This document shows positions 1 through 64,000 of a stretch of DNA of 64,000 nt, in pieces. Under the pieces are notes generated by a model, which was not told the origin of the DNA, ran no database searches, and worked only from the letters and a program-made list of their open reading frames with translations. Origin of the DNA: a virus; IMG/VR virus record IMGVR_UViG_3300021376_000010; one strand, 5' to 3'. A program made the translations under genes and the position numbers. Within the stretch, counting starts at the first letter, position 1. Each line of letters starts with the position of its first letter.

Positions 1-3000
1 GCTCCAGTTCCATCAGCTTTGTCAATATTCCATTGAGTTTGTGGTATAATGGTATCTTGAACAAGTGTTGCTTTTGCACCAGAAATTGAACTTACTCCTC
101 TAAAGTCTGGGGCTACTGTAATTGCATTATTTCCAATAATTGTGGTGACTACATGAGTCATACCTCTAATAACAATTCTATCACCAACAACCAACTGGTC
201 GGTAAACCTTGTATTGGAACCAGTTACCAAATTAGAGTCTGGTGTGGCAGAAATTGTTCCAGCAAGTTGGAATGTAGCAGATCTCAGACCAACTGCTAAA
301 TTAATTCCATCATATTGCCAGAAAATTCCATTTTGGTCATCAAAAGCACCAGCACGTACTGTTGCTCCTTTCCATTTATATAGAGATACTGTAGGTGGTC
401 TTCCCAATACTGGACTGGTTGATTGAAGAACATTGACTGCCAAAACAGTAAAAGTATTTTCATTAATTACACTGTTTACAGTATAATGACCATTATAACC
501 AGTAGTTTGAATATTACTTATTGCTACTTCTGCTCCTACTTGAAGTCCATGTTCTGTATCATCGGTAGTTATTGATATAACACTTCCAATAGAAGTTGAT
601 GCAGCAGAAACACTCCTAATGTCATAGCTTGGTGCAAATAGAGCACCTGTTGTATACATTACACCTTTACCTGATTGGTATCTAATGTATTTTTTGGATT
701 GACGAACAGCATGTGCTCCATGTGCAGGACCACCAACACCTAATTGGACACCACCATCAAATGGTCTATGGACATAGAAACAGTCAGGTCTTGGGAAAAT
801 TGTTCCTGCAAGACCAACAGAAGCAACAGATCCTGTTGTTCTTGCATTGAAAACTATTGAATTGTTTGTTGGGGTACTGTCAATAACAAAAGGACCAGAT
901 GCTAGTGAGTGACCTGTTCCTAAAGAGGTCATTGTTGAAGTGATTGTATCTCCTGGAACTAAACCATGAGCATTAGCAAATGTTACTCGGAATCTTGCCA
1001 AAGATGAATGCGAAATGGAAGCACCATCTGCAATTGGAGAAGTTGTCAATTCCGATATTGATACAGATGGGAAGAAATTAAGAACTGCACCAGTATTTGG
1101 TGTGCCAGTAGCAACTACTGTTGAGATTCTTCCTCTGCTTGAACTATCTGGAACTGTAGTAGAAACCGTGATGAACAAGTCATTTGTTGGAGTTGTTCCT
1201 CCCAACAATGTTCCTGGAACTCTTAATTGATATCCTGGGAAATAACCAGTACCTTGAACATTTGGTGTTACTATATAACCCCCAACAGATTTCGAAATAT
1301 TAAATGTTGCACCAGATCCACTAAGAGTTCCAGAAACATTAGTATATGTATTATTTCCTGAGAATGCTGTTCCAGATACATTAAATGCTGTTATTGAACC
1401 AGATCCATCTACTGAACTTACTGTAATTGTTAAATCGTTTGTTCCTGAAGAACCACCCAATATAGAACCGTTTACTATAATAGTATCATTAACAGTATAA
1501 TCAATACCTGTTGAAGTTTGACCAGTTTTAAAGTTTACTACATATGTAGCACTTCCAGATCTATAAACCTCAAATACTGCACCTGCTCCTCCACCATTCG
1601 TTACACCAGTTACATCTGCATAAGTTCTATAACTAGGGACAGCAACACCATAGGAATCATCTGCTATAACAGTTTGATTTGTAACACCATTATAATTTAA
1701 TAATAGTTTTGTATAGGTGTCTGGATAGAATGGTGAACCAATCCCAAATACTTCTTCTCCAGGAACAGTAAATGATGAACCACTATATCTTGAATTTCCA
1801 ATAGAAAATCTAGTTGCATCCAAATAACCATAAAATCCTAAAGCACCACTAAAAGCATTACCTATTTTTACTTGTGATTGTATATATGAATTAGTGTCAT
1901 CATAAGTCGAACCCTCTTGAATTCCATCTACATATAGTCGTGTTGTTGTTCCTGTCTTTGTTACCGCAATATGTGTCCAAACACTTGCTGCTATTGTTGT
2001 TACTCCTACAATTCTTTCCGATCCATCTACATAATACGATAATACATCACCACTCGTAATTCTTAGCAGTGGAGCAACAGATGGTTCTGAAGTTCTCATA
2101 TCAAATAGAACTTCTTGAGTTGAAATTCTATTTCTATAGACCCAAGTTTCAAAAGCAAAATCGGAAGTTCCAATTTCAAAATCAATATTTGAATCTACGA
2201 CTATTGAATCTGCAGTTGACCCAGAAATTGGATTCAACAGTAAGGAACTAACACCCCATTTTTTCTGAGATTGTGATAGTACTGCTTCTCCAAGAGTAGT
2301 TACATTTTTTGAAGTAGTAAATGTTGTGATTCCTTGAGTTCCAGGATCTATTTCTCTAACATGAACAACTAAATCGTTATCTGAATTTCCACCCAAACTT
2401 GAACCAGGGATGACCAATCTTTGATTATCTTTATATAATGCACCTGCTGTATTTAAATTTATTAAATATCTTCCTTGAGTCCTGTCTACATCGAAAGTTG
2501 CATTTTCACCTGTGTCAAAGTTTTGTGGAGTTGCTGATAAAGTACCAACAGTGTTTGAACCACCAAATGCATTAGATAGGTACGGTGTAGAAAGAGTTAA
2601 TGTATTCCCATCTATATTAGTAACAAATGTGGCATTTCCACTTCCATCACTTAGTGCAGATCCAACTTGAATATTAGTTACATTTGTTACAACTAATGTA
2701 TTTGATGGTGCAACTACATCTTCTAATAAACTTGTTGTTGCAGTAGTAGTTATTATTCCAGTAACTTGTGCTCCAGATGGGATTCCACTTGCAGTTAATG
2801 GTGAACCTAAAATTGCATTATTTGCTCCAGTATATGCAATTCTATTTGAATTGGAACGAGTAATAAATCTGGAAGTAAATGAACCAGTAACACCATTTGA
2901 TACTAGTGAATATGTTGGAGAACCAATCGATGCTCCAGTATAGAAACCACCTTTCCTTAATTGTGAGTATGGAGCATATATACTTTCATTTGGATTACTT

Positions 3001-3710
3001 GTTCCTACTTTTCCTTTTGCAAAGTATGTAAATGTAGTTGAATTAGAAACCCTTTCTACTAGAAATGAACCTTCTGCTCTAGAAGAACCAGAAACAGTCT
3101 CCAAAAGACCAAAAATTCTAAATGGTTGACCAGAAGAAAAACCATGTGGTTCCACCGTCTGTACAGTTATTATAGATGCACCAACACCACCTGTGTTTTG
3201 ACTTGCATCAGTCTGTATTTCAAAAATAGAAATATCTGAACCTGGAACTTCATAAGTACTTGGATATCCCCTCAAATGGTCAATTGTTTGCCACTTTGTT
3301 GGTTGAATACCATATTCAAAGTCAGCGTCAATCATGGACTGAGGTGTTGCCACTCTCATCCTTTCTACCGCATCAGTTCCAAAATTATATGGTCTAAATT
3401 TTACTTCTTCATCTTCAATAAAAATTGTTATAGAATCAGTCGATTGCTGATCCGTCGTATCAAATCCAAAATGTATAGTTGTTACACCATTTGAAATTGA
3501 TGATGCGTATGGAAACTCTGCACTATTACCAGGAGTAAATTCTACAATAATTGGATTTACTGGATCCGCAAAATTATAAAGTATTTTATTGTTTGTTACA
3601 TTGACAAGCATCAGAATTTGATTTTTTCTGACCTTATCTAAAATTTTTAAATTTCCAGACCCAGCAACTCCAGGTGAAAAAACATAATCTCTAATCTGTT
3701 TCTTAGCCAT
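1..3710 (-). CDS. Large virion structural protein (3'-truncated by window edge) with an internal LamG/ConA-like domain
   Basis: Absent from the ORF track because it has no stop in the window. ATG at 3710 (MAKKQIRDYVFSPGVAGSG) with AGGAG upstream. In-frame LamG-like segment ~1770-2280 (SQKKWGVSSL..FETWVY..WTHIAVTK..LYVDG..GYLDATRFS). Segment HRPFDGGVQLG..RQSKKYIRYQSGKG near 660-780 resembles cyanophage virion proteins. Confidence 0.8.
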   Translation of the reverse strand, partial: MAKKQIRDYVFSPGVAGSGNLKILDKVRKNQILMLVNVTNNKILYNFADPVNPIIVEFTPGNSAEFPYASSISNGVTTIHFGFDTTDQQSTDSITIFIEDEEVKFRPYNFGTDAVERMRVATPQSMIDADFEYGIQPTKWQTIDHLRGYPSTYEVPGSDISIFEIQTDASQNTGGVGASIITVQTVEPHGFSSGQPFRIFGLLETVSGSSRAEGSFLVERVSNSTTFTYFAKGKVGTSNPNESIYAPYSQLRKGGFYTGASIGSPTYSLVSNGVTGSFTSRFITRSNSNRIAYTGANNAILGSPLTASGIPSGAQVTGIITTTATTSLLEDVVAPSNTLVVTNVTNIQVGSALSDGSGNATFVTNIDGNTLTLSTPYLSNAFGGSNTVGTLSATPQNFDTGENATFDVDRTQGRYLINLNTAGALYKDNQRLVIPGSSLGGNSDNDLVVHVREIDPGTQGITTFTTSKNVTTLGEAVLSQSQKKWGVSSLLLNPISGSTADSIVVDSNIDFEIGTSDFAFETWVYRNRISTQEVLFDMRTSEPSVAPLLRITSGDVLSYYVDGSERIVGVTTIAASVWTHIAVTKTGTTTRLYVDGIQEGSTYDDTNSYIQSQVKIGNAFSGALGFYGYLDATRFSIGNSRYSGSSFTVPGEEVFGIGSPFYPDTYTKLLLNYNGVTNQTVIADDSYGVAVPSYRTYADVTGVTNGGGAGAVFEVYRSGSATYVVNFKTGQTSTGIDYTVNDTIIVNGSILGGSSGTNDLTITVSSVDGSGSITAFNVSGTAFSGNNTYTNVSGTLSGSGATFNISKSVGGYIVTPNVQGTGYFPGYQLRVPGTLLGGTTPTNDLFITVSTTVPDSSSRGRISTVVATGTPNTGAVLNFFPSVSISELTTSPIADGASISHSSLARFRVTFANAHGLVPGDTITSTMTSLGTGHSLASGPFVIDSTPTNNSIVFNARTTGSVASVGLAGTIFPRPDCFYVHRPFDGGVQLGVGGPAHGAHAVRQSKKYIRYQSGKGVMYTTGALFAPSYDIRSVSAASTSIGSVISITTDDTEHGLQVGAEVAISNIQTTGYNGHYTVNSVINENTFTVLAVNVLQSTSPVLGRPPTVSLYKWKGATVRAGAFDDQNGIFWQYDGINLAVGLRSATFQLAGTISATPDSNLVTGSNTRFTDQLVVGDRIVIRGMTHVVTTIIGNNAITVAPDFRGVSSISGAKATLVQDTIIPQTQWNIDKADGTG

Positions 3711-3736
3711 TTAAGAATATCTCCTTGTAGTGCAAA

Positions 3737-4813
3737 TTAAGAAAGTGCGATTGCCATTACAATTGCTCTTGTATCAACATACTTTTTATTGGCAGCATCC
3801 AAATCAGAAGTTGCAGTTCCAACATTTATAACTTTATTATTTAGTGCATTGATTGTTGAACCAACACTTAAAGAGCCTCCTATTACAGCACCATCATTAA
3901 TTGAGATGCTTTCTGATAAAGATAAATTTGCAATATCATTTGATATTGTTAAATTTAAATTTTTATTTGCTGATAATGTTCTAGCAACTCCAACTGGACT
4001 TTGATTACTTCTAAATCTTATAGTAGAAGAAACGTTTGTCGGAGTATTTCCAGTTAGATTAGTAGCATCTAATGAAGCATTTATAGAAGTTGCGGTAATT
4101 ATTCCAACAACATTTAAATTTTGACCTATAGATGCTGAACCATTAACAGTTAAATTTGAAAAGGTATTTGGTGGGAGTCCTTCCTCTACTGATTTTCCAA
4201 ATACAGTAAAAGATACTCTAGAGTTATCAGATGAAGAATAAACTAATGTTTGTCCATTTGATAATTTTAAATTAGTTCTTACGTAGGATTCATTTGGTGA
4301 AACTAGTTCATCATATTCTACGTACTGCGAACTATTAAAATCTAATGCAGATGAAGTTGCAATTCCCAATCTTACTTTAGAATTTAAAGATCCAAGATTG
4401 CAAGCAACTACTGTTACTTCAACTGACCTTCCAGAAGGTGCTGTATATAAAGCAAGTCTTTTATTTTTTGTAGATATTTCAGAGTTTAAAATTATAGAAT
4501 CTGTTGTATCTGTATATTCTTCACCATACAAAAGAAAGTTTGTATTTAATGAAGATGATTGTATAATTAAACTCTGTCCATTTCCAAAATAAATATTTTC
4601 AGATTCATATGTTTCTCCTCTCTCTAATACTGTAGAGGCAATATAGTTCAAATCAATAGAATTTGTAGAAATACCTACTTTAATTCTTACTGGTTCAAAA
4701 TTTTTATGTGAGATGGAAATTTTTCCATCTACTAAAATACCAGACGAAGAGGTATATAATATAGTATTTTTATTTGGAACTGGTATTGAAGACGATAAAA
4801 GGCCAAAAGCCAT
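3737..4813 (-). CDS. Virion structural/fibre connector protein
   Basis: 358 aa. Two tandem copies of the ~100-aa domain also found in 16488..16808. C-terminal DAANKKYVD fibre motif. Preceded by TATAAATA. Confidence 0.7.
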   Translation of the reverse strand: MAFGLLSSSIPVPNKNTILYTSSSGILVDGKISISHKNFEPVRIKVGISTNSIDLNYIASTVLERGETYESENIYFGNGQSLIIQSSSLNTNFLLYGEEYTDTTDSIILNSEISTKNKRLALYTAPSGRSVEVTVVACNLGSLNSKVRLGIATSSALDFNSSQYVEYDELVSPNESYVRTNLKLSNGQTLVYSSSDNSRVSFTVFGKSVEEGLPPNTFSNLTVNGSASIGQNLNVVGIITATSINASLDATNLTGNTPTNVSSTIRFRSNQSPVGVARTLSANKNLNLTISNDIANLSLSESISINDGAVIGGSLSVGSTINALNNKVINVGTATSDLDAANKKYVDTRAIVMAIALS

Positions 4814-4835
4814 AATCTACAACTTAACTTTTAAT

Positions 4836-4843
4836 TATTTATA
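4836..4843 (-). promoter_or_regulatory. T4-type late promoter TATAAATA
   Basis: Plus strand tatttata; perfect T4 late consensus ~22 nt upstream of ATG 4813. Confidence 0.75.
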
Positions 4844-4854
4844 ATTCACTTATT

Positions 4855-5640
4855 ATGATTATTCTTACAGGGCATTCTGGATTTATTGGGAAGAAATTTC
4901 TTGAAAAAATAAATCAACCAATTATTAAGGTTGAAAAGGATGATTCGTTTAAATTCCTATCCTCCTTTACTGATTGGGATAAGGTAAAATTAATCTTGCA
5001 TCAAGGAGCAATTTCATCGACGACCGAACGCAATATTTCTACTTTACACCACCATAATGTTGCATTTACTCTGATGTTGTTTGATTATGCCATTCAACAC
5101 AAAATTCCAGTAAAGTTTGCATCATCTGCATCAGTCTATGGAAATACTTTGGGTACTATTAATCCATTGAATCATTATGCAATTACTAAATTGCAAATTG
5201 ATTATTTTATCCAAGACAATATTGATAAATTTTCTTCTATTCAATCTTTTAGGTATTTTAATGTATATGGTCAAGGAGAAGACCATAAAGGAGACCAAGC
5301 ATCACCAATATCAAAGTTCACTAAACAGATTAAAGAAACTGGTAAACTTAAACTATTTGAAGGTTCTGATAAATTTTTGAGGGATTTTATATGTGTTGAT
5401 GATGTGGTTGATATTGTTATGAATAGTAATATTCCTTCTGGAATTTATGATTTAGGAACTGGCAACCCAATTTCATTTCAAGAAGTTGCAGAATTAGTCA
5501 TAAAAAAAGAAGGAGGTGAGATTGAACTCATCCCCTTCCCAGAACATCTTAATGGCAAATATCAAGATTACACTAAAGCAAATATGCAATGGATTGACAA
5601 ATATAAATTTACTACTGTTGAAGAGTATCTCCTTCGATAA
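4855..5640 (+). CDS. hldD: ADP-L-glycero-D-manno-heptose 6-epimerase-like extended SDR
   Basis: TGHSGFIG Rossmann motif, HQGAISSTTE, ASSASVYG, YxxxK (YAITK), FRYFNVYGQGEDHKGDQAS, RDFICVDD, YQDYTKA: all characteristic of HldD/RfaD. Confidence 0.85.
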   Translation: MIILTGHSGFIGKKFLEKINQPIIKVEKDDSFKFLSSFTDWDKVKLILHQGAISSTTERNISTLHHHNVAFTLMLFDYAIQHKIPVKFASSASVYGNTLGTINPLNHYAITKLQIDYFIQDNIDKFSSIQSFRYFNVYGQGEDHKGDQASPISKFTKQIKETGKLKLFEGSDKFLRDFICVDDVVDIVMNSNIPSGIYDLGTGNPISFQEVAELVIKKEGGEIELIPFPEHLNGKYQDYTKANMQWIDKYKFTTVEEYLLR

Positions 5641-5977
5641 CTCTAATACTATCTTCATCAAAATGCTCTGTAGAGAATTCAAACAATTCAGTATCTTCTA
5701 GAGCATACATCCTATGTCTAAGTCCTACAGGAACATGGAATTTATCCCCTTTCTTTAGGACTCTTTTTTGTGCTAATTCAATATCATCAGTCTCTCCATA
5801 AAATAATATTAATTTTCCAGACTGAATATAAAATGTTTCATCTTTTACTTTATGGTAATGCCAAGAACATTTTCCTCCTTTTGCAAAATAAAGAAGTTTT
5901 CCGCAGTACTTATCGCAGTTTACAATCCACTTTTCAAATCCCCATCCTTTGGGAACAAATTTAATTGAAGAAGTCAT
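5612..5977 (-). CDS. Cupin-fold sugar(-phosphate) isomerase-like protein
   Basis: VPKGWGFEKWI, CSWHYHKVKDETFY and HRM..EFST cupin metal motifs. Likely start MTSSIK at 5977. Confidence 0.75.
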   Translation of the reverse strand: MTSSIKFVPKGWGFEKWIVNCDKYCGKLLYFAKGGKCSWHYHKVKDETFYIQSGKLILFYGETDDIELAQKRVLKKGDKFHVPVGLRHRMYALEDTELFEFSTEHFDEDSIRVIEGDTLQQ

Positions 5978-6293
5978 TAGCATTCATTCCTTTGTCATCT
6001 ATGTATATATCTCCACTTGGTTTCCCAAGTATTAGTTCATGGTATCTACAACCCCATATCTCTAGTTGCATCTTAGTTAAATTATAAAATTTTTGAATAG
6101 CTTTATCACTATTATCTTCATATCTTCCCATACCACGAGCAGAAAAATATTTAATTCTATGCCCCTCATCAAATAACGAATTAATTTTTTTTATTCTTTC
6201 TGGGATGGGAGTACTTCCTTCATACTTACAAGAAGAACAATCTCCATTAGTACAAATAGTACCATCAATGTCTATTACATATGTTGTTAACAT
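5961..6293 (-). CDS. Small HAD-family phosphatase (capsule-biosynthesis phosphatase-like; candidate GmhB role)
   Basis: DIDGT motif I, FSARG motif II, GKP..D.YIDDK motifs III/IV. Confidence 0.75.
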   Translation of the reverse strand: MLTTYVIDIDGTICTNGDCSSCKYEGSTPIPERIKKINSLFDEGHRIKYFSARGMGRYEDNSDKAIQKFYNLTKMQLEIWGCRYHELILGKPSGDIYIDDKGMNANDFFN

Positions 6294-7029
6294 CTTTTTG
6301 ATTTAATACGTAAGTTCCTTGGTTTTGAATTGCTATAGATGCTGCTCTGTTTGCTAATGCTATTGACCTGTTTATGTTATTAGTTTTTAAATATCCATAT
6401 GTCAATGCAGCAAGAAAAGTATCCCCAGCACCAACAACATCATATACATTAACCTTTTCTGCTGGGTAATGAGTGTCTTTATAATAGCATCCCTCAGAAC
6501 CCTTCGTAACAATTAGATTAGAATATTCGTAATTATTTTCTAATTTTTCATATTCAATGTGATTGATTTTAATAAAGCAATTTTCTTTGTTGGGCAAAAC
6601 AGTTTTTTTACTATCTATGAATACTGGAATGCTAGATGATTCTGCAATTTCGAATAATTTCTTAGTAGTTATGTATCCTTTGTTGTAATCTGATATTACA
6701 ATTGCATCAAAATTGGACATACTTATTGGGAGAAGCAAAGGTTTTATTGGTTCCTCGTTATCAACTCTAAGTAATTGTTGATTTGATTTTTCATCTATAA
6801 ATCTAGTTTTAACTATTTTTTCAGAATTAGTTAAAAAAGTGACATCTATATCAAATGATTGGAGATTAAAGCAAACATTTGCTGCCATGCCTGCTTTAGT
6901 TTCTATTTTTGAATAGTTCATTACTGGAACTGGTGCTTCGGGATTTAGCCTTTCGCATTTTCCATAAACATATTCATCTTCACAACTATCCCCTATCAAT
7001 AATACTTTGAATGATTTTTGTTGTGGCAT
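6265..7029 (-). CDS. PfkB-family kinase, HldE/RfaE domain I (heptose-7-phosphate kinase-like)
   Basis: LLIGDSCEDEY, RLNPEAPVPV, GMAANV, KTRF, SDYNKG, DVVGAGDTF. Start probably ATG 7029 (MPQQKSF), not 7047. Confidence 0.85.
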   Translation of the reverse strand: MPQQKSFKVLLIGDSCEDEYVYGKCERLNPEAPVPVMNYSKIETKAGMAANVCFNLQSFDIDVTFLTNSEKIVKTRFIDEKSNQQLLRVDNEEPIKPLLLPISMSNFDAIVISDYNKGYITTKKLFEIAESSSIPVFIDSKKTVLPNKENCFIKINHIEYEKLENNYEYSNLIVTKGSEGCYYKDTHYPAEKVNVYDVVGAGDTFLAALTYGYLKTNNINRSIALANRAASIAIQNQGTYVLNQKDVNNICNRH

Positions 7030-7387
7030 AATCTCCAATCCTATCAAAGAATATTAGTTTGGCAGCATAATAAGAACCTATAACGGATTTGCCTTTCCAA
7101 TCAGAACCTACAACCATTATATCTGGTTTAAAAGATTTTATCAATCCTTCCAGTTCTTCATCGCAGGAAAAAAATCTTACCTCATCTACTGCTTTTAAAT
7201 TTTCTAAGAAAAATTTTCTTTCTTCTTGACTATGTATAGGTCTTGTTGGACCCTTCTTTTCCTTTACTCTTTCATCAGTGTCAATACCTACACACAAATA
7301 GTCACCAAGACTTTTTGCATAGTTCAAAAGTTCAAGGTGACCTCTATGTAGAATATCAAATGTTCCGTTTACAAAAACTGTTTTCAT
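6986..7387 (-). CDS. Cytidylyltransferase-like nucleotidyltransferase, HldE/RfaE domain II (heptose-1-phosphate adenylyltransferase-like)
   Basis: NGTFDILHRGH (HxGH), GIDTD..V..KGPTRP, GSDW. ATGA-coupled to the upstream gene. Confidence 0.85.
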   Translation of the reverse strand: MKTVFVNGTFDILHRGHLELLNYAKSLGDYLCVGIDTDERVKEKKGPTRPIHSQEERKFFLENLKAVDEVRFFSCDEELEGLIKSFKPDIMVVGSDWKGKSVIGSYYAAKLIFFDRIGDYATTKIIQSIIDRG

Positions 7388-9096
7388 TTATTTGGAAAAT
7401 ATATAATTTTTTTTATTTCTGGTAGATACAAATATTCAATTTCACTGTTTCTCATAGTTTTAAATGCATCATCTATATTTTCTACCATTGTATCACCAGC
7501 AAGATTGAATGAAGTATTAAAAAGTATAGGAACTTTAGTTAATTCATAAAACTCTGATATAAGATTATAGTAATTTTTATTTTGTTCTTTTTTGAGAGTT
7601 TGAATTCTACATGTTCCATCAACATGAGTAATTGCTGGAATTTTATCTTGCTTTTCTTTCAATACATCAACAGCATACATCATATAGGGACTCTCATCAA
7701 GTCTATCCATATCAAACCAATCTGATGCATGTTCTAATAAGACAGTTCCAGCAAAAGGTCTAAAATACTCTCTTCTTTTTACTTTATTTACAATATCTTT
7801 TCCATTAGAAACTCTAGGGTCAAATAATATTGAACGATTCCCTAATGCTCTAGGACCTGATTCAGACTTTCCTTGTGCAATTGCAACAATGTTTCCTTGG
7901 ACCAAAAGGTTTGCCACATCTTTAGGTGTTACTTTGTATTCAAATTCATTATTTGAAAGATTATATTGATATGTTAAACTTTGTCCCAAGTAGATATTAT
8001 CATATTTTAAATTTGAATTTGGATTTACTTTTTGTATTAATTCAAAAGCAGCACCTAAAGAAATACCAGAATCTGAAGATACTGGTTCTACAAAAAGATT
8101 AACATCTTTTGGTAAAGATTTTAATAGTTTATAATTTGCTACACAGTTTAAAGCACATCCTCCTGTTAAAATTAAATTTCTAGAATTTGAAAGTGATAAT
8201 GCTTTTTTGCATAGATTTATTAGATAATCTTCATATTCATTTTGTATTTTATATGCAAGGTTTTGTCTTCTTCTTTCTAGTTCTTTATTACCATAATTAG
8301 CAGTCCCAGATAAAATCTTAATATCATCAGAGCACCAATGTGAATCGGATGCTTCAATATAATCATATCCTTTTAAAATTATTCCAATATTTTCTACATT
8401 ATGATAATTAATTATTCCACATCTTTCAAATAATCCACCATCTTTTGTTAATATTGATTTTATATTTGAGTCTTCTTGTCCATATGGGGCAAGACCCATA
8501 GTTTTTCCACATTCTAAACTACCCCATCCCAACCATTCCGTAACTGCCGAATAAACCATTCCAGCACCAATAACTTTTTGTTTTTTTACATAGTTTGGTA
8601 CTAATGTTTTTCTTTTATTTGTGACTTCCTCATTCGGCATTCCAAAAATTGATTGTTGCAAAATTTTTAAGGCACAATCTTTTTTTGCTTCAAAAATAGT
8701 TTCATTTTCTTTTCCATAATCATAATCTGCTCCTGCCCCATCAATGACAACAATTGTAGCATCATCAAAATTTGAATGCTTATAAGCACAATGTGCATGT
8801 AGATGGTGATGAGGAGATGGAGTAGAATAGTTTAAAACGACTATTCCACAAACATACTGAAGATATTTTACATATACTGTTGGGTCTGTATTAAAATCCC
8901 AAAGGTAAGTAAAGCAACAATAATCAATAACTTTAGTATATTCTTTTACTAAAGATAATCCATGAAGAGGAAATTTATCATTCTTTATATGAGTTAATCT
9001 CTCTTCTTCAAGATGAAGAACAATTTCATCATCTTTAAATAAAGTTATTGATGCATCATGATGAATATTGAATGATAAAATCCACATAGTCATCAT
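7384..9096 (-). CDS. NodU/CmcH-family O-carbamoyltransferase (copy 2)
   Basis: HHDAS, EEERL, HHHLHA, DGAG, GKTMGLAPYG, GGCALNCVAN, ESGPRALGNRSIL, RPFA, HVDGTCRIQT, NTSFN. Confidence 0.9.
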   Translation of the reverse strand: MMTMWILSFNIHHDASITLFKDDEIVLHLEEERLTHIKNDKFPLHGLSLVKEYTKVIDYCCFTYLWDFNTDPTVYVKYLQYVCGIVVLNYSTPSPHHHLHAHCAYKHSNFDDATIVVIDGAGADYDYGKENETIFEAKKDCALKILQQSIFGMPNEEVTNKRKTLVPNYVKKQKVIGAGMVYSAVTEWLGWGSLECGKTMGLAPYGQEDSNIKSILTKDGGLFERCGIINYHNVENIGIILKGYDYIEASDSHWCSDDIKILSGTANYGNKELERRRQNLAYKIQNEYEDYLINLCKKALSLSNSRNLILTGGCALNCVANYKLLKSLPKDVNLFVEPVSSDSGISLGAAFELIQKVNPNSNLKYDNIYLGQSLTYQYNLSNNEFEYKVTPKDVANLLVQGNIVAIAQGKSESGPRALGNRSILFDPRVSNGKDIVNKVKRREYFRPFAGTVLLEHASDWFDMDRLDESPYMMYAVDVLKEKQDKIPAITHVDGTCRIQTLKKEQNKNYYNLISEFYELTKVPILFNTSFNLAGDTMVENIDDAFKTMRNSEIEYLYLPEIKKIIYFPNK

Positions 9097-9098
9097 GT

Positions 9099-10781
9099 TT
9101 AATTGGGAATATAAACAAGTTTTTGAATTTCTGGTAGGTACATATATTCAATATCACTCTGTTTTAAAGTATTAACACCATCTTCAACAGTTTCAACTAG
9201 AGGATCACCACCAAGATTGAAACTAGTATTGAACAGAATTGGAACTTCACTTAACTTCTCAAAAGCATCAATGAGATTATAATAATGTTGATTTTGTTCA
9301 GGAGTTACAGTCTGAATGCGGCAAGTTCCATCAACGTGAATGACCGAAGGAATTTTATCTTCAACACCATCTTGACACTTTACTGCATACATCATGTGTG
9401 GAGTTTCATCACGACCAGTTAGGTCAAACCAATCATGTACACATTCTTTCTTGATAGTACATGCAAATGGACGGAACCATTCACGACGTTTTACTGTATT
9501 TACGATATCTTTACCGTCTTTAATAGTTGGATCAAACAAGATAGAACGGTTGCCCAAAGCACGAGGACCACCCTCAGAACGACCTTGGTACATAGTAACA
9601 ATATTTCCTTCACGGATTAGTTTCGCAACTTCATCATATGAAGTATCAGTTACTTCAAGACCATCTAGAGCATCTTCATAGGTATCAGGGTTGTATTGAG
9701 GACCATAATAAACAGAAGCTTGTTTTAGAGGAGTTTTGTTTGATGTTACTTTATGCCAAACATATTTTGCACCTCCAATTGATGTTCCACCATCATGGGA
9801 AATTGGTTCACAATAGATATTCAAATCTGGGAACTCTTTCCAATACTTGTAATTGGCAACACAGTTTAGGCCATATCCACCACAGATAACAATATTTTTC
9901 TCTCCAGTTTCTTCATGTGCTTTACGAATCAGTTCGACCATTCTATCCGAAGTTGCTTCTTGAATAGCATATGCCATGTCCTTTTGAATTTCTGTATACT
10001 CATTTCTTTTATGATTTTCTACATCATTCATCAAAACTTCATATCTTCCAACATTTATTTTTGCAGCATTTGGATATGTGGGGATAATTACTTCTCTGTT
10101 TCCCCATCCATTAGTGAAGAATTTAGGAAGTGTGTCATTAGGTTTTCCGTAAGGGGCAAGACCCATTAGTTTACCTGCTTCAATAGCAGGGAATCCACAA
10201 TATTCAGTGACTGCTTCATACATTTTTGTATGACCAGGATACTCAGTAATAAAAACTCCATCACTTACTTGATTGCATCCAATTGGTGCTTTTGTTCCTA
10301 AGTGTTTATAAACTACTTCAAAATTGTTTGGATATGATGCTTGGAAAATAGTTTCAAATTCAAATACAACATCATCCACACCCTCAAATTTGAGAAAACT
10401 TCCAGCACCATCAGCAATTACACAAGCAGCAGTTTCAAATCCTGAGTTATAAAAACCACAAGCAGCGTGCATTTCGTGATGGACTGTATCAATGAAATGA
10501 ACTTCAAAGTCAAATTTTTTCTTTGCAAGTTTTCTTACCCATCCATGATACAGGTCTTCTCCAGTCCAATCCAATTGTGGACCATGCCTGTGGGTATGGC
10601 AAACAACCAAATGGTCAATATGGTCTACGTAATCAAATACCTTTTCAAGCCCCAATAGTGGAGAACCATCATATTTAAATTTGGACAATCTTTCTTCTTC
10701 TAGATAGAAAATAACTTCACCATCTTTTAAAAGAGTTGTGCTTCCATTATGTCCACGAGCACATGCTGCAATAATAGTCAT
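9099..10781 (-). CDS. NodU/CmcH-family O-carbamoyltransferase (copy 1)
   Basis: GHNGS, EEERLS, HHEMHA, DGAG, GKLMGLAPYG, GGYGLNCVAN, EGGPRALGNRSIL, RPFA, HVDGTCRIQT, NTSFN. GAGGAG RBS. Confidence 0.9.
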   Translation of the reverse strand: MTIIAACARGHNGSTTLLKDGEVIFYLEEERLSKFKYDGSPLLGLEKVFDYVDHIDHLVVCHTHRHGPQLDWTGEDLYHGWVRKLAKKKFDFEVHFIDTVHHEMHAACGFYNSGFETAACVIADGAGSFLKFEGVDDVVFEFETIFQASYPNNFEVVYKHLGTKAPIGCNQVSDGVFITEYPGHTKMYEAVTEYCGFPAIEAGKLMGLAPYGKPNDTLPKFFTNGWGNREVIIPTYPNAAKINVGRYEVLMNDVENHKRNEYTEIQKDMAYAIQEATSDRMVELIRKAHEETGEKNIVICGGYGLNCVANYKYWKEFPDLNIYCEPISHDGGTSIGGAKYVWHKVTSNKTPLKQASVYYGPQYNPDTYEDALDGLEVTDTSYDEVAKLIREGNIVTMYQGRSEGGPRALGNRSILFDPTIKDGKDIVNTVKRREWFRPFACTIKKECVHDWFDLTGRDETPHMMYAVKCQDGVEDKIPSVIHVDGTCRIQTVTPEQNQHYYNLIDAFEKLSEVPILFNTSFNLGGDPLVETVEDGVNTLKQSDIEYMYLPEIQKLVYIPN

Positions 10782-10791
10782 AGTTTACTCC

Positions 10792-11952
10792 TCAAACTGT
10801 TTTCATTGTGTCCATAAATCCTAATGATTTTTTATTTCCATTAGATTTGATGCCATTCTCTTCTAGGACTGCATCTATTGAATTAAGTGCTTTTTTTGTT
10901 TGCTCCGATGATGCTCCAGTAAGTTGAGGTGCTTGTTCCAACTTTGCGGGAGGCATACCACAAGATGCTTGTTGCTGTTCCATTGTTGGAAGAACAACAG
11001 AATCAGTCTTCTTTACATAATATCTATTCATCAATTTATCGACCGACTGAAGAATGACCGACTCAACTTTGTCATTCATTGCCATAATACCATCATTTGT
11101 TCTGCCACTTACTTCATCCATTGTAATACGAATTGGATCGTAGATTCTTAGACCTTCACCCATATCAAGAACTTCAAATTTATCACAATTTGGATAACTG
11201 ATATTTTCTTTACAGGTTGCCCCAACTATAACTACAGCAGGAATATCCAAAGAATATGCCATATGCTGACCAACAGAATCGCACCCAATGAAAAGATCTG
11301 ACTCTGCAATAATACCTGCCCATTGTCGTAAGTCAATACCTCTTGGGCAAGCAACTGGGTCTTTACAACCTTCTTTCTGGAAGTCTAGTTCAACTTCCCC
11401 CATATAAATTACGGAATATTTCTTTTGTAGTTTTTTTATGATTGATACAACGTTAGTAAATTCAAAACTTCTACCACTAGAATCAGTAATGAAATTGCCC
11501 ATCACCTGAGTTCCACGTCCAAATGGTTGGAAGACTACAACTTTTTCTTTCTTTGTTTTTTGCTTAACTTCCTCTACTACAAATTTACCATTAATCATTT
11601 CTTGTCTAGAAAGTTTAATGGTCGGTTTTTGAAGTTCTCGAACGCCTTTATCATTGATTTGAATATCAAAAGCCTGAGATAGGTTACACTTTTGATTATA
11701 GTATTCCCAGATACGATATGGTTCTGTTGTAACGATGTCCATATCCTTCAGTTTATCTCTGAAGAGATTTTTGTGCCAATGGTCGTAAACTTTTTGGAAA
11801 AGAGTTGGGTGTCCTTTGAAGAAATCTGTGCCTCCTTCGCAGACAATCAAAAAGTCTTTATCTGGGTTTTCTTCTTGGTATTTTTCAAATGCTGGTATCG
11901 AGCAAATCACTCTGCCTGCCCCACCATTTACAAAAAATGCTTTTGATCTCAT
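10792..11952 (-). CDS. GT-B glycosyltransferase, GT9 (heptosyltransferase)-like
   Basis: N-terminal GGAGRVICSIP loop; VVFQPFG; C-domain LRQWAGIIAESDLFIGCDSVGQHMAYSLDIPAVVIVGAT matches the GT9 DS..H.A..L..P pattern. Confidence 0.7.
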   Translation of the reverse strand: MRSKAFFVNGGAGRVICSIPAFEKYQEENPDKDFLIVCEGGTDFFKGHPTLFQKVYDHWHKNLFRDKLKDMDIVTTEPYRIWEYYNQKCNLSQAFDIQINDKGVRELQKPTIKLSRQEMINGKFVVEEVKQKTKKEKVVVFQPFGRGTQVMGNFITDSSGRSFEFTNVVSIIKKLQKKYSVIYMGEVELDFQKEGCKDPVACPRGIDLRQWAGIIAESDLFIGCDSVGQHMAYSLDIPAVVIVGATCKENISYPNCDKFEVLDMGEGLRIYDPIRITMDEVSGRTNDGIMAMNDKVESVILQSVDKLMNRYYVKKTDSVVLPTMEQQQASCGMPPAKLEQAPQLTGASSEQTKKALNSIDAVLEENGIKSNGNKKSLGFMDTMKTV

Positions 11953-11995
11953 TTTATCGCCTCAAACAAATGATGATGTTTTAATTATACAATTT

Positions 11996-12003
11996 TATTT
12001 ATT
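11996..12003 (-). promoter_or_regulatory. Late-promoter-like AATAAATA (flanked by two TATAAT) upstream of the modification cassette
   Basis: Minus strand TGTATAATAAATAAAATTGTATAAT directly after the terminator U-tract, ~45 nt before ATG 11952. Confidence 0.5.
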
Positions 12004-12006
12004 ATA

Positions 12007-12031
12007 CAAAAAAGGGAGGGGTTTCCTCCCT
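12007..12031 (-). terminator. Rho-independent terminator
   Basis: Minus strand AGGGAGG-AAACC-CCTCCCT followed by TTTTTT, ~35 nt after the stop at 12067. Confidence 0.85.
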
Positions 12032-12066
12032 CCTTTATTCTAACAGTTTAAAATTAAAACAGTCAA

Positions 12067-12945
12067 TTATTCGTTTTCTGATTCTTCTGTATTTTCTTCT
12101 TCTGCTGAATCACTAATTTGTTGTGGTTCTATAGTTGAGATATCAATTTCTTTTCCATCTCTATATGGTTTACCATCAACATACTCAACTGGACCTTCTG
12201 GTTTTGGAGGTGCTTCTGTTCCTGTTTTGTTATCAATACCAAATGCATTTCCATTTGATGCACTCCAATTATCCAATCCCATTGGATTCGATGGGAATGG
12301 AACCATCCAAGGAGTATCTAAATAATCTGCATATTTAACTGTAACATTATCAAGAGCAGTTAAATATGCTGCCCATTTTGTCTTTTGTGTGGAAGTAAAT
12401 CCAGTTGTTTCTGCTTTTTTTTCTAGTTTTTTGATTGACTCTAATGCATACAAAAGTTCTTCTTTTGTAATATGTGGTTTTTTCCATGGGAATGGTTTTT
12501 TCCATTCTTTAGTTTCGAAATCAAATTCAACCTCTCCCACTTCAATTGTTTTATTTGGATATGGTGGATTTGGTCTAGTATAAAATGGTTCTGTCTCTCC
12601 ATCCAAAGTATACGTCTTATGTGGTATTTCGTCTATAGATGGACCTATTGAATTACCAACAACTGCTGCTAAAAGTAAGGGTTCTTCTTCTACGTCAATC
12701 AAGGCATAATCATATCCTAAACCAGAGAAAGTATCTGCAGCTGCGTCATTTTCTTCTCTAGTTCTATCATCCTCATATAACATCCAACCCAACATACTAT
12801 TAATTTTTTTGGTATCTTTAAGTATCATAACATAAACTTTATCTGGACCTTCATAAGTCCATTCAGCAGTCAGACCAAGTTTATTTGTTTGTAGCAAATA
12901 ATCGTCTGGTATATTATATGTGAATTTTTTAGTCGTTTTTGCCAT
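12067..12945 (-). CDS. Tail-fibre assembly chaperone-like protein (divergent) with acidic C-terminal tail
   Basis: KWAAYLTALDNV..PWMVPFPSNP resembles the W..YRQ.LRD.P..P.WP..P tail-assembly-chaperone motif. Lies directly after the adhesin genes. Confidence 0.5.
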   Translation of the reverse strand: MAKTTKKFTYNIPDDYLLQTNKLGLTAEWTYEGPDKVYVMILKDTKKINSMLGWMLYEDDRTREENDAAADTFSGLGYDYALIDVEEEPLLLAAVVGNSIGPSIDEIPHKTYTLDGETEPFYTRPNPPYPNKTIEVGEVEFDFETKEWKKPFPWKKPHITKEELLYALESIKKLEKKAETTGFTSTQKTKWAAYLTALDNVTVKYADYLDTPWMVPFPSNPMGLDNWSASNGNAFGIDNKTGTEAPPKPEGPVEYVDGKPYRDGKEIDISTIEPQQISDSAEEENTEESENE

Positions 12946-12987
12946 AATACTTAACCTTTCTCCTGTTTTTTATTTATTTAAATCTAA

Positions 12988-13947
12988 TTAAACATATCTT
13001 ACGGTTACACGTACTGCACCTGCCCAACCAGGATTTCCACAGCAACAACCACCCCCACATACAGTTGCAGAAGCACCACCCAAACCAGGAACATAATTGT
13101 GGTCAATATAACCACCAAAACCCAAATTACCTGCTGCCCATGATTGATTCCAATTTCCGCAAGTAGAATTTTCACATTGGTGTGATGAGACCCAACCACC
13201 TTTTTGGTTTACTAATCCTCCTGGATAAGCAATGTGGTACATGTTCCAGCAACGGTTTTGGTGACAGAATAAACCATAAGCACCAGGAACACCAAATGCC
13301 CCGCCATCTGCACCAAAATAACGAGCACAGCAACCAACACATGAAGTATTGAGACCCACAACGTTACCAGTTCCACCAAATCCCTCAGAAGCTCCTATTG
13401 CGGTCTTCCAATAGCACTTATTACCACAGAACTGAGTAATACAGAAAGAGCAACCTCCCCATCCACCTTCAGCATAAAAACCAGTAAGTCCAGTTCCAGT
13501 TACTGTAGTGCATTCACCTCTTAAACCAGTATCATTAGGAACTTTACATGTTGGTGAACCAATTCTAAAGACATATGGTGTTCCAGATGCTACACCAACA
13601 ACGGTTTTGAATGCATAAGCACCCGATCCTCCAGGAATTCCGTAAGCACAGCAGCAAGCACCTGCTCCACCGCCACCAGCACCCCAAATTTCAAAGGTAA
13701 TTGCAGTTGTACCTGCTCCAGGATATGAAGGAACTTTCCAGCAACAATATACAAAATTGTTAAAACCCATCGTAAAGTCACCTGCTGGTGCTTGACAACA
13801 AGTGGTTTCGTAACTACCGTCGGTATTACCGCACATGTGTGCCATGAAATAAGTTACTTGACCCTCTCGAAGTCTTCCAATTCCACCTGAATGTATTCCT
13901 GTAAAATTTGGTTCTGCTGAACCCAACAGAGTTCTAAGATTTGCCAT
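12988..13947 (-). CDS. Cys-rich glycine-rich adhesin-like tail protein (paralogue 3)
   Basis: 319 aa, ~25 Cys (hand count). FEIWGAGGGGAGACCC..PGGSGAYA.K, AEGG.GG, FGADGG, GAVRVT. Confidence 0.7.
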   Translation of the reverse strand: MANLRTLLGSAEPNFTGIHSGGIGRLREGQVTYFMAHMCGNTDGSYETTCCQAPAGDFTMGFNNFVYCCWKVPSYPGAGTTAITFEIWGAGGGGAGACCCAYGIPGGSGAYAFKTVVGVASGTPYVFRIGSPTCKVPNDTGLRGECTTVTGTGLTGFYAEGGWGGCSFCITQFCGNKCYWKTAIGASEGFGGTGNVVGLNTSCVGCCARYFGADGGAFGVPGAYGLFCHQNRCWNMYHIAYPGGLVNQKGGWVSSHQCENSTCGNWNQSWAAGNLGFGGYIDHNYVPGLGGASATVCGGGCCCGNPGWAGAVRVTVRYV

Positions 13948-13972
13948 TTTTAATATTTCCTCTTAAAGGTAT

Positions 13973-14935
13973 TTATCTATAGGTGATTCTAATTAGACCA
14001 GCTGTTCCAGGTGCAGAAATACAGCAACCACCCGCACATGTAGTTACAGAAGGATGCCCTGAACCTCTCATTCCCATACTACAGTTACTATTTCCAGGCC
14101 ATTCACCTAACCAACATTGTGCTCTTTCATTGCAGCAAGCATTTCCTGGATTTCTGTGAATAATATATCTTACTTCTTTATCACGGACTCCACCTGGTTG
14201 AGGAATACCAAGTCTTACGAAACAGTTATTTCCACAAATACAATCTACACGGAACCATCCCATTCTTCCAGGAACACCAAAATCTGCTCCATAATAGCAA
14301 GCACAATCACAAGCTCTACAACTACCAGGAACTGGATCTAATGAATAGCAACCCAATGAACCTCTTGGTGTTGTTCCAGTTGTTCCTCCAGGACCATATG
14401 TTCCAGTTAAATTAGCACCATGCTCATTATAGAAAATAAAGCAACATGTTCTACCTGGCATTCCGCCTTCAGCACAGAAGTTAGTGAGACCACATCCAGT
14501 TATCCATGTTTTGCATCCAGTAGCACCTAAGCAGGATGATGAGCAAGTTGTTGTTGGACCAAGGCACCATAGATAACAAAGACCACCTAAGGTTTCTAGT
14601 CCCATGTCTCTTGCACAAAGTGTTTTCATTGCATATGCACCTGAACCACTTGGAGTTCCTTGCATACAGCAACATGATCCTGCACCACCTCCTCCACCAC
14701 CCCAAATGTGGAATTGGACGGTAGTTACTCCAGGATAGACACAAAATCCACCACACCACTGCCTGTAACTGGTATCACAGGAATTAAGCCAACAGCCTCC
14801 ACCAAAAAATGTATCAAAACCATCTACAAGAGTATTGCCCCATCCATTTCCCCATTGGGTGGAACGGAATCCGCACACTCTTTGTTGGAGTTCAACTTGA
14901 TTTTCTGTATTTAATAATTCTCTTAATCTAGCCAT
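13973..14935 (-). CDS. Cys-rich glycine-rich adhesin-like tail protein (paralogue 2)
   Basis: True start probably ATG 14935 (MARLRELL; AGGAG upstream, matches paralogue N-termini). 320 aa, ~33 Cys. FHIWGGGGGGAGSCCC..PSGSGAYAMK, FCAEGG, YGAD, GLIRITY. Confidence 0.7.
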   Translation of the reverse strand: MARLRELLNTENQVELQQRVCGFRSTQWGNGWGNTLVDGFDTFFGGGCWLNSCDTSYRQWCGGFCVYPGVTTVQFHIWGGGGGGAGSCCCMQGTPSGSGAYAMKTLCARDMGLETLGGLCYLWCLGPTTTCSSSCLGATGCKTWITGCGLTNFCAEGGMPGRTCCFIFYNEHGANLTGTYGPGGTTGTTPRGSLGCYSLDPVPGSCRACDCACYYGADFGVPGRMGWFRVDCICGNNCFVRLGIPQPGGVRDKEVRYIIHRNPGNACCNERAQCWLGEWPGNSNCSMGMRGSGHPSVTTCAGGCCISAPGTAGLIRITYR

Positions 14936-14948
14936 TTGAAATCTCCTA

Positions 14949-16088
14949 TTAACCGTAAGTGATACGAACCATTCCAGAATGTCCTGGACCACCACAATAG
15001 CAGTTTCCACCTTCTGAAGAAGCTGATCTTCCACCCAACCCAACAATACCTTCTTCTGCACGTAGAGAACTATGTCCAAAGTAATCTGAGAATCTATACT
15101 GGGAAGAATCTGCACCAGAAAGATTCATAGATTGATATCTATATGGAAGATAACCACCTCTAGTATTAATTAGTCCACCAGGGAATGGATGATACTGAAC
15201 AATCATGCACCAGTCCATTGCTTGATTGCATGGTGAACCTAACAGTCCAGGAAGACCTCTTGCTCCACCATCAGCACCAAAGAAGGGAGCACAGTAAGCA
15301 CATTGATTAGTACAAATACCACCAAAGCAAGGATTGAGAGCATGACCATAAGAAACTCTACGTCCATTTGACCCAAAGGTAGTTCCAGCACCAATTAAAT
15401 CATATTGGAGTCTTGTTACGTCTTGATATTCAAGTGGATAATGTCCAATACCACCACCAGGAGTAAAGCAAGAAAATCCACAATTTCCCCAATGACCACC
15501 ACAAGCTTCACACATGTGTCCACCAAAAGGCATTGCTTGGCTTTCATTACATGAGTGACAATAATCACATATGCAATACATTTCAAAAGTGCTTTCTCTG
15601 TTCATACAGTTTGAACAGAATGATGCACCACCAAAACCACCTTCCGCACAGAAGTTATTCAATCCATATCCAACTACAAATGACTTACATCCACGAGAAC
15701 CCCACTGGGCTGGGTTGCAACAAGAAGCAGATGCGGCACATATTTCGTATGATTGTCCACCTAAATCAAATCCAGTGCAAATGCACTTATATGCATAAGC
15801 ACCCGATCCTCCAGGAGTTCCCCACATGCAACAGCAAGTGCCAGGTCCTCCACCACCTCCTCCCCAAATTTCAAACTTGATAAAGGTAGTTCCCGCTGGT
15901 GGTCTCCAAACATAGCATTCAAAATATCTATGTCTATTTACAGCACAATGGGTTCTGAATTGTACTTGATGATACTCAGAACCAGGAAAACTAATAGGTG
16001 TTGTTGGGACCGTACTGATTCCTGTTGTTTGGAATGACGCAATTTGTTGTTGGTCAGTATAACTAATTAAATCTCTTAAATTTGCCAT
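14949..16088 (-). CDS. Cys-rich glycine-rich adhesin-like tail protein (paralogue 1)
   Basis: 379 aa, ~30 Cys. FEIWGGGGGGPGTCCC..PGGSGAYAYK, FCAEGG.GG, FGADGG, GMVRITY. GGGGAG RBS. Confidence 0.7.
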   Translation of the reverse strand: MANLRDLISYTDQQQIASFQTTGISTVPTTPISFPGSEYHQVQFRTHCAVNRHRYFECYVWRPPAGTTFIKFEIWGGGGGGPGTCCCMWGTPGGSGAYAYKCICTGFDLGGQSYEICAASASCCNPAQWGSRGCKSFVVGYGLNNFCAEGGFGGASFCSNCMNRESTFEMYCICDYCHSCNESQAMPFGGHMCEACGGHWGNCGFSCFTPGGGIGHYPLEYQDVTRLQYDLIGAGTTFGSNGRRVSYGHALNPCFGGICTNQCAYCAPFFGADGGARGLPGLLGSPCNQAMDWCMIVQYHPFPGGLINTRGGYLPYRYQSMNLSGADSSQYRFSDYFGHSSLRAEEGIVGLGGRSASSEGGNCYCGGPGHSGMVRITYG

Positions 16089-16118
16089 TTTATATCTCCC
16101 CTAATTTTTTGGCAATTA

Positions 16119-16457
16119 TCATGCGTTCAGAAGAACCCATCCATATTGTGATCCAGAATAAAGAAGATCTACAGCATTGTTGGGAATATTTAATATTAGA
16201 GACTCATTCAAGTTAGCAATTTTTGTAGTTGTTGTATTGACTCCTACAGTGCAGAAATTTGTTTTCCAGTTCCCTGTTGGGTCAACGATAGAAACTCTAT
16301 CTCCGATGTTTGCTGTATCAGCACTTGGGATATTGATTGTAATGGCATTACTTGTCGTATCAACAAGATATGTTCTACCACTAGTTGCGGTATACGGTGT
16401 AGTACTTACAGTTACAACTTCTGTCGTAAATGTTGGTGCAGAAATGAAACGTCCCAT
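16119..16457 (-). CDS. Small tail-fibre connector domain protein
   Basis: YLVDTTSNAITINIP..IGDRVSIVD..W..N motif of T4-like fibre domains. Homologous to the C-half of 20812..21261. Confidence 0.6.
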   Translation of the reverse strand: MGRFISAPTFTTEVVTVSTTPYTATSGRTYLVDTTSNAITINIPSADTANIGDRVSIVDPTGNWKTNFCTVGVNTTTTKIANLNESLILNIPNNAVDLLYSGSQYGWVLLNA

Positions 16458-16487
16458 TGTTCTAAATTACTCCTTTATGGTTGTTAA

Positions 16488-16808
16488 TTAAAGTGTGGAT
16501 TGCTCAACACCGTAAACGTTAACGCTTACATTACTGGAATTAGAATATGCAATAAGTCTCTTACCAGCATCCAAAACTAATCCAGTTCTCTCCAGAACAC
16601 CATTGGGTGCAATAAAAGAATTAAATTCGATGAATTCAGCATTTGTTGGTGTTGCGGTTGCTGCAAGTGCTACACGAACAGCAATATCTGTAGCATTTCT
16701 ATTTGATACGTTAACATTAACGTATGCAAGTGTGCTAGTAGGAACAGTGTAAACTGTTGTATAAGTTGTAGAAGCAAGTGCTACTTGTCCTAGTACTCCA
16801 GATGCCAT
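16488..16808 (-). CDS. Small virion structural protein
   Basis: 106 aa, TVYTVP..VNVSNR..VRVALA..EFIEF..VLERTGLVL. Late promoter and GGGAG RBS upstream. Confidence 0.65.
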   Translation of the reverse strand: MASGVLGQVALASTTYTTVYTVPTSTLAYVNVNVSNRNATDIAVRVALAATATPTNAEFIEFNSFIAPNGVLERTGLVLDAGKRLIAYSNSSNVSVNVYGVEQSTL

Positions 16809-16849
16809 TTAAATCTCCCAATTTTTTTTGATTCAATCTTATATGCAAA

Positions 16850-16857
16850 TATTTATA
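16850..16857 (-). promoter_or_regulatory. T4-type late promoter TATAAATA driving the adhesin operon
   Basis: Perfect consensus in the 60-nt intergenic gap. Confidence 0.75.
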
Positions 16858-16868
16858 ATGTACAATAA

Positions 16869-19800
16869 TCAAGAAGTAGCAACCCAATAGGTAAATGGTC
16901 TGCTCTTAATCAATGTGCCATCAACGTATGCTTTTACTGCTGCTTGTGTAGGAACTTTTTCGTTGCTATTTTGGGAAAGTGTAACATCAGTAGAGAATTC
17001 ATTAATTTGAGCTCCCAACTGAGCACCAATAGAACCAAGTCTCAAGGATGTTAGACCAGAAAGGTCGAATGCAGATGCGTTCAATGTTGCTGCACCTGTT
17101 GCCTGGTTAACACGGAAGTACTTACCTACACGGAAGTTACCATTTTGGTCAGTAGAAACATAGTAAACACGACCAGGATAATCTTCTGTTACTTCTTTAG
17201 ATGGAATTGGATCTACGGTTGGTACACCAGGCCAATTGGTTGTTGATGTTCCACCAGTACCAATCTGCAAGAAGTCGTGACCAGTCAATCTAACTTGTGA
17301 ATACAAGTATCTAATTCTGAATGATTGCTCATCAAAAGTTTTATTTGCTTTTTCTTCTGCAAGAATCAATGTAGTTCTTCCTGTAGTATCAATTCCAATG
17401 GAAGTAACTTTCATGAATTCGTTATCAATCTTAATGAAGTTATCAGTTGAGAATCCACTTACGCTATTTACTCTTACAAATGTTTGTACAGGAGTTTGGT
17501 CTTTGATTACCTGAGTTGATGCAATAGTATTTGCAACTCCAATTGCTCGGAATACTGTTCCATTTGAATAACCAGTTGCGATTCCAGCACCTTCTTGTGC
17601 TCTTAAAACTGTCATTGCAATTGAAGAATCCAAGTTCACAATCTTCATTAACTCATTTGCTGGTGTAAGAACAAATCCATTCTGGAAGAATCCAGCAGTT
17701 GAACTTACAACGATTTGTGTATCAGATGTACCGATTGGGGAAGCAACCGTTGCTGTAACATTAGTAAAAGGATAATTTCTAATATTATTATTTGTTCCAA
17801 AATGTTTTGCGGCAGTTGTGTTCAACTGTGCTCTATTTACGTTAACATTTCCTCTTCCATCAGGAGCAAGGAAACTTACATTCTGAATAACATAAGTAAA
17901 TGGATCTGCACCAGTAATAGTTGTTGCAGCAGTTCCAATTGAACCACCATTTCCACTACCTGTTACAAATTCAATACTTCCTCCAGTCTGTAAATTATTT
18001 TGAAGTCCTCTTACAACAATGGTAAATCCGCTTTGTCCTCTATTTGCATCAGTATTATTTGTCAAATATGCTTGAGTTCCAGATGTTTGTCCTGTGATGA
18101 GTTCATTTTGTCTGAAACCTGAACCACTTGGTCCAGAAGTAACAACACTATAATAAAGTGCAGCAATTGATGTTTGAACAGAAGTTAGTTCTCCAACTGC
18201 ACCAGAAGTTGCTCCAATCACTCTCTCTCCCTGAATAAATCCAGGTGCAGTAATTGTCTCAATATTATACTTTAACTGAAGACCTTCTACTGTTCCACTC
18301 AAGAATGCTTCATCGGTGTTATATCCAGAACTTACAATACCATAGTTACCCCATGAACTATTTCCTGCAAGAGAACGAATTCTTCCTCCACGAGTTGAAC
18401 AGTAACTAACATGTGCATAATAAGTAAAGCAGGAAACCATTTCTGCTGCAGCATTATTGGTAACCCAGAAACCAACACCGTTATCATGAATATTTGTCCA
18501 AGAGTCAAAAACGATTGATTTATTAGATCTTTGTGGAGTATTATCGTATTGTTTGTGTACTTTTCCATCGACTACTGCTCCAACACCACCACTTGAAAAC
18601 GCAGAACAGTTAGAAATGTATGGTGATTTTGTAATTGGTGAATTTGGATTCAGTTTTACAAATACACCACGAACTGTTGCATTATTTAAATCTCTATCAC
18701 TAGCAGTAAATGTTACTGGAGTAGATGAAACTGTTTGTGCAGTATCTACTTCTACTTGTGTTGCGCTTATGTAAGTTACAACTTTAGTTCCAACTGTAAT
18801 TCCAGTTCCACTAATGACGGTTCCAACCAAATCTGGTTCCATTTCTGCGGTTGAATTGGTTAAAATTGTCCCAGAAATTGAAGCAGTTGCAGTTTTGAGA
18901 GTACCAGCAGGAACAAATCCCGTCAAACCTTCCATAACAATGTCTTTAAGCATAGTTCTATCACTAAGCATAAACATTGTTGATTGGGAATTTGACAAAG
19001 TTACTGCATTATCTACAGTAATATCAGAGGCACCATTTTCCCAAGTATCAACACCTGATATCCATAAACCACCAGTAAGTGGTTCGATTTCTACTTTTTT
19101 CTGAGAGAAGTTGAAATCTAAAATTCTAGCAGTTTTAGTTCCAGCACCATTAGCAATAGTTGCACCATACTGCATAGCAGTTGATGGGGCAGAGTTTAGA
19201 GTCAATACTTGGTGATTTGCATTACCTGCTGCTGGTACAATTTTTGTAGTTCTTAGGTTATCTCCTACAATGGTTACGTTTGCTGGAACAGTAATTGGAA
19301 GTTGTTCTTCATATGTTCCTGCTTTTACATAAATTGTTGCTGGACCAGTTACAATACCACAAGCATGTTTAATTGTAGCAAAAGCACGGTTAATATTCTT
19401 ACCATCGTTACCGTCACTACCTTCTTCTGCTACATAGAAAACAGGATAAGTTACATTATTTGTTTCCCAAACTGGTACTCCTGCTGGAGAAACAGTCAAT
19501 ACTTTTCCATTAGTTCCAATTGGAAGAGCTGCTGGACCTGCACCAGATTGGTAAATAATATCACCAGTTGCAGAAAGAACGTTAGTTGCAGAACCTTGAG
19601 TTAATGGATTCCAATATGTACCAAGAGCATCTGTGGCAGGGTCATTATTAAAGTTAGTTGATGCTACACTAACATAACTATTGGAATTTCTATAAATTGT
19701 ATCACCTTGTTCATATGTGGTGACAGATGACCAAGCACCTTTCCACTCAAATCCTTTAATAATCAAGTCCCACTTATTAGGTACTTGAACTGGATTGCTG

Positions 19801-20402
19801 GTCATTCCCGCACCAACTTCTTCCTTGGCAACGTAAGAATAACCACCAAAACGAATTACCTCACCTGGTAAGTAAGAGGTAGTAGTGGAATATGCACCAA
19901 TAAAGTCAAATCCAGTGGAAAGAGTATCCCAATCAGAAGTATATGCACTTGGTGCTTTATTAGTATTTAATGTTTTAGAAACATAATTGTTTCCACCATA
20001 TAGAACAACATCTCCTACTTGATATGCTGTTCCTGAGTTCCAAGTTCCTTCGTAATTGAAACCTCCAAAATATGGAGTTAGATAAGAAGAATTGAAATTA
20101 GAGGTTGAAGCAAAAGAGGTAACTACTCTGTATTGAGTGTTACCAAATTTTACTAAATCATTGACCTTGTAAAAAGTTGCTGGTGTCCAGTCACCTCTAT
20201 TTGCAATACCTTCAACGTGCAAAGACCACTTTGCTAGATCCGTTGAATACCAGTTTGTTTCTGATGCTACAGAAGTGTGATTCTGGGTACAGACATAAGT
20301 ATTCGCACCGAACTTAACGATATCATCAATAACATAGTCTGTACTTGTTGTCCAAGCACCTCTCCAGTTAAATTTTAGTCTTCCTAATCTAAAATCAGCC
20401 AT
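16869..20402 (-). CDS. Tail fibre/spike with N-terminal CBM5/12-like repeats and pectin-lyase-like beta-helix
   Basis: Five G.W...T.Y...D.V.(F/Y)G...Y-type repeats; FYVAEEGSDGNDG..AFATIKHA..IYVKAGTYEEQLPI..IVGDNLR; SPYISNCS; C-terminal VPTQAAVKAYVD. Confidence 0.75.
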   Translation of the reverse strand: MADFRLGRLKFNWRGAWTTSTDYVIDDIVKFGANTYVCTQNHTSVASETNWYSTDLAKWSLHVEGIANRGDWTPATFYKVNDLVKFGNTQYRVVTSFASTSNFNSSYLTPYFGGFNYEGTWNSGTAYQVGDVVLYGGNNYVSKTLNTNKAPSAYTSDWDTLSTGFDFIGAYSTTTSYLPGEVIRFGGYSYVAKEEVGAGMTSNPVQVPNKWDLIIKGFEWKGAWSSVTTYEQGDTIYRNSNSYVSVASTNFNNDPATDALGTYWNPLTQGSATNVLSATGDIIYQSGAGPAALPIGTNGKVLTVSPAGVPVWETNNVTYPVFYVAEEGSDGNDGKNINRAFATIKHACGIVTGPATIYVKAGTYEEQLPITVPANVTIVGDNLRTTKIVPAAGNANHQVLTLNSAPSTAMQYGATIANGAGTKTARILDFNFSQKKVEIEPLTGGLWISGVDTWENGASDITVDNAVTLSNSQSTMFMLSDRTMLKDIVMEGLTGFVPAGTLKTATASISGTILTNSTAEMEPDLVGTVISGTGITVGTKVVTYISATQVEVDTAQTVSSTPVTFTASDRDLNNATVRGVFVKLNPNSPITKSPYISNCSAFSSGGVGAVVDGKVHKQYDNTPQRSNKSIVFDSWTNIHDNGVGFWVTNNAAAEMVSCFTYYAHVSYCSTRGGRIRSLAGNSSWGNYGIVSSGYNTDEAFLSGTVEGLQLKYNIETITAPGFIQGERVIGATSGAVGELTSVQTSIAALYYSVVTSGPSGSGFRQNELITGQTSGTQAYLTNNTDANRGQSGFTIVVRGLQNNLQTGGSIEFVTGSGNGGSIGTAATTITGADPFTYVIQNVSFLAPDGRGNVNVNRAQLNTTAAKHFGTNNNIRNYPFTNVTATVASPIGTSDTQIVVSSTAGFFQNGFVLTPANELMKIVNLDSSIAMTVLRAQEGAGIATGYSNGTVFRAIGVANTIASTQVIKDQTPVQTFVRVNSVSGFSTDNFIKIDNEFMKVTSIGIDTTGRTTLILAEEKANKTFDEQSFRIRYLYSQVRLTGHDFLQIGTGGTSTTNWPGVPTVDPIPSKEVTEDYPGRVYYVSTDQNGNFRVGKYFRVNQATGAATLNASAFDLSGLTSLRLGSIGAQLGAQINEFSTDVTLSQNSNEKVPTQAAVKAYVDGTLIKSRPFTYWVATS

Positions 20403-20416
20403 TTTTGTTTAATTCC

Positions 20417-20815
20417 TTACTTAGGTCCTGCGGTATTGTAATCGTATGTGCCACCAACTCTGGCAACAAAGTATCCATCATCATCGATGAAATAAGAAAT
20501 TCTTCGAAAATCAAACCTGAACTGTTGATATTTATCAGCAGGGTGGTTGGTATATGATTTTTCTTCTGTAGTTTCTTCAACGTAATCAATTCCTTCCAAA
20601 AAGTCGGGATATTGACTACCATCTTTTCTGTAAAAATCACCAACTACATTAGAATCAGTTGATCTTACTTGTGTGTAATAAAGCATTCCACTAGAATCTC
20701 TGCGAACAGCATGAATATACCAATCATTTTCTTTTTTTAGAGTAGAAGTATCGTTAAACGAACTGCCTGCACTAGAAGAAGATGATGCCATACTTCCGCT
20801 TAAGAACATTGTCAT
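20417..20815 (-). CDS. Conserved hypothetical tail-associated protein
   Basis: 132 aa, ATGA-coupled to the upstream gene. YQQFRFD..ISYFIDDDGYFVAR. Confidence 0.6.
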   Translation of the reverse strand: MTMFLSGSMASSSSSAGSSFNDTSTLKKENDWYIHAVRRDSSGMLYYTQVRSTDSNVVGDFYRKDGSQYPDFLEGIDYVEETTEEKSYTNHPADKYQQFRFDFRRISYFIDDDGYFVARVGGTYDYNTAGPK

Positions 20816-21261
20816 ACAGAGACCCTCCAGTAAGTACCTTCCCAGATCAATTCGACACTAGCACCAGAAACATCACATACAAGTGGGGCATCAATTAACC
20901 CCGAAGCATTTTTAAATTTCTGATTATTTTGAGTGACTACTATAAGATTATTTATGCTCCATAAAGATTTTGAATCAAACAGGCTGATATAGTCACCCGT
21001 GTTTATTAGGGTTGGCAAAGTAACAGAGTATTCAGAGTTAGAAGTATCTACATGATATTTTGTGTTTGCTTTTAGTGAGGTTGCTGATGAAATTAGTGTG
21101 TATCTTGCTTTTGATACTTCAAATCCCCCTGTAGTTAAACCATCATGTACTCTTATTACACTCTTATCTGTATCAACGGTAACTTCAGCCAAAGCACCAG
21201 TAAACGAAGCATGTTCTTGCTCAGTACCTTTTCTGAGTTGAACTCGTTTTGTATTTGCCAT
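20812..21261 (-). CDS. Tail-fibre adaptor with Mtd/hyaluronidase-like N-terminal anchor
   Basis: VQLRKGT..EH..FTGALAEVTVDTDK..RVHDG.T.GG, followed by a YHVDTS..VTLP..GD domain. Confidence 0.65.
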   Translation of the reverse strand: MANTKRVQLRKGTEQEHASFTGALAEVTVDTDKSVIRVHDGLTTGGFEVSKARYTLISSATSLKANTKYHVDTSNSEYSVTLPTLINTGDYISLFDSKSLWSINNLIVVTQNNQKFKNASGLIDAPLVCDVSGASVELIWEGTYWRVSV

Positions 21262-21283
21262 TTATATAAAGATTGTATATCTT

Positions 21284-21291
21284 TATTTATC
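21284..21291 (-). promoter_or_regulatory. Late promoter variant GATAAATA
   Basis: Overlaps the stop of the 1710-aa gene, ~22 nt upstream of ATG 21261. Confidence 0.55.
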
Positions 21292-24200
21292 AAATTATGT
21301 AAATTCTGATTGGTTTTGGTGAATCAAATTCAATATATCTATTGGTTGATATACCATTAAATTGTGCTTGTGTAATTCCAACATAACCTGCACGACCAAA
21401 CATCTCTTTAGATGCACCAGATAGTCTAAAGAGTATTTGTGTTCTGTCGTAAGGAACAACTCTTGCGATACCTGCAGATTGGAATCCAAATATTCTTCCT
21501 GTTCCAAGATATGCCTCGGTATTCTTCTCGACAGCATTTCCTGTAAACTTGAATAGGTTTGTTGTTGGTGGAGAGAATGTAACAGATTCTGTCTTGCTGA
21601 CGAATGCAAAGAGAGATCCAGTACCAACATAAGTTGCTGGAATTACAGATTCTTTTGCAGAACCCGTAATTCTGAATAGTCCACCAGTTGTGCTGACAAC
21701 TGCAGAAGATTCTGCAGCACCAATAAATCCAAATAGAGAACCAGATCCAGCATAACTCTTGCTCTTTCTTTCTTGAGCAGTTCCAACAAAGTCAAATAGT
21801 GTTGTGGAAATTGCTGGAGTGAAGGATACTCTTTCTGCACCACCACCAAAACCAAATAGTGTTCCAGTAGTAGTCCAGTTTGTATTTCTCTCTGTTTTTG
21901 CTGCTCCACCAAACTTGAATAGTGTAGTTGAAGTTGGAGGTACAACAGTAGAAGATTCCTGAGCACTGACAAAAATGACTTTGCCGTTGATATCGAGAAT
22001 TGAATCTTTGGTACGGAATCGAACAAGACCAGAACCAGTATAAGATTCTGTATTACTTTCTGCCGCAGATCCAGCAAACTTGAATAGTGTTGTTTTTGTT
22101 TCTGCTGAACTAGTTGTTTCTGTCTTGCTGACAAACGTGAAGAGTGAACCAGTACCAACGTGAGTATAAAGATTGCGTACTGTGCCAGAACCAGTAATTC
22201 TGAATAAAGTCTTGAATTCTGGTAGTTTTCTACCAACAGATTCTGCTCCACCAGTGAATCCAAAGATACGTCCAGATCCAATATAAGATTCTGTATTCTT
22301 CTCGATTGCAGAACCAAATATAGTTGTTTTTCCAGATCCAATATGCTTCAGTCTTGCAATTATATTTGCATTTCCAGAGAGTTTTGCCTCTGTTAAACCA
22401 GTATAAGATTCTGTATTTCTCTCTGATGCAGCACCAGTAATTCTGAATAGTGTTCCACTTACTGGTGGTCTGCTTGCTGAAACAGTTACTGAAGAAATTA
22501 AACCAAAGAGTGAACCAGTTCCAATATATGGTCTTGTTCTTGGTGTTTCTGCACTACCATTAATTGAAAGTAGACCTTCTCCAAGATGAACTGGTTTTGT
22601 CTGTGTTCTTGCATTTCCAGCAAGAGTAATAGTACCAGAACCAACTTCTCCGTAAATAAAGAATAGTGTAACAACACCAGTTGCCCTGAATAGAGCACCA
22701 TCTGTTGGTGGAACAATGGTTTTTCTTTCAATTCCAGAGATATAACGTTGCTTACTACGTGCATCAAGTCCAGAAACTCTTTGTCTGAGATTTAATACAC
22801 CGCTTCCAATTTCAGATAGTGAAGATACGACTATAGAAGAACCATTGAGTTTAAATAGTACTCCATCTGAACGCAATCTTCCTACAACAACAGATGTTGC
22901 ACTATCAAATGTAAATATGCGTCCAGAACCAAAGTATGATTCTGTATTCTTCTCGATTGCATTTCCTGCAAACTTGAAGAGTCCTGTTGAAACCTTAGTT
23001 GCTGCAGAAGACTCGGTGGAACTGATAAAGGTAAAGAGTGAACCAGAACCAAAGTATGATTCTGTATTCTTCTCGATTGCATTTCCTGCAAACTTGAAGA
23101 GACCTGTTGCTGATGGAGCATTGGATTTGACTTCTGTTTTGGTTCCAAATGCAAAGAGTGAACCAGAACCAACATAAGATTCTGCATTCTTCTCGATTGC
23201 ATTTCCTGCAAACTTGAAGAGTACTGTTGCAACAAGAGAACTTGTAGTAGATTCTGCCGATCCAGTGAAGGCAAAAATACGTCCAGAACCAATATGTGGT
23301 GCGGGAGTAATTGCTTGTGGAGAAGAACCAAAGAACTTGAAGAGACCTGTTGCTGATGGAGCATTGGATTTGACTTCTGTTTTGGTTCCAAATGCAAAGA
23401 GTGAACCAGAACCAACATAAGATTCTGCATTCTTCTCGACTGCCGCACCAGAAATAGTAAGTTTTCCAGAACCAATTTGTGGTTTTGGAGTAACAGATTC
23501 TCGACCATCAACAATTGCAAAGAGAGAACCAGAACCAACGTGAACTAGACTAAAACCAATAGTTGCAGAACTAATTCTGGTTATTTGTAGGTTTCCACTA
23601 CCATTATATCCAAATAATCTATGTACAGATACTGGTGTTGAGAATACTTTTGCTCGACCAGAACCAACATAAGATTCTGCATTCTTCTCGACTGCCGCAC
23701 CAGAAATAGTAAGTTTTCCAGAACCAATTTGTGGTTTTGGAGTAACAGATTCTTGACCACCAACAATTGCAAAGAGAGAACCAGAACCAACGTGAGATAG
23801 TAAAGCTCTTAATTGTGAAGAACCAAGGAACTTGAATAGTCCTGTTGCTGATGGAATATTTGCTCTTGCTTCTCCAGCACCAGTAAATGCAAATATACGT
23901 CCAGAACCAATATGAGATAGTGATGCTTTAATTGCTGCCTTGTCATCACTAAATCTAAATCTTCCATATGGGAATCTATTTTCAACATCAGTAATGTAAC
24001 CATAATTACGTTTTTGTTGTCCGTAATTTGTTGGTTGTGTAATAAATCCATAATCATCTGGATTATCAACACCAAATTGAGATACAATTTGGTTTCCATA
24101 AGTACTAATTTGGTCATTAGCATAATCAAATATTACATTACTATTGCTGATATTAATTGGAGTTTCTGTTAAGAAACCATAATCAAGGGACTCTAGATTT

Positions 24201-26422
24201 ACTACAGAAGACTCATTATAATCATATGCAACTCTTTCTGCATGACCGACAAATCCAAAGAGTGAACCAGAACCAACATAAGATTCTGCATTCTTCTCTG
24301 TCGCAGCACCAATAAACTTGAATAGTCCTGTTGCTGATGGAATATTTGCTCTTGCTTCTCCAGCACCAGTAAATGCAAATATACGTCCAGAACCAATATG
24401 TGGTGCTGGAGCAAATGCTTGATTTGCAGAACCATTAATTTTGAATAGTTCTGTTGATTCTGGTGGATTTGCTCCAAGTGATTCTGCAGATCCAGTAAAT
24501 GCGAAGATACGTCCAGAACCAACATGGGATAGAGATGCTTTTAGTTCCGCACTTCCACCAAGAACAAATTGACCAGTTCCAACGTGTATTGGTAATACAA
24601 ATATTCTTGAGAAACCAGAAATTGATATTTGTACAGAACCAGAAATAAGTGGTGATTGGGAAACTTGAGTAGATGATTCTAATTTTAGTTTTCCGAATGG
24701 GAAAATATTATCTGTTTCTGTTATAAATCCATAATCAACTTTGTTCCATGGTTTTTGTGGACTTGGAATTTCAGTTATCGTTCCATAGTCATCTTCTAGA
24801 TTTTCAATTCCAAACTGCGATACAATTTGGTTTCCATAAGTACTAATTTGGTCATTAGCATAATCAAATATTACATTACTATTACTAATATTAACTGGAG
24901 AATCAGATATGAATCCATAATCTAACGAATCAATAGTTACTATTGAAGACTCGTTGTAATCATAAGTAACTCTTTCTGCATGACCAACAAATCCAAATAG
25001 TGAACCAGATGCAGAATAAGATTCTACATTCTTCTCGACTGCAGAACCACTGAAAGCAAATAGATTTGTTTCTGGTTTTGTGATGATAACTCTTGAGTAT
25101 CCCGAACCAGTAAATGCAGAAAACTGTCCAGAACCAATATGTGGTGCTGGTGTAACTGTCTCTTTGGCAGAACCATTAATTTTGAATAGTTCTGTTGATT
25201 CTGGTGGATTTGCTCCAAGTGATTCTGCAGATCCAGTAAATGCGAAGATACGCCCAGAACCAACATGGGATAGAGATGCTTTTAGCTCAGAATCACCACT
25301 AATGTTAAATACACCAGAACCAATATGTATTGGTAATACGAATATACGTACAACACCAGATATAGATATTTCCGCAGAACCGAAAATAGATGGTGATTGA
25401 GAAACTGCAGTTAATGATGATAGTTTTAACTGACCAAATGGAAGTCTAGTATCATTATCAGTAATAAATCCATAATTAACTTTGTTCCATGGTTTTTGTG
25501 GACTTGGAATTTCAGTTATCGTTCCATAGTCATCTTCTAAATTAGATACACCAAATTGAGATACAATTTGGTTTCCATAAGTACTAATTTGGTCATTAGC
25601 ATAATCAAATATTACATTACTATTGCTGATATTGATTGGAGAATCAGATATAAATCCATAATCTAATCCTTCTGGTCTTATTACCGAAGACTCATTATAA
25701 TCGTATGTAACTTTCTCTGCATGACCAACAAATCCAAATAGTGAACCAGAACCAACATAAGATTCTGCATTCTTCTCGACTGCAGAACCTATAAACTTGA
25801 ATATATTTGTTTCTGCTTTTGTAATGATAACTCTTGATAATCCTGCACCAGTAAATGTAGAGAAAAGACCAGTTGCAGAATAGTTCCCTCTTGAGAACGC
25901 ATGAAAAGCACCACCAGAAAAGACGATAATACGATTTTTGCTTTCTGATGGTGCGTTAGTTGTTGTATATGTTGAACTACTAAATCCGAATAGTTTTCCA
26001 ATACCATTTTGATTAGCAATTCTGGATTGTTCTGCAGAACCATCTGCTCGAATTCTTCCAGACCCAACGTGTATTGGTAATACAAATATTTTTGCTTTTC
26101 CACTTACGAGGAAAGACAATCCACCAACACTTCTTCTTACTAAAGAAACGTCAGCAAACTCAGTAGATATACTTAGTTTTCCAAATGGTATATTTTGACG
26201 AAGTATTGTTATACTTCCATAATTGAATATTTGCTTCTCACTGGTGATACTATCTGTAATTAAACCAAAATCGTCATAATAACTAACAAATTCTCCAATT
26301 AATCCATAATCTTCACTTTCAAAAAATATAATGGAGCTAGTGTTATACGAAAAAACACCTCTCTCTTCTAACTCGCCAGAAGAAAGAGAAGTGTTTTTTC
26401 CAGTATAACTAAATACTGCCAT
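21290..26422 (-). CDS. Large repetitive Gly/Ser-rich virion protein
   Basis: 1710 aa built from ~20/40-aa units ((Y/H)(V/I)GSG.LF.F..G.A.E) plus three DYG-rich macro-repeats. AAGGAG RBS. Confidence 0.75.
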   Translation of the reverse strand: MAVFSYTGKNTSLSSGELEERGVFSYNTSSIIFFESEDYGLIGEFVSYYDDFGLITDSITSEKQIFNYGSITILRQNIPFGKLSISTEFADVSLVRRSVGGLSFLVSGKAKIFVLPIHVGSGRIRADGSAEQSRIANQNGIGKLFGFSSSTYTTTNAPSESKNRIIVFSGGAFHAFSRGNYSATGLFSTFTGAGLSRVIITKAETNIFKFIGSAVEKNAESYVGSGSLFGFVGHAEKVTYDYNESSVIRPEGLDYGFISDSPINISNSNVIFDYANDQISTYGNQIVSQFGVSNLEDDYGTITEIPSPQKPWNKVNYGFITDNDTRLPFGQLKLSSLTAVSQSPSIFGSAEISISGVVRIFVLPIHIGSGVFNISGDSELKASLSHVGSGRIFAFTGSAESLGANPPESTELFKINGSAKETVTPAPHIGSGQFSAFTGSGYSRVIITKPETNLFAFSGSAVEKNVESYSASGSLFGFVGHAERVTYDYNESSIVTIDSLDYGFISDSPVNISNSNVIFDYANDQISTYGNQIVSQFGIENLEDDYGTITEIPSPQKPWNKVDYGFITETDNIFPFGKLKLESSTQVSQSPLISGSVQISISGFSRIFVLPIHVGTGQFVLGGSAELKASLSHVGSGRIFAFTGSAESLGANPPESTELFKINGSANQAFAPAPHIGSGRIFAFTGAGEARANIPSATGLFKFIGAATEKNAESYVGSGSLFGFVGHAERVAYDYNESSVVNLESLDYGFLTETPINISNSNVIFDYANDQISTYGNQIVSQFGVDNPDDYGFITQPTNYGQQKRNYGYITDVENRFPYGRFRFSDDKAAIKASLSHIGSGRIFAFTGAGEARANIPSATGLFKFLGSSQLRALLSHVGSGSLFAIVGGQESVTPKPQIGSGKLTISGAAVEKNAESYVGSGRAKVFSTPVSVHRLFGYNGSGNLQITRISSATIGFSLVHVGSGSLFAIVDGRESVTPKPQIGSGKLTISGAAVEKNAESYVGSGSLFAFGTKTEVKSNAPSATGLFKFFGSSPQAITPAPHIGSGRIFAFTGSAESTTSSLVATVLFKFAGNAIEKNAESYVGSGSLFAFGTKTEVKSNAPSATGLFKFAGNAIEKNTESYFGSGSLFTFISSTESSAATKVSTGLFKFAGNAIEKNTESYFGSGRIFTFDSATSVVVGRLRSDGVLFKLNGSSIVVSSLSEIGSGVLNLRQRVSGLDARSKQRYISGIERKTIVPPTDGALFRATGVVTLFFIYGEVGSGTITLAGNARTQTKPVHLGEGLLSINGSAETPRTRPYIGTGSLFGLISSVTVSASRPPVSGTLFRITGAASERNTESYTGLTEAKLSGNANIIARLKHIGSGKTTIFGSAIEKNTESYIGSGRIFGFTGGAESVGRKLPEFKTLFRITGSGTVRNLYTHVGTGSLFTFVSKTETTSSAETKTTLFKFAGSAAESNTESYTGSGLVRFRTKDSILDINGKVIFVSAQESSTVVPPTSTTLFKFGGAAKTERNTNWTTTGTLFGFGGGAERVSFTPAISTTLFDFVGTAQERKSKSYAGSGSLFGFIGAAESSAVVSTTGGLFRITGSAKESVIPATYVGTGSLFAFVSKTESVTFSPPTTNLFKFTGNAVEKNTEAYLGTGRIFGFQSAGIARVVPYDRTQILFRLSGASKEMFGRAGYVGITQAQFNGISTNRYIEFDSPKPIRIYII
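22923..25800. repeat. Intragenic hierarchical direct repeats (120-nt units and ~740-nt units)
   Basis: Identical 65-mer at 24081-24145, 24819-24883 and 25560-25624. ~118-nt copies with one mismatch starting 24426 and 25167. 120-nt periodic copies at ~22923, 23043, 23163. Confidence 0.9.
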
Positions 26423-26434
26423 TATGACTCCTTT

Positions 26435-26797
26435 TTAGGTCACTTGAACAGTGCTTAACGTTCCAGTAGTACTAACACTTAATCTCCACCTTGTACCGTT
26501 TGATGCAGTTAGTATTACTCCCTGTGATGTATTTATACCAACTTGTACATCACCCAATACATCCAAAGTTGCTCTTGGTACTGTACTTCCAACTCCAACA
26601 GCAAATCCAGGAGAAACAATTAAATCACTTGCAACTTGTCCATTTATATCTAAGTTTTTACTTAATTGGACAGTATCTGCATTTAAATTAATAAAAGCAG
26701 GAGAATTAATGTCTATTGTTCCATCTGAAGTAACAGATGAGTATCCATTGGTGCTTATTAATTTTAGATTTTTTGTCGTAAAATCGGTATCTGCCAT
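26435..26797 (-). CDS. Small fibre-like virion protein
   Basis: 120 aa, VGVGSTVPRATLDVLGD fibre repeat and GVILTASNGTRWRLSV..G.LST C-terminus. Confidence 0.6.
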   Translation of the reverse strand: MADTDFTTKNLKLISTNGYSSVTSDGTIDINSPAFINLNADTVQLSKNLDINGQVASDLIVSPGFAVGVGSTVPRATLDVLGDVQVGINTSQGVILTASNGTRWRLSVSTTGTLSTVQVT

Positions 26798-26809
26798 TTT
26801 TTTAAATAT

Positions 26810-29389
26810 TTAGGAGTTTGTTCTTGGGTTATATATTACTCTAGATTTCCCACCTTCAAGACTATTTAAATCTTCCCAATTTGGATCATTTGCTGTTCTT
26901 GACTCATTTCCTTGATAAAATCTTCCAGTAGATGTTTGTGTAATAATTGAACTCTTCAAATATTTTCTGACATCTCTCCAAGTCCAATTCCTATTATCTT
27001 GCATAAGAGTTGATATAAAACCAGCAGCAACTGGACATGCAGCACTTGTTCCACCAAAACTAGCATCAGATGCTTGAGATATTTTTCCATTAGCACCAAT
27101 TTGCAAATCTATTTGTGCTGGGGTGTTTTCATAAAAAATCATTTCCCATACAACTGTTGGAGATCCAAGAACACCCCCATAATAGGTTGTATGTCCTTCA
27201 TACCTCACTCTAAAAGTTCTATTTGGAGATAAACCAGAGGTTAGATAATATATTCTTTGACAAGAAGCATCTGATGCCGTTATATAAATTTTTGGATATG
27301 CGACTCCAGTTGCATTGTAATCATAACTAATTTCCTGATCATAATTTGGTACAGAAGACCTTGCTCCAAAAGTTACATAAGAATTTGAATTAACATAAAT
27401 TTCATTTGTTGTCACACTTCCGAAATTAATATTCCATGGAATTGTAATATCCCAAAAACCATCATCATTTCCACCGTATTGAGGATGACCAATTGATGCA
27501 GTTACTGTGCTAACTCCTGAAGGACCTACTATTGTATTTGCGATAGAGACGATAGTAGCAGAATTATTGACTGTTGTTGTTATTCTACGTCCAGTATTGC
27601 TACCAAATGTTAAAGTATCTCCACTCATATATGCAGCAGTTACGGCAATTCCAATTGCCCCATTAATAACTAAGGATAAACCAGGATATGTATCTGCTCT
27701 CACACCAACAGCAGGATATCCACCACGATTTGCTGCCAATGTTCCATCTGCTGCAGCATAAATGTCAATTTCATTTCCCATATCACTATAGTCTACTTTT
27801 CTTTCCTTTCCATCGGGTTGATAATCATCGTCCAATGCACCTACATTTATGACTGGGTATTCTCCTGAAGCAGTTTTTCCCAATTGTTGTGGAAATCCTC
27901 TTCTATTTGTTGTGTTGTATGCGGTGTAACCAAACTCAGTATGAGTTGCAGAAATTAGTGAAACTCCAATTCCTTGGGCAGTTGTTGCCCAATAATTATT
28001 ATAATCTGGATGTGATGGACTTACTTGTTTTTGATTGCTATTTCCTGCAGCTCCAATAAAAATAACTCCAGAATTAACACATTCATTGCCTGCAGTTACA
28101 ATAGAACTTGGAGCATGTTCTCCTTTCATTCTTCCACTATCACCAGTAGTACCGACATATTTAAAATAACCTGGTGCTGTTCCAGATGTATATGTTACTC
28201 CTATTCCACCACTAGTACCTTGTCTATAAAAATAAAATCCATTTGTTAGATGTCCTATTGCACGATACCCCCAACTATTACTACTTACTGTTGGATTTCT
28301 ATTTCCATACTTTGGATTGACTGGTTTATTTTGATGAAAAATTTTTAATATATCAAAATATATTTCAATTGCTGGAGAAAAACCACCAATTGAATCAATT
28401 AAGAATTTATTTGAATTATACGCCCAACCCATAGTTCTTCCATAGGTTAAGGCACAGCAAGGAGTTCCATGATCTCCTTCTGCGGAAACTGTACTATTTG
28501 AACCGTTGCAATTTGCTCTAGTATAATTAGCAGGAATATTAACAGTACCAATTGAAGAAAATTTTGCTGATCTTTGATTAGAAGTTGACCACCAAGATTT
28601 TGCAACAGATTCGACTGGTACTGTCGTTCCGTCCCAACGGGTTATTAATCTACTTCCAGGAGAACCCTCAAACCATTCTGGGTCAATATAGTATGGTGCA
28701 TCTAGAATTAAATCTAGTAAATCACATGTTCCAGTTGTAGCAGATACTGCTGCTGGATGCCAACCTGCCTTTAATACATTTCCCCCGATATAATCCACTG
28801 GAGAATTTGAAGTTCCAGCATTACTTTGAAATTCTGGATGCCCAAACCAACAACCATCATCAGAAACTATTACATCGACATCAAATCCACTTGCATGTCC
28901 AGGAACTCTACTCGTTAAAACCTGTCTTGCTCCAGTAGATAAACCAGTTTGCCAACTATCATTTTTTTGAGAATGTCTTAATAGAGAATATCCACATCTA
29001 CTAATGTCGGTAGAGTCTGGTGATGCTGGCAATAAATTTCCACCATTAAAAAAATCTCTATATTGTTTTGTATTATTGTTGTATCTAAATTCTGGTATTA
29101 CCCCAATTGGGAGATTATATAATTCTCTTGGTCGTGGTTTTGGATATGCCTCTGTATGTACTTGAGGATCCAAATGAATGTAATGAATTGAGGGGTGATT
29201 CTTCAATTCTACTGCTTCTTCATCAGTTAGAAGATAAGATGCTCTTGTTTCACTAAATTCCTTTAAATCAGCACATTCAACACATCTTGATGGAATGCAT
29301 GAGTCTATACAACCATCATTTATTAGTTCCTGATGTAATTGTTGCCATTCTTCTGCCGTACTGCAACCAAGTGTGTATTGATTTTCCAT
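26810..29389 (-). CDS. Subtilisin-like (S8) serine protease with propeptide and inserted domain
   Basis: Triad motifs DVIVSDDG (Asp), GDHGTPCCA (His), FGGTSAACPVAAG (Ser); oxyanion AAGNS. N-terminal propeptide-like YLLTDEEAVELKNHP. Start likely ATG 29389 (MENQY), just after the upstream stop. Confidence 0.85.
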   Translation of the reverse strand: MENQYTLGCSTAEEWQQLHQELINDGCIDSCIPSRCVECADLKEFSETRASYLLTDEEAVELKNHPSIHYIHLDPQVHTEAYPKPRPRELYNLPIGVIPEFRYNNNTKQYRDFFNGGNLLPASPDSTDISRCGYSLLRHSQKNDSWQTGLSTGARQVLTSRVPGHASGFDVDVIVSDDGCWFGHPEFQSNAGTSNSPVDYIGGNVLKAGWHPAAVSATTGTCDLLDLILDAPYYIDPEWFEGSPGSRLITRWDGTTVPVESVAKSWWSTSNQRSAKFSSIGTVNIPANYTRANCNGSNSTVSAEGDHGTPCCALTYGRTMGWAYNSNKFLIDSIGGFSPAIEIYFDILKIFHQNKPVNPKYGNRNPTVSSNSWGYRAIGHLTNGFYFYRQGTSGGIGVTYTSGTAPGYFKYVGTTGDSGRMKGEHAPSSIVTAGNECVNSGVIFIGAAGNSNQKQVSPSHPDYNNYWATTAQGIGVSLISATHTEFGYTAYNTTNRRGFPQQLGKTASGEYPVINVGALDDDYQPDGKERKVDYSDMGNEIDIYAAADGTLAANRGGYPAVGVRADTYPGLSLVINGAIGIAVTAAYMSGDTLTFGSNTGRRITTTVNNSATIVSIANTIVGPSGVSTVTASIGHPQYGGNDDGFWDITIPWNINFGSVTTNEIYVNSNSYVTFGARSSVPNYDQEISYDYNATGVAYPKIYITASDASCQRIYYLTSGLSPNRTFRVRYEGHTTYYGGVLGSPTVVWEMIFYENTPAQIDLQIGANGKISQASDASFGGTSAACPVAAGFISTLMQDNRNWTWRDVRKYLKSSIITQTSTGRFYQGNESRTANDPNWEDLNSLEGGKSRVIYNPRTNS

Positions 29390-29390
29390 A

Positions 29391-30752
29391 TTAGAGCAAT
29401 CCTCCTCTTGCAAATCTGTATGTGGTTAAACCAGAAATAGTGGATGCTGGAGTAATTCTGAGTTGGCAAACTCCAGATGATATCGTTGCTCCGAATGAAA
29501 CAACAGGAGTATTATTAAAGATAATTGAATATTCTTGTGAATATGCTGTAGTCCCTCCGACCATTACCACACATTTCTGTGTTTGAATATTGAGACCATT
29601 TTCAACATGGATTAAATATTCTAATGATTTAAATGACTTTGTTGAAACTGGGAATGAATCAAAGGTAAATGCTACTCCAACAGTAGCACTAAATGTTCCT
29701 ACACCTGTAGATACTGCATATCTCTCGATTTGTAATTTTTCTAATGGATTTGTGGTTCCTATGCCAACATTAGAGAGAGTGTGGATTCCTATTCCTGTAG
29801 ATGTCCAATATGATTCTCCCCCTCCTCCTCCTCCTCCTCCAGTGGCACTAATAGTTACTTGTCCTGTAGAACCACTAAGAATTATATTTGAACCCGCAAC
29901 TAGTGAAGTTACCACTCCTGATAAATTTACTCCAGAACCACTAAAAGTCGTTGCAGTTAAAATACCGACAATTTTGGTATCACCTATTACTGTAAGTTTT
30001 GATGTTGGATTTATTGTCCCTATACCTACCTTAGAAATTCCATTTATGTAAATGTCACTAGTGTATCTTGCCTTTCCTGTTTGATCTACACTAACTATTT
30101 GTCCAGGAAGACCAGTAGTTGTTCCTAATCCAACAGATCCCTCTGCATAAAGTGCAGTTCTTGATTTTAAATGCCAGGCATCAACCCATCCAGGATTGAG
30201 AGATGTATTATCATTAATTCCACCAATAGTAACTGTAGGATAACCACCAGAAGTATCACCAATTCTTAACCAACCTCTTTCATTATTTGATGAATCTTGA
30301 ATCTTTACAGTTCCACTAACTTGAAATTTTGCTGAAGGATTTGTAATTCCAATACCAACACTTGAAGTAGTATTAATTCCAGAACCAGTTATTGCCCATG
30401 GGTTGATAAGACCAGGGATATTATAAAGACCAGATGCATCTCCAATAAATTTAAAAGCAGTTATTATTCCTGTAGTGTTTATGTTTGCAGTTGATGTTAA
30501 TGCTGAAGAAATTCCAGAACTTGCAGAATATATTGCGTATGCAGATAAACCAGAATTATTGGAATATGATGAGATACCAGAAAGAGCAGCATATGAAGAA
30601 ATACCAGCAGAAGAAGCATAAGTTGCCACTCCTGCTGTTGTTGCATATCCCGAAGCATTCAAATTTTGAAGTTGTTCTACGTCAACAGCAATAGAATTAA
30701 TTACTAATCTCTGTTGTTCAAAAGTTGAATTAATACCTACATTTCTAGCCAT
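29391..30752 (-). CDS. Tail fibre-like protein
   Basis: STFEQQR..IN N-terminus, YA..AGISS repeats, VGIGT.NP repeats, Gly8 linker. Confidence 0.7.
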   Translation of the reverse strand: MARNVGINSTFEQQRLVINSIAVDVEQLQNLNASGYATTAGVATYASSAGISSYAALSGISSYSNNSGLSAYAIYSASSGISSALTSTANINTTGIITAFKFIGDASGLYNIPGLINPWAITGSGINTTSSVGIGITNPSAKFQVSGTVKIQDSSNNERGWLRIGDTSGGYPTVTIGGINDNTSLNPGWVDAWHLKSRTALYAEGSVGLGTTTGLPGQIVSVDQTGKARYTSDIYINGISKVGIGTINPTSKLTVIGDTKIVGILTATTFSGSGVNLSGVVTSLVAGSNIILSGSTGQVTISATGGGGGGGGESYWTSTGIGIHTLSNVGIGTTNPLEKLQIERYAVSTGVGTFSATVGVAFTFDSFPVSTKSFKSLEYLIHVENGLNIQTQKCVVMVGGTTAYSQEYSIIFNNTPVVSFGATISSGVCQLRITPASTISGLTTYRFARGGLL

Positions 30753-30787
30753 AATTCCTTTTAGTCTATTGATAAAAAATTATAAAG

Positions 30788-30818
30788 AAAAAATAAGGGG
30801 ATTACATTTGCAATCCCC
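30788..30818 (-). terminator. Rho-independent terminator
   Basis: Minus strand GGGGATTGC-AAAT-GTAATCCCC then TTATTTTTT, downstream of the stop at 30849. Confidence 0.85.
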
Positions 30819-30848
30819 ACATGATAAATATATTCTTTTTTTGAAAAA

Positions 30849-32228
30849 TCAGTCGAGGCTGATGTTTAGAGTAACCTTAATTTGGTCTCCGTTGTTCTGA
30901 ATGTTGTATGGACCGTTTGTAAATCTTTCAGCAAACATGATGCTACTGTAAAGAGTTGCACTTCCAACTCCAGCAAGTGCGGGAGATGTTCTGAAAACGT
31001 TTGTTCCTACAGTCTCAAAAATTGTATATGTTGAAGATGAAGTTGTAGTGTTTGCTGTTCCTGCTGCAATGTAAATTACATCTCCACGGACTAATCCGTG
31101 GTTTAAAGCGGTTACTTCACTGAAATTGAAATAGACAGTAGCACCAGTAGCAGCCTGAATGTTGTTTACTAGGTTATTGCTTAAGTAAACAATTCTCTGA
31201 CTTTCATCAAAACCAGTTACTAAAGTATTTGATGGGATTGCATTAACTTCCCCAACAACGTTTCCGTGAGTAACTGCCATACCCACAGTAATGTTTTCTC
31301 CAACATTTTCTGTAAAGGTAACAATTCCAGTAACTGTGGTTGTGTTTCCTTTATCTAGTACAATAGTATTAGTACCAGCAACACCTACAACTCTTGCGTT
31401 TGCTGCAACTCCAGTTCCAACAACTCTCTGATTTGTTGTGATGCCAGTTGGATTGTCAACTGTTACTATGAACTGTCCAGTTGAACCAACTCCAGTTGGA
31501 CTATATTTTTTATCAAACAGGGTTACGTAGTTTCTACCAATAGTTCCTGTTGTCTGAGTTTTCGCAACTGCTACTGCGGTTGAAACTGATGCAGCATCTT
31601 GAACACCATGAATTTCAACAGGCATATTATTTGCTCTTACCAAATAATAACCATACTGATTATTAGCAGCAGAACTAAATGTAAATGTTTGCTCTGGATA
31701 TGATGCAGTGGTTGTTCCTCTACCAAATTCTAATGATTGGTTTAAGAATGTACCAGTGTTTGGAACGGTTAGGACGATTGTGTTTCCATCAATAGCAGCA
31801 ACTGTAGCACGGTTGCCAACACCACCACCAGAAACGTAATGACCAACTGCGATGTTTGTGGTTGATGATACGGTGATTGTATACTGGTTTACAGTTCCAG
31901 AACCATTTGTAGTAACAATTGGAGTAGTAATTGTTCTAACATTCCATGAGTTTCCATTGAGCAAAATACCAAATTGCTCTGAATAATCTTGGTCAAATCT
32001 ATTATTGATTACTCTTGGATATCCGTTAGATGGATCAGTTCCGTAACCAACGTTACCAGAAGCATTAAATGGTTCATAATATTTAATTTGATCAGGAACA
32101 TCAGATTCCGCTGGGGTTGTGTCACTTGAATATAGCTTAAGAATTAAATTTCTTGGGATTTCGTGATTGCTATTTACAAGGTATCTTAGGGATTGAAGTT
32201 CGCCACAATCTGGTACTAATAGTGCCAT
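30849..32228 (-). CDS. Virion structural protein
   Basis: 459 aa, own late promoter, AGGAG RBS and terminator (monocistronic unit). MALLVPD.GE..L..LILKLY / FAERF..GPY.IQNNGDQIKVT termini. Confidence 0.7.
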   Translation of the reverse strand: MALLVPDCGELQSLRYLVNSNHEIPRNLILKLYSSDTTPAESDVPDQIKYYEPFNASGNVGYGTDPSNGYPRVINNRFDQDYSEQFGILLNGNSWNVRTITTPIVTTNGSGTVNQYTITVSSTTNIAVGHYVSGGGVGNRATVAAIDGNTIVLTVPNTGTFLNQSLEFGRGTTTASYPEQTFTFSSAANNQYGYYLVRANNMPVEIHGVQDAASVSTAVAVAKTQTTGTIGRNYVTLFDKKYSPTGVGSTGQFIVTVDNPTGITTNQRVVGTGVAANARVVGVAGTNTIVLDKGNTTTVTGIVTFTENVGENITVGMAVTHGNVVGEVNAIPSNTLVTGFDESQRIVYLSNNLVNNIQAATGATVYFNFSEVTALNHGLVRGDVIYIAAGTANTTTSSSTYTIFETVGTNVFRTSPALAGVGSATLYSSIMFAERFTNGPYNIQNNGDQIKVTLNISLD

Positions 32229-32271
32229 TGATAATGTCTCCTAACTCGTTTATGAATTAACGTTATATTCT

Positions 32272-32279
32272 TATTTATA
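32272..32279 (-). promoter_or_regulatory. T4-type late promoter TATAAATA
   Basis: Perfect consensus in the intergenic gap upstream of ATG 32228. Confidence 0.75.
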
Positions 32280-32291
32280 TATTGTTAAAAA

Positions 32292-32999
32292 TTAAATTTT
32301 TAACTTCAAAAATACTGAGCATCTCTGTATTCCAACACAACTCAGCACTTGAAATCTCAATACATCACCAAGTTCTAGTGATTTTGTCCATGTCGTAAGA
32401 TTATCATCTTTATTCTTGTTTTGATTATTTAGTATAGGATACTCGTTTCCTACAATAGAACTAAAATTATTTGGAAAATTAGTATAAGATGATTTTTCAA
32501 TATTAAATGCTATTGTTCCTGTTGTTTCTGATAATATTGTCCACGATTCTAATGTTCCCGTAGCATCCAGTGTTAAATATCCCTTATTTCCAGGAGTAAT
32601 ATCTTGAGACCCATTATCAACCATAAAAATAATGGTCCTTGTTAAATCTGCCGTTGTTTGTAGTGCTATTCCAGAAAAATTTGATCCAGATACTGGGGGA
32701 TTTGTAAAATATAAAGTATTTCCAGATACTTGATAATCAACAATTGGTCTTAAAACTATTCCATTAATTGAAATCACCAACTGCTGCTCATTTGCTGGTC
32801 TATATGGTTGACCATTTACTGTTAATAAAAAAGATTTAGTGGACCCATTAAATTGTACTGATATATTATCCAATATTAAATTAGTATATTGGATACTTCT
32901 TAGTGGTGCCTCATAATTTACACCAATATTATATTGGTCTTCTGGAACTAAATTAACATTAAAATTGGGAGATGATACTACTACATCGTAGTTGCTCAT
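32292..32999 (-). CDS. Baseplate/tail-associated structural protein
   Basis: LDNISVQFNG..F.L..QLVISINGIVL.P..DY..F..PP module shared with the gp7-like proteins. ATGA-coupled. Confidence 0.65.
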   Translation of the reverse strand: MSNYDVVVSSPNFNVNLVPEDQYNIGVNYEAPLRSIQYTNLILDNISVQFNGSTKSFLLTVNGQPYRPANEQQLVISINGIVLRPIVDYQVSGNTLYFTNPPVSGSNFSGIALQTTADLTRTIIFMVDNGSQDITPGNKGYLTLDATGTLESWTILSETTGTIAFNIEKSSYTNFPNNFSSIVGNEYPILNNQNKNKDDNLTTWTKSLELGDVLRFQVLSCVGIQRCSVFLKLKI

Positions 33000-33331
33000 A
33001 TACTAACTCCAGGAGTAACTAAAAGACTTCCTTGAACAACTCTTGTATTATAATTTGATGGAGATGTAATTACAACATCATAAACATATCTTCCTCCTTC
33101 CATTAATGAGGTTTCTGTTTTTGCCATTGAAACCATTATCTTTCCCTGTGGTCTATCAGGGAAAGAAATAGTAAATGGGTATGTTTTTGATGAATATGGA
33201 CTCTTTTTGATATAACTTATTGCAGTATAGTTGAATAAGTTCAATCTTGAACCATTTTCATTATAAATCGTGAAGGTACTTTGAAAATCTGTACCTTGTT
33301 CTAAAACGAGATTTATAATCTTAGCAGACAT
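32996..33331 (-). CDS. Small baseplate-associated protein (BppU N-terminal-like)
   Basis: NLVLEQGTDF..GRYVYDVVI..RVVQG..VTPGV. Confidence 0.65.
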   Translation of the reverse strand: MSAKIINLVLEQGTDFQSTFTIYNENGSRLNLFNYTAISYIKKSPYSSKTYPFTISFPDRPQGKIMVSMAKTETSLMEGGRYVYDVVITSPSNYNTRVVQGSLLVTPGVSI

Positions 33332-33347
33332 TGCAAGAAGTTACTTT

Positions 33348-33551
33348 TTAGTTATTTATTCTTTCTACCAATAATTTTAGGCAATCTTTTATTTCTTGGA
33401 TATCTGATTTTATGTTATCCAATTCTTGCTTTTCTTGTAACTTTCTATTCTTTATTTTCATATACTCATTGTATTCGTGTTCATTGCAATTCAAAACTGC
33501 ATTGGTCTCTTCATCTCTAAAGAGACCATTACTATCTTTTATTGGTATCAT
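33348..33551 (-). CDS. Small conserved coiled-coil protein
   Basis: 67 aa, LFRDEETNAVLN..EY..Y then heptads. ATGA-coupled to the VrlC-like gene. Confidence 0.65.
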   Translation of the reverse strand: MIPIKDSNGLFRDEETNAVLNCNEHEYNEYMKIKNRKLQEKQELDNIKSDIQEIKDCLKLLVERINN

Positions 33552-36500
33552 AATACTGCGATTGCTCTTAGATCTTTAATTTTTGGTACAACTGATTGAT
33601 TTCTTCCTGCCATAATAATTTTTATTTGGAACCCATTGAATAATGGTAGGTCTTTGGCAGTATATTCATAACTTCTATATTCTGATTCCGAAGAAGAAGG
33701 TAAAACATTGATATCTGGAGTACCATCATTATTTTTTGGATCAATCACATTGCCATTTAAATCTACATTTCTAAAACCAGGGAACAATTCAAATAGTTGT
33801 TGGTCATCTGGAGTATCAGATCTCAACAAACGATACATTACTATAATTTCATTTGAAACATCTCTATAAGCATCAAAGTAAACTTTGAGGCTATCTGCAC
33901 CTTTTTGTAATCTAATTATTTTAGAAATATAAATTGCAGAAGTTGGGTCATCATAAAGACTATTGACTCTAGGATCAGTTACATAATTTGCAACTGGTCT
34001 ATCAAGTCTATTCATTGTTGTAATAATATTAACTCTATCTAAATCTATAATTGGTGAAACTTTAGTATCACTAGTAGAAAGAGTCATTTCCATAACAAAG
34101 GACTTATATCCGAGGTAACTCTGGAGATTTGCAACTTCATTGACCCTTGATGCAATAATTCTTGGATTATCAAAGTAATTATTTGAGTTCAATGATATTG
34201 ATTCAAATTCTTTAGCACTGAATGGTAGTTCAGTTCCATTTACACTCTTCCCAGTCACTGTTCTGATTTTTGCATCAAGTGATGTTGTTTCTGGAAGAAG
34301 TGATTGAATATTTGGTCTTAAACTATCAAATTGTATATTTTGAGATGCCTTTGGTCCAGAAATAGTATTTGCTCCAGGAGCAACAACATTCAAATCATAT
34401 GTTCCACCTGTCTTTGTTTCACTAAAGAATAATTTTGGTGGACCAAATCTTCTATCTTTTCCTTTCTCGTCAGTTTTTACTTTAACATGATAACTATCAA
34501 GAGTGATTGGGTACTTATTGATATCTACATCTGCAAATGAGTGTGTTCGATTTATTCTTCTTAAAGAAATACCATTAAATTCATATTTAAATACTGGAGA
34601 ACCAGAGAAGTGGTATGGTATAACTGTGACATTAAAAACACCAGGATTGTTAATATCAATTCCTCTAGTTATACCAGTAAGTGTATTTGCAGCAGAGTCA
34701 TATCCAGTGTATCTGATTATTTCATTACTTACCTTGATATATCCTGGATTATCCGATGATACTCCAATATTTTCAAAACTAGTAAAAATTCCAACGGAAG
34801 ATACTTGTATACTTCCAGTTGCAGCCTGATTGAAGTCACTTACTAATTTTTGTGGAGGAACATCCGATTCAATTCCATAAAGAGTAACCATATTATTATC
34901 AGAATACATTCCATGATTATTATGATTTACTTTGAAATGCAATCCATCAGTTAAGAGTTCAGAGTAATTTACAAGTCCATTTGAAATTGTTGATATTCCA
35001 TTGCTTGGATTTACATAAGAAATCTCATTAGCAACATTCGATGTATTAATTTCATCTTGAACTCGATCTATAATCAATGAATTGAATGATGAAATGATTC
35101 CAACTGAATTTGGGATTGTTAATACCAAGTTTCTACCAAATCCACCAGTTTGACTGCTCGGAACAGTTAATGTATCACCAATAGCATAACCTGTTCCACC
35201 AATAGATACTGTTGCTGCAATTGCAACTCCAGATTGGATAGTCAAATTAACTTTAGCACCAGATCCTCTACCTGATAATGTAGTTAATGGGAGGTTATTG
35301 TATACTCTATTTTCAGTGTATCCAACTCCAGGATTTGTTATGCTGAGGTTTGAGTTAATTCCTACCGCACCTACAATGCTTGATAACTTTCCAGAGAAAT
35401 TAGGATAGTTAGATTGTAATATTGTGGTTCCAGGCACTAAATTAGTAACATCATAAGTAGATAATGTTCCTGAAAGACCGACTATAATTTTCTTAGAATA
35501 TGCAACTATTGGATTTGGTCGTAAAGAAGCAATTTGTCTATTTCCTACACCCAAATCGGGGTTGTAGAATCGGAAGCTTCCAGTGGTTGAAGTGAATTCT
35601 GCTCTATGTAGAATGAATTTTAGATCTTCCAACTGAGATGGTTCCCATGTAGCACCATTTTGTGATTTAAATAATGAACCAAGAGTTGGTTGCTGGGAAA
35701 CGATGATTTTTTCTGCCTCTGGTTTGTTAATTGTTGATACATCAACCTCAGTCATTCTCGAAATCCAAACATTATATGAGTTTGAATTTGAAATTAATAC
35801 AATAGCATAATCATTGCCACCTTCTAAAAATACTGGAGATGGGAAAGTAAATGTTGTTGAGACAGAAGCATCTTCAGATTTTTGAATTTGATCTGGATTT
35901 AAAACCACTTCACCAAATGGAAGAATTTCCTGTGATGGTAAACCAAGATATGATGTTCTTATCTGTAAAGTTATAGGGATATTTGCTTCGTCTTTAGTTC
36001 TGAAGAAAATTTCACATTTAGTTATGAATACACCATTGTTATCATTTACTTCAAATGTTTGAGCAAGTGGGTCTACCCATCTTCTCTGAATTACTCTAGT
36101 TGATATGACCGATCTATTAGTGAGAGTTGTATTTGCAACAAGTCTATCTTCAGTTTCTGTTAAAGTTCTAGAATCTGTTCTAATATTTCTTTCAATATCA
36201 GCATTCCTTACTCTCAAAGTCAAACTTTCTACATTATCTACTGTTCCACTAGAAGTAAAGTTTGCTTCAGCAATACTATCGACGGAACCACCAACAGTCG
36301 AATTTGTTGAACTTGTTGTCAATGCTAATGTTTTTGTTCCAGATTCAAATGTTGGATTTGATGGGATAGTTGGATCTGGAATGAATAAAGCACCAATAAA
36401 TGTTCCAGAAGAATCAGTAACAAGTCTAATGTCTGTTACTGTTGCAATCGCATTACTCAATGCTCCAACTAGTTGCATTGAAGGGGCAACAGATCCAAAG

Positions 36501-39500
36501 AATCTTGAATCTGCTTGGTTTTCTAAACTAGCAGTATCAACATTTAAGATGGTTGTTGTTGATGAATATGAACCAGATAATGAACTTGTTGGATTATATG
36601 GATTTTCCTTATAGAATTCTGTTGGTTGATTATAAGGTCCATATTTGTGATTTTGCTTAGCAAGTCTAAATGTAATTGCACGATTTACCCCAGTAACTGG
36701 CATAAATCCAGTTATAGTTTCACCTTCAATAAAGGTTCCGCTGGTCATTCTAACTTCAAGAAGTTTAGGGACCATGAATGTGGTCATATCCCTATTATCA
36801 AAGAATGCGTAGAATCTTGTTGATGGTTTTAATCTTCTTGCCAGAATTTCAATATTTCTAGACCTCATTAAGGTTAGGATTGCTCTAGACACAACTCTGT
36901 CCCCAAGACTGGTTGTATCAAATCTTTCACTGACTCCAAATTGTATACCTTGTCTAGTTTGTTCTGTTCTTGTTGTTACTGTATTATTTCTAAATTGAGT
37001 TAAGGAATCTTGGAAAATATCAGTAGTTGTAATTACATCGCCAGAAGTTACTGTTGTTGAAGATAATAAAGTTGATGGATTTTGTATCTGTGTGATTACA
37101 GGACCTTCAACGGTTGAGGTTCCTGTCCAGTTTGTTTCCCATGCATTCCAATTAATTGGAGATAGACCAGTATTGGTATCAACTCCAAGCATTTGAATTG
37201 CAGTATTGTAGTTGCCCTCTACATCTTGTGTTCTTTCAGTTCTTCTTGTTTCTATCCAAGTATCTGTAGATGGATTTAATTCAATAGTTCCAACCCAACT
37301 TGGAGTATTGAATGGGTTTACATTTTCCGATCTAGTTGCAAATCTGTTTTCTGTATAAACTACATCGGTATAATCTAAGCAAACAATGTCACCGATACGT
37401 TTTACATTTTTAGAACCAAGATCATTGGCAAATCTTAAATCCACATTTGGATTTGATGTTGTTCCAATACCAATGATTGCCTCAGACCCAAGTATTAAAT
37501 CAACAGAAGTTGTATAATGCTGAGGTCTTAAAACACCAAGTGCAGTATCAACACTTGCTTTATAAGATTGATTTGAAATATCTCCACCATAATAAGATTT
37601 GAAGTTATCCACAAAAAATCCAGATTTGAATTTATCAAGACCAGTTTGTGGATCCCTGATAGAAAGATTTTTAGTATCTGTTTCCAACAAAGACAGTGAG
37701 CTGTAATATTCTACGTTTGATAATCTATTTTCAAGTCTTGAGATATCTTTCATTGTATATCTCTTATGACTAGAAAGAGAAACTCTAACATCTTTCATAT
37801 CATAAAGATATGGTGGATAGTAGAATGTTGCAATCTCTAGAGCAGAATCTAAATTATTTGGTGCCTTTGGAAAATTTGATGAAACACCATTGTTAATGAC
37901 GAATGTTCCTTCTTTAGTTAGGAATAATTTATCTATTCTTGGTAGATAATAATTGTAAGAAAGGTTTATTATCCTATCTTTGGTTAAAATATGATTCGAT
38001 GCGTTTGCATTCAATGAAAATCTTCTGGATGAATATTCAAAAGGAGATTTTGTAGCAGTCAAAACATCAAATTGTGAAACTCTTGGTCTTAAATCGATAA
38101 TATCAGTGTTTCTATACCCGTCAATAATTGGGACATCTTTACTGTATCTATCCTTATCAAATGAATCCGCAGAAACAAAGTCACCAGGGTCAGAAGAATT
38201 AATTGTATAATGGTTGAATATAACTTTTATTTTTTTAGTTGGTGATGAAACTTCTTTTTTTCTAATTATTCTCGAATAATCATAATACTCTGGTCTCTGA
38301 CCATTATCCAAAATATAATTATCTTTAATATTTTTATCACCAATAGAAACCGCATTAATAGTACCAGAGATATTAGTCTCTGAAGACGTTACTCTTTCAC
38401 CTAATGAAAATCTATTTTCATTTAAGTAGACAATCTCAATGCTGTTTACTCCATCATTTCCTACATAAGAAGCAACGGCACCACTAGTGCTTCCAATTAT
38501 TCTCTCACCTTTAATAAAATTATTTAAACTTGAATTTAGAGATGTAAAATAAATTCTAGGTAGTGATGGTTCTGATGTTGCCGAAGATTCATAAATTCCA
38601 AGAATATTAACCACATCTGGAACATTTAAAGATATTGTTTTATCTTGAACTCTAAGACCATATGGTTTTCTATATGTAAGTCCATCATTTAATGTGGTTT
38701 TCCCAATTCCAGATGAAACTAGTGATGAACCATCAATAACTATGCTTGAGCATCTATTGAATAGTTTTTTCTTTAATTTTGTATTTACTTTTTTGTATGT
38801 TACCGTTAGTATTGCTTGACCATTTTGACTTAAATTGACTAAACTAACTGTTCTTCCAGAAACATATACTTTTTGATTATCCAAAGACTCTATGTTTCCA
38901 TTTAAAACATATGAAAGACTATAATCCTCTTCATCGAATGGTTCTAAATTTAAATCAACATTTGTTTCCAAATTACCATTAAATGAATTGTTAACTACTG
39001 TTACAATATACGATTTTCTTATAGAAATATCCGATGAACTTAGATCTAAATTGGAAATATTATTATTTCCAATTTTAGCATACAAAAATGCATTAGAGGT
39101 ATTTAAAACATCTAATGTTACTTTTTTGAAATCATTAGCAGTAATCACAGCAGAAGGCAATGTTCCATCAGAAACACCAGGAACTGTGTTAGTTGGTATC
39201 AGGATTAGTTTTTTCTCTGAAGTATTAATACTTACAACTTCATTATATGTTGGTACAACATTCCCTTGCTTTGTATAAGAAACAATATCCCCAGTTTTTA
39301 TGCCAACATAAAAATTGTTGGTTGAAGTTGTTACTGTACTGATTCCTGATGTCCCACTAGTAATGGTATATTGGACACCAGATTCTGTTAGGGATATTTT
39401 TTTGTTTAAAATTGGGTCAGCAGTAAAAGATCCAATTCCAGCAGCAGTGTTTATACCAACAATTTGATGGACATCTGTTAAATTATAATCTCTAACTCTT

Positions 39501-41098
39501 GTTATGACTCTTCCATCTTCTATACCATCAATGATTAGACCTTCATCTTGCTTGAAAGAACCAGAAACTTGATATAATTTAACTATGTTTGAATTGATTA
39601 CATCAGAAACAACATATCCACTGGAAGAACTATTTTTACCTTCAATAAATGTAGACTCACTTAAAGTTATTGAAGCACTTAACTCTATGACTGTGTATGT
39701 CTGAATGTCATATAGTGAACAATCAAATTCACTTAAAGTATTCGCATATCCAGCATTCCTTAGTTTTAAATCATAAACTCTTGCAACACCAATCTTTTCT
39801 CCAGATGAAAGACCAGGAGTTTGTGTTCTCCTAGAATAAAGAGAAATTTGAGATGTAGATCCAAAACCAACAGGAAGAGACCCAAAAACATTATTTACTA
39901 AGATTTGTCTACCAACACTAAATGGTATAGATTGATTAACTACTTTTTCTGTTGTTCTTGGTTTTTGGAAATCCACAATAGTGGTATCAATAGTTTCAAT
40001 ATCATATCCTCTTACAACTGCTTTTCCTGGAGAAACTAAGATACAACCTACAGAATCATTTGGAACATTGCCTTGCTTTGTCTGTTGATTCTCTACAAAC
40101 AAACCATTATTTCCAATTTGATCATTCAAAGATTCTTTTATTGAAATGTTGAATGGTCTTACATAGTAATCACCAGACTCATCATAAGTCCTTCTTGCTA
40201 GTTCATCCTTGATTAAATCATAATTAGTAGTTTTAACAAATTTTTGTAGAACACCCCTTTCTACACGCAGCAATTCTACAAAATTCTCATCATTAAAATC
40301 ACTTAATTCTTTCTTAATTAAAGTTACATCAAATTTTAATCTATCTGCACCAGGTGCAGAAAAGTTAGAAAATCCTTGAGCATTATCAAACAAATCATTA
40401 TACGAGTTTGATGCTACTGCTAATTCTTCATTAATAAGTAACCCGACTCTATATGAAGGTGAATTTGAGTATTGGTCTAATATTACAGTCTGTGGTTCTA
40501 CAGTCACAAAGAAACCACGAATAAAATATACACCAGATGCTATTTTTGCTGCAGAACCAATAGCAGTTGAATTTGAAATAATTGAAGTAGCAAAAGAAGA
40601 TCCGCTTCTGATAGCAGAAATTCCATAAGTTATATCATTAACTGCTAGTAAATTTTCACCATCAATAAATGTATTGGTTGAAAAGTTAGTGTCACTTGAA
40701 CTTTGGTACTTAATATAAAGAGTATAATTTTTCCTGTCTGAAGTTGAATTTGAAATATAATTTTCTACTTTTGCGGTTACACCACTTGATTCACCCTTAA
40801 TCAATTTTCCAACTAAACTACTAATATACAAAGATACTGGTATCCCAAGATGTGTTTCATCAATTTGGACACAAGTATAATTTGAATCATAAGAAATTTG
40901 TCCAGGAATAACCATTGCACCTTCTTTAAAAAAGTGCTGTCCAAACTTTTCAATCTGATTCTGGAGAATTGTTTGTAATGTTGTTAATTCTCTTGCTTGT
41001 ATTGGAGTTGCTGGTTTAAATAGAACTCTTTGATAATTTTTCTTTGGATCAAAATCATCAAAGTATGGAGATACATTTAAATTAGTATTCTGAGGCAT
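33548..41098 (-). CDS. VrlC-like / DUF4815 large virion structural protein
   Basis: 2516 aa. MPQNTNLNVSPYFDDFD..RVLFKP..QARELTTLQ, APGADRLK, LARRTYDESGDY, FKSGFFVDNF, DPLAQTF, GSLFKSQNG.TW, PKIKDLRAIA. Follows gp8. Confidence 0.85.
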   Translation of the reverse strand: MPQNTNLNVSPYFDDFDPKKNYQRVLFKPATPIQARELTTLQTILQNQIEKFGQHFFKEGAMVIPGQISYDSNYTCVQIDETHLGIPVSLYISSLVGKLIKGESSGVTAKVENYISNSTSDRKNYTLYIKYQSSSDTNFSTNTFIDGENLLAVNDITYGISAIRSGSSFATSIISNSTAIGSAAKIASGVYFIRGFFVTVEPQTVILDQYSNSPSYRVGLLINEELAVASNSYNDLFDNAQGFSNFSAPGADRLKFDVTLIKKELSDFNDENFVELLRVERGVLQKFVKTTNYDLIKDELARRTYDESGDYYVRPFNISIKESLNDQIGNNGLFVENQQTKQGNVPNDSVGCILVSPGKAVVRGYDIETIDTTIVDFQKPRTTEKVVNQSIPFSVGRQILVNNVFGSLPVGFGSTSQISLYSRRTQTPGLSSGEKIGVARVYDLKLRNAGYANTLSEFDCSLYDIQTYTVIELSASITLSESTFIEGKNSSSSGYVVSDVINSNIVKLYQVSGSFKQDEGLIIDGIEDGRVITRVRDYNLTDVHQIVGINTAAGIGSFTADPILNKKISLTESGVQYTITSGTSGISTVTTSTNNFYVGIKTGDIVSYTKQGNVVPTYNEVVSINTSEKKLILIPTNTVPGVSDGTLPSAVITANDFKKVTLDVLNTSNAFLYAKIGNNNISNLDLSSSDISIRKSYIVTVVNNSFNGNLETNVDLNLEPFDEEDYSLSYVLNGNIESLDNQKVYVSGRTVSLVNLSQNGQAILTVTYKKVNTKLKKKLFNRCSSIVIDGSSLVSSGIGKTTLNDGLTYRKPYGLRVQDKTISLNVPDVVNILGIYESSATSEPSLPRIYFTSLNSSLNNFIKGERIIGSTSGAVASYVGNDGVNSIEIVYLNENRFSLGERVTSSETNISGTINAVSIGDKNIKDNYILDNGQRPEYYDYSRIIRKKEVSSPTKKIKVIFNHYTINSSDPGDFVSADSFDKDRYSKDVPIIDGYRNTDIIDLRPRVSQFDVLTATKSPFEYSSRRFSLNANASNHILTKDRIINLSYNYYLPRIDKLFLTKEGTFVINNGVSSNFPKAPNNLDSALEIATFYYPPYLYDMKDVRVSLSSHKRYTMKDISRLENRLSNVEYYSSLSLLETDTKNLSIRDPQTGLDKFKSGFFVDNFKSYYGGDISNQSYKASVDTALGVLRPQHYTTSVDLILGSEAIIGIGTTSNPNVDLRFANDLGSKNVKRIGDIVCLDYTDVVYTENRFATRSENVNPFNTPSWVGTIELNPSTDTWIETRRTERTQDVEGNYNTAIQMLGVDTNTGLSPINWNAWETNWTGTSTVEGPVITQIQNPSTLLSSTTVTSGDVITTTDIFQDSLTQFRNNTVTTRTEQTRQGIQFGVSERFDTTSLGDRVVSRAILTLMRSRNIEILARRLKPSTRFYAFFDNRDMTTFMVPKLLEVRMTSGTFIEGETITGFMPVTGVNRAITFRLAKQNHKYGPYNQPTEFYKENPYNPTSSLSGSYSSTTTILNVDTASLENQADSRFFGSVAPSMQLVGALSNAIATVTDIRLVTDSSGTFIGALFIPDPTIPSNPTFESGTKTLALTTSSTNSTVGGSVDSIAEANFTSSGTVDNVESLTLRVRNADIERNIRTDSRTLTETEDRLVANTTLTNRSVISTRVIQRRWVDPLAQTFEVNDNNGVFITKCEIFFRTKDEANIPITLQIRTSYLGLPSQEILPFGEVVLNPDQIQKSEDASVSTTFTFPSPVFLEGGNDYAIVLISNSNSYNVWISRMTEVDVSTINKPEAEKIIVSQQPTLGSLFKSQNGATWEPSQLEDLKFILHRAEFTSTTGSFRFYNPDLGVGNRQIASLRPNPIVAYSKKIIVGLSGTLSTYDVTNLVPGTTILQSNYPNFSGKLSSIVGAVGINSNLSITNPGVGYTENRVYNNLPLTTLSGRGSGAKVNLTIQSGVAIAATVSIGGTGYAIGDTLTVPSSQTGGFGRNLVLTIPNSVGIISSFNSLIIDRVQDEINTSNVANEISYVNPSNGISTISNGLVNYSELLTDGLHFKVNHNNHGMYSDNNMVTLYGIESDVPPQKLVSDFNQAATGSIQVSSVGIFTSFENIGVSSDNPGYIKVSNEIIRYTGYDSAANTLTGITRGIDINNPGVFNVTVIPYHFSGSPVFKYEFNGISLRRINRTHSFADVDINKYPITLDSYHVKVKTDEKGKDRRFGPPKLFFSETKTGGTYDLNVVAPGANTISGPKASQNIQFDSLRPNIQSLLPETTSLDAKIRTVTGKSVNGTELPFSAKEFESISLNSNNYFDNPRIIASRVNEVANLQSYLGYKSFVMEMTLSTSDTKVSPIIDLDRVNIITTMNRLDRPVANYVTDPRVNSLYDDPTSAIYISKIIRLQKGADSLKVYFDAYRDVSNEIIVMYRLLRSDTPDDQQLFELFPGFRNVDLNGNVIDPKNNDGTPDINVLPSSSESEYRSYEYTAKDLPLFNGFQIKIIMAGRNQSVVPKIKDLRAIAVL

Positions 41099-41104
41099 TT
41101 TTCT

Positions 41105-42670
41105 TTAGAACTCCAATACGATTTTAATATCTTCTTTTTGACTTGCTGATCTTGGAATTGCCTTTCTGTTATCGATATAAATTATATCACCAGATTTTTT
41201 GTTATACTCTGCCGATGATATTCCAGCAACAAAATTGCTTCCCAACTGGTATGTCCTACTATTTATTACTGTACTAATACCCGTAAAGTTTCTATCAATT
41301 GATAATGCTGGACCAACAATATTGGGACAATCTATTGTATATGAACCACCAGCAATAGCAGATGATGTAAACCCATAGATTTTATATCCAACACCGACTG
41401 TTGCAAGACCAACTGGTTGGTAATATTTTAAAACACCAGTTACATTATCCCAGGAAGCAACAAATCCAATTGCTGTCAATCCTGTCCCAATTGTTTGTCT
41501 AATTACAGAGTCTACTGGATATGTAGTTTGAGTTGTTAAACCAGAAAGTTTTATGGAATTCAAAGCGCTTACCTGTCCCAAACTTAGTCTTTCTGTATCA
41601 CTACCAAAAATTGTTGGATTTTTTATAATCCCAATTCTAGCAAAGTCGTTTCCAAGAATAATATCTGGATTTTGTTCATCGGTTAAATATCTGGAATAAA
41701 CTAATACTCGATGTGCTCCAAGTTCCCTGTAAATATTATATCCATGTCCTCCTTTTGGTGGAATAATGACATCAAATGTTGCAATCCTTCCATCATTCGA
41801 CAATTCTGATGGAATTCCAGGAGCACCAGGTTGAAATTTGATAATTCCTCTTGTGTATCCAGATCCACCATCTGTAACAAAGACTTCCGATACTTTTCCA
41901 AAAGAATCTACTGTTATTGTTGCTTTTCCTCCAACTCCATCACCAAGGATGGGAATATTTGTAAATGATTTTGAAATTGGTTGATAATTTATTCCTCTAT
42001 CCGTAATTGTAACAATCTCGACTTTACCATTAACGGCATTATTTTTTGTTGCAATTGTTTCACCAACTTCTCCCCAACTTTCTGGAACTGGAATGAATTC
42101 GATAGAATCAAATTTTACAATTTCAGATGGTTTAATGGTGAATAGATATTTCCAAATATACCCATCACCACTTGTTCCTGCTGGTCTTGCCTCTAAGTCA
42201 ATAAATACTGGTTGGTCAAATGATGGTCTTCCCTTTGGGTTTTCTGGATCAGTTCCATTTTGAAGACAAATATAGACTCTAAAATCTTCATTAATTACAT
42301 AAAAATTTGATTCATATAAACTTGGTTGATTTGTTACTGGAGTTTTCTTATAAATTGAATAATCATGTCTGTACATTTCATATGTTGTTCCAGAAGTCCA
42401 CTGGACTTTTCTAATCATCCTCCTCACATCATCATTTGTAATTTTTTTCATAGCAATGATGGTTTCTTTGACCTGATTTTCTTCGTCAAATCCGTCCAAT
42501 GGAGTCAATCCATCACCCCAAATAGCAGATCCACCTGCCTGTGGATTTAGACTATTTGGTTGACCAATAAAGGTATAATAATTATTTGCAGTATTACCAA
42601 CTGAAACTAGACTTTTCACAAAAGTTTCAGCATTCATCACCCTAAATTGTTCAGTTATGATAGCAGGCAT
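41105..42670 (-). CDS. gp8: Baseplate wedge subunit gp8
   Basis: MPAIITEQFR, W.SGTTYEMYRHDY, FYVIN.DFRVYICL.NG, DGYIWKYLFTI, SGDIIYIDNR..R..QKEDIKIVLEF. Start likely 42670. Confidence 0.85.
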   Translation of the reverse strand: MPAIITEQFRVMNAETFVKSLVSVGNTANNYYTFIGQPNSLNPQAGGSAIWGDGLTPLDGFDEENQVKETIIAMKKITNDDVRRMIRKVQWTSGTTYEMYRHDYSIYKKTPVTNQPSLYESNFYVINEDFRVYICLQNGTDPENPKGRPSFDQPVFIDLEARPAGTSGDGYIWKYLFTIKPSEIVKFDSIEFIPVPESWGEVGETIATKNNAVNGKVEIVTITDRGINYQPISKSFTNIPILGDGVGGKATITVDSFGKVSEVFVTDGGSGYTRGIIKFQPGAPGIPSELSNDGRIATFDVIIPPKGGHGYNIYRELGAHRVLVYSRYLTDEQNPDIILGNDFARIGIIKNPTIFGSDTERLSLGQVSALNSIKLSGLTTQTTYPVDSVIRQTIGTGLTAIGFVASWDNVTGVLKYYQPVGLATVGVGYKIYGFTSSAIAGGSYTIDCPNIVGPALSIDRNFTGISTVINSRTYQLGSNFVAGISSAEYNKKSGDIIYIDNRKAIPRSASQKEDIKIVLEF

Positions 42671-42691
42671 TTTATACAACCGTTTTTTCTT

Positions 42692-42699
42692 TATTTAGT
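42692..42699 (-). promoter_or_regulatory. Late promoter variant ACTAAATA
   Basis: Intergenic, ~22 nt upstream of the gp8 ATG, the same spacing as other late promoters here. Confidence 0.5.
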
Positions 42700-42700
42700 T

Positions 42701-45700
42701 CTATTTTAGTCCACGAGTTCTATATACGTCTGGAGCAGTCGATAATCCAATCAATCCATTATTAGTGTTTACAGGGAAATTTCTTGGTTGGAATCTTGTT
42801 CTATTTTGGAAATCATAGATTTTACCCCAAGTGTATTTTCCATAAATTCCATTTTCATTGGTGTTAGTATCTACTTGAATCGGAATGTTTCCTGGTCCAG
42901 TTGTAAAGTAGCATCTTACCGTAACTATTCCAGAAACAGCAGGTGAAACTGTACCAACTCTATAAACACCATCAAGATAAGAAGTTGCAGTTCCAACTCT
43001 TGATGCTGGATAATTGTTCATTCCTCCCATTGAAGTGGTAATTCCAGTTAATGCATGACCAACTGTGGAATTACTATTGTAAATCACAAAATAATCATCC
43101 ACTTCCAATTGACTATTTGTTACTCCAAATGTATTCAGTGAGGAATAACCAATACCTAAAGTCACATTATCATATTGTTCACTCTTCAGCACAAAATCAA
43201 TATGGGTAACACCAACACCAACATAAGTAATTACACCAAAATCACCTTTAGATTTGATTGAATATATCTTTTCACTGACTGAATCATTACCTTCAAGAAG
43301 AACTGGTGGGGGAGTTGATTGAGAATAACCAAATCCAGGATTTACGACCTGAATTGAAGATACAGCACCAGTTGTTACTGTAGAAACTCCTGTTGCCCTA
43401 TTGTAAATTGGTTCTGCATACATTGTGGTTCCAGAAGTTCCAACGAGTAAATACCTACCTTCCTCAGCAATAATTGGTCCAATTGGTCTTATTTCTGGAG
43501 GCAATGGAGCAGGTATGAATGCGAGATCTTTTACTACATTATTTTGGTTTGTTACCCTTTGTGTCCAATATTGTAAATCCAATGAGAATAATAATTGATT
43601 TGTTCCAGTTAAAGCGACATATACCCCATACTCGTATTTTATATTGATTAGGTCATCTGATATATTTGGAATTATTCTTTCCCAACCAGTATTTCCAATT
43701 CTAGAGACAAAAATTGTTGCATTTTGACCAACAGCAACAAATTGAGTTCCTGTCCATATAATTTTTTCAAAATTTCTGGTTGTTGGTAAAGAAACGATTC
43801 TATCCCAAATATTCCCATCAGTAGAATGAATAATTGTTCCACTATCACCAACTACAACAAATCGTGCATTATTGTTGGCAACACCATTTAGATTGGTAAA
43901 GACTGGTGGATTTTTCTTAAAGAATGCGGTAGTTCCTATTCCTACACCAGTAAATAGACCAGTTCCGTCACCAACTGCAACAGCAGTTCTTCTTAATGAA
44001 GAATAACTAACATCATTAAATGTATTATAATAACTACTAAAGTTGATGATAGGATTTGGAAGTCCAACAACAACTTGCTCTTCAAGTAACTTTATTTCTG
44101 TCCATGCAGATAAAGTGGTATTAATACCAACTGAGGTTACAATCTTTGCGAATTCACCAACAACATAATAACGATTAGATTCTGCAACAGATACAGAGTT
44201 GAAGGATATTGTCTGTCCATAACCTATGGATGATTGAGACCATTTTATTCCATTCGTAGATATTGCGACTACTCCACTTGAACCAACAGAAATAATTGGG
44301 TTTCCGATTGCAATCTTATTTAAGGTATATGAGGAAGAGATTCCATTATTTGAACCCTTCCAATTATAAATTGGGTCTTTTCTTTGTATAAATGCAGAAG
44401 ATATTGCAACAATTGGATTCGTTAATGTATTATAACCAGTTCCTGCATATGAAACAGATAGACTCGAAATTGTTGATGCAGAAGAAACAATAGCAGTAGA
44501 TATTGCTGGTTGAATATCAGTTACATCTACAATGATAATATCTCTTAAGTTCTCACTCAGCAAATCAACTTCACTGAAAAGTGGGAATGCATTATTGACA
44601 TATATCTTCTCATCTTCAGAGAAAACATTTGTAATTAACTTTGTATTTGGAGTTACTCTTGATTTCAAGTCTGGTCTAGATTTGGAATACAAGACACCAT
44701 TAATAATTCTATCTACAGTTTGTTTTGCCCATCTCAATGGTCTTTCTTTTGTTACATCGGTGTTTATACCAATGCTATCATAAGTAAATGTATCTAAAGC
44801 ATCAGAAGATATAATCTTTTTGACAATTCTCTCAAATTGGGGTCTATCACCAGGATCTAAAATGTTTTCACCAATTTGTATAGTATCACCTTCTTTTATT
44901 GTTTTTGGTGGGTCAATCTGTTCAACATCCAAGTCAGACCCTCTAAAGAATAGTATAGTACATTTTGAATTCTCTTTTGGTGCTTCAGTGAAAGTAAGTC
45001 TAGATCCATTAAATGTGTATGATTTTACTGGTTCCTGTAATACATCATTTATAAGCACAAATAGATTATTTTCAATCTGAACATCTGTGCTAGGGTCAGA
45101 TTTTAGGCTCAATACTTCTGTTGTTCCACCTTGGGTTATAGTCAGTGTGAATTTTTTCTTTGAACCAGTAAAGTATTTTGATATATCATCAAATTGTATA
45201 AATTGACCTGGATAGAAACCACTAAACTTATCTGTTAGTGTTTCTTCTACTGTAATTCTAAACTCACTGAATCCAATTCCAATTGATGGATTTGTTGTTA
45301 CACCAACAACTTTTAACACATCACCTACCTTATAATATAATCCTGGTTCTTCAATAACAAATTCAATTACATTTCCTTGATTTCCCACAGTAATTGATGC
45401 CTTTGCCCCAAATCCATTTCCTGCTGAACCAGAAATATACTCTAAAGGCAAATCACTATAACTTGATGGAATTCCAATTGATACTCTTGGAACTGGTGAT
45501 GTCGTATATCCAGTTCCTGGATTGACAATAGAAATAGAAGTAATAGTTCCTCCAGTTCCTATTGTTGCAACTAAAGATGCACCAATGCCAACATTTGATA
45601 AAATTTGAATTTTTGGGGGTCTTCTATATCCACTACCAAAACCTTTTATAGTTACTGCCGATATTGTTCCCGCAGCAGAAACTGTTACTGTTGCACCAGC

Positions 45701-47542
45701 TCCAACTAAAGGTTGATAACCATATCCAGTGTTAATACCAGTTCTGACAATTTTTCCTGCACCTGGTGTTCCAGTCAAGAATTTGATTCTATTTCTTGCC
45801 GCATTATCAATAACAAAATCAGTATTTGATATCTGAGGAACATTATTGATTAGTACAATTGGATTATTGTTGATATCAATTGAACTTGCTAAAACTGTAT
45901 TGGTATTTGTATAAATTCCTACAATATCTTGATCATAGTTCTGGAGGAAAAATTCTGTTGAAGAAGCACCAACAAATTTTGTCGATATGTCATCGAAAAT
46001 GACATTTTTATCATTAGGTGTTCCTGGGTCAAACTTTCTTGTAAATGCTCTTCCAGAAAAACTAGAAGTTACTTTAAGACCTTCGTATCCAGATGGTCCA
46101 TATGGTGGTGTAGTAAAATGAATTTCATCCTTAGATATATTAAAATCACCTCTAAGGATAGTAACAGCAGCACCAACTGTATGATAACCAACCCTTGAAC
46201 CCAAATACCCTCTTGTTACATTAAAGGCATTTGTAGAACCTATTCCAATGGTATTAATTTTCAAATACTCAGAATCAATTTGGATTGTATCTAATGATGT
46301 GATTGATGAGATTCCTGAAAGATAGATTATGTTTGTAGTGACACCAACTGTTGAAACTAAAGATACAGATAAATTTCTCTTATATAAAGGACTTTGAATG
46401 ATATTATCTATTGATATAATTGCACTGGCATTTGGATTATTAAATGTGAATGACTGATATCCTGTGCCATAAGAAATTATATCTAATTCATTTGATGTTG
46501 ATAGTCCAGATACTTTATAATTATCATTATCTATCTTAGAGACATACAGTGTTGATGGTAATTTATCTGTTCCTAAAACTTTCGGAGTCAAATACAAATC
46601 ATCAGCAGGAGTGACTCCACCAACTAAAGAACCTAATATTTTAATCTTATCAGTTAGAGCATATCCAACACCACCATTTGCAACAGTGATAGAAGATACA
46701 TCACCAAATGAATTTCTTGATACATTAAATCTAGCATTAGATCCAAATCCAATTATTGTTGAACTTGGGAGATTTGAATATGAACTTCCTGCTTGACCAA
46801 CAATCCTAGTATTAGCAACAGAAGAAACAGTAAATGACAAATCATTTGTTGGACTTGTTCCATTCATGAAGGTTCCAGAAATTGAAACCGTATCACCAAC
46901 TGCATATCCTCTTCCACCTTCTCTCAAAACTAAAGATGTTGAAATGGGATATCCAGTAGATGAGTTGTAAACAATGAAGACATTGAATTTTGCTCCAGTT
47001 CCAACACCACTTGTAGAGTATGCTGGGAATGGGTCAAAAAATCCGTAGAATCTATTTTGGTTAAGAGAAAGGTCTGGGGTTATTGACGCAGAAGTACCAA
47101 CAATTGTAGTTGAAATCGCAACATTATAACCATTTTCAAAAATAGAAGTTCCATTTCCACCCTCAACTTGCATAATGATTGAAGATTCTGTAGATGCTAC
47201 AGACAGATATGGAGCAGTATCTGGACCTTTTCTAACTATTAATGAACTTTCAACATATGAAGTGGTTGCAATTCCAACTCGTGTTCCTAAATCTTCAGTT
47301 GTTGGAAAATATCCAGACCCAGAATTTATAATAGCAATTCTTCTAATTGAACCACCAACAATCACTGGATAAAATAAACCCTCAACAAGAGGTGGTTTAG
47401 TTCCAAATATTTCTATTTTTGGTGGGTCAGTCGAGGCATAACCCGCACCACTATTCAAGACATCTATGGATGAAACACCATACTCTAAATTAAAGTTAGG
47501 TCTTAAAATAGCACCTGAACCTGGAACTTCTCTTGTTGACAT
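42701..47542 (-). CDS. Large baseplate-associated protein (probable C-terminal half of cyanophage-type gp7) with BNR-type propeller
   Basis: 1613 aa. Many (I/V)..GG.GY repeats, FDDIS..F.G modules, S.(D/N)G..W / VAVG..G.I repeats at ~43400-44400. Confidence 0.7.
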   Translation of the reverse strand: MSTREVPGSGAILRPNFNLEYGVSSIDVLNSGAGYASTDPPKIEIFGTKPPLVEGLFYPVIVGGSIRRIAIINSGSGYFPTTEDLGTRVGIATTSYVESSLIVRKGPDTAPYLSVASTESSIIMQVEGGNGTSIFENGYNVAISTTIVGTSASITPDLSLNQNRFYGFFDPFPAYSTSGVGTGAKFNVFIVYNSSTGYPISTSLVLREGGRGYAVGDTVSISGTFMNGTSPTNDLSFTVSSVANTRIVGQAGSSYSNLPSSTIIGFGSNARFNVSRNSFGDVSSITVANGGVGYALTDKIKILGSLVGGVTPADDLYLTPKVLGTDKLPSTLYVSKIDNDNYKVSGLSTSNELDIISYGTGYQSFTFNNPNASAIISIDNIIQSPLYKRNLSVSLVSTVGVTTNIIYLSGISSITSLDTIQIDSEYLKINTIGIGSTNAFNVTRGYLGSRVGYHTVGAAVTILRGDFNISKDEIHFTTPPYGPSGYEGLKVTSSFSGRAFTRKFDPGTPNDKNVIFDDISTKFVGASSTEFFLQNYDQDIVGIYTNTNTVLASSIDINNNPIVLINNVPQISNTDFVIDNAARNRIKFLTGTPGAGKIVRTGINTGYGYQPLVGAGATVTVSAAGTISAVTIKGFGSGYRRPPKIQILSNVGIGASLVATIGTGGTITSISIVNPGTGYTTSPVPRVSIGIPSSYSDLPLEYISGSAGNGFGAKASITVGNQGNVIEFVIEEPGLYYKVGDVLKVVGVTTNPSIGIGFSEFRITVEETLTDKFSGFYPGQFIQFDDISKYFTGSKKKFTLTITQGGTTEVLSLKSDPSTDVQIENNLFVLINDVLQEPVKSYTFNGSRLTFTEAPKENSKCTILFFRGSDLDVEQIDPPKTIKEGDTIQIGENILDPGDRPQFERIVKKIISSDALDTFTYDSIGINTDVTKERPLRWAKQTVDRIINGVLYSKSRPDLKSRVTPNTKLITNVFSEDEKIYVNNAFPLFSEVDLLSENLRDIIIVDVTDIQPAISTAIVSSASTISSLSVSYAGTGYNTLTNPIVAISSAFIQRKDPIYNWKGSNNGISSSYTLNKIAIGNPIISVGSSGVVAISTNGIKWSQSSIGYGQTISFNSVSVAESNRYYVVGEFAKIVTSVGINTTLSAWTEIKLLEEQVVVGLPNPIINFSSYYNTFNDVSYSSLRRTAVAVGDGTGLFTGVGIGTTAFFKKNPPVFTNLNGVANNNARFVVVGDSGTIIHSTDGNIWDRIVSLPTTRNFEKIIWTGTQFVAVGQNATIFVSRIGNTGWERIIPNISDDLINIKYEYGVYVALTGTNQLLFSLDLQYWTQRVTNQNNVVKDLAFIPAPLPPEIRPIGPIIAEEGRYLLVGTSGTTMYAEPIYNRATGVSTVTTGAVSSIQVVNPGFGYSQSTPPPVLLEGNDSVSEKIYSIKSKGDFGVITYVGVGVTHIDFVLKSEQYDNVTLGIGYSSLNTFGVTNSQLEVDDYFVIYNSNSTVGHALTGITTSMGGMNNYPASRVGTATSYLDGVYRVGTVSPAVSGIVTVRCYFTTGPGNIPIQVDTNTNENGIYGKYTWGKIYDFQNRTRFQPRNFPVNTNNGLIGLSTAPDVYRTRGLK

Positions 47543-47548
47543 ATTTTT

Positions 47549-47779
47549 TTACTTATTATAAACACCACGGGGGAATAATTGTCCTTTTGCTGGTCTTCTT
47601 CCTGTAAGATATCCAGGAGTAGATAAGTCTTCATCTCTTAATGAAAGATTTCCAATAGAAATCGTTCCATTTGTTTCTGGAATTACAAATGGTGTCGTTG
47701 CGGAATCAAATGTATATTCAACATCTACATTTGTTCCAGAAACTTGAGTCTCTAGTGAAATGAAAGTAAATTCGGGCAT
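47549..47779 (-). CDS. Small conserved tail-associated protein
   Basis: 76 aa ending PGYLTGRRP..GQLFPRGVYNK. TAATG-coupled to the upstream gene. Confidence 0.6.
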   Translation of the reverse strand: MPEFTFISLETQVSGTNVDVEYTFDSATTPFVIPETNGTISIGNLSLRDEDLSTPGYLTGRRPAKGQLFPRGVYNK

Positions 47780-49659
47780 TAGATATACCTCGCACAGAAT
47801 AGAATACCAGTTGTTCTTATTGATTGAACATAAGATCCAGCAATTACTTTATAAACTTCTGATGGACTTACCGTAATTGTGTCATTTTGTTGAATATTTA
47901 CACCAGGTAAATTGTAAGAAAAATCAATTAAAACAAAATCATCAGGCATATAATAAGGTACAGGAATCAATTGTCCATTTATTGGCACCCCTTTAATTAC
48001 AGCATTAAAGTCTGCAGTAGATGCTATTTGTCTATTACTATTGGTTCCACCTTTGCCTCTTTCTGGTGCTTGGGATGCACTTCTATAATAGATTCTTTTA
48101 TGTGTGCTATTTGATGAATAATAACTCTCAGAAGGATTGTATGCAGAACTAGAAACATATACATCATCAACCCAAGTGTTTGTCCAACTAGATGCACCAT
48201 TCATGGTAGTATACCCAAACTCTGCTGCTCTTTTAGAATGTTGAAAATTACCATCTTGATTTGTGTTTCCTGAAGTATAAGTTCTAAAATTTATGGATGG
48301 TCTGAAATTTCCTGTGCCTGATGAACCTGAAATAACATGAGTGAATCCACTTACAAATAATTCATCCAAATCCCATATATTTGATGATTCAAAATTATGT
48401 AAAATAAAAGTTCCATATGTATTATCAGAAATTTTTTGACTAGAAAGAGTAGGTGCTTTATATGATAATACAGAGAAAGATGGATCAATACCTGAACGAT
48501 AGATATTTAAATCTAACTTATACCCAGTATTTGAACCAGTAGATATTTTACTATATCCATTTTGACTGGTAAATCTAAACAACCCATAAACAGACTCAAA
48601 ACTACTATGATTGTCTCCTGTTGGCCTTCTTGGATTATCAAGCATATCTGTACCAACCCATCTTCTGGAGTATGACATTGCCCCAAAAGTCAAAGAACCA
48701 GCAGCATATGGATGGAATCCACTTCCTGCACCTAAAATTAAATTATAATCATCATGAAATAAGAACATTCTATATGTTGTTCCGTATTTTTTTTCTGGAT
48801 TTATTGTTTGTTTTAATATAGCACCACTATTGTATCCACTTGATGTGAGTTGCTTATAATAAAATGAACTTGTTGTGCCATATCCAATTGGATTTACATC
48901 TGCAGTGTCTGCTGGAAGAACAACAATAGTGCCTCCGTTTTGACCAGCATTAGTATTATCTTTAATATAATATGTTCCTGCCTGACCAGGAAGAGGTGAC
49001 CATGTTAAACTAGAACCATTATGTATATTATATGGTGCATTAAATACAAGAGAGTGCATAGCATATGCATATCCAGGAGTAGTTGTTTTTGAAATTCCTA
49101 CTGTAAAACCATAATTATTAGTTAATACTAATGTATCTCCTTCCTTAATTGTTATTGTTGTATTTGCTCCACCAACAACGCCATTTCTATCTTGTCCATT
49201 TATAATCCAATTAAAACTACCCTCACGAGAAACAATTGTAGATGCATATGATGCACGATTAGTTACAGTTGCTGCTATTGATACTTTAACTTGGAAATCA
49301 GCAGCTCCATTTGCTGCACCACCAATATCTGCTGCGGATACTGTTACTATTTCTCCTGCAGTATATCCATATCCTGGTCTATTAACATAAATGTTATCTA
49401 TTAGTCCATTAGTTCTAAAGACATCTAACGTTAATCCAGTACCAATTTCAGATACTGAAGTTGTAGGAACGTCCTGAAAATCATCATTATTAGTGGTGGT
49501 TCCACCAATACCAGGAGCAAATGTTGTAACTCCAACGACAAGACCACTATCAGTCGAGCCATGAAGACCCAACCAATCAAAAGCACTTTCTAGTTGATTG
49601 ATTAAACTACTGGATGCCCATCCAGGATTTATAGAAATTGTTGTGGTTGTGATTGCCAT
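47779..49659 (-). CDS. Putative tail fibre / receptor-binding protein
   Basis: 626 aa, Gly/Ser/Thr/Tyr-rich. Conserved-looking termini (GW....I.QLE.AF.WLG.HG; PVPYYMPDDFVLIDF..GILFCAR) around a variable core. Confidence 0.55.
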   Translation of the reverse strand: MAITTTTISINPGWASSSLINQLESAFDWLGLHGSTDSGLVVGVTTFAPGIGGTTTNNDDFQDVPTTSVSEIGTGLTLDVFRTNGLIDNIYVNRPGYGYTAGEIVTVSAADIGGAANGAADFQVKVSIAATVTNRASYASTIVSREGSFNWIINGQDRNGVVGGANTTITIKEGDTLVLTNNYGFTVGISKTTTPGYAYAMHSLVFNAPYNIHNGSSLTWSPLPGQAGTYYIKDNTNAGQNGGTIVVLPADTADVNPIGYGTTSSFYYKQLTSSGYNSGAILKQTINPEKKYGTTYRMFLFHDDYNLILGAGSGFHPYAAGSLTFGAMSYSRRWVGTDMLDNPRRPTGDNHSSFESVYGLFRFTSQNGYSKISTGSNTGYKLDLNIYRSGIDPSFSVLSYKAPTLSSQKISDNTYGTFILHNFESSNIWDLDELFVSGFTHVISGSSGTGNFRPSINFRTYTSGNTNQDGNFQHSKRAAEFGYTTMNGASSWTNTWVDDVYVSSSAYNPSESYYSSNSTHKRIYYRSASQAPERGKGGTNSNRQIASTADFNAVIKGVPINGQLIPVPYYMPDDFVLIDFSYNLPGVNIQQNDTITVSPSEVYKVIAGSYVQSIRTTGILFCARYI

Positions 49660-49665
49660 TTAAAC

Positions 49666-52296
49666 TTATGCCTCCAGTTGAAGAATGGTTAGATCTGCTG
49701 TAATGGATTGGGTAGTTCCCGATAAATTTTTAATTGATGCGTAAATTATAATATCTTCAGGATTATCCATATTACCACCCATAACAAATGGAGATATAAT
49801 TTGTGTGGTAGAAATTCCAGTGGTGATAACCTCAGCAATCACACCACTTCCAGGTAATGGATCAGTACCAACACTTCTATTGGCATCATTTTGCCTTGAT
49901 GTGCTATCAGTATATAGACGTAACCAACCTGCAGTGGAAAGACCAACGTTCATCAAAGCATATGATTTAAATCCAAAGATATCGGTATTTCCAATGCCAT
50001 TATTTGCAATGGATGTAGTTATACCAGTAACTACAACTCTTGATTGTAATGAACCACCAGAAGAAGTTACAGTAACAACACCAGCAGAAACTGGTGAGAC
50101 ATCCAAACCTAAACCAAAATTAATTGTTCCTGCAGTACCTACTATTGCATTATCATCCTTAATTTCAATACCAGTTCCTGATGCAATAACACCAAATAAG
50201 GCACTTCCATCAATTGCAGGTAGTGCTCCCACCAATGCTCCCGAATTAAGATTAGTTAGATTTGCTCCAGAACCAGAGAATGATGCTGCTGTAATAAAAC
50301 CAATAGTGTTAATATCAATCGTTGTCGAAACTGCACTAGATATTCCAGCAGTGGCAGCATAACCAGCAGTTCCTGATGACGTAGATACTCCAGCAATTGC
50401 TGCATAATTAGAAGTTACAGATGCTGTCGATATTCCAGCAGTTGCTGCATAAGTTGCAATACCAGATACATTTGCATAAGTTGCTAATCCACTTCCAGTA
50501 ACAGTAGCAATACCAGAAGCAAAAGAAACATTCAGATTAGAACCAAAGTTAATCGTTCCTGCAGTTCCAACTGGAGTTGCATCATCTTGAATTACGACTC
50601 CACTACCACTGCCAACGACATTAATTAGTGCAGAACCATCAATTGCAGGTAATGTTCCTGTAAGTTGTCCAGCATTTAGAGTTCCGTAGAATCCAGTAGC
50701 AGATACGATACCAGCAATTGTAAGTGCTTCTGTAACTACTGTAGTCTTAATACCAACATTACCAGATGCATTGGCATATAACTTAATGTTACCCTCACCA
50801 TCAGAAAGAATAACATTATTTGAAGAGGTTCTAATATCTAAACTAGTATTATTTCCATCATAAGAACCTAAGATTACATTATAATTTCCAGTTGTTATTT
50901 CCTTTCCTGCCCTATCACCAACAGCAACATTATATTGACCACTAGTTGTGTCGTATAATGTAAATTCACCAATTGCAATATTATGTCCCAATCCAGAATT
51001 TAGAGTAAATAATGACTGGTCTCCGATTGAAATATTTCTAGTTGCACCAGAACCCATACTCAAATTACCAATTCTGATATTATCAGTACCAGCAAATTGA
51101 ATTCTTCCAGAATTTATGGTAGTTACACCAGAAATAGTTACTCCAGTATTAATTAATATATTACCATTAAAATCTGCATTGCCAAATAATGATAATGTTG
51201 AAGTTGGATTGGTTGTTCCCAGACCAACTTTTGCAAAAGTGTGAACACCAGCATTGGTTGTAACCCAAGATGAATCTGAGTTTACATCAATAGTAACTCT
51301 ACCAAATGAAGTTGTTATACTGACATTTGTACCAGCAACAAGAGATGTCACAATACCTGTTAAATTGGCCCCAGACCCATTGAAAGTATTTGCTGTTATA
51401 CTACCACTTGCTATTATGTTATTAGTTGTTGTGATACCAGAAATCCCAAGGTCACCAGTAATACTTACGCCATTAGAAAGGGTCTGTAATTTTTTGCTGC
51501 CATTGTAATATAACAATGAACCTTCACCAGCAACAGCACTAAAAACATTGTTGACTCCATCACCAATTCTAATTGATGATGCAGTATCAATTCTTAAATC
51601 AACAGAGTCGTAATAAATTGATGCGTCAACTGCACCACTAGAACCAAGATTTATTCTTAAACCATCGTTTATTTGTACTCCACCACCAGCACCAGTAATA
51701 CTAAAAAGTCCACTATGCAAATTTAAAGCAGAAATTGGATTTACTGTTCCAATTCCAACTCTAGATGATGTTACAATTCCACTGGCAACTGTTGTCCATT
51801 GAGTCGAAACAGCACTTTGTGCAGTGGAATTTATAGTTACATTTCCACCACTTCTATTAATGGATACATTAGAACCAGCAAGAATAGTTGTAACAACCCC
51901 AGTTAAATTAACTCCAGAACCATTGTAAGAAGTTGCTGTTACGACCCCAACTGTAATATCTGGAATTGATGAAAAATTACCAGCAAAAAGAGCAACTGTT
52001 GCAATTCCTGCATTTGTTGCATAAGAAGATAATGAAGAAAGACCAGAAATGACAGAATACGATGAGATTCCCGCAGTTACTGCAAAAGTTGCAATTCCAG
52101 CAGTAGATGCATAACCAGATAATGTAGATATACCAGCAGTTCTTGCAAAACCAATAGAATTAGTTATCGTAGTTCCATTTCCAATGGCATTATAAATTTC
52201 ATTAAAATTACTATTAATTTTAATAGCACCTTGTAATATGGAATCTCCAGTACCATCATTCGGAGCGGAACCTGTATTTATTCCTAATTTCGCCAT
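49666..52296 (-). CDS. Tail fibre protein with gp9/gp10-type baseplate anchor
   Basis: MAKLGINTGSAPNDGTGDS...G..KIN.NF.EIY anchor, 9-residue YA..AGI(S/A)T repeats, duplicated LPAIDGSAL..G.G..I.DD...VGTAGTINFG. Confidence 0.75.
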   Translation of the reverse strand: MAKLGINTGSAPNDGTGDSILQGAIKINSNFNEIYNAIGNGTTITNSIGFARTAGISTLSGYASTAGIATFAVTAGISSYSVISGLSSLSSYATNAGIATVALFAGNFSSIPDITVGVVTATSYNGSGVNLTGVVTTILAGSNVSINRSGGNVTINSTAQSAVSTQWTTVASGIVTSSRVGIGTVNPISALNLHSGLFSITGAGGGVQINDGLRINLGSSGAVDASIYYDSVDLRIDTASSIRIGDGVNNVFSAVAGEGSLLYYNGSKKLQTLSNGVSITGDLGISGITTTNNIIASGSITANTFNGSGANLTGIVTSLVAGTNVSITTSFGRVTIDVNSDSSWVTTNAGVHTFAKVGLGTTNPTSTLSLFGNADFNGNILINTGVTISGVTTINSGRIQFAGTDNIRIGNLSMGSGATRNISIGDQSLFTLNSGLGHNIAIGEFTLYDTTSGQYNVAVGDRAGKEITTGNYNVILGSYDGNNTSLDIRTSSNNVILSDGEGNIKLYANASGNVGIKTTVVTEALTIAGIVSATGFYGTLNAGQLTGTLPAIDGSALINVVGSGSGVVIQDDATPVGTAGTINFGSNLNVSFASGIATVTGSGLATYANVSGIATYAATAGISTASVTSNYAAIAGVSTSSGTAGYAATAGISSAVSTTIDINTIGFITAASFSGSGANLTNLNSGALVGALPAIDGSALFGVIASGTGIEIKDDNAIVGTAGTINFGLGLDVSPVSAGVVTVTSSGGSLQSRVVVTGITTSIANNGIGNTDIFGFKSYALMNVGLSTAGWLRLYTDSTSRQNDANRSVGTDPLPGSGVIAEVITTGISTTQIISPFVMGGNMDNPEDIIIYASIKNLSGTTQSITADLTILQLEA

Positions 52297-52317
52297 TATA
52301 CACTAGATGTTTATTTT

Positions 52318-52325
52318 TATTTATC
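52318..52325 (-). promoter_or_regulatory. Late promoter variant GATAAATA
   Basis: Intergenic, ~22 nt upstream of ATG 52296. Confidence 0.55.
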
Positions 52326-52327
52326 GT

Positions 52328-55300
52328 TTAATTGGAAGACATCTTTATGATGCTTGAATCAAAACTAACAATAGGACTATCAAAATATGATGAAATGCCA
52401 GGATAACTAAATCCAGCATCAACCACAGTATTTACCCTAACGTTAGCAGTACCATCTGCCTTAACAACACTGTAGAAAAGTTTTTGTCCAGATTGGAAAT
52501 TATTGTTTCTTAACTTAAATTTATTATTGGACAAATCAATCACGGAAGAATCATTTCCTTGGAATTCTCTATAAAATAGTGGTGTACCTCTATTTTTTAA
52601 TTTGAAGGTGGTTAATCCAACTATTTGTCCACCAGTCGTAGTTGTAAAACCAGTAAATTGACCACTAATATTATCAATAGGGACAACTTTATTTGTTTTG
52701 TTTAAAATATATGATTTTAAACTTACACCTGTTGGGAAAAATACTCTCTCTATAGATCCATCTGGGAGAAGTTCATCTTCAGTCACCATACTAAAGTTGT
52801 AACGATTATACATCGATTCAACACTGTCTACATTAATTAAAACGTTTAGTGATGAATCGCCAACTCCAACTTTCATATTGTTGGATGCTTTTCCTATAAT
52901 GTCTAAATCAGAGAACTCTTTGAAACCTGCTGGGTGAACTAATGACCTAATAGGTTCTTTCCAATCTGTGTATGGAATTTGTGATTTAATCGAATAAGAG
53001 AATTTTTGATAATAATCGTTATCAGAAATTCTTTGCTGATAATCATTTAAATAACCAATTTTATCGGTAAAATCATTAATTTTATCTCTAGTTACATTAA
53101 GAGATGAAATTAAATTAAATTGATTTACATTTTCGACTATTCCATTTAGCAATGACCTAGTTCCAAGTAATCTATTTCCTACTTCCAATTCACCTTTTGA
53201 ATCAATAAGTCTTAATTGATTTATGTCATTATCCCATCCACTTTCCATGACAACTGCAGAAAATACTGCAAGACCATTAGAATCATATCCAACAACGTTT
53301 TCTCCAGAATAGTAACCCAAATCATCAATCAATTTCATTTCAAATTTTGCCATAACATTTTCGTTTATGACATAACCATAATTATTATCTGTAGTATATT
53401 CACCTAGATTATTTGATATCCCGTTCATACTATAGGTTATGGTAAAGTTTGTAGTGCTTATACCAGTAATAGTAAAGAATTTATAACTATGATTTGCAGA
53501 ATTATAGTTATTCTTTTGATTTCCATCGGTTATTCTGCAGTTTTCTACAAAAATTTTATCTCCGACTTTAAATGGGAATACTACTTCTTGATTTCCATAT
53601 TGATTTGCAATTAATGGGTATATTTGATTGTCACTATTAACAAGCTCCAGTGTAACTTGATTGGTTGATGGATTGTAAACAATATCATCTATATCATAAC
53701 CATTGGAGTTTCTAGTTGGAATGACAGATAGAGGAGCACTCATATTAGTGACATTCTCTAAAATATCCACGGAAGTAACTGTACCACCCTGTATATTTGC
53801 TTTTGATTTAATATTATCATTACCCACTACTTTAAGTACTGGGGCAGTATTATACCCCTTTCCTCCAGTAGTAATACCAATATAATCAACTCTTGATATA
53901 TTTTTTATTTGGCATACTGTTGGAACACTTAATACAGGTTTTAAAGTTGGATCTGTAGGATAGTCAAATCCATCTTTTACTCTTTCAATGTAATCAATTT
54001 TTCCAATAGAATTGGAGAATGCCTTTAAAATTGCATCCTTTCCTGACACTGAAGTTATTGAAGAAATTCTAGGAACTTTTTTGTATCCTTTTCCTCCAAA
54101 ATTTAATTTTATATTTGATATTGGGCCACTAGTATTTTTGGAATCTGTATCATAAAATATTGTAGTTATACCAGAGTTTGCATTATACTCAAAGTATTCT
54201 GGTTTTTGGTTTAAAATAAATTTAAATGAAGTGCTTCCAGTAGAAACTACAGAATAACTTTGGTTATAGATACTTGGATTTAATGATATTTTATTGTATC
54301 CAATTACTTCTTTGTCAATTGAAATTTGATACTTTTCAAGAACACTAGGTGATAATGGTATTAAATTATAAAATAAAGTATTTGTGATACTCTTATCTGT
54401 TGTGTCTATTCTTAACTTAGCACCAGAAACTCCAGCATCAATTGCATTTCTAGTATATTTGTATGATTCAACCTCAATTAAGATATTGCCATCTTTATAT
54501 AATTTGAGATCCATTCCACTCAAAGAAGAATCAGATAAATCAAATTCAATAATATTTCCTTTTGTTGATGTTAGTGGTGGATTTACAAGAGCAATTGATT
54601 GTACTCCACTTCCTTTAGATGTTAATGGAATATTTACTCCAGACTTTGAACTATCATAATAGTTTGATAATTTGATATAGTCTGGTTTTTGCTTAATTAT
54701 ATAATATGTCTCATTATGCTGTAATCCACCAATTGTTGTATTCCCATCATTATAATATACAATTTTATCTCCAGTAACATAATTATTTTTTGGTAAATAT
54801 ATTTCAGAAGTTTCTGTACTAATTGCTACAGAAGTATTGAAAGATTTAATTTCTGTTGTAATCTTTCTGATGTTTGTATCATATCTAAGTTTAAATGTAT
54901 CAACCAATCTTGGTAAGAGATTAAACGTAATTTCGTCGGAATTACCTAATCCATGAGTTTCTGTGGTTTCTACATTCAAACTGAAATTTTCTACTTTTCC
55001 GACAACTTTTTCATACGTTGTTGATAATGAATGTGCAAGTCCAGTTACAGAGATGTCATCAAAGAAATATAATGAATTTAATGATGAACCAATTCCAGTT
55101 GAAGTGGTATAACCAACAGTAGATAAACCAATATAATCTTGACCTTTATTTACAATGTAAATATTCTGGTTATCTTGTAGAGTAAATGCATCTGCCTGAG
55201 TGATTGTATTTGAAACAATCATTCCAGTTCCAGCAAATCCAACGTTATACTTTACTAGTTGTCCTGTATAAAAATTGTGATTTTTGATATAGATTGATCT

Positions 55301-58300
55301 ATCAGGAACATTTAGATTTCTTTGGTCTGATAAAGTATAATTTTTTCCTGTCGAGCCAAACCCAACAAAAGTTTTTGGATTAAAATATACAACATCATTT
55401 TTCTTTATTGGATATTTTTGGTCAGCAACGGAGAACGTAAACTTTCTTGGTAATAATTTTACTGAATCAATTCCTACTGTATGAACACCAGTATTTTGTA
55501 ATCTATTTACTATTAACTCGGATTTCTCTGCTGATATATTAGTTACTTTTAATATTTCAGAACCAATAGAAATAAAGTCATCAACTTCAAATCCAGATAC
55601 ATCATTTACTACAATAGAAGTAGTTTCTCCACTAACAACTAAAACTGGAATATTGGTAGATATCCCAACTGTTTTTTGAGAAACAAAAACATCTTTTATT
55701 CCTTCAAAATATGAATAATTTGAATTTGAAATTGCAGTTATTGTAATTTTATCTCCAGTTATTAATTGGTGCGGTTCTTGAGTAAAACCAATAACATTGT
55801 TTCCATATGTATGAAAACTCACATCTAAAGAAGTTTTTACACCAACAACTATACTTTTTATTGGTTTTCCTTTGATTCTTGATACAACGGCAGATGCTCC
55901 AGATCCACTAGTATTACTATTATCAAATACTATATTGTCTCCAACCTTATAACCAGTTCCATCGGAATATATTTGAACCCCATCTATAGATGATGAAAGT
56001 GTTTTTGTTATAGTAAATTCTTGTTTATATTTTTTGTCAGTATTACTAATTAAATCATAATTAGAATTTCCAGAATTGATATAGTATGGTCCGATATTTC
56101 TAATTAGATTCAAACTTTCCAAATCAATATCTTGATTGAATATTGAAGCATAATTTTCGGGAATTACATAATCCCTGAAATAATTTCCAATCATGTATGG
56201 GAATTCTGGTATCGAAATTGCACTATTATCAATAGTTGCAAAATACGCATAAATTCCATCTGGATAATCTGGAGTTTTGCAGAATCTTCCATTATGTTCA
56301 TCCAAATCACCAATTGCTCTATCATAATAAAAATCTTGAATGAAGAAACCATCAGGTAGGTTTGGTCTAATATTTTTATCTGGTTCTACTTTTTTTGTAT
56401 AACTAGACCTTATTTTTCTAATTTCAGAACCAACTTGTCCATATGGTCCATAAATTGGATTGCCATCATACGCCCACCCAATGATTGGTGAATGAACATT
56501 GTTTAGTGTTTCTCTATTAGAACTATCAAGATGGTCTTTAATAGACTTTCTAAGCAGTCTTGGCGGATAGAAGTTTACTACTTGCAATCCAAGATCTTTA
56601 TTCTTACTTGGAACAATAAATGCCTGATCTTGTATTTCAAGTAATTTCTTATTTTTTTCTACCTGGTTTATTTTCCATTCAAATACATCACCAATGAATT
56701 TTGCATCAGAACCTCTTCTTTTGATTGTAATTGATGTAGTATCTTTATCATATCCAATACCACCATTCGCAATATTTACCGCAACCAATCTGCCATTTTC
56801 TATAACAGGTCTTATATCTGCAAAACTTCCTTTTCCATTTACAATAATATCAATTCCTTTATCATAACCAGAACCGTAACTCAAGAATTGAATATCAACT
56901 ATAGTTCCATTCAAAACTATTGGTTTTAAAAGTGCTTCTGATACAATTGGTTTTACTCTAATATCTGGTCTTCTATGGAAGTTTACTATGTTAGAAACCC
57001 CATAACCAACACCACTATTTTCTAAGAAAATACTTTCAATCGAACCCAAAACAATAGGTTCAAATTGTGGTTCAATTACACTTGTTGCTCCTATTCCAGA
57101 TAGTGTCTCAACGACAAGTCTAATTGGTGGATAAGAAAATGTATGAGTGCCAGTTCCTAGAGAATTGAATCTTATATATCTTTTATTTTCGTAATTAATA
57201 TCATAAAATTGTGTTCCAATACCAATAGTTGATAATTTAAATTTATTATTATCAACTACTGTGACTACATATTCTGAAGATGTAGATAATCCACTTACAG
57301 ATGTTCCTGTTGTTGAATATCTTAGAATATCTTTATCTTTGAGACCATGATTTTTAGCAAATACATAGTGATCAAATGTATTAACACCATTGGTTTTTTC
57401 ATCAAATGCTAATATTGATGGAATCTTAATAATTCTGTTTGAATAACCAGTTCCAGAATTTTTTACACGAATTTCTGTAATAGTATTTTTTGATTTTAGT
57501 GTTATGAAAGAATGGAATCCAGAACTAATCCCAACCAAATTTACTTCGTTAGATTTCTTATAAGCATCTTCCAGTCTTTCATATAATCTAATCTGGGTAG
57601 GACTTATTACTCCAGCATAATAATTTGAATTTGTTTTTAACGGGAAAATCTCAGCATTAAAATTGGCATTATATGAAATTTCTTCTCCATCATCAAAATT
57701 GTGATTTTGTGAAAAAGTTATAGTATTTGTTGTTGGATTTACTCCAGAACCATCACCCTTAAATCCTGCATTAATTTTAGATTTTACTAAATTTGGTTCA
57801 ACTACTGCTCCAGAACCATTTCCACCAATCAAAGTAATTTTTGGCTTTATTTGATAACCTACACCTGGAGTTACAATTTTTACTTCAGAAAGACCACCAA
57901 CGATATTAGCATATCCTTTAGCATTTCTTCCCGAAACATCAGTTATTTCTATTTCTGGTGGATTTATAATATCGTAACCTTTACCTGGATTAGTTACTGT
58001 TATGCCATCTAATTTACCATAGTAAATATTTTCATCAAATAGAGTTGGTGAATAAATTTCAACACCATTAATTAAAATACCTACTTGTCTATTATTTGTT
58101 GTTCTATCCGCAACCTGCTTTAGTGTACTATCACCTTTTACGTAATTGAATTTTTTAAATAATTTTTGATTCTCTACTACTTTATTCTCATAATCTAATT
58201 TAACAAAAGAATCAGATACTATATTTCTGTCAAAGTTGACATAAACACTTGAATATAAATCACTTTTACTTAAAGATAGTTTAATTTTTTTACTATCTTT

Positions 58301-60178
58301 ATTGTCACCTATTGTTGTAACATGATAGATTCCAGTTTTTATGCCAGAATTGTTTTGTGGGAAATAATAAATTTTTTCTCCAGTGTAAAAATTATGAACA
58401 ATGTCAGTTTCTAGAGTATCTGTTTTTCCAACACCAGAAGTTGTTGATGTTTTTACAGTTTGATTTTTTGCATAAAGTGGATAATTCGATATGCCAGATG
58501 CTGCAACATAAAATGATTTATATGAATCATCAATATAAGTATTTTGTACTGCAACTGGAAGGGAATTTACCGATGGTGTGTGATTGGTATCACTAGATCC
58601 GAGTAAAATTACTTCTTTTAATAATGTCTTTTTAGTTGCATCCAAATTAGATGACAATTCAATTGTATTTTTAGAAATTATATTTACTATTTCTGCATCA
58701 ATTTCTAAATCGTTTGATATATCAAGATTTACTAATTTAACTTTTTGTTCAATATAAAGTTTGACATTATCATAAAAGGAAACAGTATATATTTTTCCAC
58801 TAGTATCACCAGATTTGATTATAGATTTAATTTTGTGATTTGTAGATACATTGTACAACCAACTATAAAATTCTGGTTTATCACTTAGTTCTGCACCAAA
58901 TGAAGACAAAGATATTTTATCATTTACCAATAGATTAGAAGTATTTTGGAAATTTACTTTTCCTATTACATTAATTAATCTAAATTCTATTTTTTGATTA
59001 TCTTTATCGTAAGTATAAACAAAATTAGTTTCAAAAACTTCATCACCATACTCTAAACCAACAATTAACCCAGTAATCCCTAAGAATTGAGTATTTGTTT
59101 TGTCTGTATATGTAAGTTTAACAGTAGTATTAGCAGTATTTTTTCCTTTTACTAGAATAGTTCCTGATTTTGGGAATCCTGCTGTAGAATCAACATAAAG
59201 TGTACTTGAAAACCCATTGACTTTCCTTGTAATATTTGTTTTTTTAGTGCTGACAAAATTAGAAATAAAAGAAGTACTATCTAAATAAATCTCATAAAGA
59301 TTTTTTTCATCTACAGGTCTAAATTCAATTGAGTAAATTGAAGCACTGGTAGAACCAATGTCTCCATTATCTTGAAATAATGATGCTCTATTTGGACCAC
59401 TAATTAGGAGTGGATCTGATCCACTTACTTTTTCAACAAGAATATTTTTTGTTACAAAGAAATTATCATCAGATGGCCTTAAAATATAATCTTGTGGTTT
59501 GATTGCACTGATATCAGCATTAAAAAGAATTTTAAAAAGTATCTTATATGAAGTATCTGTTCCTTTTGTTGTATAGAAATCAATAGATCTTGATAAAATA
59601 TTTTTTATCTTTACTTGAGGAATAAAATTTCTATTCTCAAATCCTGGTAAAAATTGTGCTTTGAATTTTGTAAATAATTCTTGATAGAATAAAAGGTTTA
59701 AATTATTAACTACACTACCATTAGCATGTTCTTCTGACTGAGTTGTAGCGAAATTAAGAGCGTTTGAACTGCTTAAAGTGTTTAATTGATCAATTCCAGA
59801 AAATCCACGAGAGCATCCAGTAAATGATGTGGCAGTTTTTCCAGTATATGTAATTATTTCATTGTTGATTTTTAACAGACCGTATGATTTTGGAAATCCT
59901 ACAGTATGATTAACTTCAATTGTGTCATCAAAAGTCAAAAGACTTTCAGTTAATTGGCATGGAACAAATAAAGTAAAGAATAATTCGTTGTTATATGTTC
60001 TTATATCTTTATATCTATCAAGATTTGCTGCAATATCTGTTATCCCTGTTGGATATTCTTGTGAGATATAATATTGATTTAAAAATTCTTTGAACAAAGG
60101 GGAATCTTCGTTCAAAAAAGAAGGAACTTGTGACTCAATAATATCTTGAATCCTTACTCTATCGTTAATATCTGCCAT
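52328..60178 (-). CDS. gp7: Baseplate wedge initiator gp7-like (N-terminal part)
   Basis: 2616 aa directly after gp6. ESQVP.F..EFL.QYY, DFYTTKGT..SYKILF, HSPIIGWAYDGNPIYGPYG, DLDEHNGRF.KTPDYP.G.YAYF, DNDYYQKFSY, LVHPAGF. Confidence 0.8.
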   Translation of the reverse strand: MADINDRVRIQDIIESQVPSFLNEDSPLFKEFLNQYYISQEYPTGITDIAANLDRYKDIRTYNNELFFTLFVPCQLTESLLTFDDTIEVNHTVGFPKSYGLLKINNEIITYTGKTATSFTGCSRGFSGIDQLNTLSSSNALNFATTQSEEHANGSVVNNLNLLFYQELFTKFKAQFLPGFENRNFIPQVKIKNILSRSIDFYTTKGTDTSYKILFKILFNADISAIKPQDYILRPSDDNFFVTKNILVEKVSGSDPLLISGPNRASLFQDNGDIGSTSASIYSIEFRPVDEKNLYEIYLDSTSFISNFVSTKKTNITRKVNGFSSTLYVDSTAGFPKSGTILVKGKNTANTTVKLTYTDKTNTQFLGITGLIVGLEYGDEVFETNFVYTYDKDNQKIEFRLINVIGKVNFQNTSNLLVNDKISLSSFGAELSDKPEFYSWLYNVSTNHKIKSIIKSGDTSGKIYTVSFYDNVKLYIEQKVKLVNLDISNDLEIDAEIVNIISKNTIELSSNLDATKKTLLKEVILLGSSDTNHTPSVNSLPVAVQNTYIDDSYKSFYVAASGISNYPLYAKNQTVKTSTTSGVGKTDTLETDIVHNFYTGEKIYYFPQNNSGIKTGIYHVTTIGDNKDSKKIKLSLSKSDLYSSVYVNFDRNIVSDSFVKLDYENKVVENQKLFKKFNYVKGDSTLKQVADRTTNNRQVGILINGVEIYSPTLFDENIYYGKLDGITVTNPGKGYDIINPPEIEITDVSGRNAKGYANIVGGLSEVKIVTPGVGYQIKPKITLIGGNGSGAVVEPNLVKSKINAGFKGDGSGVNPTTNTITFSQNHNFDDGEEISYNANFNAEIFPLKTNSNYYAGVISPTQIRLYERLEDAYKKSNEVNLVGISSGFHSFITLKSKNTITEIRVKNSGTGYSNRIIKIPSILAFDEKTNGVNTFDHYVFAKNHGLKDKDILRYSTTGTSVSGLSTSSEYVVTVVDNNKFKLSTIGIGTQFYDINYENKRYIRFNSLGTGTHTFSYPPIRLVVETLSGIGATSVIEPQFEPIVLGSIESIFLENSGVGYGVSNIVNFHRRPDIRVKPIVSEALLKPIVLNGTIVDIQFLSYGSGYDKGIDIIVNGKGSFADIRPVIENGRLVAVNIANGGIGYDKDTTSITIKRRGSDAKFIGDVFEWKINQVEKNKKLLEIQDQAFIVPSKNKDLGLQVVNFYPPRLLRKSIKDHLDSSNRETLNNVHSPIIGWAYDGNPIYGPYGQVGSEIRKIRSSYTKKVEPDKNIRPNLPDGFFIQDFYYDRAIGDLDEHNGRFCKTPDYPDGIYAYFATIDNSAISIPEFPYMIGNYFRDYVIPENYASIFNQDIDLESLNLIRNIGPYYINSGNSNYDLISNTDKKYKQEFTITKTLSSSIDGVQIYSDGTGYKVGDNIVFDNSNTSGSGASAVVSRIKGKPIKSIVVGVKTSLDVSFHTYGNNVIGFTQEPHQLITGDKITITAISNSNYSYFEGIKDVFVSQKTVGISTNIPVLVVSGETTSIVVNDVSGFEVDDFISIGSEILKVTNISAEKSELIVNRLQNTGVHTVGIDSVKLLPRKFTFSVADQKYPIKKNDVVYFNPKTFVGFGSTGKNYTLSDQRNLNVPDRSIYIKNHNFYTGQLVKYNVGFAGTGMIVSNTITQADAFTLQDNQNIYIVNKGQDYIGLSTVGYTTSTGIGSSLNSLYFFDDISVTGLAHSLSTTYEKVVGKVENFSLNVETTETHGLGNSDEITFNLLPRLVDTFKLRYDTNIRKITTEIKSFNTSVAISTETSEIYLPKNNYVTGDKIVYYNDGNTTIGGLQHNETYYIIKQKPDYIKLSNYYDSSKSGVNIPLTSKGSGVQSIALVNPPLTSTKGNIIEFDLSDSSLSGMDLKLYKDGNILIEVESYKYTRNAIDAGVSGAKLRIDTTDKSITNTLFYNLIPLSPSVLEKYQISIDKEVIGYNKISLNPSIYNQSYSVVSTGSTSFKFILNQKPEYFEYNANSGITTIFYDTDSKNTSGPISNIKLNFGGKGYKKVPRISSITSVSGKDAILKAFSNSIGKIDYIERVKDGFDYPTDPTLKPVLSVPTVCQIKNISRVDYIGITTGGKGYNTAPVLKVVGNDNIKSKANIQGGTVTSVDILENVTNMSAPLSVIPTRNSNGYDIDDIVYNPSTNQVTLELVNSDNQIYPLIANQYGNQEVVFPFKVGDKIFVENCRITDGNQKNNYNSANHSYKFFTITGISTTNFTITYSMNGISNNLGEYTTDNNYGYVINENVMAKFEMKLIDDLGYYSGENVVGYDSNGLAVFSAVVMESGWDNDINQLRLIDSKGELEVGNRLLGTRSLLNGIVENVNQFNLISSLNVTRDKINDFTDKIGYLNDYQQRISDNDYYQKFSYSIKSQIPYTDWKEPIRSLVHPAGFKEFSDLDIIGKASNNMKVGVGDSSLNVLINVDSVESMYNRYNFSMVTEDELLPDGSIERVFFPTGVSLKSYILNKTNKVVPIDNISGQFTGFTTTTGGQIVGLTTFKLKNRGTPLFYREFQGNDSSVIDLSNNKFKLRNNNFQSGQKLFYSVVKADGTANVRVNTVVDAGFSYPGISSYFDSPIVSFDSSIIKMSSN

Positions 60179-60179
60179 T

Positions 60180-62066
60180 TTATCTAGTATATGCTCCGTT
60201 TGAATAACTTGAAGTTACAATATGTTCAGTTGCAGAAGTATTTTCTCCTGAACTAATTCTATCTTCAATCATATTAACTACAAGATTATCAATGCTTAAT
60301 TCTAAGTATATATCTTGCAATGCAATCACATCATTTGACTCTGGTATTGCTTGGACTTCAATACCATTTGGTTTCAAAGAACTAGTAATATTGACTGTAT
60401 CTAAGTATACTTCACCTTTCTTATAATAAACAATACCTGCATTATTTTTAACAATAAATGGAAGATTGTCTTTCAATGTAAAGTAAAAAATGGTTCCACT
60501 TGTTTCATCAATTGGAACATCACTCATGTATACAGTTCCATCCACATCTTTAATTGTGAAACCAGAAGATTTTATATTATAACCTCTATTGTCTAAAGGA
60601 TTATTTTTCTTAATATGAAAAGAATTACCAAAACAAAGTTCATAAGTAGCAAAGTTATTAAATGCTGGTTGCAAATCTCTTCTCATTCTAACTTTTGTGA
60701 TGTTAGATGTTATTGAAGAACTTATATCATCAATCAATGCATTTACTTTACTGTATTTAAATCTTCCACCAAAATTATTTAAGTCATACGATTTACCATA
60801 AGCAGTAAGAGTTTCAATAATTTTATTTCTAAGTACTGATGTATCTGCAACTGAACTCTTGTCATAATATACACTTGTATTGAGTTCTACATACAAATAT
60901 TTCAAATCAACTAATTCTGGTTTTATTCCTGCAATCGAATATTGTTTTAACTGTTTCTTAATCTCTTCTTTTGATATTCTTGATAAAAATTTTCCTTGTC
61001 TTGGTTTTACTGATATAAAAACTTTTCCATATTGTGGTGGATCTAATTCATCACCACCATAAGCAGTTACAGATTCAACATTAGGGAATATAAAAGGAAT
61101 TAATCCTTTGTAATCATTTGCAGTAACTGCTCTATACTGAGATGAATAAACTCTTGGTGCAAGATATTTAATAGAGTCAATTTTTTCAATGTCGTCACCG
61201 TTCTCAGATGGTAACGTTGTAGTAAGTGGTGATATTCCCGATGTGATTCTATTTTGGTTATTATCTTCTAAAATTCCAGAGAAGTTGAAGTTAGCACATC
61301 CATTTCCTGCTTTTCCATTTGTAAGAATATAACTTACAAAAATAGAACTTCCAGATGCTGGTCTTTTACCAAATACATTGTCACCAAACAATAATTCATA
61401 TTTTTCATCTTCAACTTCTTGAACTAAAAATATTTTAGAATTAGCATCAACGTTTAAGATATTTGAGTATTGATTATATTCTTCATTTGCTAAGTCAGTT
61501 ACAAACACACGAATACTTGTAGTATCAACAGATGGATTTGGAATAACAAATTTTTGATCTGGTTGTGAACTATCTACGATAAAACTCTTTGTTAAAAATG
61601 TTCCTTCACATAATTCAATATCTGTAAAGTATGCATACCCTGCTGCATCTACTGTTACAGTAATATCTTCTGGTATTGAAAACACATAATTTCCACTTTC
61701 AATCGCACCTAAACCAATTGCTCCTGCTTTGAGTGTAACTGATTTTACATCTAAAAATCCAGAGGTATTTACAGAAAAACTAACTCTTGCTTTTGATGCT
61801 CTTCTTGACCTTGGAACATATCCAATATTACGTGCCAAAGAAACAACATTCTCTCGTAAAGTCGCACTATCAAGAAACGACTCATTCACCGTCATATTCG
61901 TATTGAATGACGTAATGTAAGAATTATATGCTAAGATATCAATCAATACAGAAAAGTTAGAACCCTCAAAGTCAAAATCTGTAAAATTACTATTTGCTCT
62001 TAGATAATCTTTGATTTGTGTTCTTAGATCCTGAAAATCTAAGTTTGTAAATTGATTGAATGACAT
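60180..62066 (-). CDS. gp6: Baseplate wedge subunit gp6
   Basis: LDFQDL..IKDYL..FTDFDFEGS..LAYN, FLDSATLRENVVSLAR.IGY.PRS, YELLFGD, RAVTANDY, GKVFISVKP. Confidence 0.92.
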   Translation of the reverse strand: MSFNQFTNLDFQDLRTQIKDYLRANSNFTDFDFEGSNFSVLIDILAYNSYITSFNTNMTVNESFLDSATLRENVVSLARNIGYVPRSRRASKARVSFSVNTSGFLDVKSVTLKAGAIGLGAIESGNYVFSIPEDITVTVDAAGYAYFTDIELCEGTFLTKSFIVDSSQPDQKFVIPNPSVDTTSIRVFVTDLANEEYNQYSNILNVDANSKIFLVQEVEDEKYELLFGDNVFGKRPASGSSIFVSYILTNGKAGNGCANFNFSGILEDNNQNRITSGISPLTTTLPSENGDDIEKIDSIKYLAPRVYSSQYRAVTANDYKGLIPFIFPNVESVTAYGGDELDPPQYGKVFISVKPRQGKFLSRISKEEIKKQLKQYSIAGIKPELVDLKYLYVELNTSVYYDKSSVADTSVLRNKIIETLTAYGKSYDLNNFGGRFKYSKVNALIDDISSSITSNITKVRMRRDLQPAFNNFATYELCFGNSFHIKKNNPLDNRGYNIKSSGFTIKDVDGTVYMSDVPIDETSGTIFYFTLKDNLPFIVKNNAGIVYYKKGEVYLDTVNITSSLKPNGIEVQAIPESNDVIALQDIYLELSIDNLVVNMIEDRISSGENTSATEHIVTSSYSNGAYTR

Positions 62067-62467
62067 TATATTCTAGTTGGTAGTAAAAGAAACTCTATGT
62101 TTTGCTTGGGAAATCCTAGACCAACAATATCATATTCAACTTCAACATTTATTTGATTATCATCTGGTAGAGGTATTACTTTGATATCTCTTAATACAAT
62201 TCTTGGTTCAAAGTTTTTTAACACACTCATGACTTCTTCTCTCATGATGATTCCGATTTCTTCGTCAACCATCTCGAATAAATTTCTTGTTACGGAAGTT
62301 CCGAGTAAAGGGTTAAAATACCTCTCACCAAGAATTGTTCTAACCAAGTTTGTAACAGATTTCTTGATAGCATCCTCGTTTTTGATGACTAAAATATCAT
62401 TAGTTACAGGATGCTTAGCAAAAGATAAACTAATATCTTTAAATGCTCTAGAAATCCTTGTGGCCAT
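62066..62467 (-). CDS. gp25: Baseplate wedge subunit gp25
   Basis: FKDISLSF..HPVT.D..NEDAIKKSV.NLV.T..GER.FNP..G, FEPRI. TAATG-coupled to gp6. Confidence 0.92.
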   Translation of the reverse strand: MATRISRAFKDISLSFAKHPVTNDILVIKNEDAIKKSVTNLVRTILGERYFNPLLGTSVTRNLFEMVDEEIGIIMREEVMSVLKNFEPRIVLRDIKVIPLPDDNQINVEVEYDIVGLGFPKQNIEFLLLPTRI

Positions 62468-62473
62468 TAAGAT

Positions 62474-62507
62474 TAAAAGTGTATTTAATATATCTATAAC
62501 ACTTTTA
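62474..62507 (-). promoter_or_regulatory. 9-bp inverted repeat enclosing late-promoter-like motifs upstream of gp25
   Basis: taaaagtgt (62474-62482) / acactttta (62499-62507). The loop on the minus strand reads TATAGATATATTAAAT. Confidence 0.5.
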
Positions 62508-62747
62508 GATCACTTTTTTGCCATATGAAGGTTCTGTTCCATATTCCCAATCATCATAATCTTCATCATTTCTAATCTTTTCATGCAATTCAGTTTGCTT
62601 CTTTAAATCATGCTTCATCATATCATCATGCATGATTTCTGAAATGACTCTTGGTTGCACTGATTCTTTGTAATCTGTAATCAAATGTGTAGTGCCCCAC
62701 ATTTGATACATGTAGTTTTTGTCTCTATCAACTGGTAGGTTGGACAT
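62505..62747 (-). CDS. Conserved hypothetical phage protein
   Basis: 80 aa, PVDRDKNYM..MWGT..LITDY, acidic DEDYDDWEYGTEP. AGGAG RBS. Confidence 0.7.
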   Translation of the reverse strand: MSNLPVDRDKNYMYQMWGTTHLITDYKESVQPRVISEIMHDDMMKHDLKKQTELHEKIRNDEDYDDWEYGTEPSYGKKVI

Positions 62748-62816
62748 TTTAGCTCCTGTTTTTTAGTAAAAACAGAACTTTTTTTTGTAGGAGGTTGCTA
62801 TCTCCCCTAACCCTAT

Positions 62817-63158
62817 TTAACGTAGCACATGCCTTAAAGTATAATTTTCTGAATTTAAATATTTCAACATCTCTAATGCGATTAATTTTGGATTTCCTGG
62901 TCCACAAGTATAAACATCAACGGCAATACAACCTTCTTCTGGCCAAGTATGGCATGAAACATGACTTTCTGACAGTGCCATTACGATTGTAACACCTTGA
63001 GGTACAAAACAATGCTGATAAATGTTAAGAATTGTCATTTCAGCACGTTTGACTCCACTTTCCATTGCCCCTTGAATGGAAATTCCATCGTTAAGTAAGT
63101 CAAACTTAACGTCATAGACCTCCAACAGGAGGTGATTTCCCATCGAAAATTTCTCCAA
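62817..63158 (-). CDS. speD: S-adenosylmethionine decarboxylase proenzyme
   Basis: G.HLLLE, F.PQGVT, LSESHVSCHTWPE (E|S pyruvoyl cleavage site), AVDVYTCG. Start is TTG 63158 or ATG 63143. Confidence 0.92.
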   Translation of the reverse strand: MEKFSMGNHLLLEVYDVKFDLLNDGISIQGAMESGVKRAEMTILNIYQHCFVPQGVTIVMALSESHVSCHTWPEEGCIAVDVYTCGPGNPKLIALEMLKYLNSENYTLRHVLR

Positions 63159-63189
63159 CTCGCATAAATCTCCAAAAATGGCACAAATA

Positions 63190-63672
63190 CTATTTATTTC
63201 TAATATTTTGGACTACTTCGTAGTCATAGTCAAGGATTTTTTGCAAATATTCATCATCCCAAGCATCATAATAAGACGTTGTGGCAAGTTTTTTTCTTAA
63301 TTTTGTCAAAAATTCCTTATCTTGATACAAAATTAAATTATATTTTTGATTATTTGTCTGTTTTTCACCAAGAAATGTTGGTTGAGATGCACAATCTTCA
63401 AAAAAAGTATATTTTGGATATTTTTTTGAGAGATTTTTACATTTTTCTTTAATAGAATCTAATTCTAGGTCGTCTTCAACAATAAAAATAACGACACCAT
63501 ACTCTTCAGAAAGAAGTTTGATGTCGTTAATTGGTGATTCTACAATTTTATAAGATTTTTGTCCGTAAATTTTAGCAAATGGACATAAAGAGAACCCGTT
63601 TAAGTCTGGATGATGAACTGAAACTCTTTCAATCCAGTCTAAAACGTGACTTTCTTTATTTTCCTTGTCCAC
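63190..63672 (-). CDS. Hypothetical protein (DUF1415-like CPFA motif)
   Basis: WIE....P.LNG..LCPFAK..LILYQ..L...R..L....YY..W. Start likely GTG 63672, because the longer start lies inside the small basic gene. Confidence 0.6.
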   Translation of the reverse strand: MDKENKESHVLDWIERVSVHHPDLNGFSLCPFAKIYGQKSYKIVESPINDIKLLSEEYGVVIFIVEDDLELDSIKEKCKNLSKKYPKYTFFEDCASQPTFLGEKQTNNQKYNLILYQDKEFLTKLRKKLATTSYYDAWDDEYLQKILDYDYEVVQNIRNK

Positions 63673-63799
63673 GATACTTTTTCCTTGCCTTATTACGACT
63701 CGTTGCACTATATTTAGTATTACGTCCTGCACCCTGAAGAGTTAGTTTTGGTTTGCTTTCAACTTTAACTCCACCTTTCGCACTTTTCTTCACTGCCAT
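63656..63799 (-). CDS. Small very basic protein (47 aa), below the ORF-track cutoff
   Basis: ATG 63799 with AGGAG RBS. MAVKKSAKGGVKVESKPKLTLQGAGRNTKYSATSRNKARKKYRGQGK*. Confidence 0.8.
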   Translation of the reverse strand: MAVKKSAKGGVKVESKPKLTLQGAGRNTKYSATSRNKARKKYRGQGK

Positions 63800-63857
63800 T
63801 GTAAAAATCTCCTAGTTGGTTTTCGTTTACGGTTTTTTAACGGGTTTTTTAAGAATT

Positions 63858-63900
63858 AAAAATGCCCTTAAAGGACTCCTAAAAATCTTTCAAGGGCATT
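63858..63900 (-). terminator. Hairpin plus U-tract, probable terminator of the upstream gene
   Basis: Minus strand AATGCCCTTGAAAGA-loop-TCCTTTAAGGGCATT-TTT. Confidence 0.55.
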
Positions 63901-63926
63901 CTATCAAAAGTTTCTTAGAACGTCAA
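63898..63926 (-). promoter_or_regulatory. Sigma70-type (early/middle) promoter
   Basis: Minus strand TTGACG-17 nt-TAGAAT. Confidence 0.65.
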
Positions 63927-63950
63927 GAAGACACTCTCAGAAGGGGTACA

Positions 63951-64000
63951 TCAGATGATTCGAGTCTTCTCGTGACCAACACGAATCTTTGGATCACACC
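63951..64000 (-). CDS. 3' end of a gene, GT2-like glycosyltransferase-type C-terminus
   Basis: CDPKIRVGHEKTRII*; only 15 full sense codons visible. Confidence 0.5.
   Translation of the reverse strand, partial: CDPKIRVGHEKTRII

Follow-up and report, generated by a model that had tools for sequence, protein, structure and literature searches.

The GT9 family of CAZy includes the heptosyltransferases WaaC and WaaF, which adopt a GT-B fold and carry a D-(S/T)-G-x-x-H donor motif. In GT-B enzymes, the N-terminal domain is responsible for acceptor binding. TibC and AAH, the GT9-fold partners of the adhesins TibA and AIDA-I, respectively, are encoded next to their adhesin and decorate it using cytoplasmic ADP-heptose. 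Phage-encoded glycosyltransferases are reportedly found in the structural region of mycobacteriophages as well (work of Freeman and co-workers from 2023, cited in PMC12801897), where they are said to modify the phage's own virion proteins. For cyanomyoviruses, "LPS gene" clusters have been described (T4-GC 302-308; P-SSM2, S-SSM7, S-SM2), whose function was left open ("functional or stuffer DNA") and which were not linked to fibre-tip proteins (Sullivan et al. 2010, PMC3037559). DNA sugar-hypermodification clusters combine a GT-B transferase with sugar-activating enzymes, and heptose is among their products (bioRxiv 10.1101/2023.12.21.572611).

Organization of the locus

The locus, part of a window of 64,000 nucleotides, is best read as one functional block of the host-recognition cluster of a T4-like cyanomyovirus. 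Its structural part would comprise the long fibre, a pair of small fibre proteins rich in Ser/Thr, the three TNF-like Cys/Gly-rich tips, and a chaperone-like partner, its enzyme part a late-type seven-gene operon with its own promoter and one convergent gene. The features are, in the order of transcription of the minus strand:

16869..20402 (-), long tail fibre, 1177 aa, with CBM5/12 modules (phrog_9851 tail fibre, E=0; Pfam CBM_5_12); first gene of the conserved block
16850..16857 (-), TATAAATA, late-type promoter motif ahead of the small fibre genes (motif search)
16488..16808 (-), small Ser/Thr-rich fibre-like protein, 106 aa (PHROG tail-fibre matches); kept in the block
16119..16457 (-), small Ser/Thr-rich fibre-like protein, 112 aa (PHROG tail-fibre and baseplate matches); kept in the block
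14949..16088 (-), Cys/Gly-rich fibre-tip protein, paralogue 3, 379 aa, 30 Cys (phrog_4205; Pfam Gly_rich_2)
13973..14935 (-), Cys/Gly-rich fibre-tip protein, paralogue 2, ~320 aa from an internal ATG, 33 Cys (phrog_4205)
12988..13947 (-), Cys/Gly-rich fibre-tip protein, paralogue 1, 319 aa (AlphaFold2 model and fold matches)
12067..12945 (-), chaperone-like partner of the Cys-rich proteins, 292 aa (phrog_9740)
12015..12033 (-), intrinsic terminator closing the structural transcript (GC hairpin, then T run)
11996..12003 (-), AATAAATA, late-type promoter motif of the enzyme operon
10792..11952 (-), GT9-fold, heptosyltransferase-like glycosyltransferase, 386 aa (phrog_8954; Foldseek)
9099..10781 (-), O-carbamoyltransferase 2, 560 aa, conserved partner of the transferase (Carbam_trans_N and Carbam_trans_C)
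7384..9096 (-), O-carbamoyltransferase 1, 570 aa, extra paralogue (Carbam_trans_N and Carbam_trans_C)
6986..7387 (-), heptose-1-phosphate adenylyltransferase-like (HldE-domain-II-like) nucleotidyltransferase, 133 aa (TIGR02199 rfaE_dom_II, E=3.6e-33, below equivalog cut-off)
6265..7047 (-), heptose-7-phosphate kinase-like (HldE-domain-I-like) PfkB kinase, 260 aa (TIGR02198 rfaE_dom_I, E=5.3e-48, below equivalog cut-off)
5961..6293 (-), small HAD phosphatase, GmhB analogue, 110 aa (DxDGT motif; TIGR01689 capsule-biosynthesis phosphatase; PDB 9iqw, 1xpj)
5612..5983 (-), cupin, candidate sedoheptulose-7-P isomerase or sugar epimerase, 123 aa (Cupin_2)
4855..5640 (+), HldD-like ADP-heptose 6-epimerase, 261 aa (TIGR02197, E=1e-59, below cut-off; GxxGxxG and YxxxK motifs)
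3737..4813 (-), downstream tail-fibre protein, 358 aa (phrog_11338), with its own TATAAATA at 4836-4843

All eight enzyme genes named in the original prediction (8/8) were found at the coordinates listed, and the layout it had described was borne out: the cassette is wedged among structural genes, bordered on both sides by tail-fibre genes according to PHROG matches, and the operon lies directly behind the three Cys/Gly-rich protein genes and the chaperone-like gene. The seven minus-strand enzyme genes overlap or abut (intergenic spacing +10 to -62 nt) and are therefore tightly coupled, as proposed; the HldD-like gene is convergent with them on the plus strand.

A late-promoter-like motif ahead of the enzymes had been noted as well. 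AATAAATA, a 7/8 match to TATAAATA, is located at 12003-11996, ahead of the transferase gene; a strong intrinsic terminator (12033-12015) immediately precedes it. The terminator element recurs in cyanophage-type relatives, where NTAAATA occurs no more than 90 nt ahead of the transferase in 19 of 21 loci, compared with 5% of random windows, and ATAAATA upstream of the small fibre gene family in all 19 loci. Contigs from RNA libraries cover the transferase and span its junction with the carbamoyltransferase; none spans 11971-12061, which is weak evidence. From the motifs, which are also the only source for its timing, we infer that the enzyme operon is separately promoted by a late-type promoter.

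The enzymes of the cassette

The AlphaFold2 model of the transferase (pLDDT 77, pTM 0.76) retrieved only GT9 structures on Foldseek ranks 1-13, i.e. 3tov, WaaF (1psw), TibC (4rap/4rb4), WaaC (2gt1), and 2h1h/2h1f, with E-values from 2e-10 to 3e-7. In the family profile, D225-S226-x-G-Q-H230 aligns with the donor motif of WaaC and WaaF, and neither D225 nor H230 varies among 53 diverse family members. The predicted GT9-like transferase thus stands as to fold and donor motif and falls short at the profile level, where the Pfam GT9 profile PF01075 gives 16.5 bits (cut-off 22) and TIGR02201 gives 25.5 (cut-off 170). The G-D of WaaC that contains the catalytic Asp13 is paired with Arg14 of G-G-x-G-R, a nearly invariant residue, in a weak segment of the alignment (-3.3 bits), which renders the chemistry of the enzyme uncertain. 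Based on modelled fold and motif, it is a GT9-fold, heptosyltransferase-like enzyme. A control search revealed a GT9 family member in Synechococcus elongatus; GT9 chemistry is therefore not entirely foreign to cyanobacteria.

Both carbamoyltransferases consist of a Kae1-like N domain, which matches Carbam_trans_N (E 1e-21 to 5e-23), and a YrdC-like C domain, which matches Carbam_trans_C (E 1e-57 to 1e-59). All these scores exceed the cut-offs, which confirms the two NodU/CmcH-type genes of the original prediction. The best NCBIfam match is NodU (147 bits vs an equivalog cut-off of 1000). O-carbamoyltransferase 2 adjoins the transferase in most loci, while O-carbamoyltransferase 1 is found in only a subset of relatives.

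Kinase, nucleotidyltransferase, and epimerase are, by their best NCBIfam matches, clear relatives of the HldE halves and HldD; the proposed identities hold to this extent, with each score below its equivalog cut-off (rfaE_dom_I 164 bits vs 345, rfaE_dom_II 114 vs 181.5, heptose_epim 202 vs 274.6). Relatives of the 110-aa protein bear the RefSeq label "phosphoheptose isomerase", which was rejected, as profile and structure matches indicate a HAD phosphatase. The cassette contains no GmhA-type isomerase, and no SIS-type GmhA (PF13580) was detected in five complete cyanophage genomes carrying the heptose set (controls matched in 9 of 14 cases). The cupin always travels with kinase and nucleotidyltransferase in the loci compared; its atlas neighbours partly carry Lyx_isomer or MannoseP_isomer. 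Taken as a whole, the cassette is supported as an ADP-heptose-like sugar-nucleotide pathway coupled to a GT9-fold transferase and O-carbamoyltransferases.

The Cys/Gly-rich proteins and their structural neighbours

The three paralogous proteins encoded upstream contain 7.8-10.3% Cys and 17-21% Gly, compared with 0-0.4% Cys in the adjoining fibre proteins. For the middle gene, a start at 15115 was set aside; the internal ATG at 14935 is its most likely start codon, since the resulting N-terminus, MARLR, agrees with the conserved N-terminus of its paralogues. The AlphaFold2 model of paralogue 1 (pLDDT 74.5) is most similar in Foldseek to the Bxb1 tail tip (9d93 Qa/Qb, E 1.6e-5), a fibre of cyanophage Pam3 (7ypx, E 2.4e-5), and the glycine-rich domain of ALK/LTK, with TM-scores of only 0.36-0.50; Gly_rich_2 reaches 24.1 bits vs 24.3 on paralogue 3. 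Judged by these modelled folds, which resemble solved phage tail-tip fibres, the Cys-rich proteins are TNF-like fibre-tip proteins. In jumbo-type loci, chaperone-like genes of phrog_9740 and Cys-rich genes alternate one-to-one; Phage_tail_APC and Caudo_TAP are among the atlas neighbours of the protein, a lead at most.

Distribution and linkage

Among the first 80 IMG/VR loci and seven isolates, the transferase-carbamoyltransferase pair adjoins the Cys-rich and chaperone-like genes, in-place inversions included, and a reciprocal search from the Cys-rich protein found the transferase within reach in 51 of the 52 loci with enough flank. The Cys-rich protein was absent from four isolates that lack the transferase (positive control P-SSM2). 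Synteny shared inside a clade is partly inherited and thus not independent evidence. The pair is located beside Cys-rich fibre genes in two deeply divergent lineages, the cyanomyoviruses and the Rak2/GAP32-like jumbo phages, whose capsids are 31% identical compared with ~63% for the transferase, which argues that transferase, carbamoyltransferase, and fibre genes were transferred as a unit. The linkage expected from the original prediction holds in these two lineages and in the reciprocal search, and breaks in a third lineage, represented by a complete DLP6/Melnitz-like genome (G008), where transferase and heptose genes are present and no Cys-rich fibre protein was found. Neither jumbo-type nor DLP6-like genomes contain psbA; hence, these phages probably infect other hosts than the cyanophage type.

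Kinase, nucleotidyltransferase, and cupin are present in every complete transferase-bearing genome checked. Three different layouts bring the heptose genes together with the transferase, and in all three complete jumbo genomes they are also encoded, at another place. The five heptose genes also occur with GT2-type transferases in islands of the hli/nrd region of S-T4, P-TIM68, and S-SM2, where they look like polysaccharide genes. Full-length relatives of the 1177-aa long fibre are found in isolates that also carry the transferase and in the pelagiphage Mosig (32.9% identity, 82% coverage), which is devoid of the transferase. In Mosig, unrelated accessory genes occupy the slot that separates the fibres from the neck gene, and this slot has been described as a general hotspot for such genes (PMC7029224).

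Possible targets of the cassette

The family assignments suggest the following pathway. The cupin would substitute for the missing GmhA, converting sedoheptulose-7-P to heptose-7-P, which the kinase would phosphorylate to the 1,7-bisphosphate. After removal of the 7-phosphate by the HAD phosphatase, the nucleotidyltransferase would yield ADP-heptose, whose C6 would be adjusted by the epimerase. The GT9-fold enzyme would then transfer the heptose, and the NodU/TobZ-type enzymes would O-carbamoylate it at the expense of carbamoyl phosphate and ATP. Decoration of the phage's own fibre proteins, foremost the Cys/Gly-rich tips, in the cytoplasm during late assembly, is the preferred reading and has in our judgement about an even chance of being the purpose of these reactions. 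Sugar pathway, transferase fold, late motif, and fibre linkage speak for this part of the original prediction. It is further consistent with the N-terminal, acceptor-side domain of the transferase, which is 67% identical across lineages (donor domain 57%) even though the hosts probably differ, pointing to a conserved acceptor, something that the phages share. The reading is weakened by the heptose genes in the non-structural islands of S-T4, P-TIM68, and S-SM2, by the G008 transferase lacking a Cys-rich partner, and by the hotspot nature of the slot.

In a less probable but serious rival reading, the carbamoylated heptose might be placed on an envelope glycan of the host (LPS or another surface polysaccharide) recognised by the adjoining fibres, masking the receptor and thus blocking superinfection or preventing loss of progeny on debris. 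Linkage to receptor-binding genes would be explained equally well, because both specificities must match, and receptor-blocking genes next to receptor-binding genes are known from T5 (llp) and P22 (gtrABC). GT9 enzymes are classically LPS-core transferases, the heptose genes accompany several GT2-type transferases in other cyanophages, and in the literature the genes of the cassette have been assigned to LPS or the cell surface (PMC3037559, PMC7029224, PMC12801897). Cyanobacterial LPS is described as free of heptose and Kdo in a review (PMC4515613), in agreement with the original prediction. This cuts both ways: a heptose-free host would account for a phage bringing its own pathway, but the Kdo/heptose core that GT9 enzymes use would be missing. 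Host masking also fits poorly with an acceptor-side domain conserved among phages of probably very different hosts, with the very tight co-occurrence with the Cys-rich fibre family, and with a late-type promoter, which leaves little time for remodelling the outer membrane; moreover, Pfam scans of the window's cassette genes revealed no Wzx/Wzy or bactoprenol-linked glycosyltransferase partner.

Another conserved acceptor, distinct from both virion proteins and host surface glycans, for instance a small molecule or a metabolite that is lipid-linked or cytoplasmic, is improbable. The product would be a carbamoylated glycoconjugate, elsewhere sulfated and methylated, reminiscent of Nod-factor-like or antibiotic-like tailoring, and a universal metabolite would suit the conserved acceptor domain. 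Genes next to the transferase in other lineages encode sulfotransferases, an APS-kinase-like protein, FkbM and other methyltransferases, and GT2 enzymes, in the DLP6/Melnitz-like branch RCC1 propellers, sulfotransferases, and methyltransferases, and the S-SSM7 and Sf-FS3 loci are interleaved with a halogenase and 2OG oxygenases. Scaffold builders (chitin-oligomer synthases, polyketide/peptide synthetases) were not seen, and the constant place in fibre clusters and near-exclusive co-occurrence with the Cys-rich family would be left unexplained.

DNA modification was raised as an alternative in the original prediction. Phage clusters that place heptose on 5hmC (GT-B transferase, HAD/kinase, cytidylyltransferase) are reported and can lie near structural genes (bioRxiv 10.1101/2023.12.21.572611). 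Heptose and/or carbamoyl groups on hydroxymethylated pyrimidines of phage DNA nevertheless lost ground and are highly improbable, as the complete P-SSM2, S-CAM3, and S-SSM7 genomes lack a PF00145 C5-methylase and a ThyA-family hydroxymethylase, and the best transferase folds are GT9, T4 beta-glucosyltransferase not being among the matches listed. A search for TET/JBP dioxygenases yielded no match, nor did its controls.

Comparison with known systems

DNA sugar-hypermodification clusters require a cytosine methylase and a 5mC dioxygenase and employ transferases resembling T4 beta-glucosyltransferase; the transferase of the cassette is of the GT9 type, and the methylase is absent from the three complete relatives. 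The T4-GC 302-308 clusters comprise the same gene families as the cassette, and those of P-SSM2 and S-SSM7 show synteny with the window. With NodU, CmcH, and TobZ, the carbamoyltransferases share the two-domain architecture of Carbam_trans_N and Carbam_trans_C, at a NodU score far under the equivalog cut-off. The mycobacteriophage system reportedly involves other transferase families, sugars, and hosts, and neither carbamoylation nor a phage-encoded sugar-nucleotide pathway. WaaC and WaaF share GT-B fold and donor motif with the transferase and differ, apparently, in the N-terminal catalytic loop and in the Pfam/TIGRFAM scores, which are below threshold for the phage enzyme; their Kdo acceptor is reportedly missing from cyanobacterial LPS (PMC4515613). 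TibC is among the top folds of the transferase (4rap, 4rb4; TM 0.42-0.44) at an identity of only 12-14%. The phage enzyme appears to have an Arg where the catalytic Asp of WaaC aligns (weak alignment), and unlike TibC/AAH, it is phage-encoded and paired with carbamoyltransferases, its substrate being putative; as in TibC/AAH, a GT9-fold enzyme is encoded beside an adhesin.

Gene layout of the fibre-tip and enzyme block

The window derives from a 103.6-kb IMG/VR contig (L008). With a major capsid protein sharing 74-78% identity with those of Kyanoviridae (e.g. Sf-FS3, S-SCSM1, P-SSM2), the phage is assigned by sequence to the T4-like cyanomyoviruses, and it lacks a close cultured relative; megablast of the window gave a single segment of 74% identity, in S-CAM3. 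Two studies, with metatranscriptomes labelled lake-water and "aquatic", contain RNA-library contigs nearly identical to positions 3000-21000, so that the phage itself or one of its very close relatives may live in fresh water. A block of minus-strand genes is bordered by two tail-fibre genes:

16869-20402, tail-fibre gene (phrog_9851), one flank of the block
12988-16088, minus strand, three paralogous Cys/Gly-rich genes (phrog_4205)
12067-12945, minus strand, 292-aa chaperone-like gene (phrog_9740)
10792-11952, minus strand, transferase gene
9099-10781 and 7384-9096, minus strand, two carbamoyltransferase genes
5961-6293, minus strand, HAD phosphatase gene
5612-5983, minus strand, cupin gene
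4855-5640, plus strand, epimerase gene
3737-4813, tail-fibre gene (phrog_11338), other flank of the block

Two small Ser/Thr-rich fibre-like genes precede the Cys/Gly-rich trio, and seven packed enzyme genes, including a kinase and a nucleotidyltransferase, follow the chaperone-like gene; the eighth enzyme gene, on the opposite strand, is convergent with these seven. The gene inventory of the original prediction was thus correct, with small corrections. From 21290 to 62066 the minus strand is filled almost throughout with very large ORFs, including ones of 1710, 2516, 1613, and 2616 aa, which presumably encode baseplate or fibre proteins. Within the downstream fibre gene (4099-4181), an 81-nt segment is swapped for a diverged segment of equal length in RNA-library contigs from runs X1 and X2 of a single study, which looks like a variable patch in the fibre protein.

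The three Cys-rich proteins contain 25-33 cysteines each, and the adjacent fibre proteins are nearly Cys-free. They share the N-terminus M-A-x-L-R and the core W-G-G-G-G-G...C-C-C...P-G-G-S-G-x-Y. The structural model of paralogue 1 matches tail-tip chains of mycobacteriophage Bxb1, the fibre of cyanophage Pam3, and the glycine-rich TNF-like domain of ALK/LTK; these fold matches designate the trio as predicted fibre-tip proteins, which agrees with their earlier description as adhesins. In other phages the 292-aa gene and the Cys-rich genes alternate one-to-one, and weak leads in the Atlas connect it with chaperones for tail-fibre assembly.

Enzymes of the cassette

The transferase (386 aa) scores below the Pfam GT9 threshold. 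It is nevertheless assigned to GT9 because the top structural matches of its AlphaFold2 model (pLDDT 77) are all GT9 enzymes (Veillonella GT9, WaaF, TibC, WaaC) and because an invariant D225-S-x-G-Q-H230, found in a profile of 53 diverse members, aligns with the WaaC/WaaF donor motif. In that profile, a nearly invariant Arg14 falls opposite the catalytic Asp of WaaC, in an alignment segment that is not significant. Both carbamoyltransferases show the complete two-domain NodU/TobZ architecture. Kinase and nucleotidyltransferase have the HldE halves as best matches and the epimerase has HldD, all below the equivalog cut-offs.

The 110-aa protein is a small HAD phosphatase. In RefSeq relatives (annotations of L001, L002, L003) it is named "phosphoheptose isomerase" and the cupin "cysteine dioxygenase"; both labels look wrong. 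SIS-type GmhA is absent from the five complete cyanophage genomes carrying the heptose set. Since, in addition, the cupin is a constant companion of kinase and nucleotidyltransferase, and lyxose-isomerase or mannose-6-phosphate-isomerase domains occur in part of its Atlas neighbours (a lead only), it is proposed to be the missing aldose-ketose isomerase, in place of GmhA. It may instead be a sugar-nucleotide epimerase like the Cap5F/WbuC cupins.

Distribution across phage lineages

A word-indexed search retrieved 3889 relatives of the transferase, a family present on hundreds of viral contigs and in three T4-like lineages; a single-protein search with a distant member (P0156) returned no matches. 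On IMG/VR contigs found via the transferase, 131 distinct loci were counted. The cyanophage-type order is common to P-SSM2, P-SSM5, S-CAM1, S-CAM3, S-SSM7, S-SSM6a, and Sf-FS3, and each of the 16 cyanophage-type loci whose flanks are complete has the heptose genes. In S-SSM7, Sf-FS3, and P-SSM2, several genes for P4H-type 2OG-Fe(II) oxygenases are interleaved with the cassette, in S-SSM7 also a tryptophan halogenase and denV; the window's cassette is free of oxygenase, halogenase, and denV insertions.

Many other IMG/VR loci comprise only fibre-tip genes, chaperone-like gene, transferase, and carbamoyltransferase, and at loci without heptose genes the transferase-carbamoyltransferase pair is sometimes inverted in place. 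Long contigs of this class encode capsids 68-73% identical to those of Rak2/GAP32-like jumbo phages. The fibre-tip and enzyme block has, on sequence grounds, moved between lineages as a unit, because the jumbo-type transferase is 63% identical to that of the window despite a capsid identity of only 31%. Three complete jumbo genomes (353-365 kb) harbor nucleotidyltransferase, kinase, and cupin, with the epimerase variable; in two of them the heptose set lies far from the block, beside a fibre-like gene, and in the third (G013) about 6 kb beyond the edge of the examined locus. The idea that jumbo-type phages do without heptose genes as their hosts supply ADP-heptose was ruled out by the presence of the set elsewhere in all three. 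Jumbo-type loci (e.g. L044, 10987-11817) show a conserved 276-aa ORF without Pfam match between transferase and carbamoyltransferase, and 32 of them (within L207-L260, e.g. L208, L214, L247) carry a second transferase of the same family after the carbamoyltransferase.

A third lineage, which includes a complete 162-kb genome whose capsid is DLP6/Melnitz/phiM12-like, encodes a transferase that is more distant, with heptose genes immediately after it. Neighbours of this transferase are RCC1-propeller proteins, sulfotransferases, methyltransferases, and a GT2. In other lineages (L103, 5940-10004; L134, 9193-13791; L173, 8529-13504), sulfotransferases, FkbM, and other methyltransferases flank the transferase, which may or may not be accompanied by a carbamoyltransferase; L103 also has a GT2 and L134 an APS-kinase-like gene, a set that recalls Nod-factor tailoring.

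The adjacency and co-occurrence of Cys-rich proteins, transferase, and carbamoyltransferase expected across T4-like phages are kept in the cyanophage-type and jumbo-type lineages; neither a Cys-rich protein nor a carbamoyltransferase accompanies the transferase in the third. A reciprocal search from a divergent Cys-rich protein located the transferase downstream in 51 of the 52 loci with enough flank. The sole linkage-breaking arrangement found is a lone Cys/Gly-rich gene immediately ahead of very large fibre genes, at loci where no transferase is within reach (L218, L229, L232). No Cys-rich protein was detected in four isolates without this transferase (S-T4, P-TIM68, S-SM2, Mosig), with P-SSM2 as positive control. 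Searches by tblastn with the Cys-rich proteins are insensitive due to the low-complexity filter.

Transcription of the cassette

Two signals separate the structural genes from the enzyme genes:

12033-12015, strong terminator, ends the structural transcript
12003-11996, late-type promoter motif AATAAATA, after the terminator and 44 nt before the transferase start codon

The late-promoter-like motif noted ahead of the enzyme genes is in place, and it recurs: in 19 of 21 cyanophage-type loci the transferase is preceded by NTAAATA (random windows, 5%), internal operon genes almost never. In 25 cyanophage-type loci, fibre and chaperone-like genes have ATAAATA no more than 90 nt ahead of them in 79-100% of cases. 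Metatranscriptome contigs from lake and aquatic samples extend over the transferase and across its junction with the carbamoyltransferase, and none bridges the terminator region, which is a weak hint; such libraries may contain DNA, and their contigs permit no ranking of expression. Cover over the heptose genes (7200-9600) is little or none. In the P-SSM2 study, qPCR addressed three marker genes only, none from the cassette operon (PMC6628666).

Acceptor of the sugar

Decoration of the phage's own fibre tips by the cassette has about an even chance of being correct. It is favoured by the tight, reciprocal linkage of Cys-rich proteins and transferase, by the block's movement between lineages as one unit, and by the late-type promoter. 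GT-B enzymes bind the acceptor with the N-terminal domain, and the higher conservation of this domain across lineages (67% identity vs 57% for the donor domain) points in the same direction. So do the hosts: psbA is absent from the non-cyanophage lineages with the transferase, which therefore probably infect other hosts. The absence of psbA from incomplete contigs (completeness 32-60%, the window's own included) is uninformative. Further support comes from cyanobacterial LPS, reportedly free of heptose and Kdo, a premise resting on the abstract of a review (PMC4515613).

Of the original prediction that heptose is made and attached to the phage's own tail proteins, linkage, unit transfer, and promoter bear out a part. 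It is weakened by the third lineage without Cys-rich proteins and by the occurrence of the same heptose genes in hli/nrd islands with other transferases (S-T4, P-TIM68, S-SM2). The slot between fibre and neck genes also gathers unrelated accessory genes, which detracts from it likewise. In Mosig, this slot holds metabolic genes: a long-fibre homologue comes first, then 2OG oxygenases, ferrochelatase, heme oxygenase, and a pcyA-like gene, ahead of the neck gene.

Masking of the host surface receptor by the cassette enzymes is a serious, though less likely, alternative; genes for receptor masking would likewise be expected beside receptor-binding genes. Some other acceptor is improbable. DNA as the target is very unlikely: three complete relatives encode neither a C5-methylase nor a ThyA-family enzyme, and a TET/JBP search was empty, but lacked a positive control, while phage clusters able to place heptose on 5hmC are described in a preprint (bioRxiv 10.1101/2023.12.21.572611).

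Taken to its full extent, fibre-tip decoration would involve an Arg-for-Asp GT9 variant that puts phage-made heptose, possibly S-linked, on conserved Cys-rich motifs of TNF-like fibre tips, with subsequent carbamoylation of the heptose. The donor route would start at a cupin-type sedoheptulose-7-phosphate isomerase replacing GmhA, and the kit would travel with fibre tips between T4-like lineages, tuning host recognition or virion stability, as a widespread, undescribed modification. This combination as a whole is a long shot.

Significance and comparison with known systems

If true, fibre-tip decoration would mark the first case of receptor-binding proteins modified with a sugar in the phage group that is most abundant in the ocean. 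The sugar would be one that, according to the review abstract, cyanobacterial LPS lacks, and models of marine-phage host range and adsorption would have to take virion glycans into account. The question is directly testable, since P-SSM2, S-CAM1, S-CAM3, and S-SSM7 are in culture.

No paper proposing fibre decoration by these genes, and nothing on the cyanophage combination of heptose genes and carbamoyltransferase, was found in the literature. Added here are two extra lineages with evidence of the block moving as a unit, the genome-wide co-occurrence of transferase and heptose set, the conserved acceptor domain, the fibre-tip fold, the missing GmhA, and the tests of DNA modification. Sugar genes within host-recognition clusters of pelagimyophages were read as modifying the host O-chain (PMC7029224). 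Sullivan et al. 2010 (PMC3037559) list the cassette genes themselves as "LPS genes" whose function is unknown; fibre-tip decoration would give these genes, unexplained since 2005-2010, a different job.
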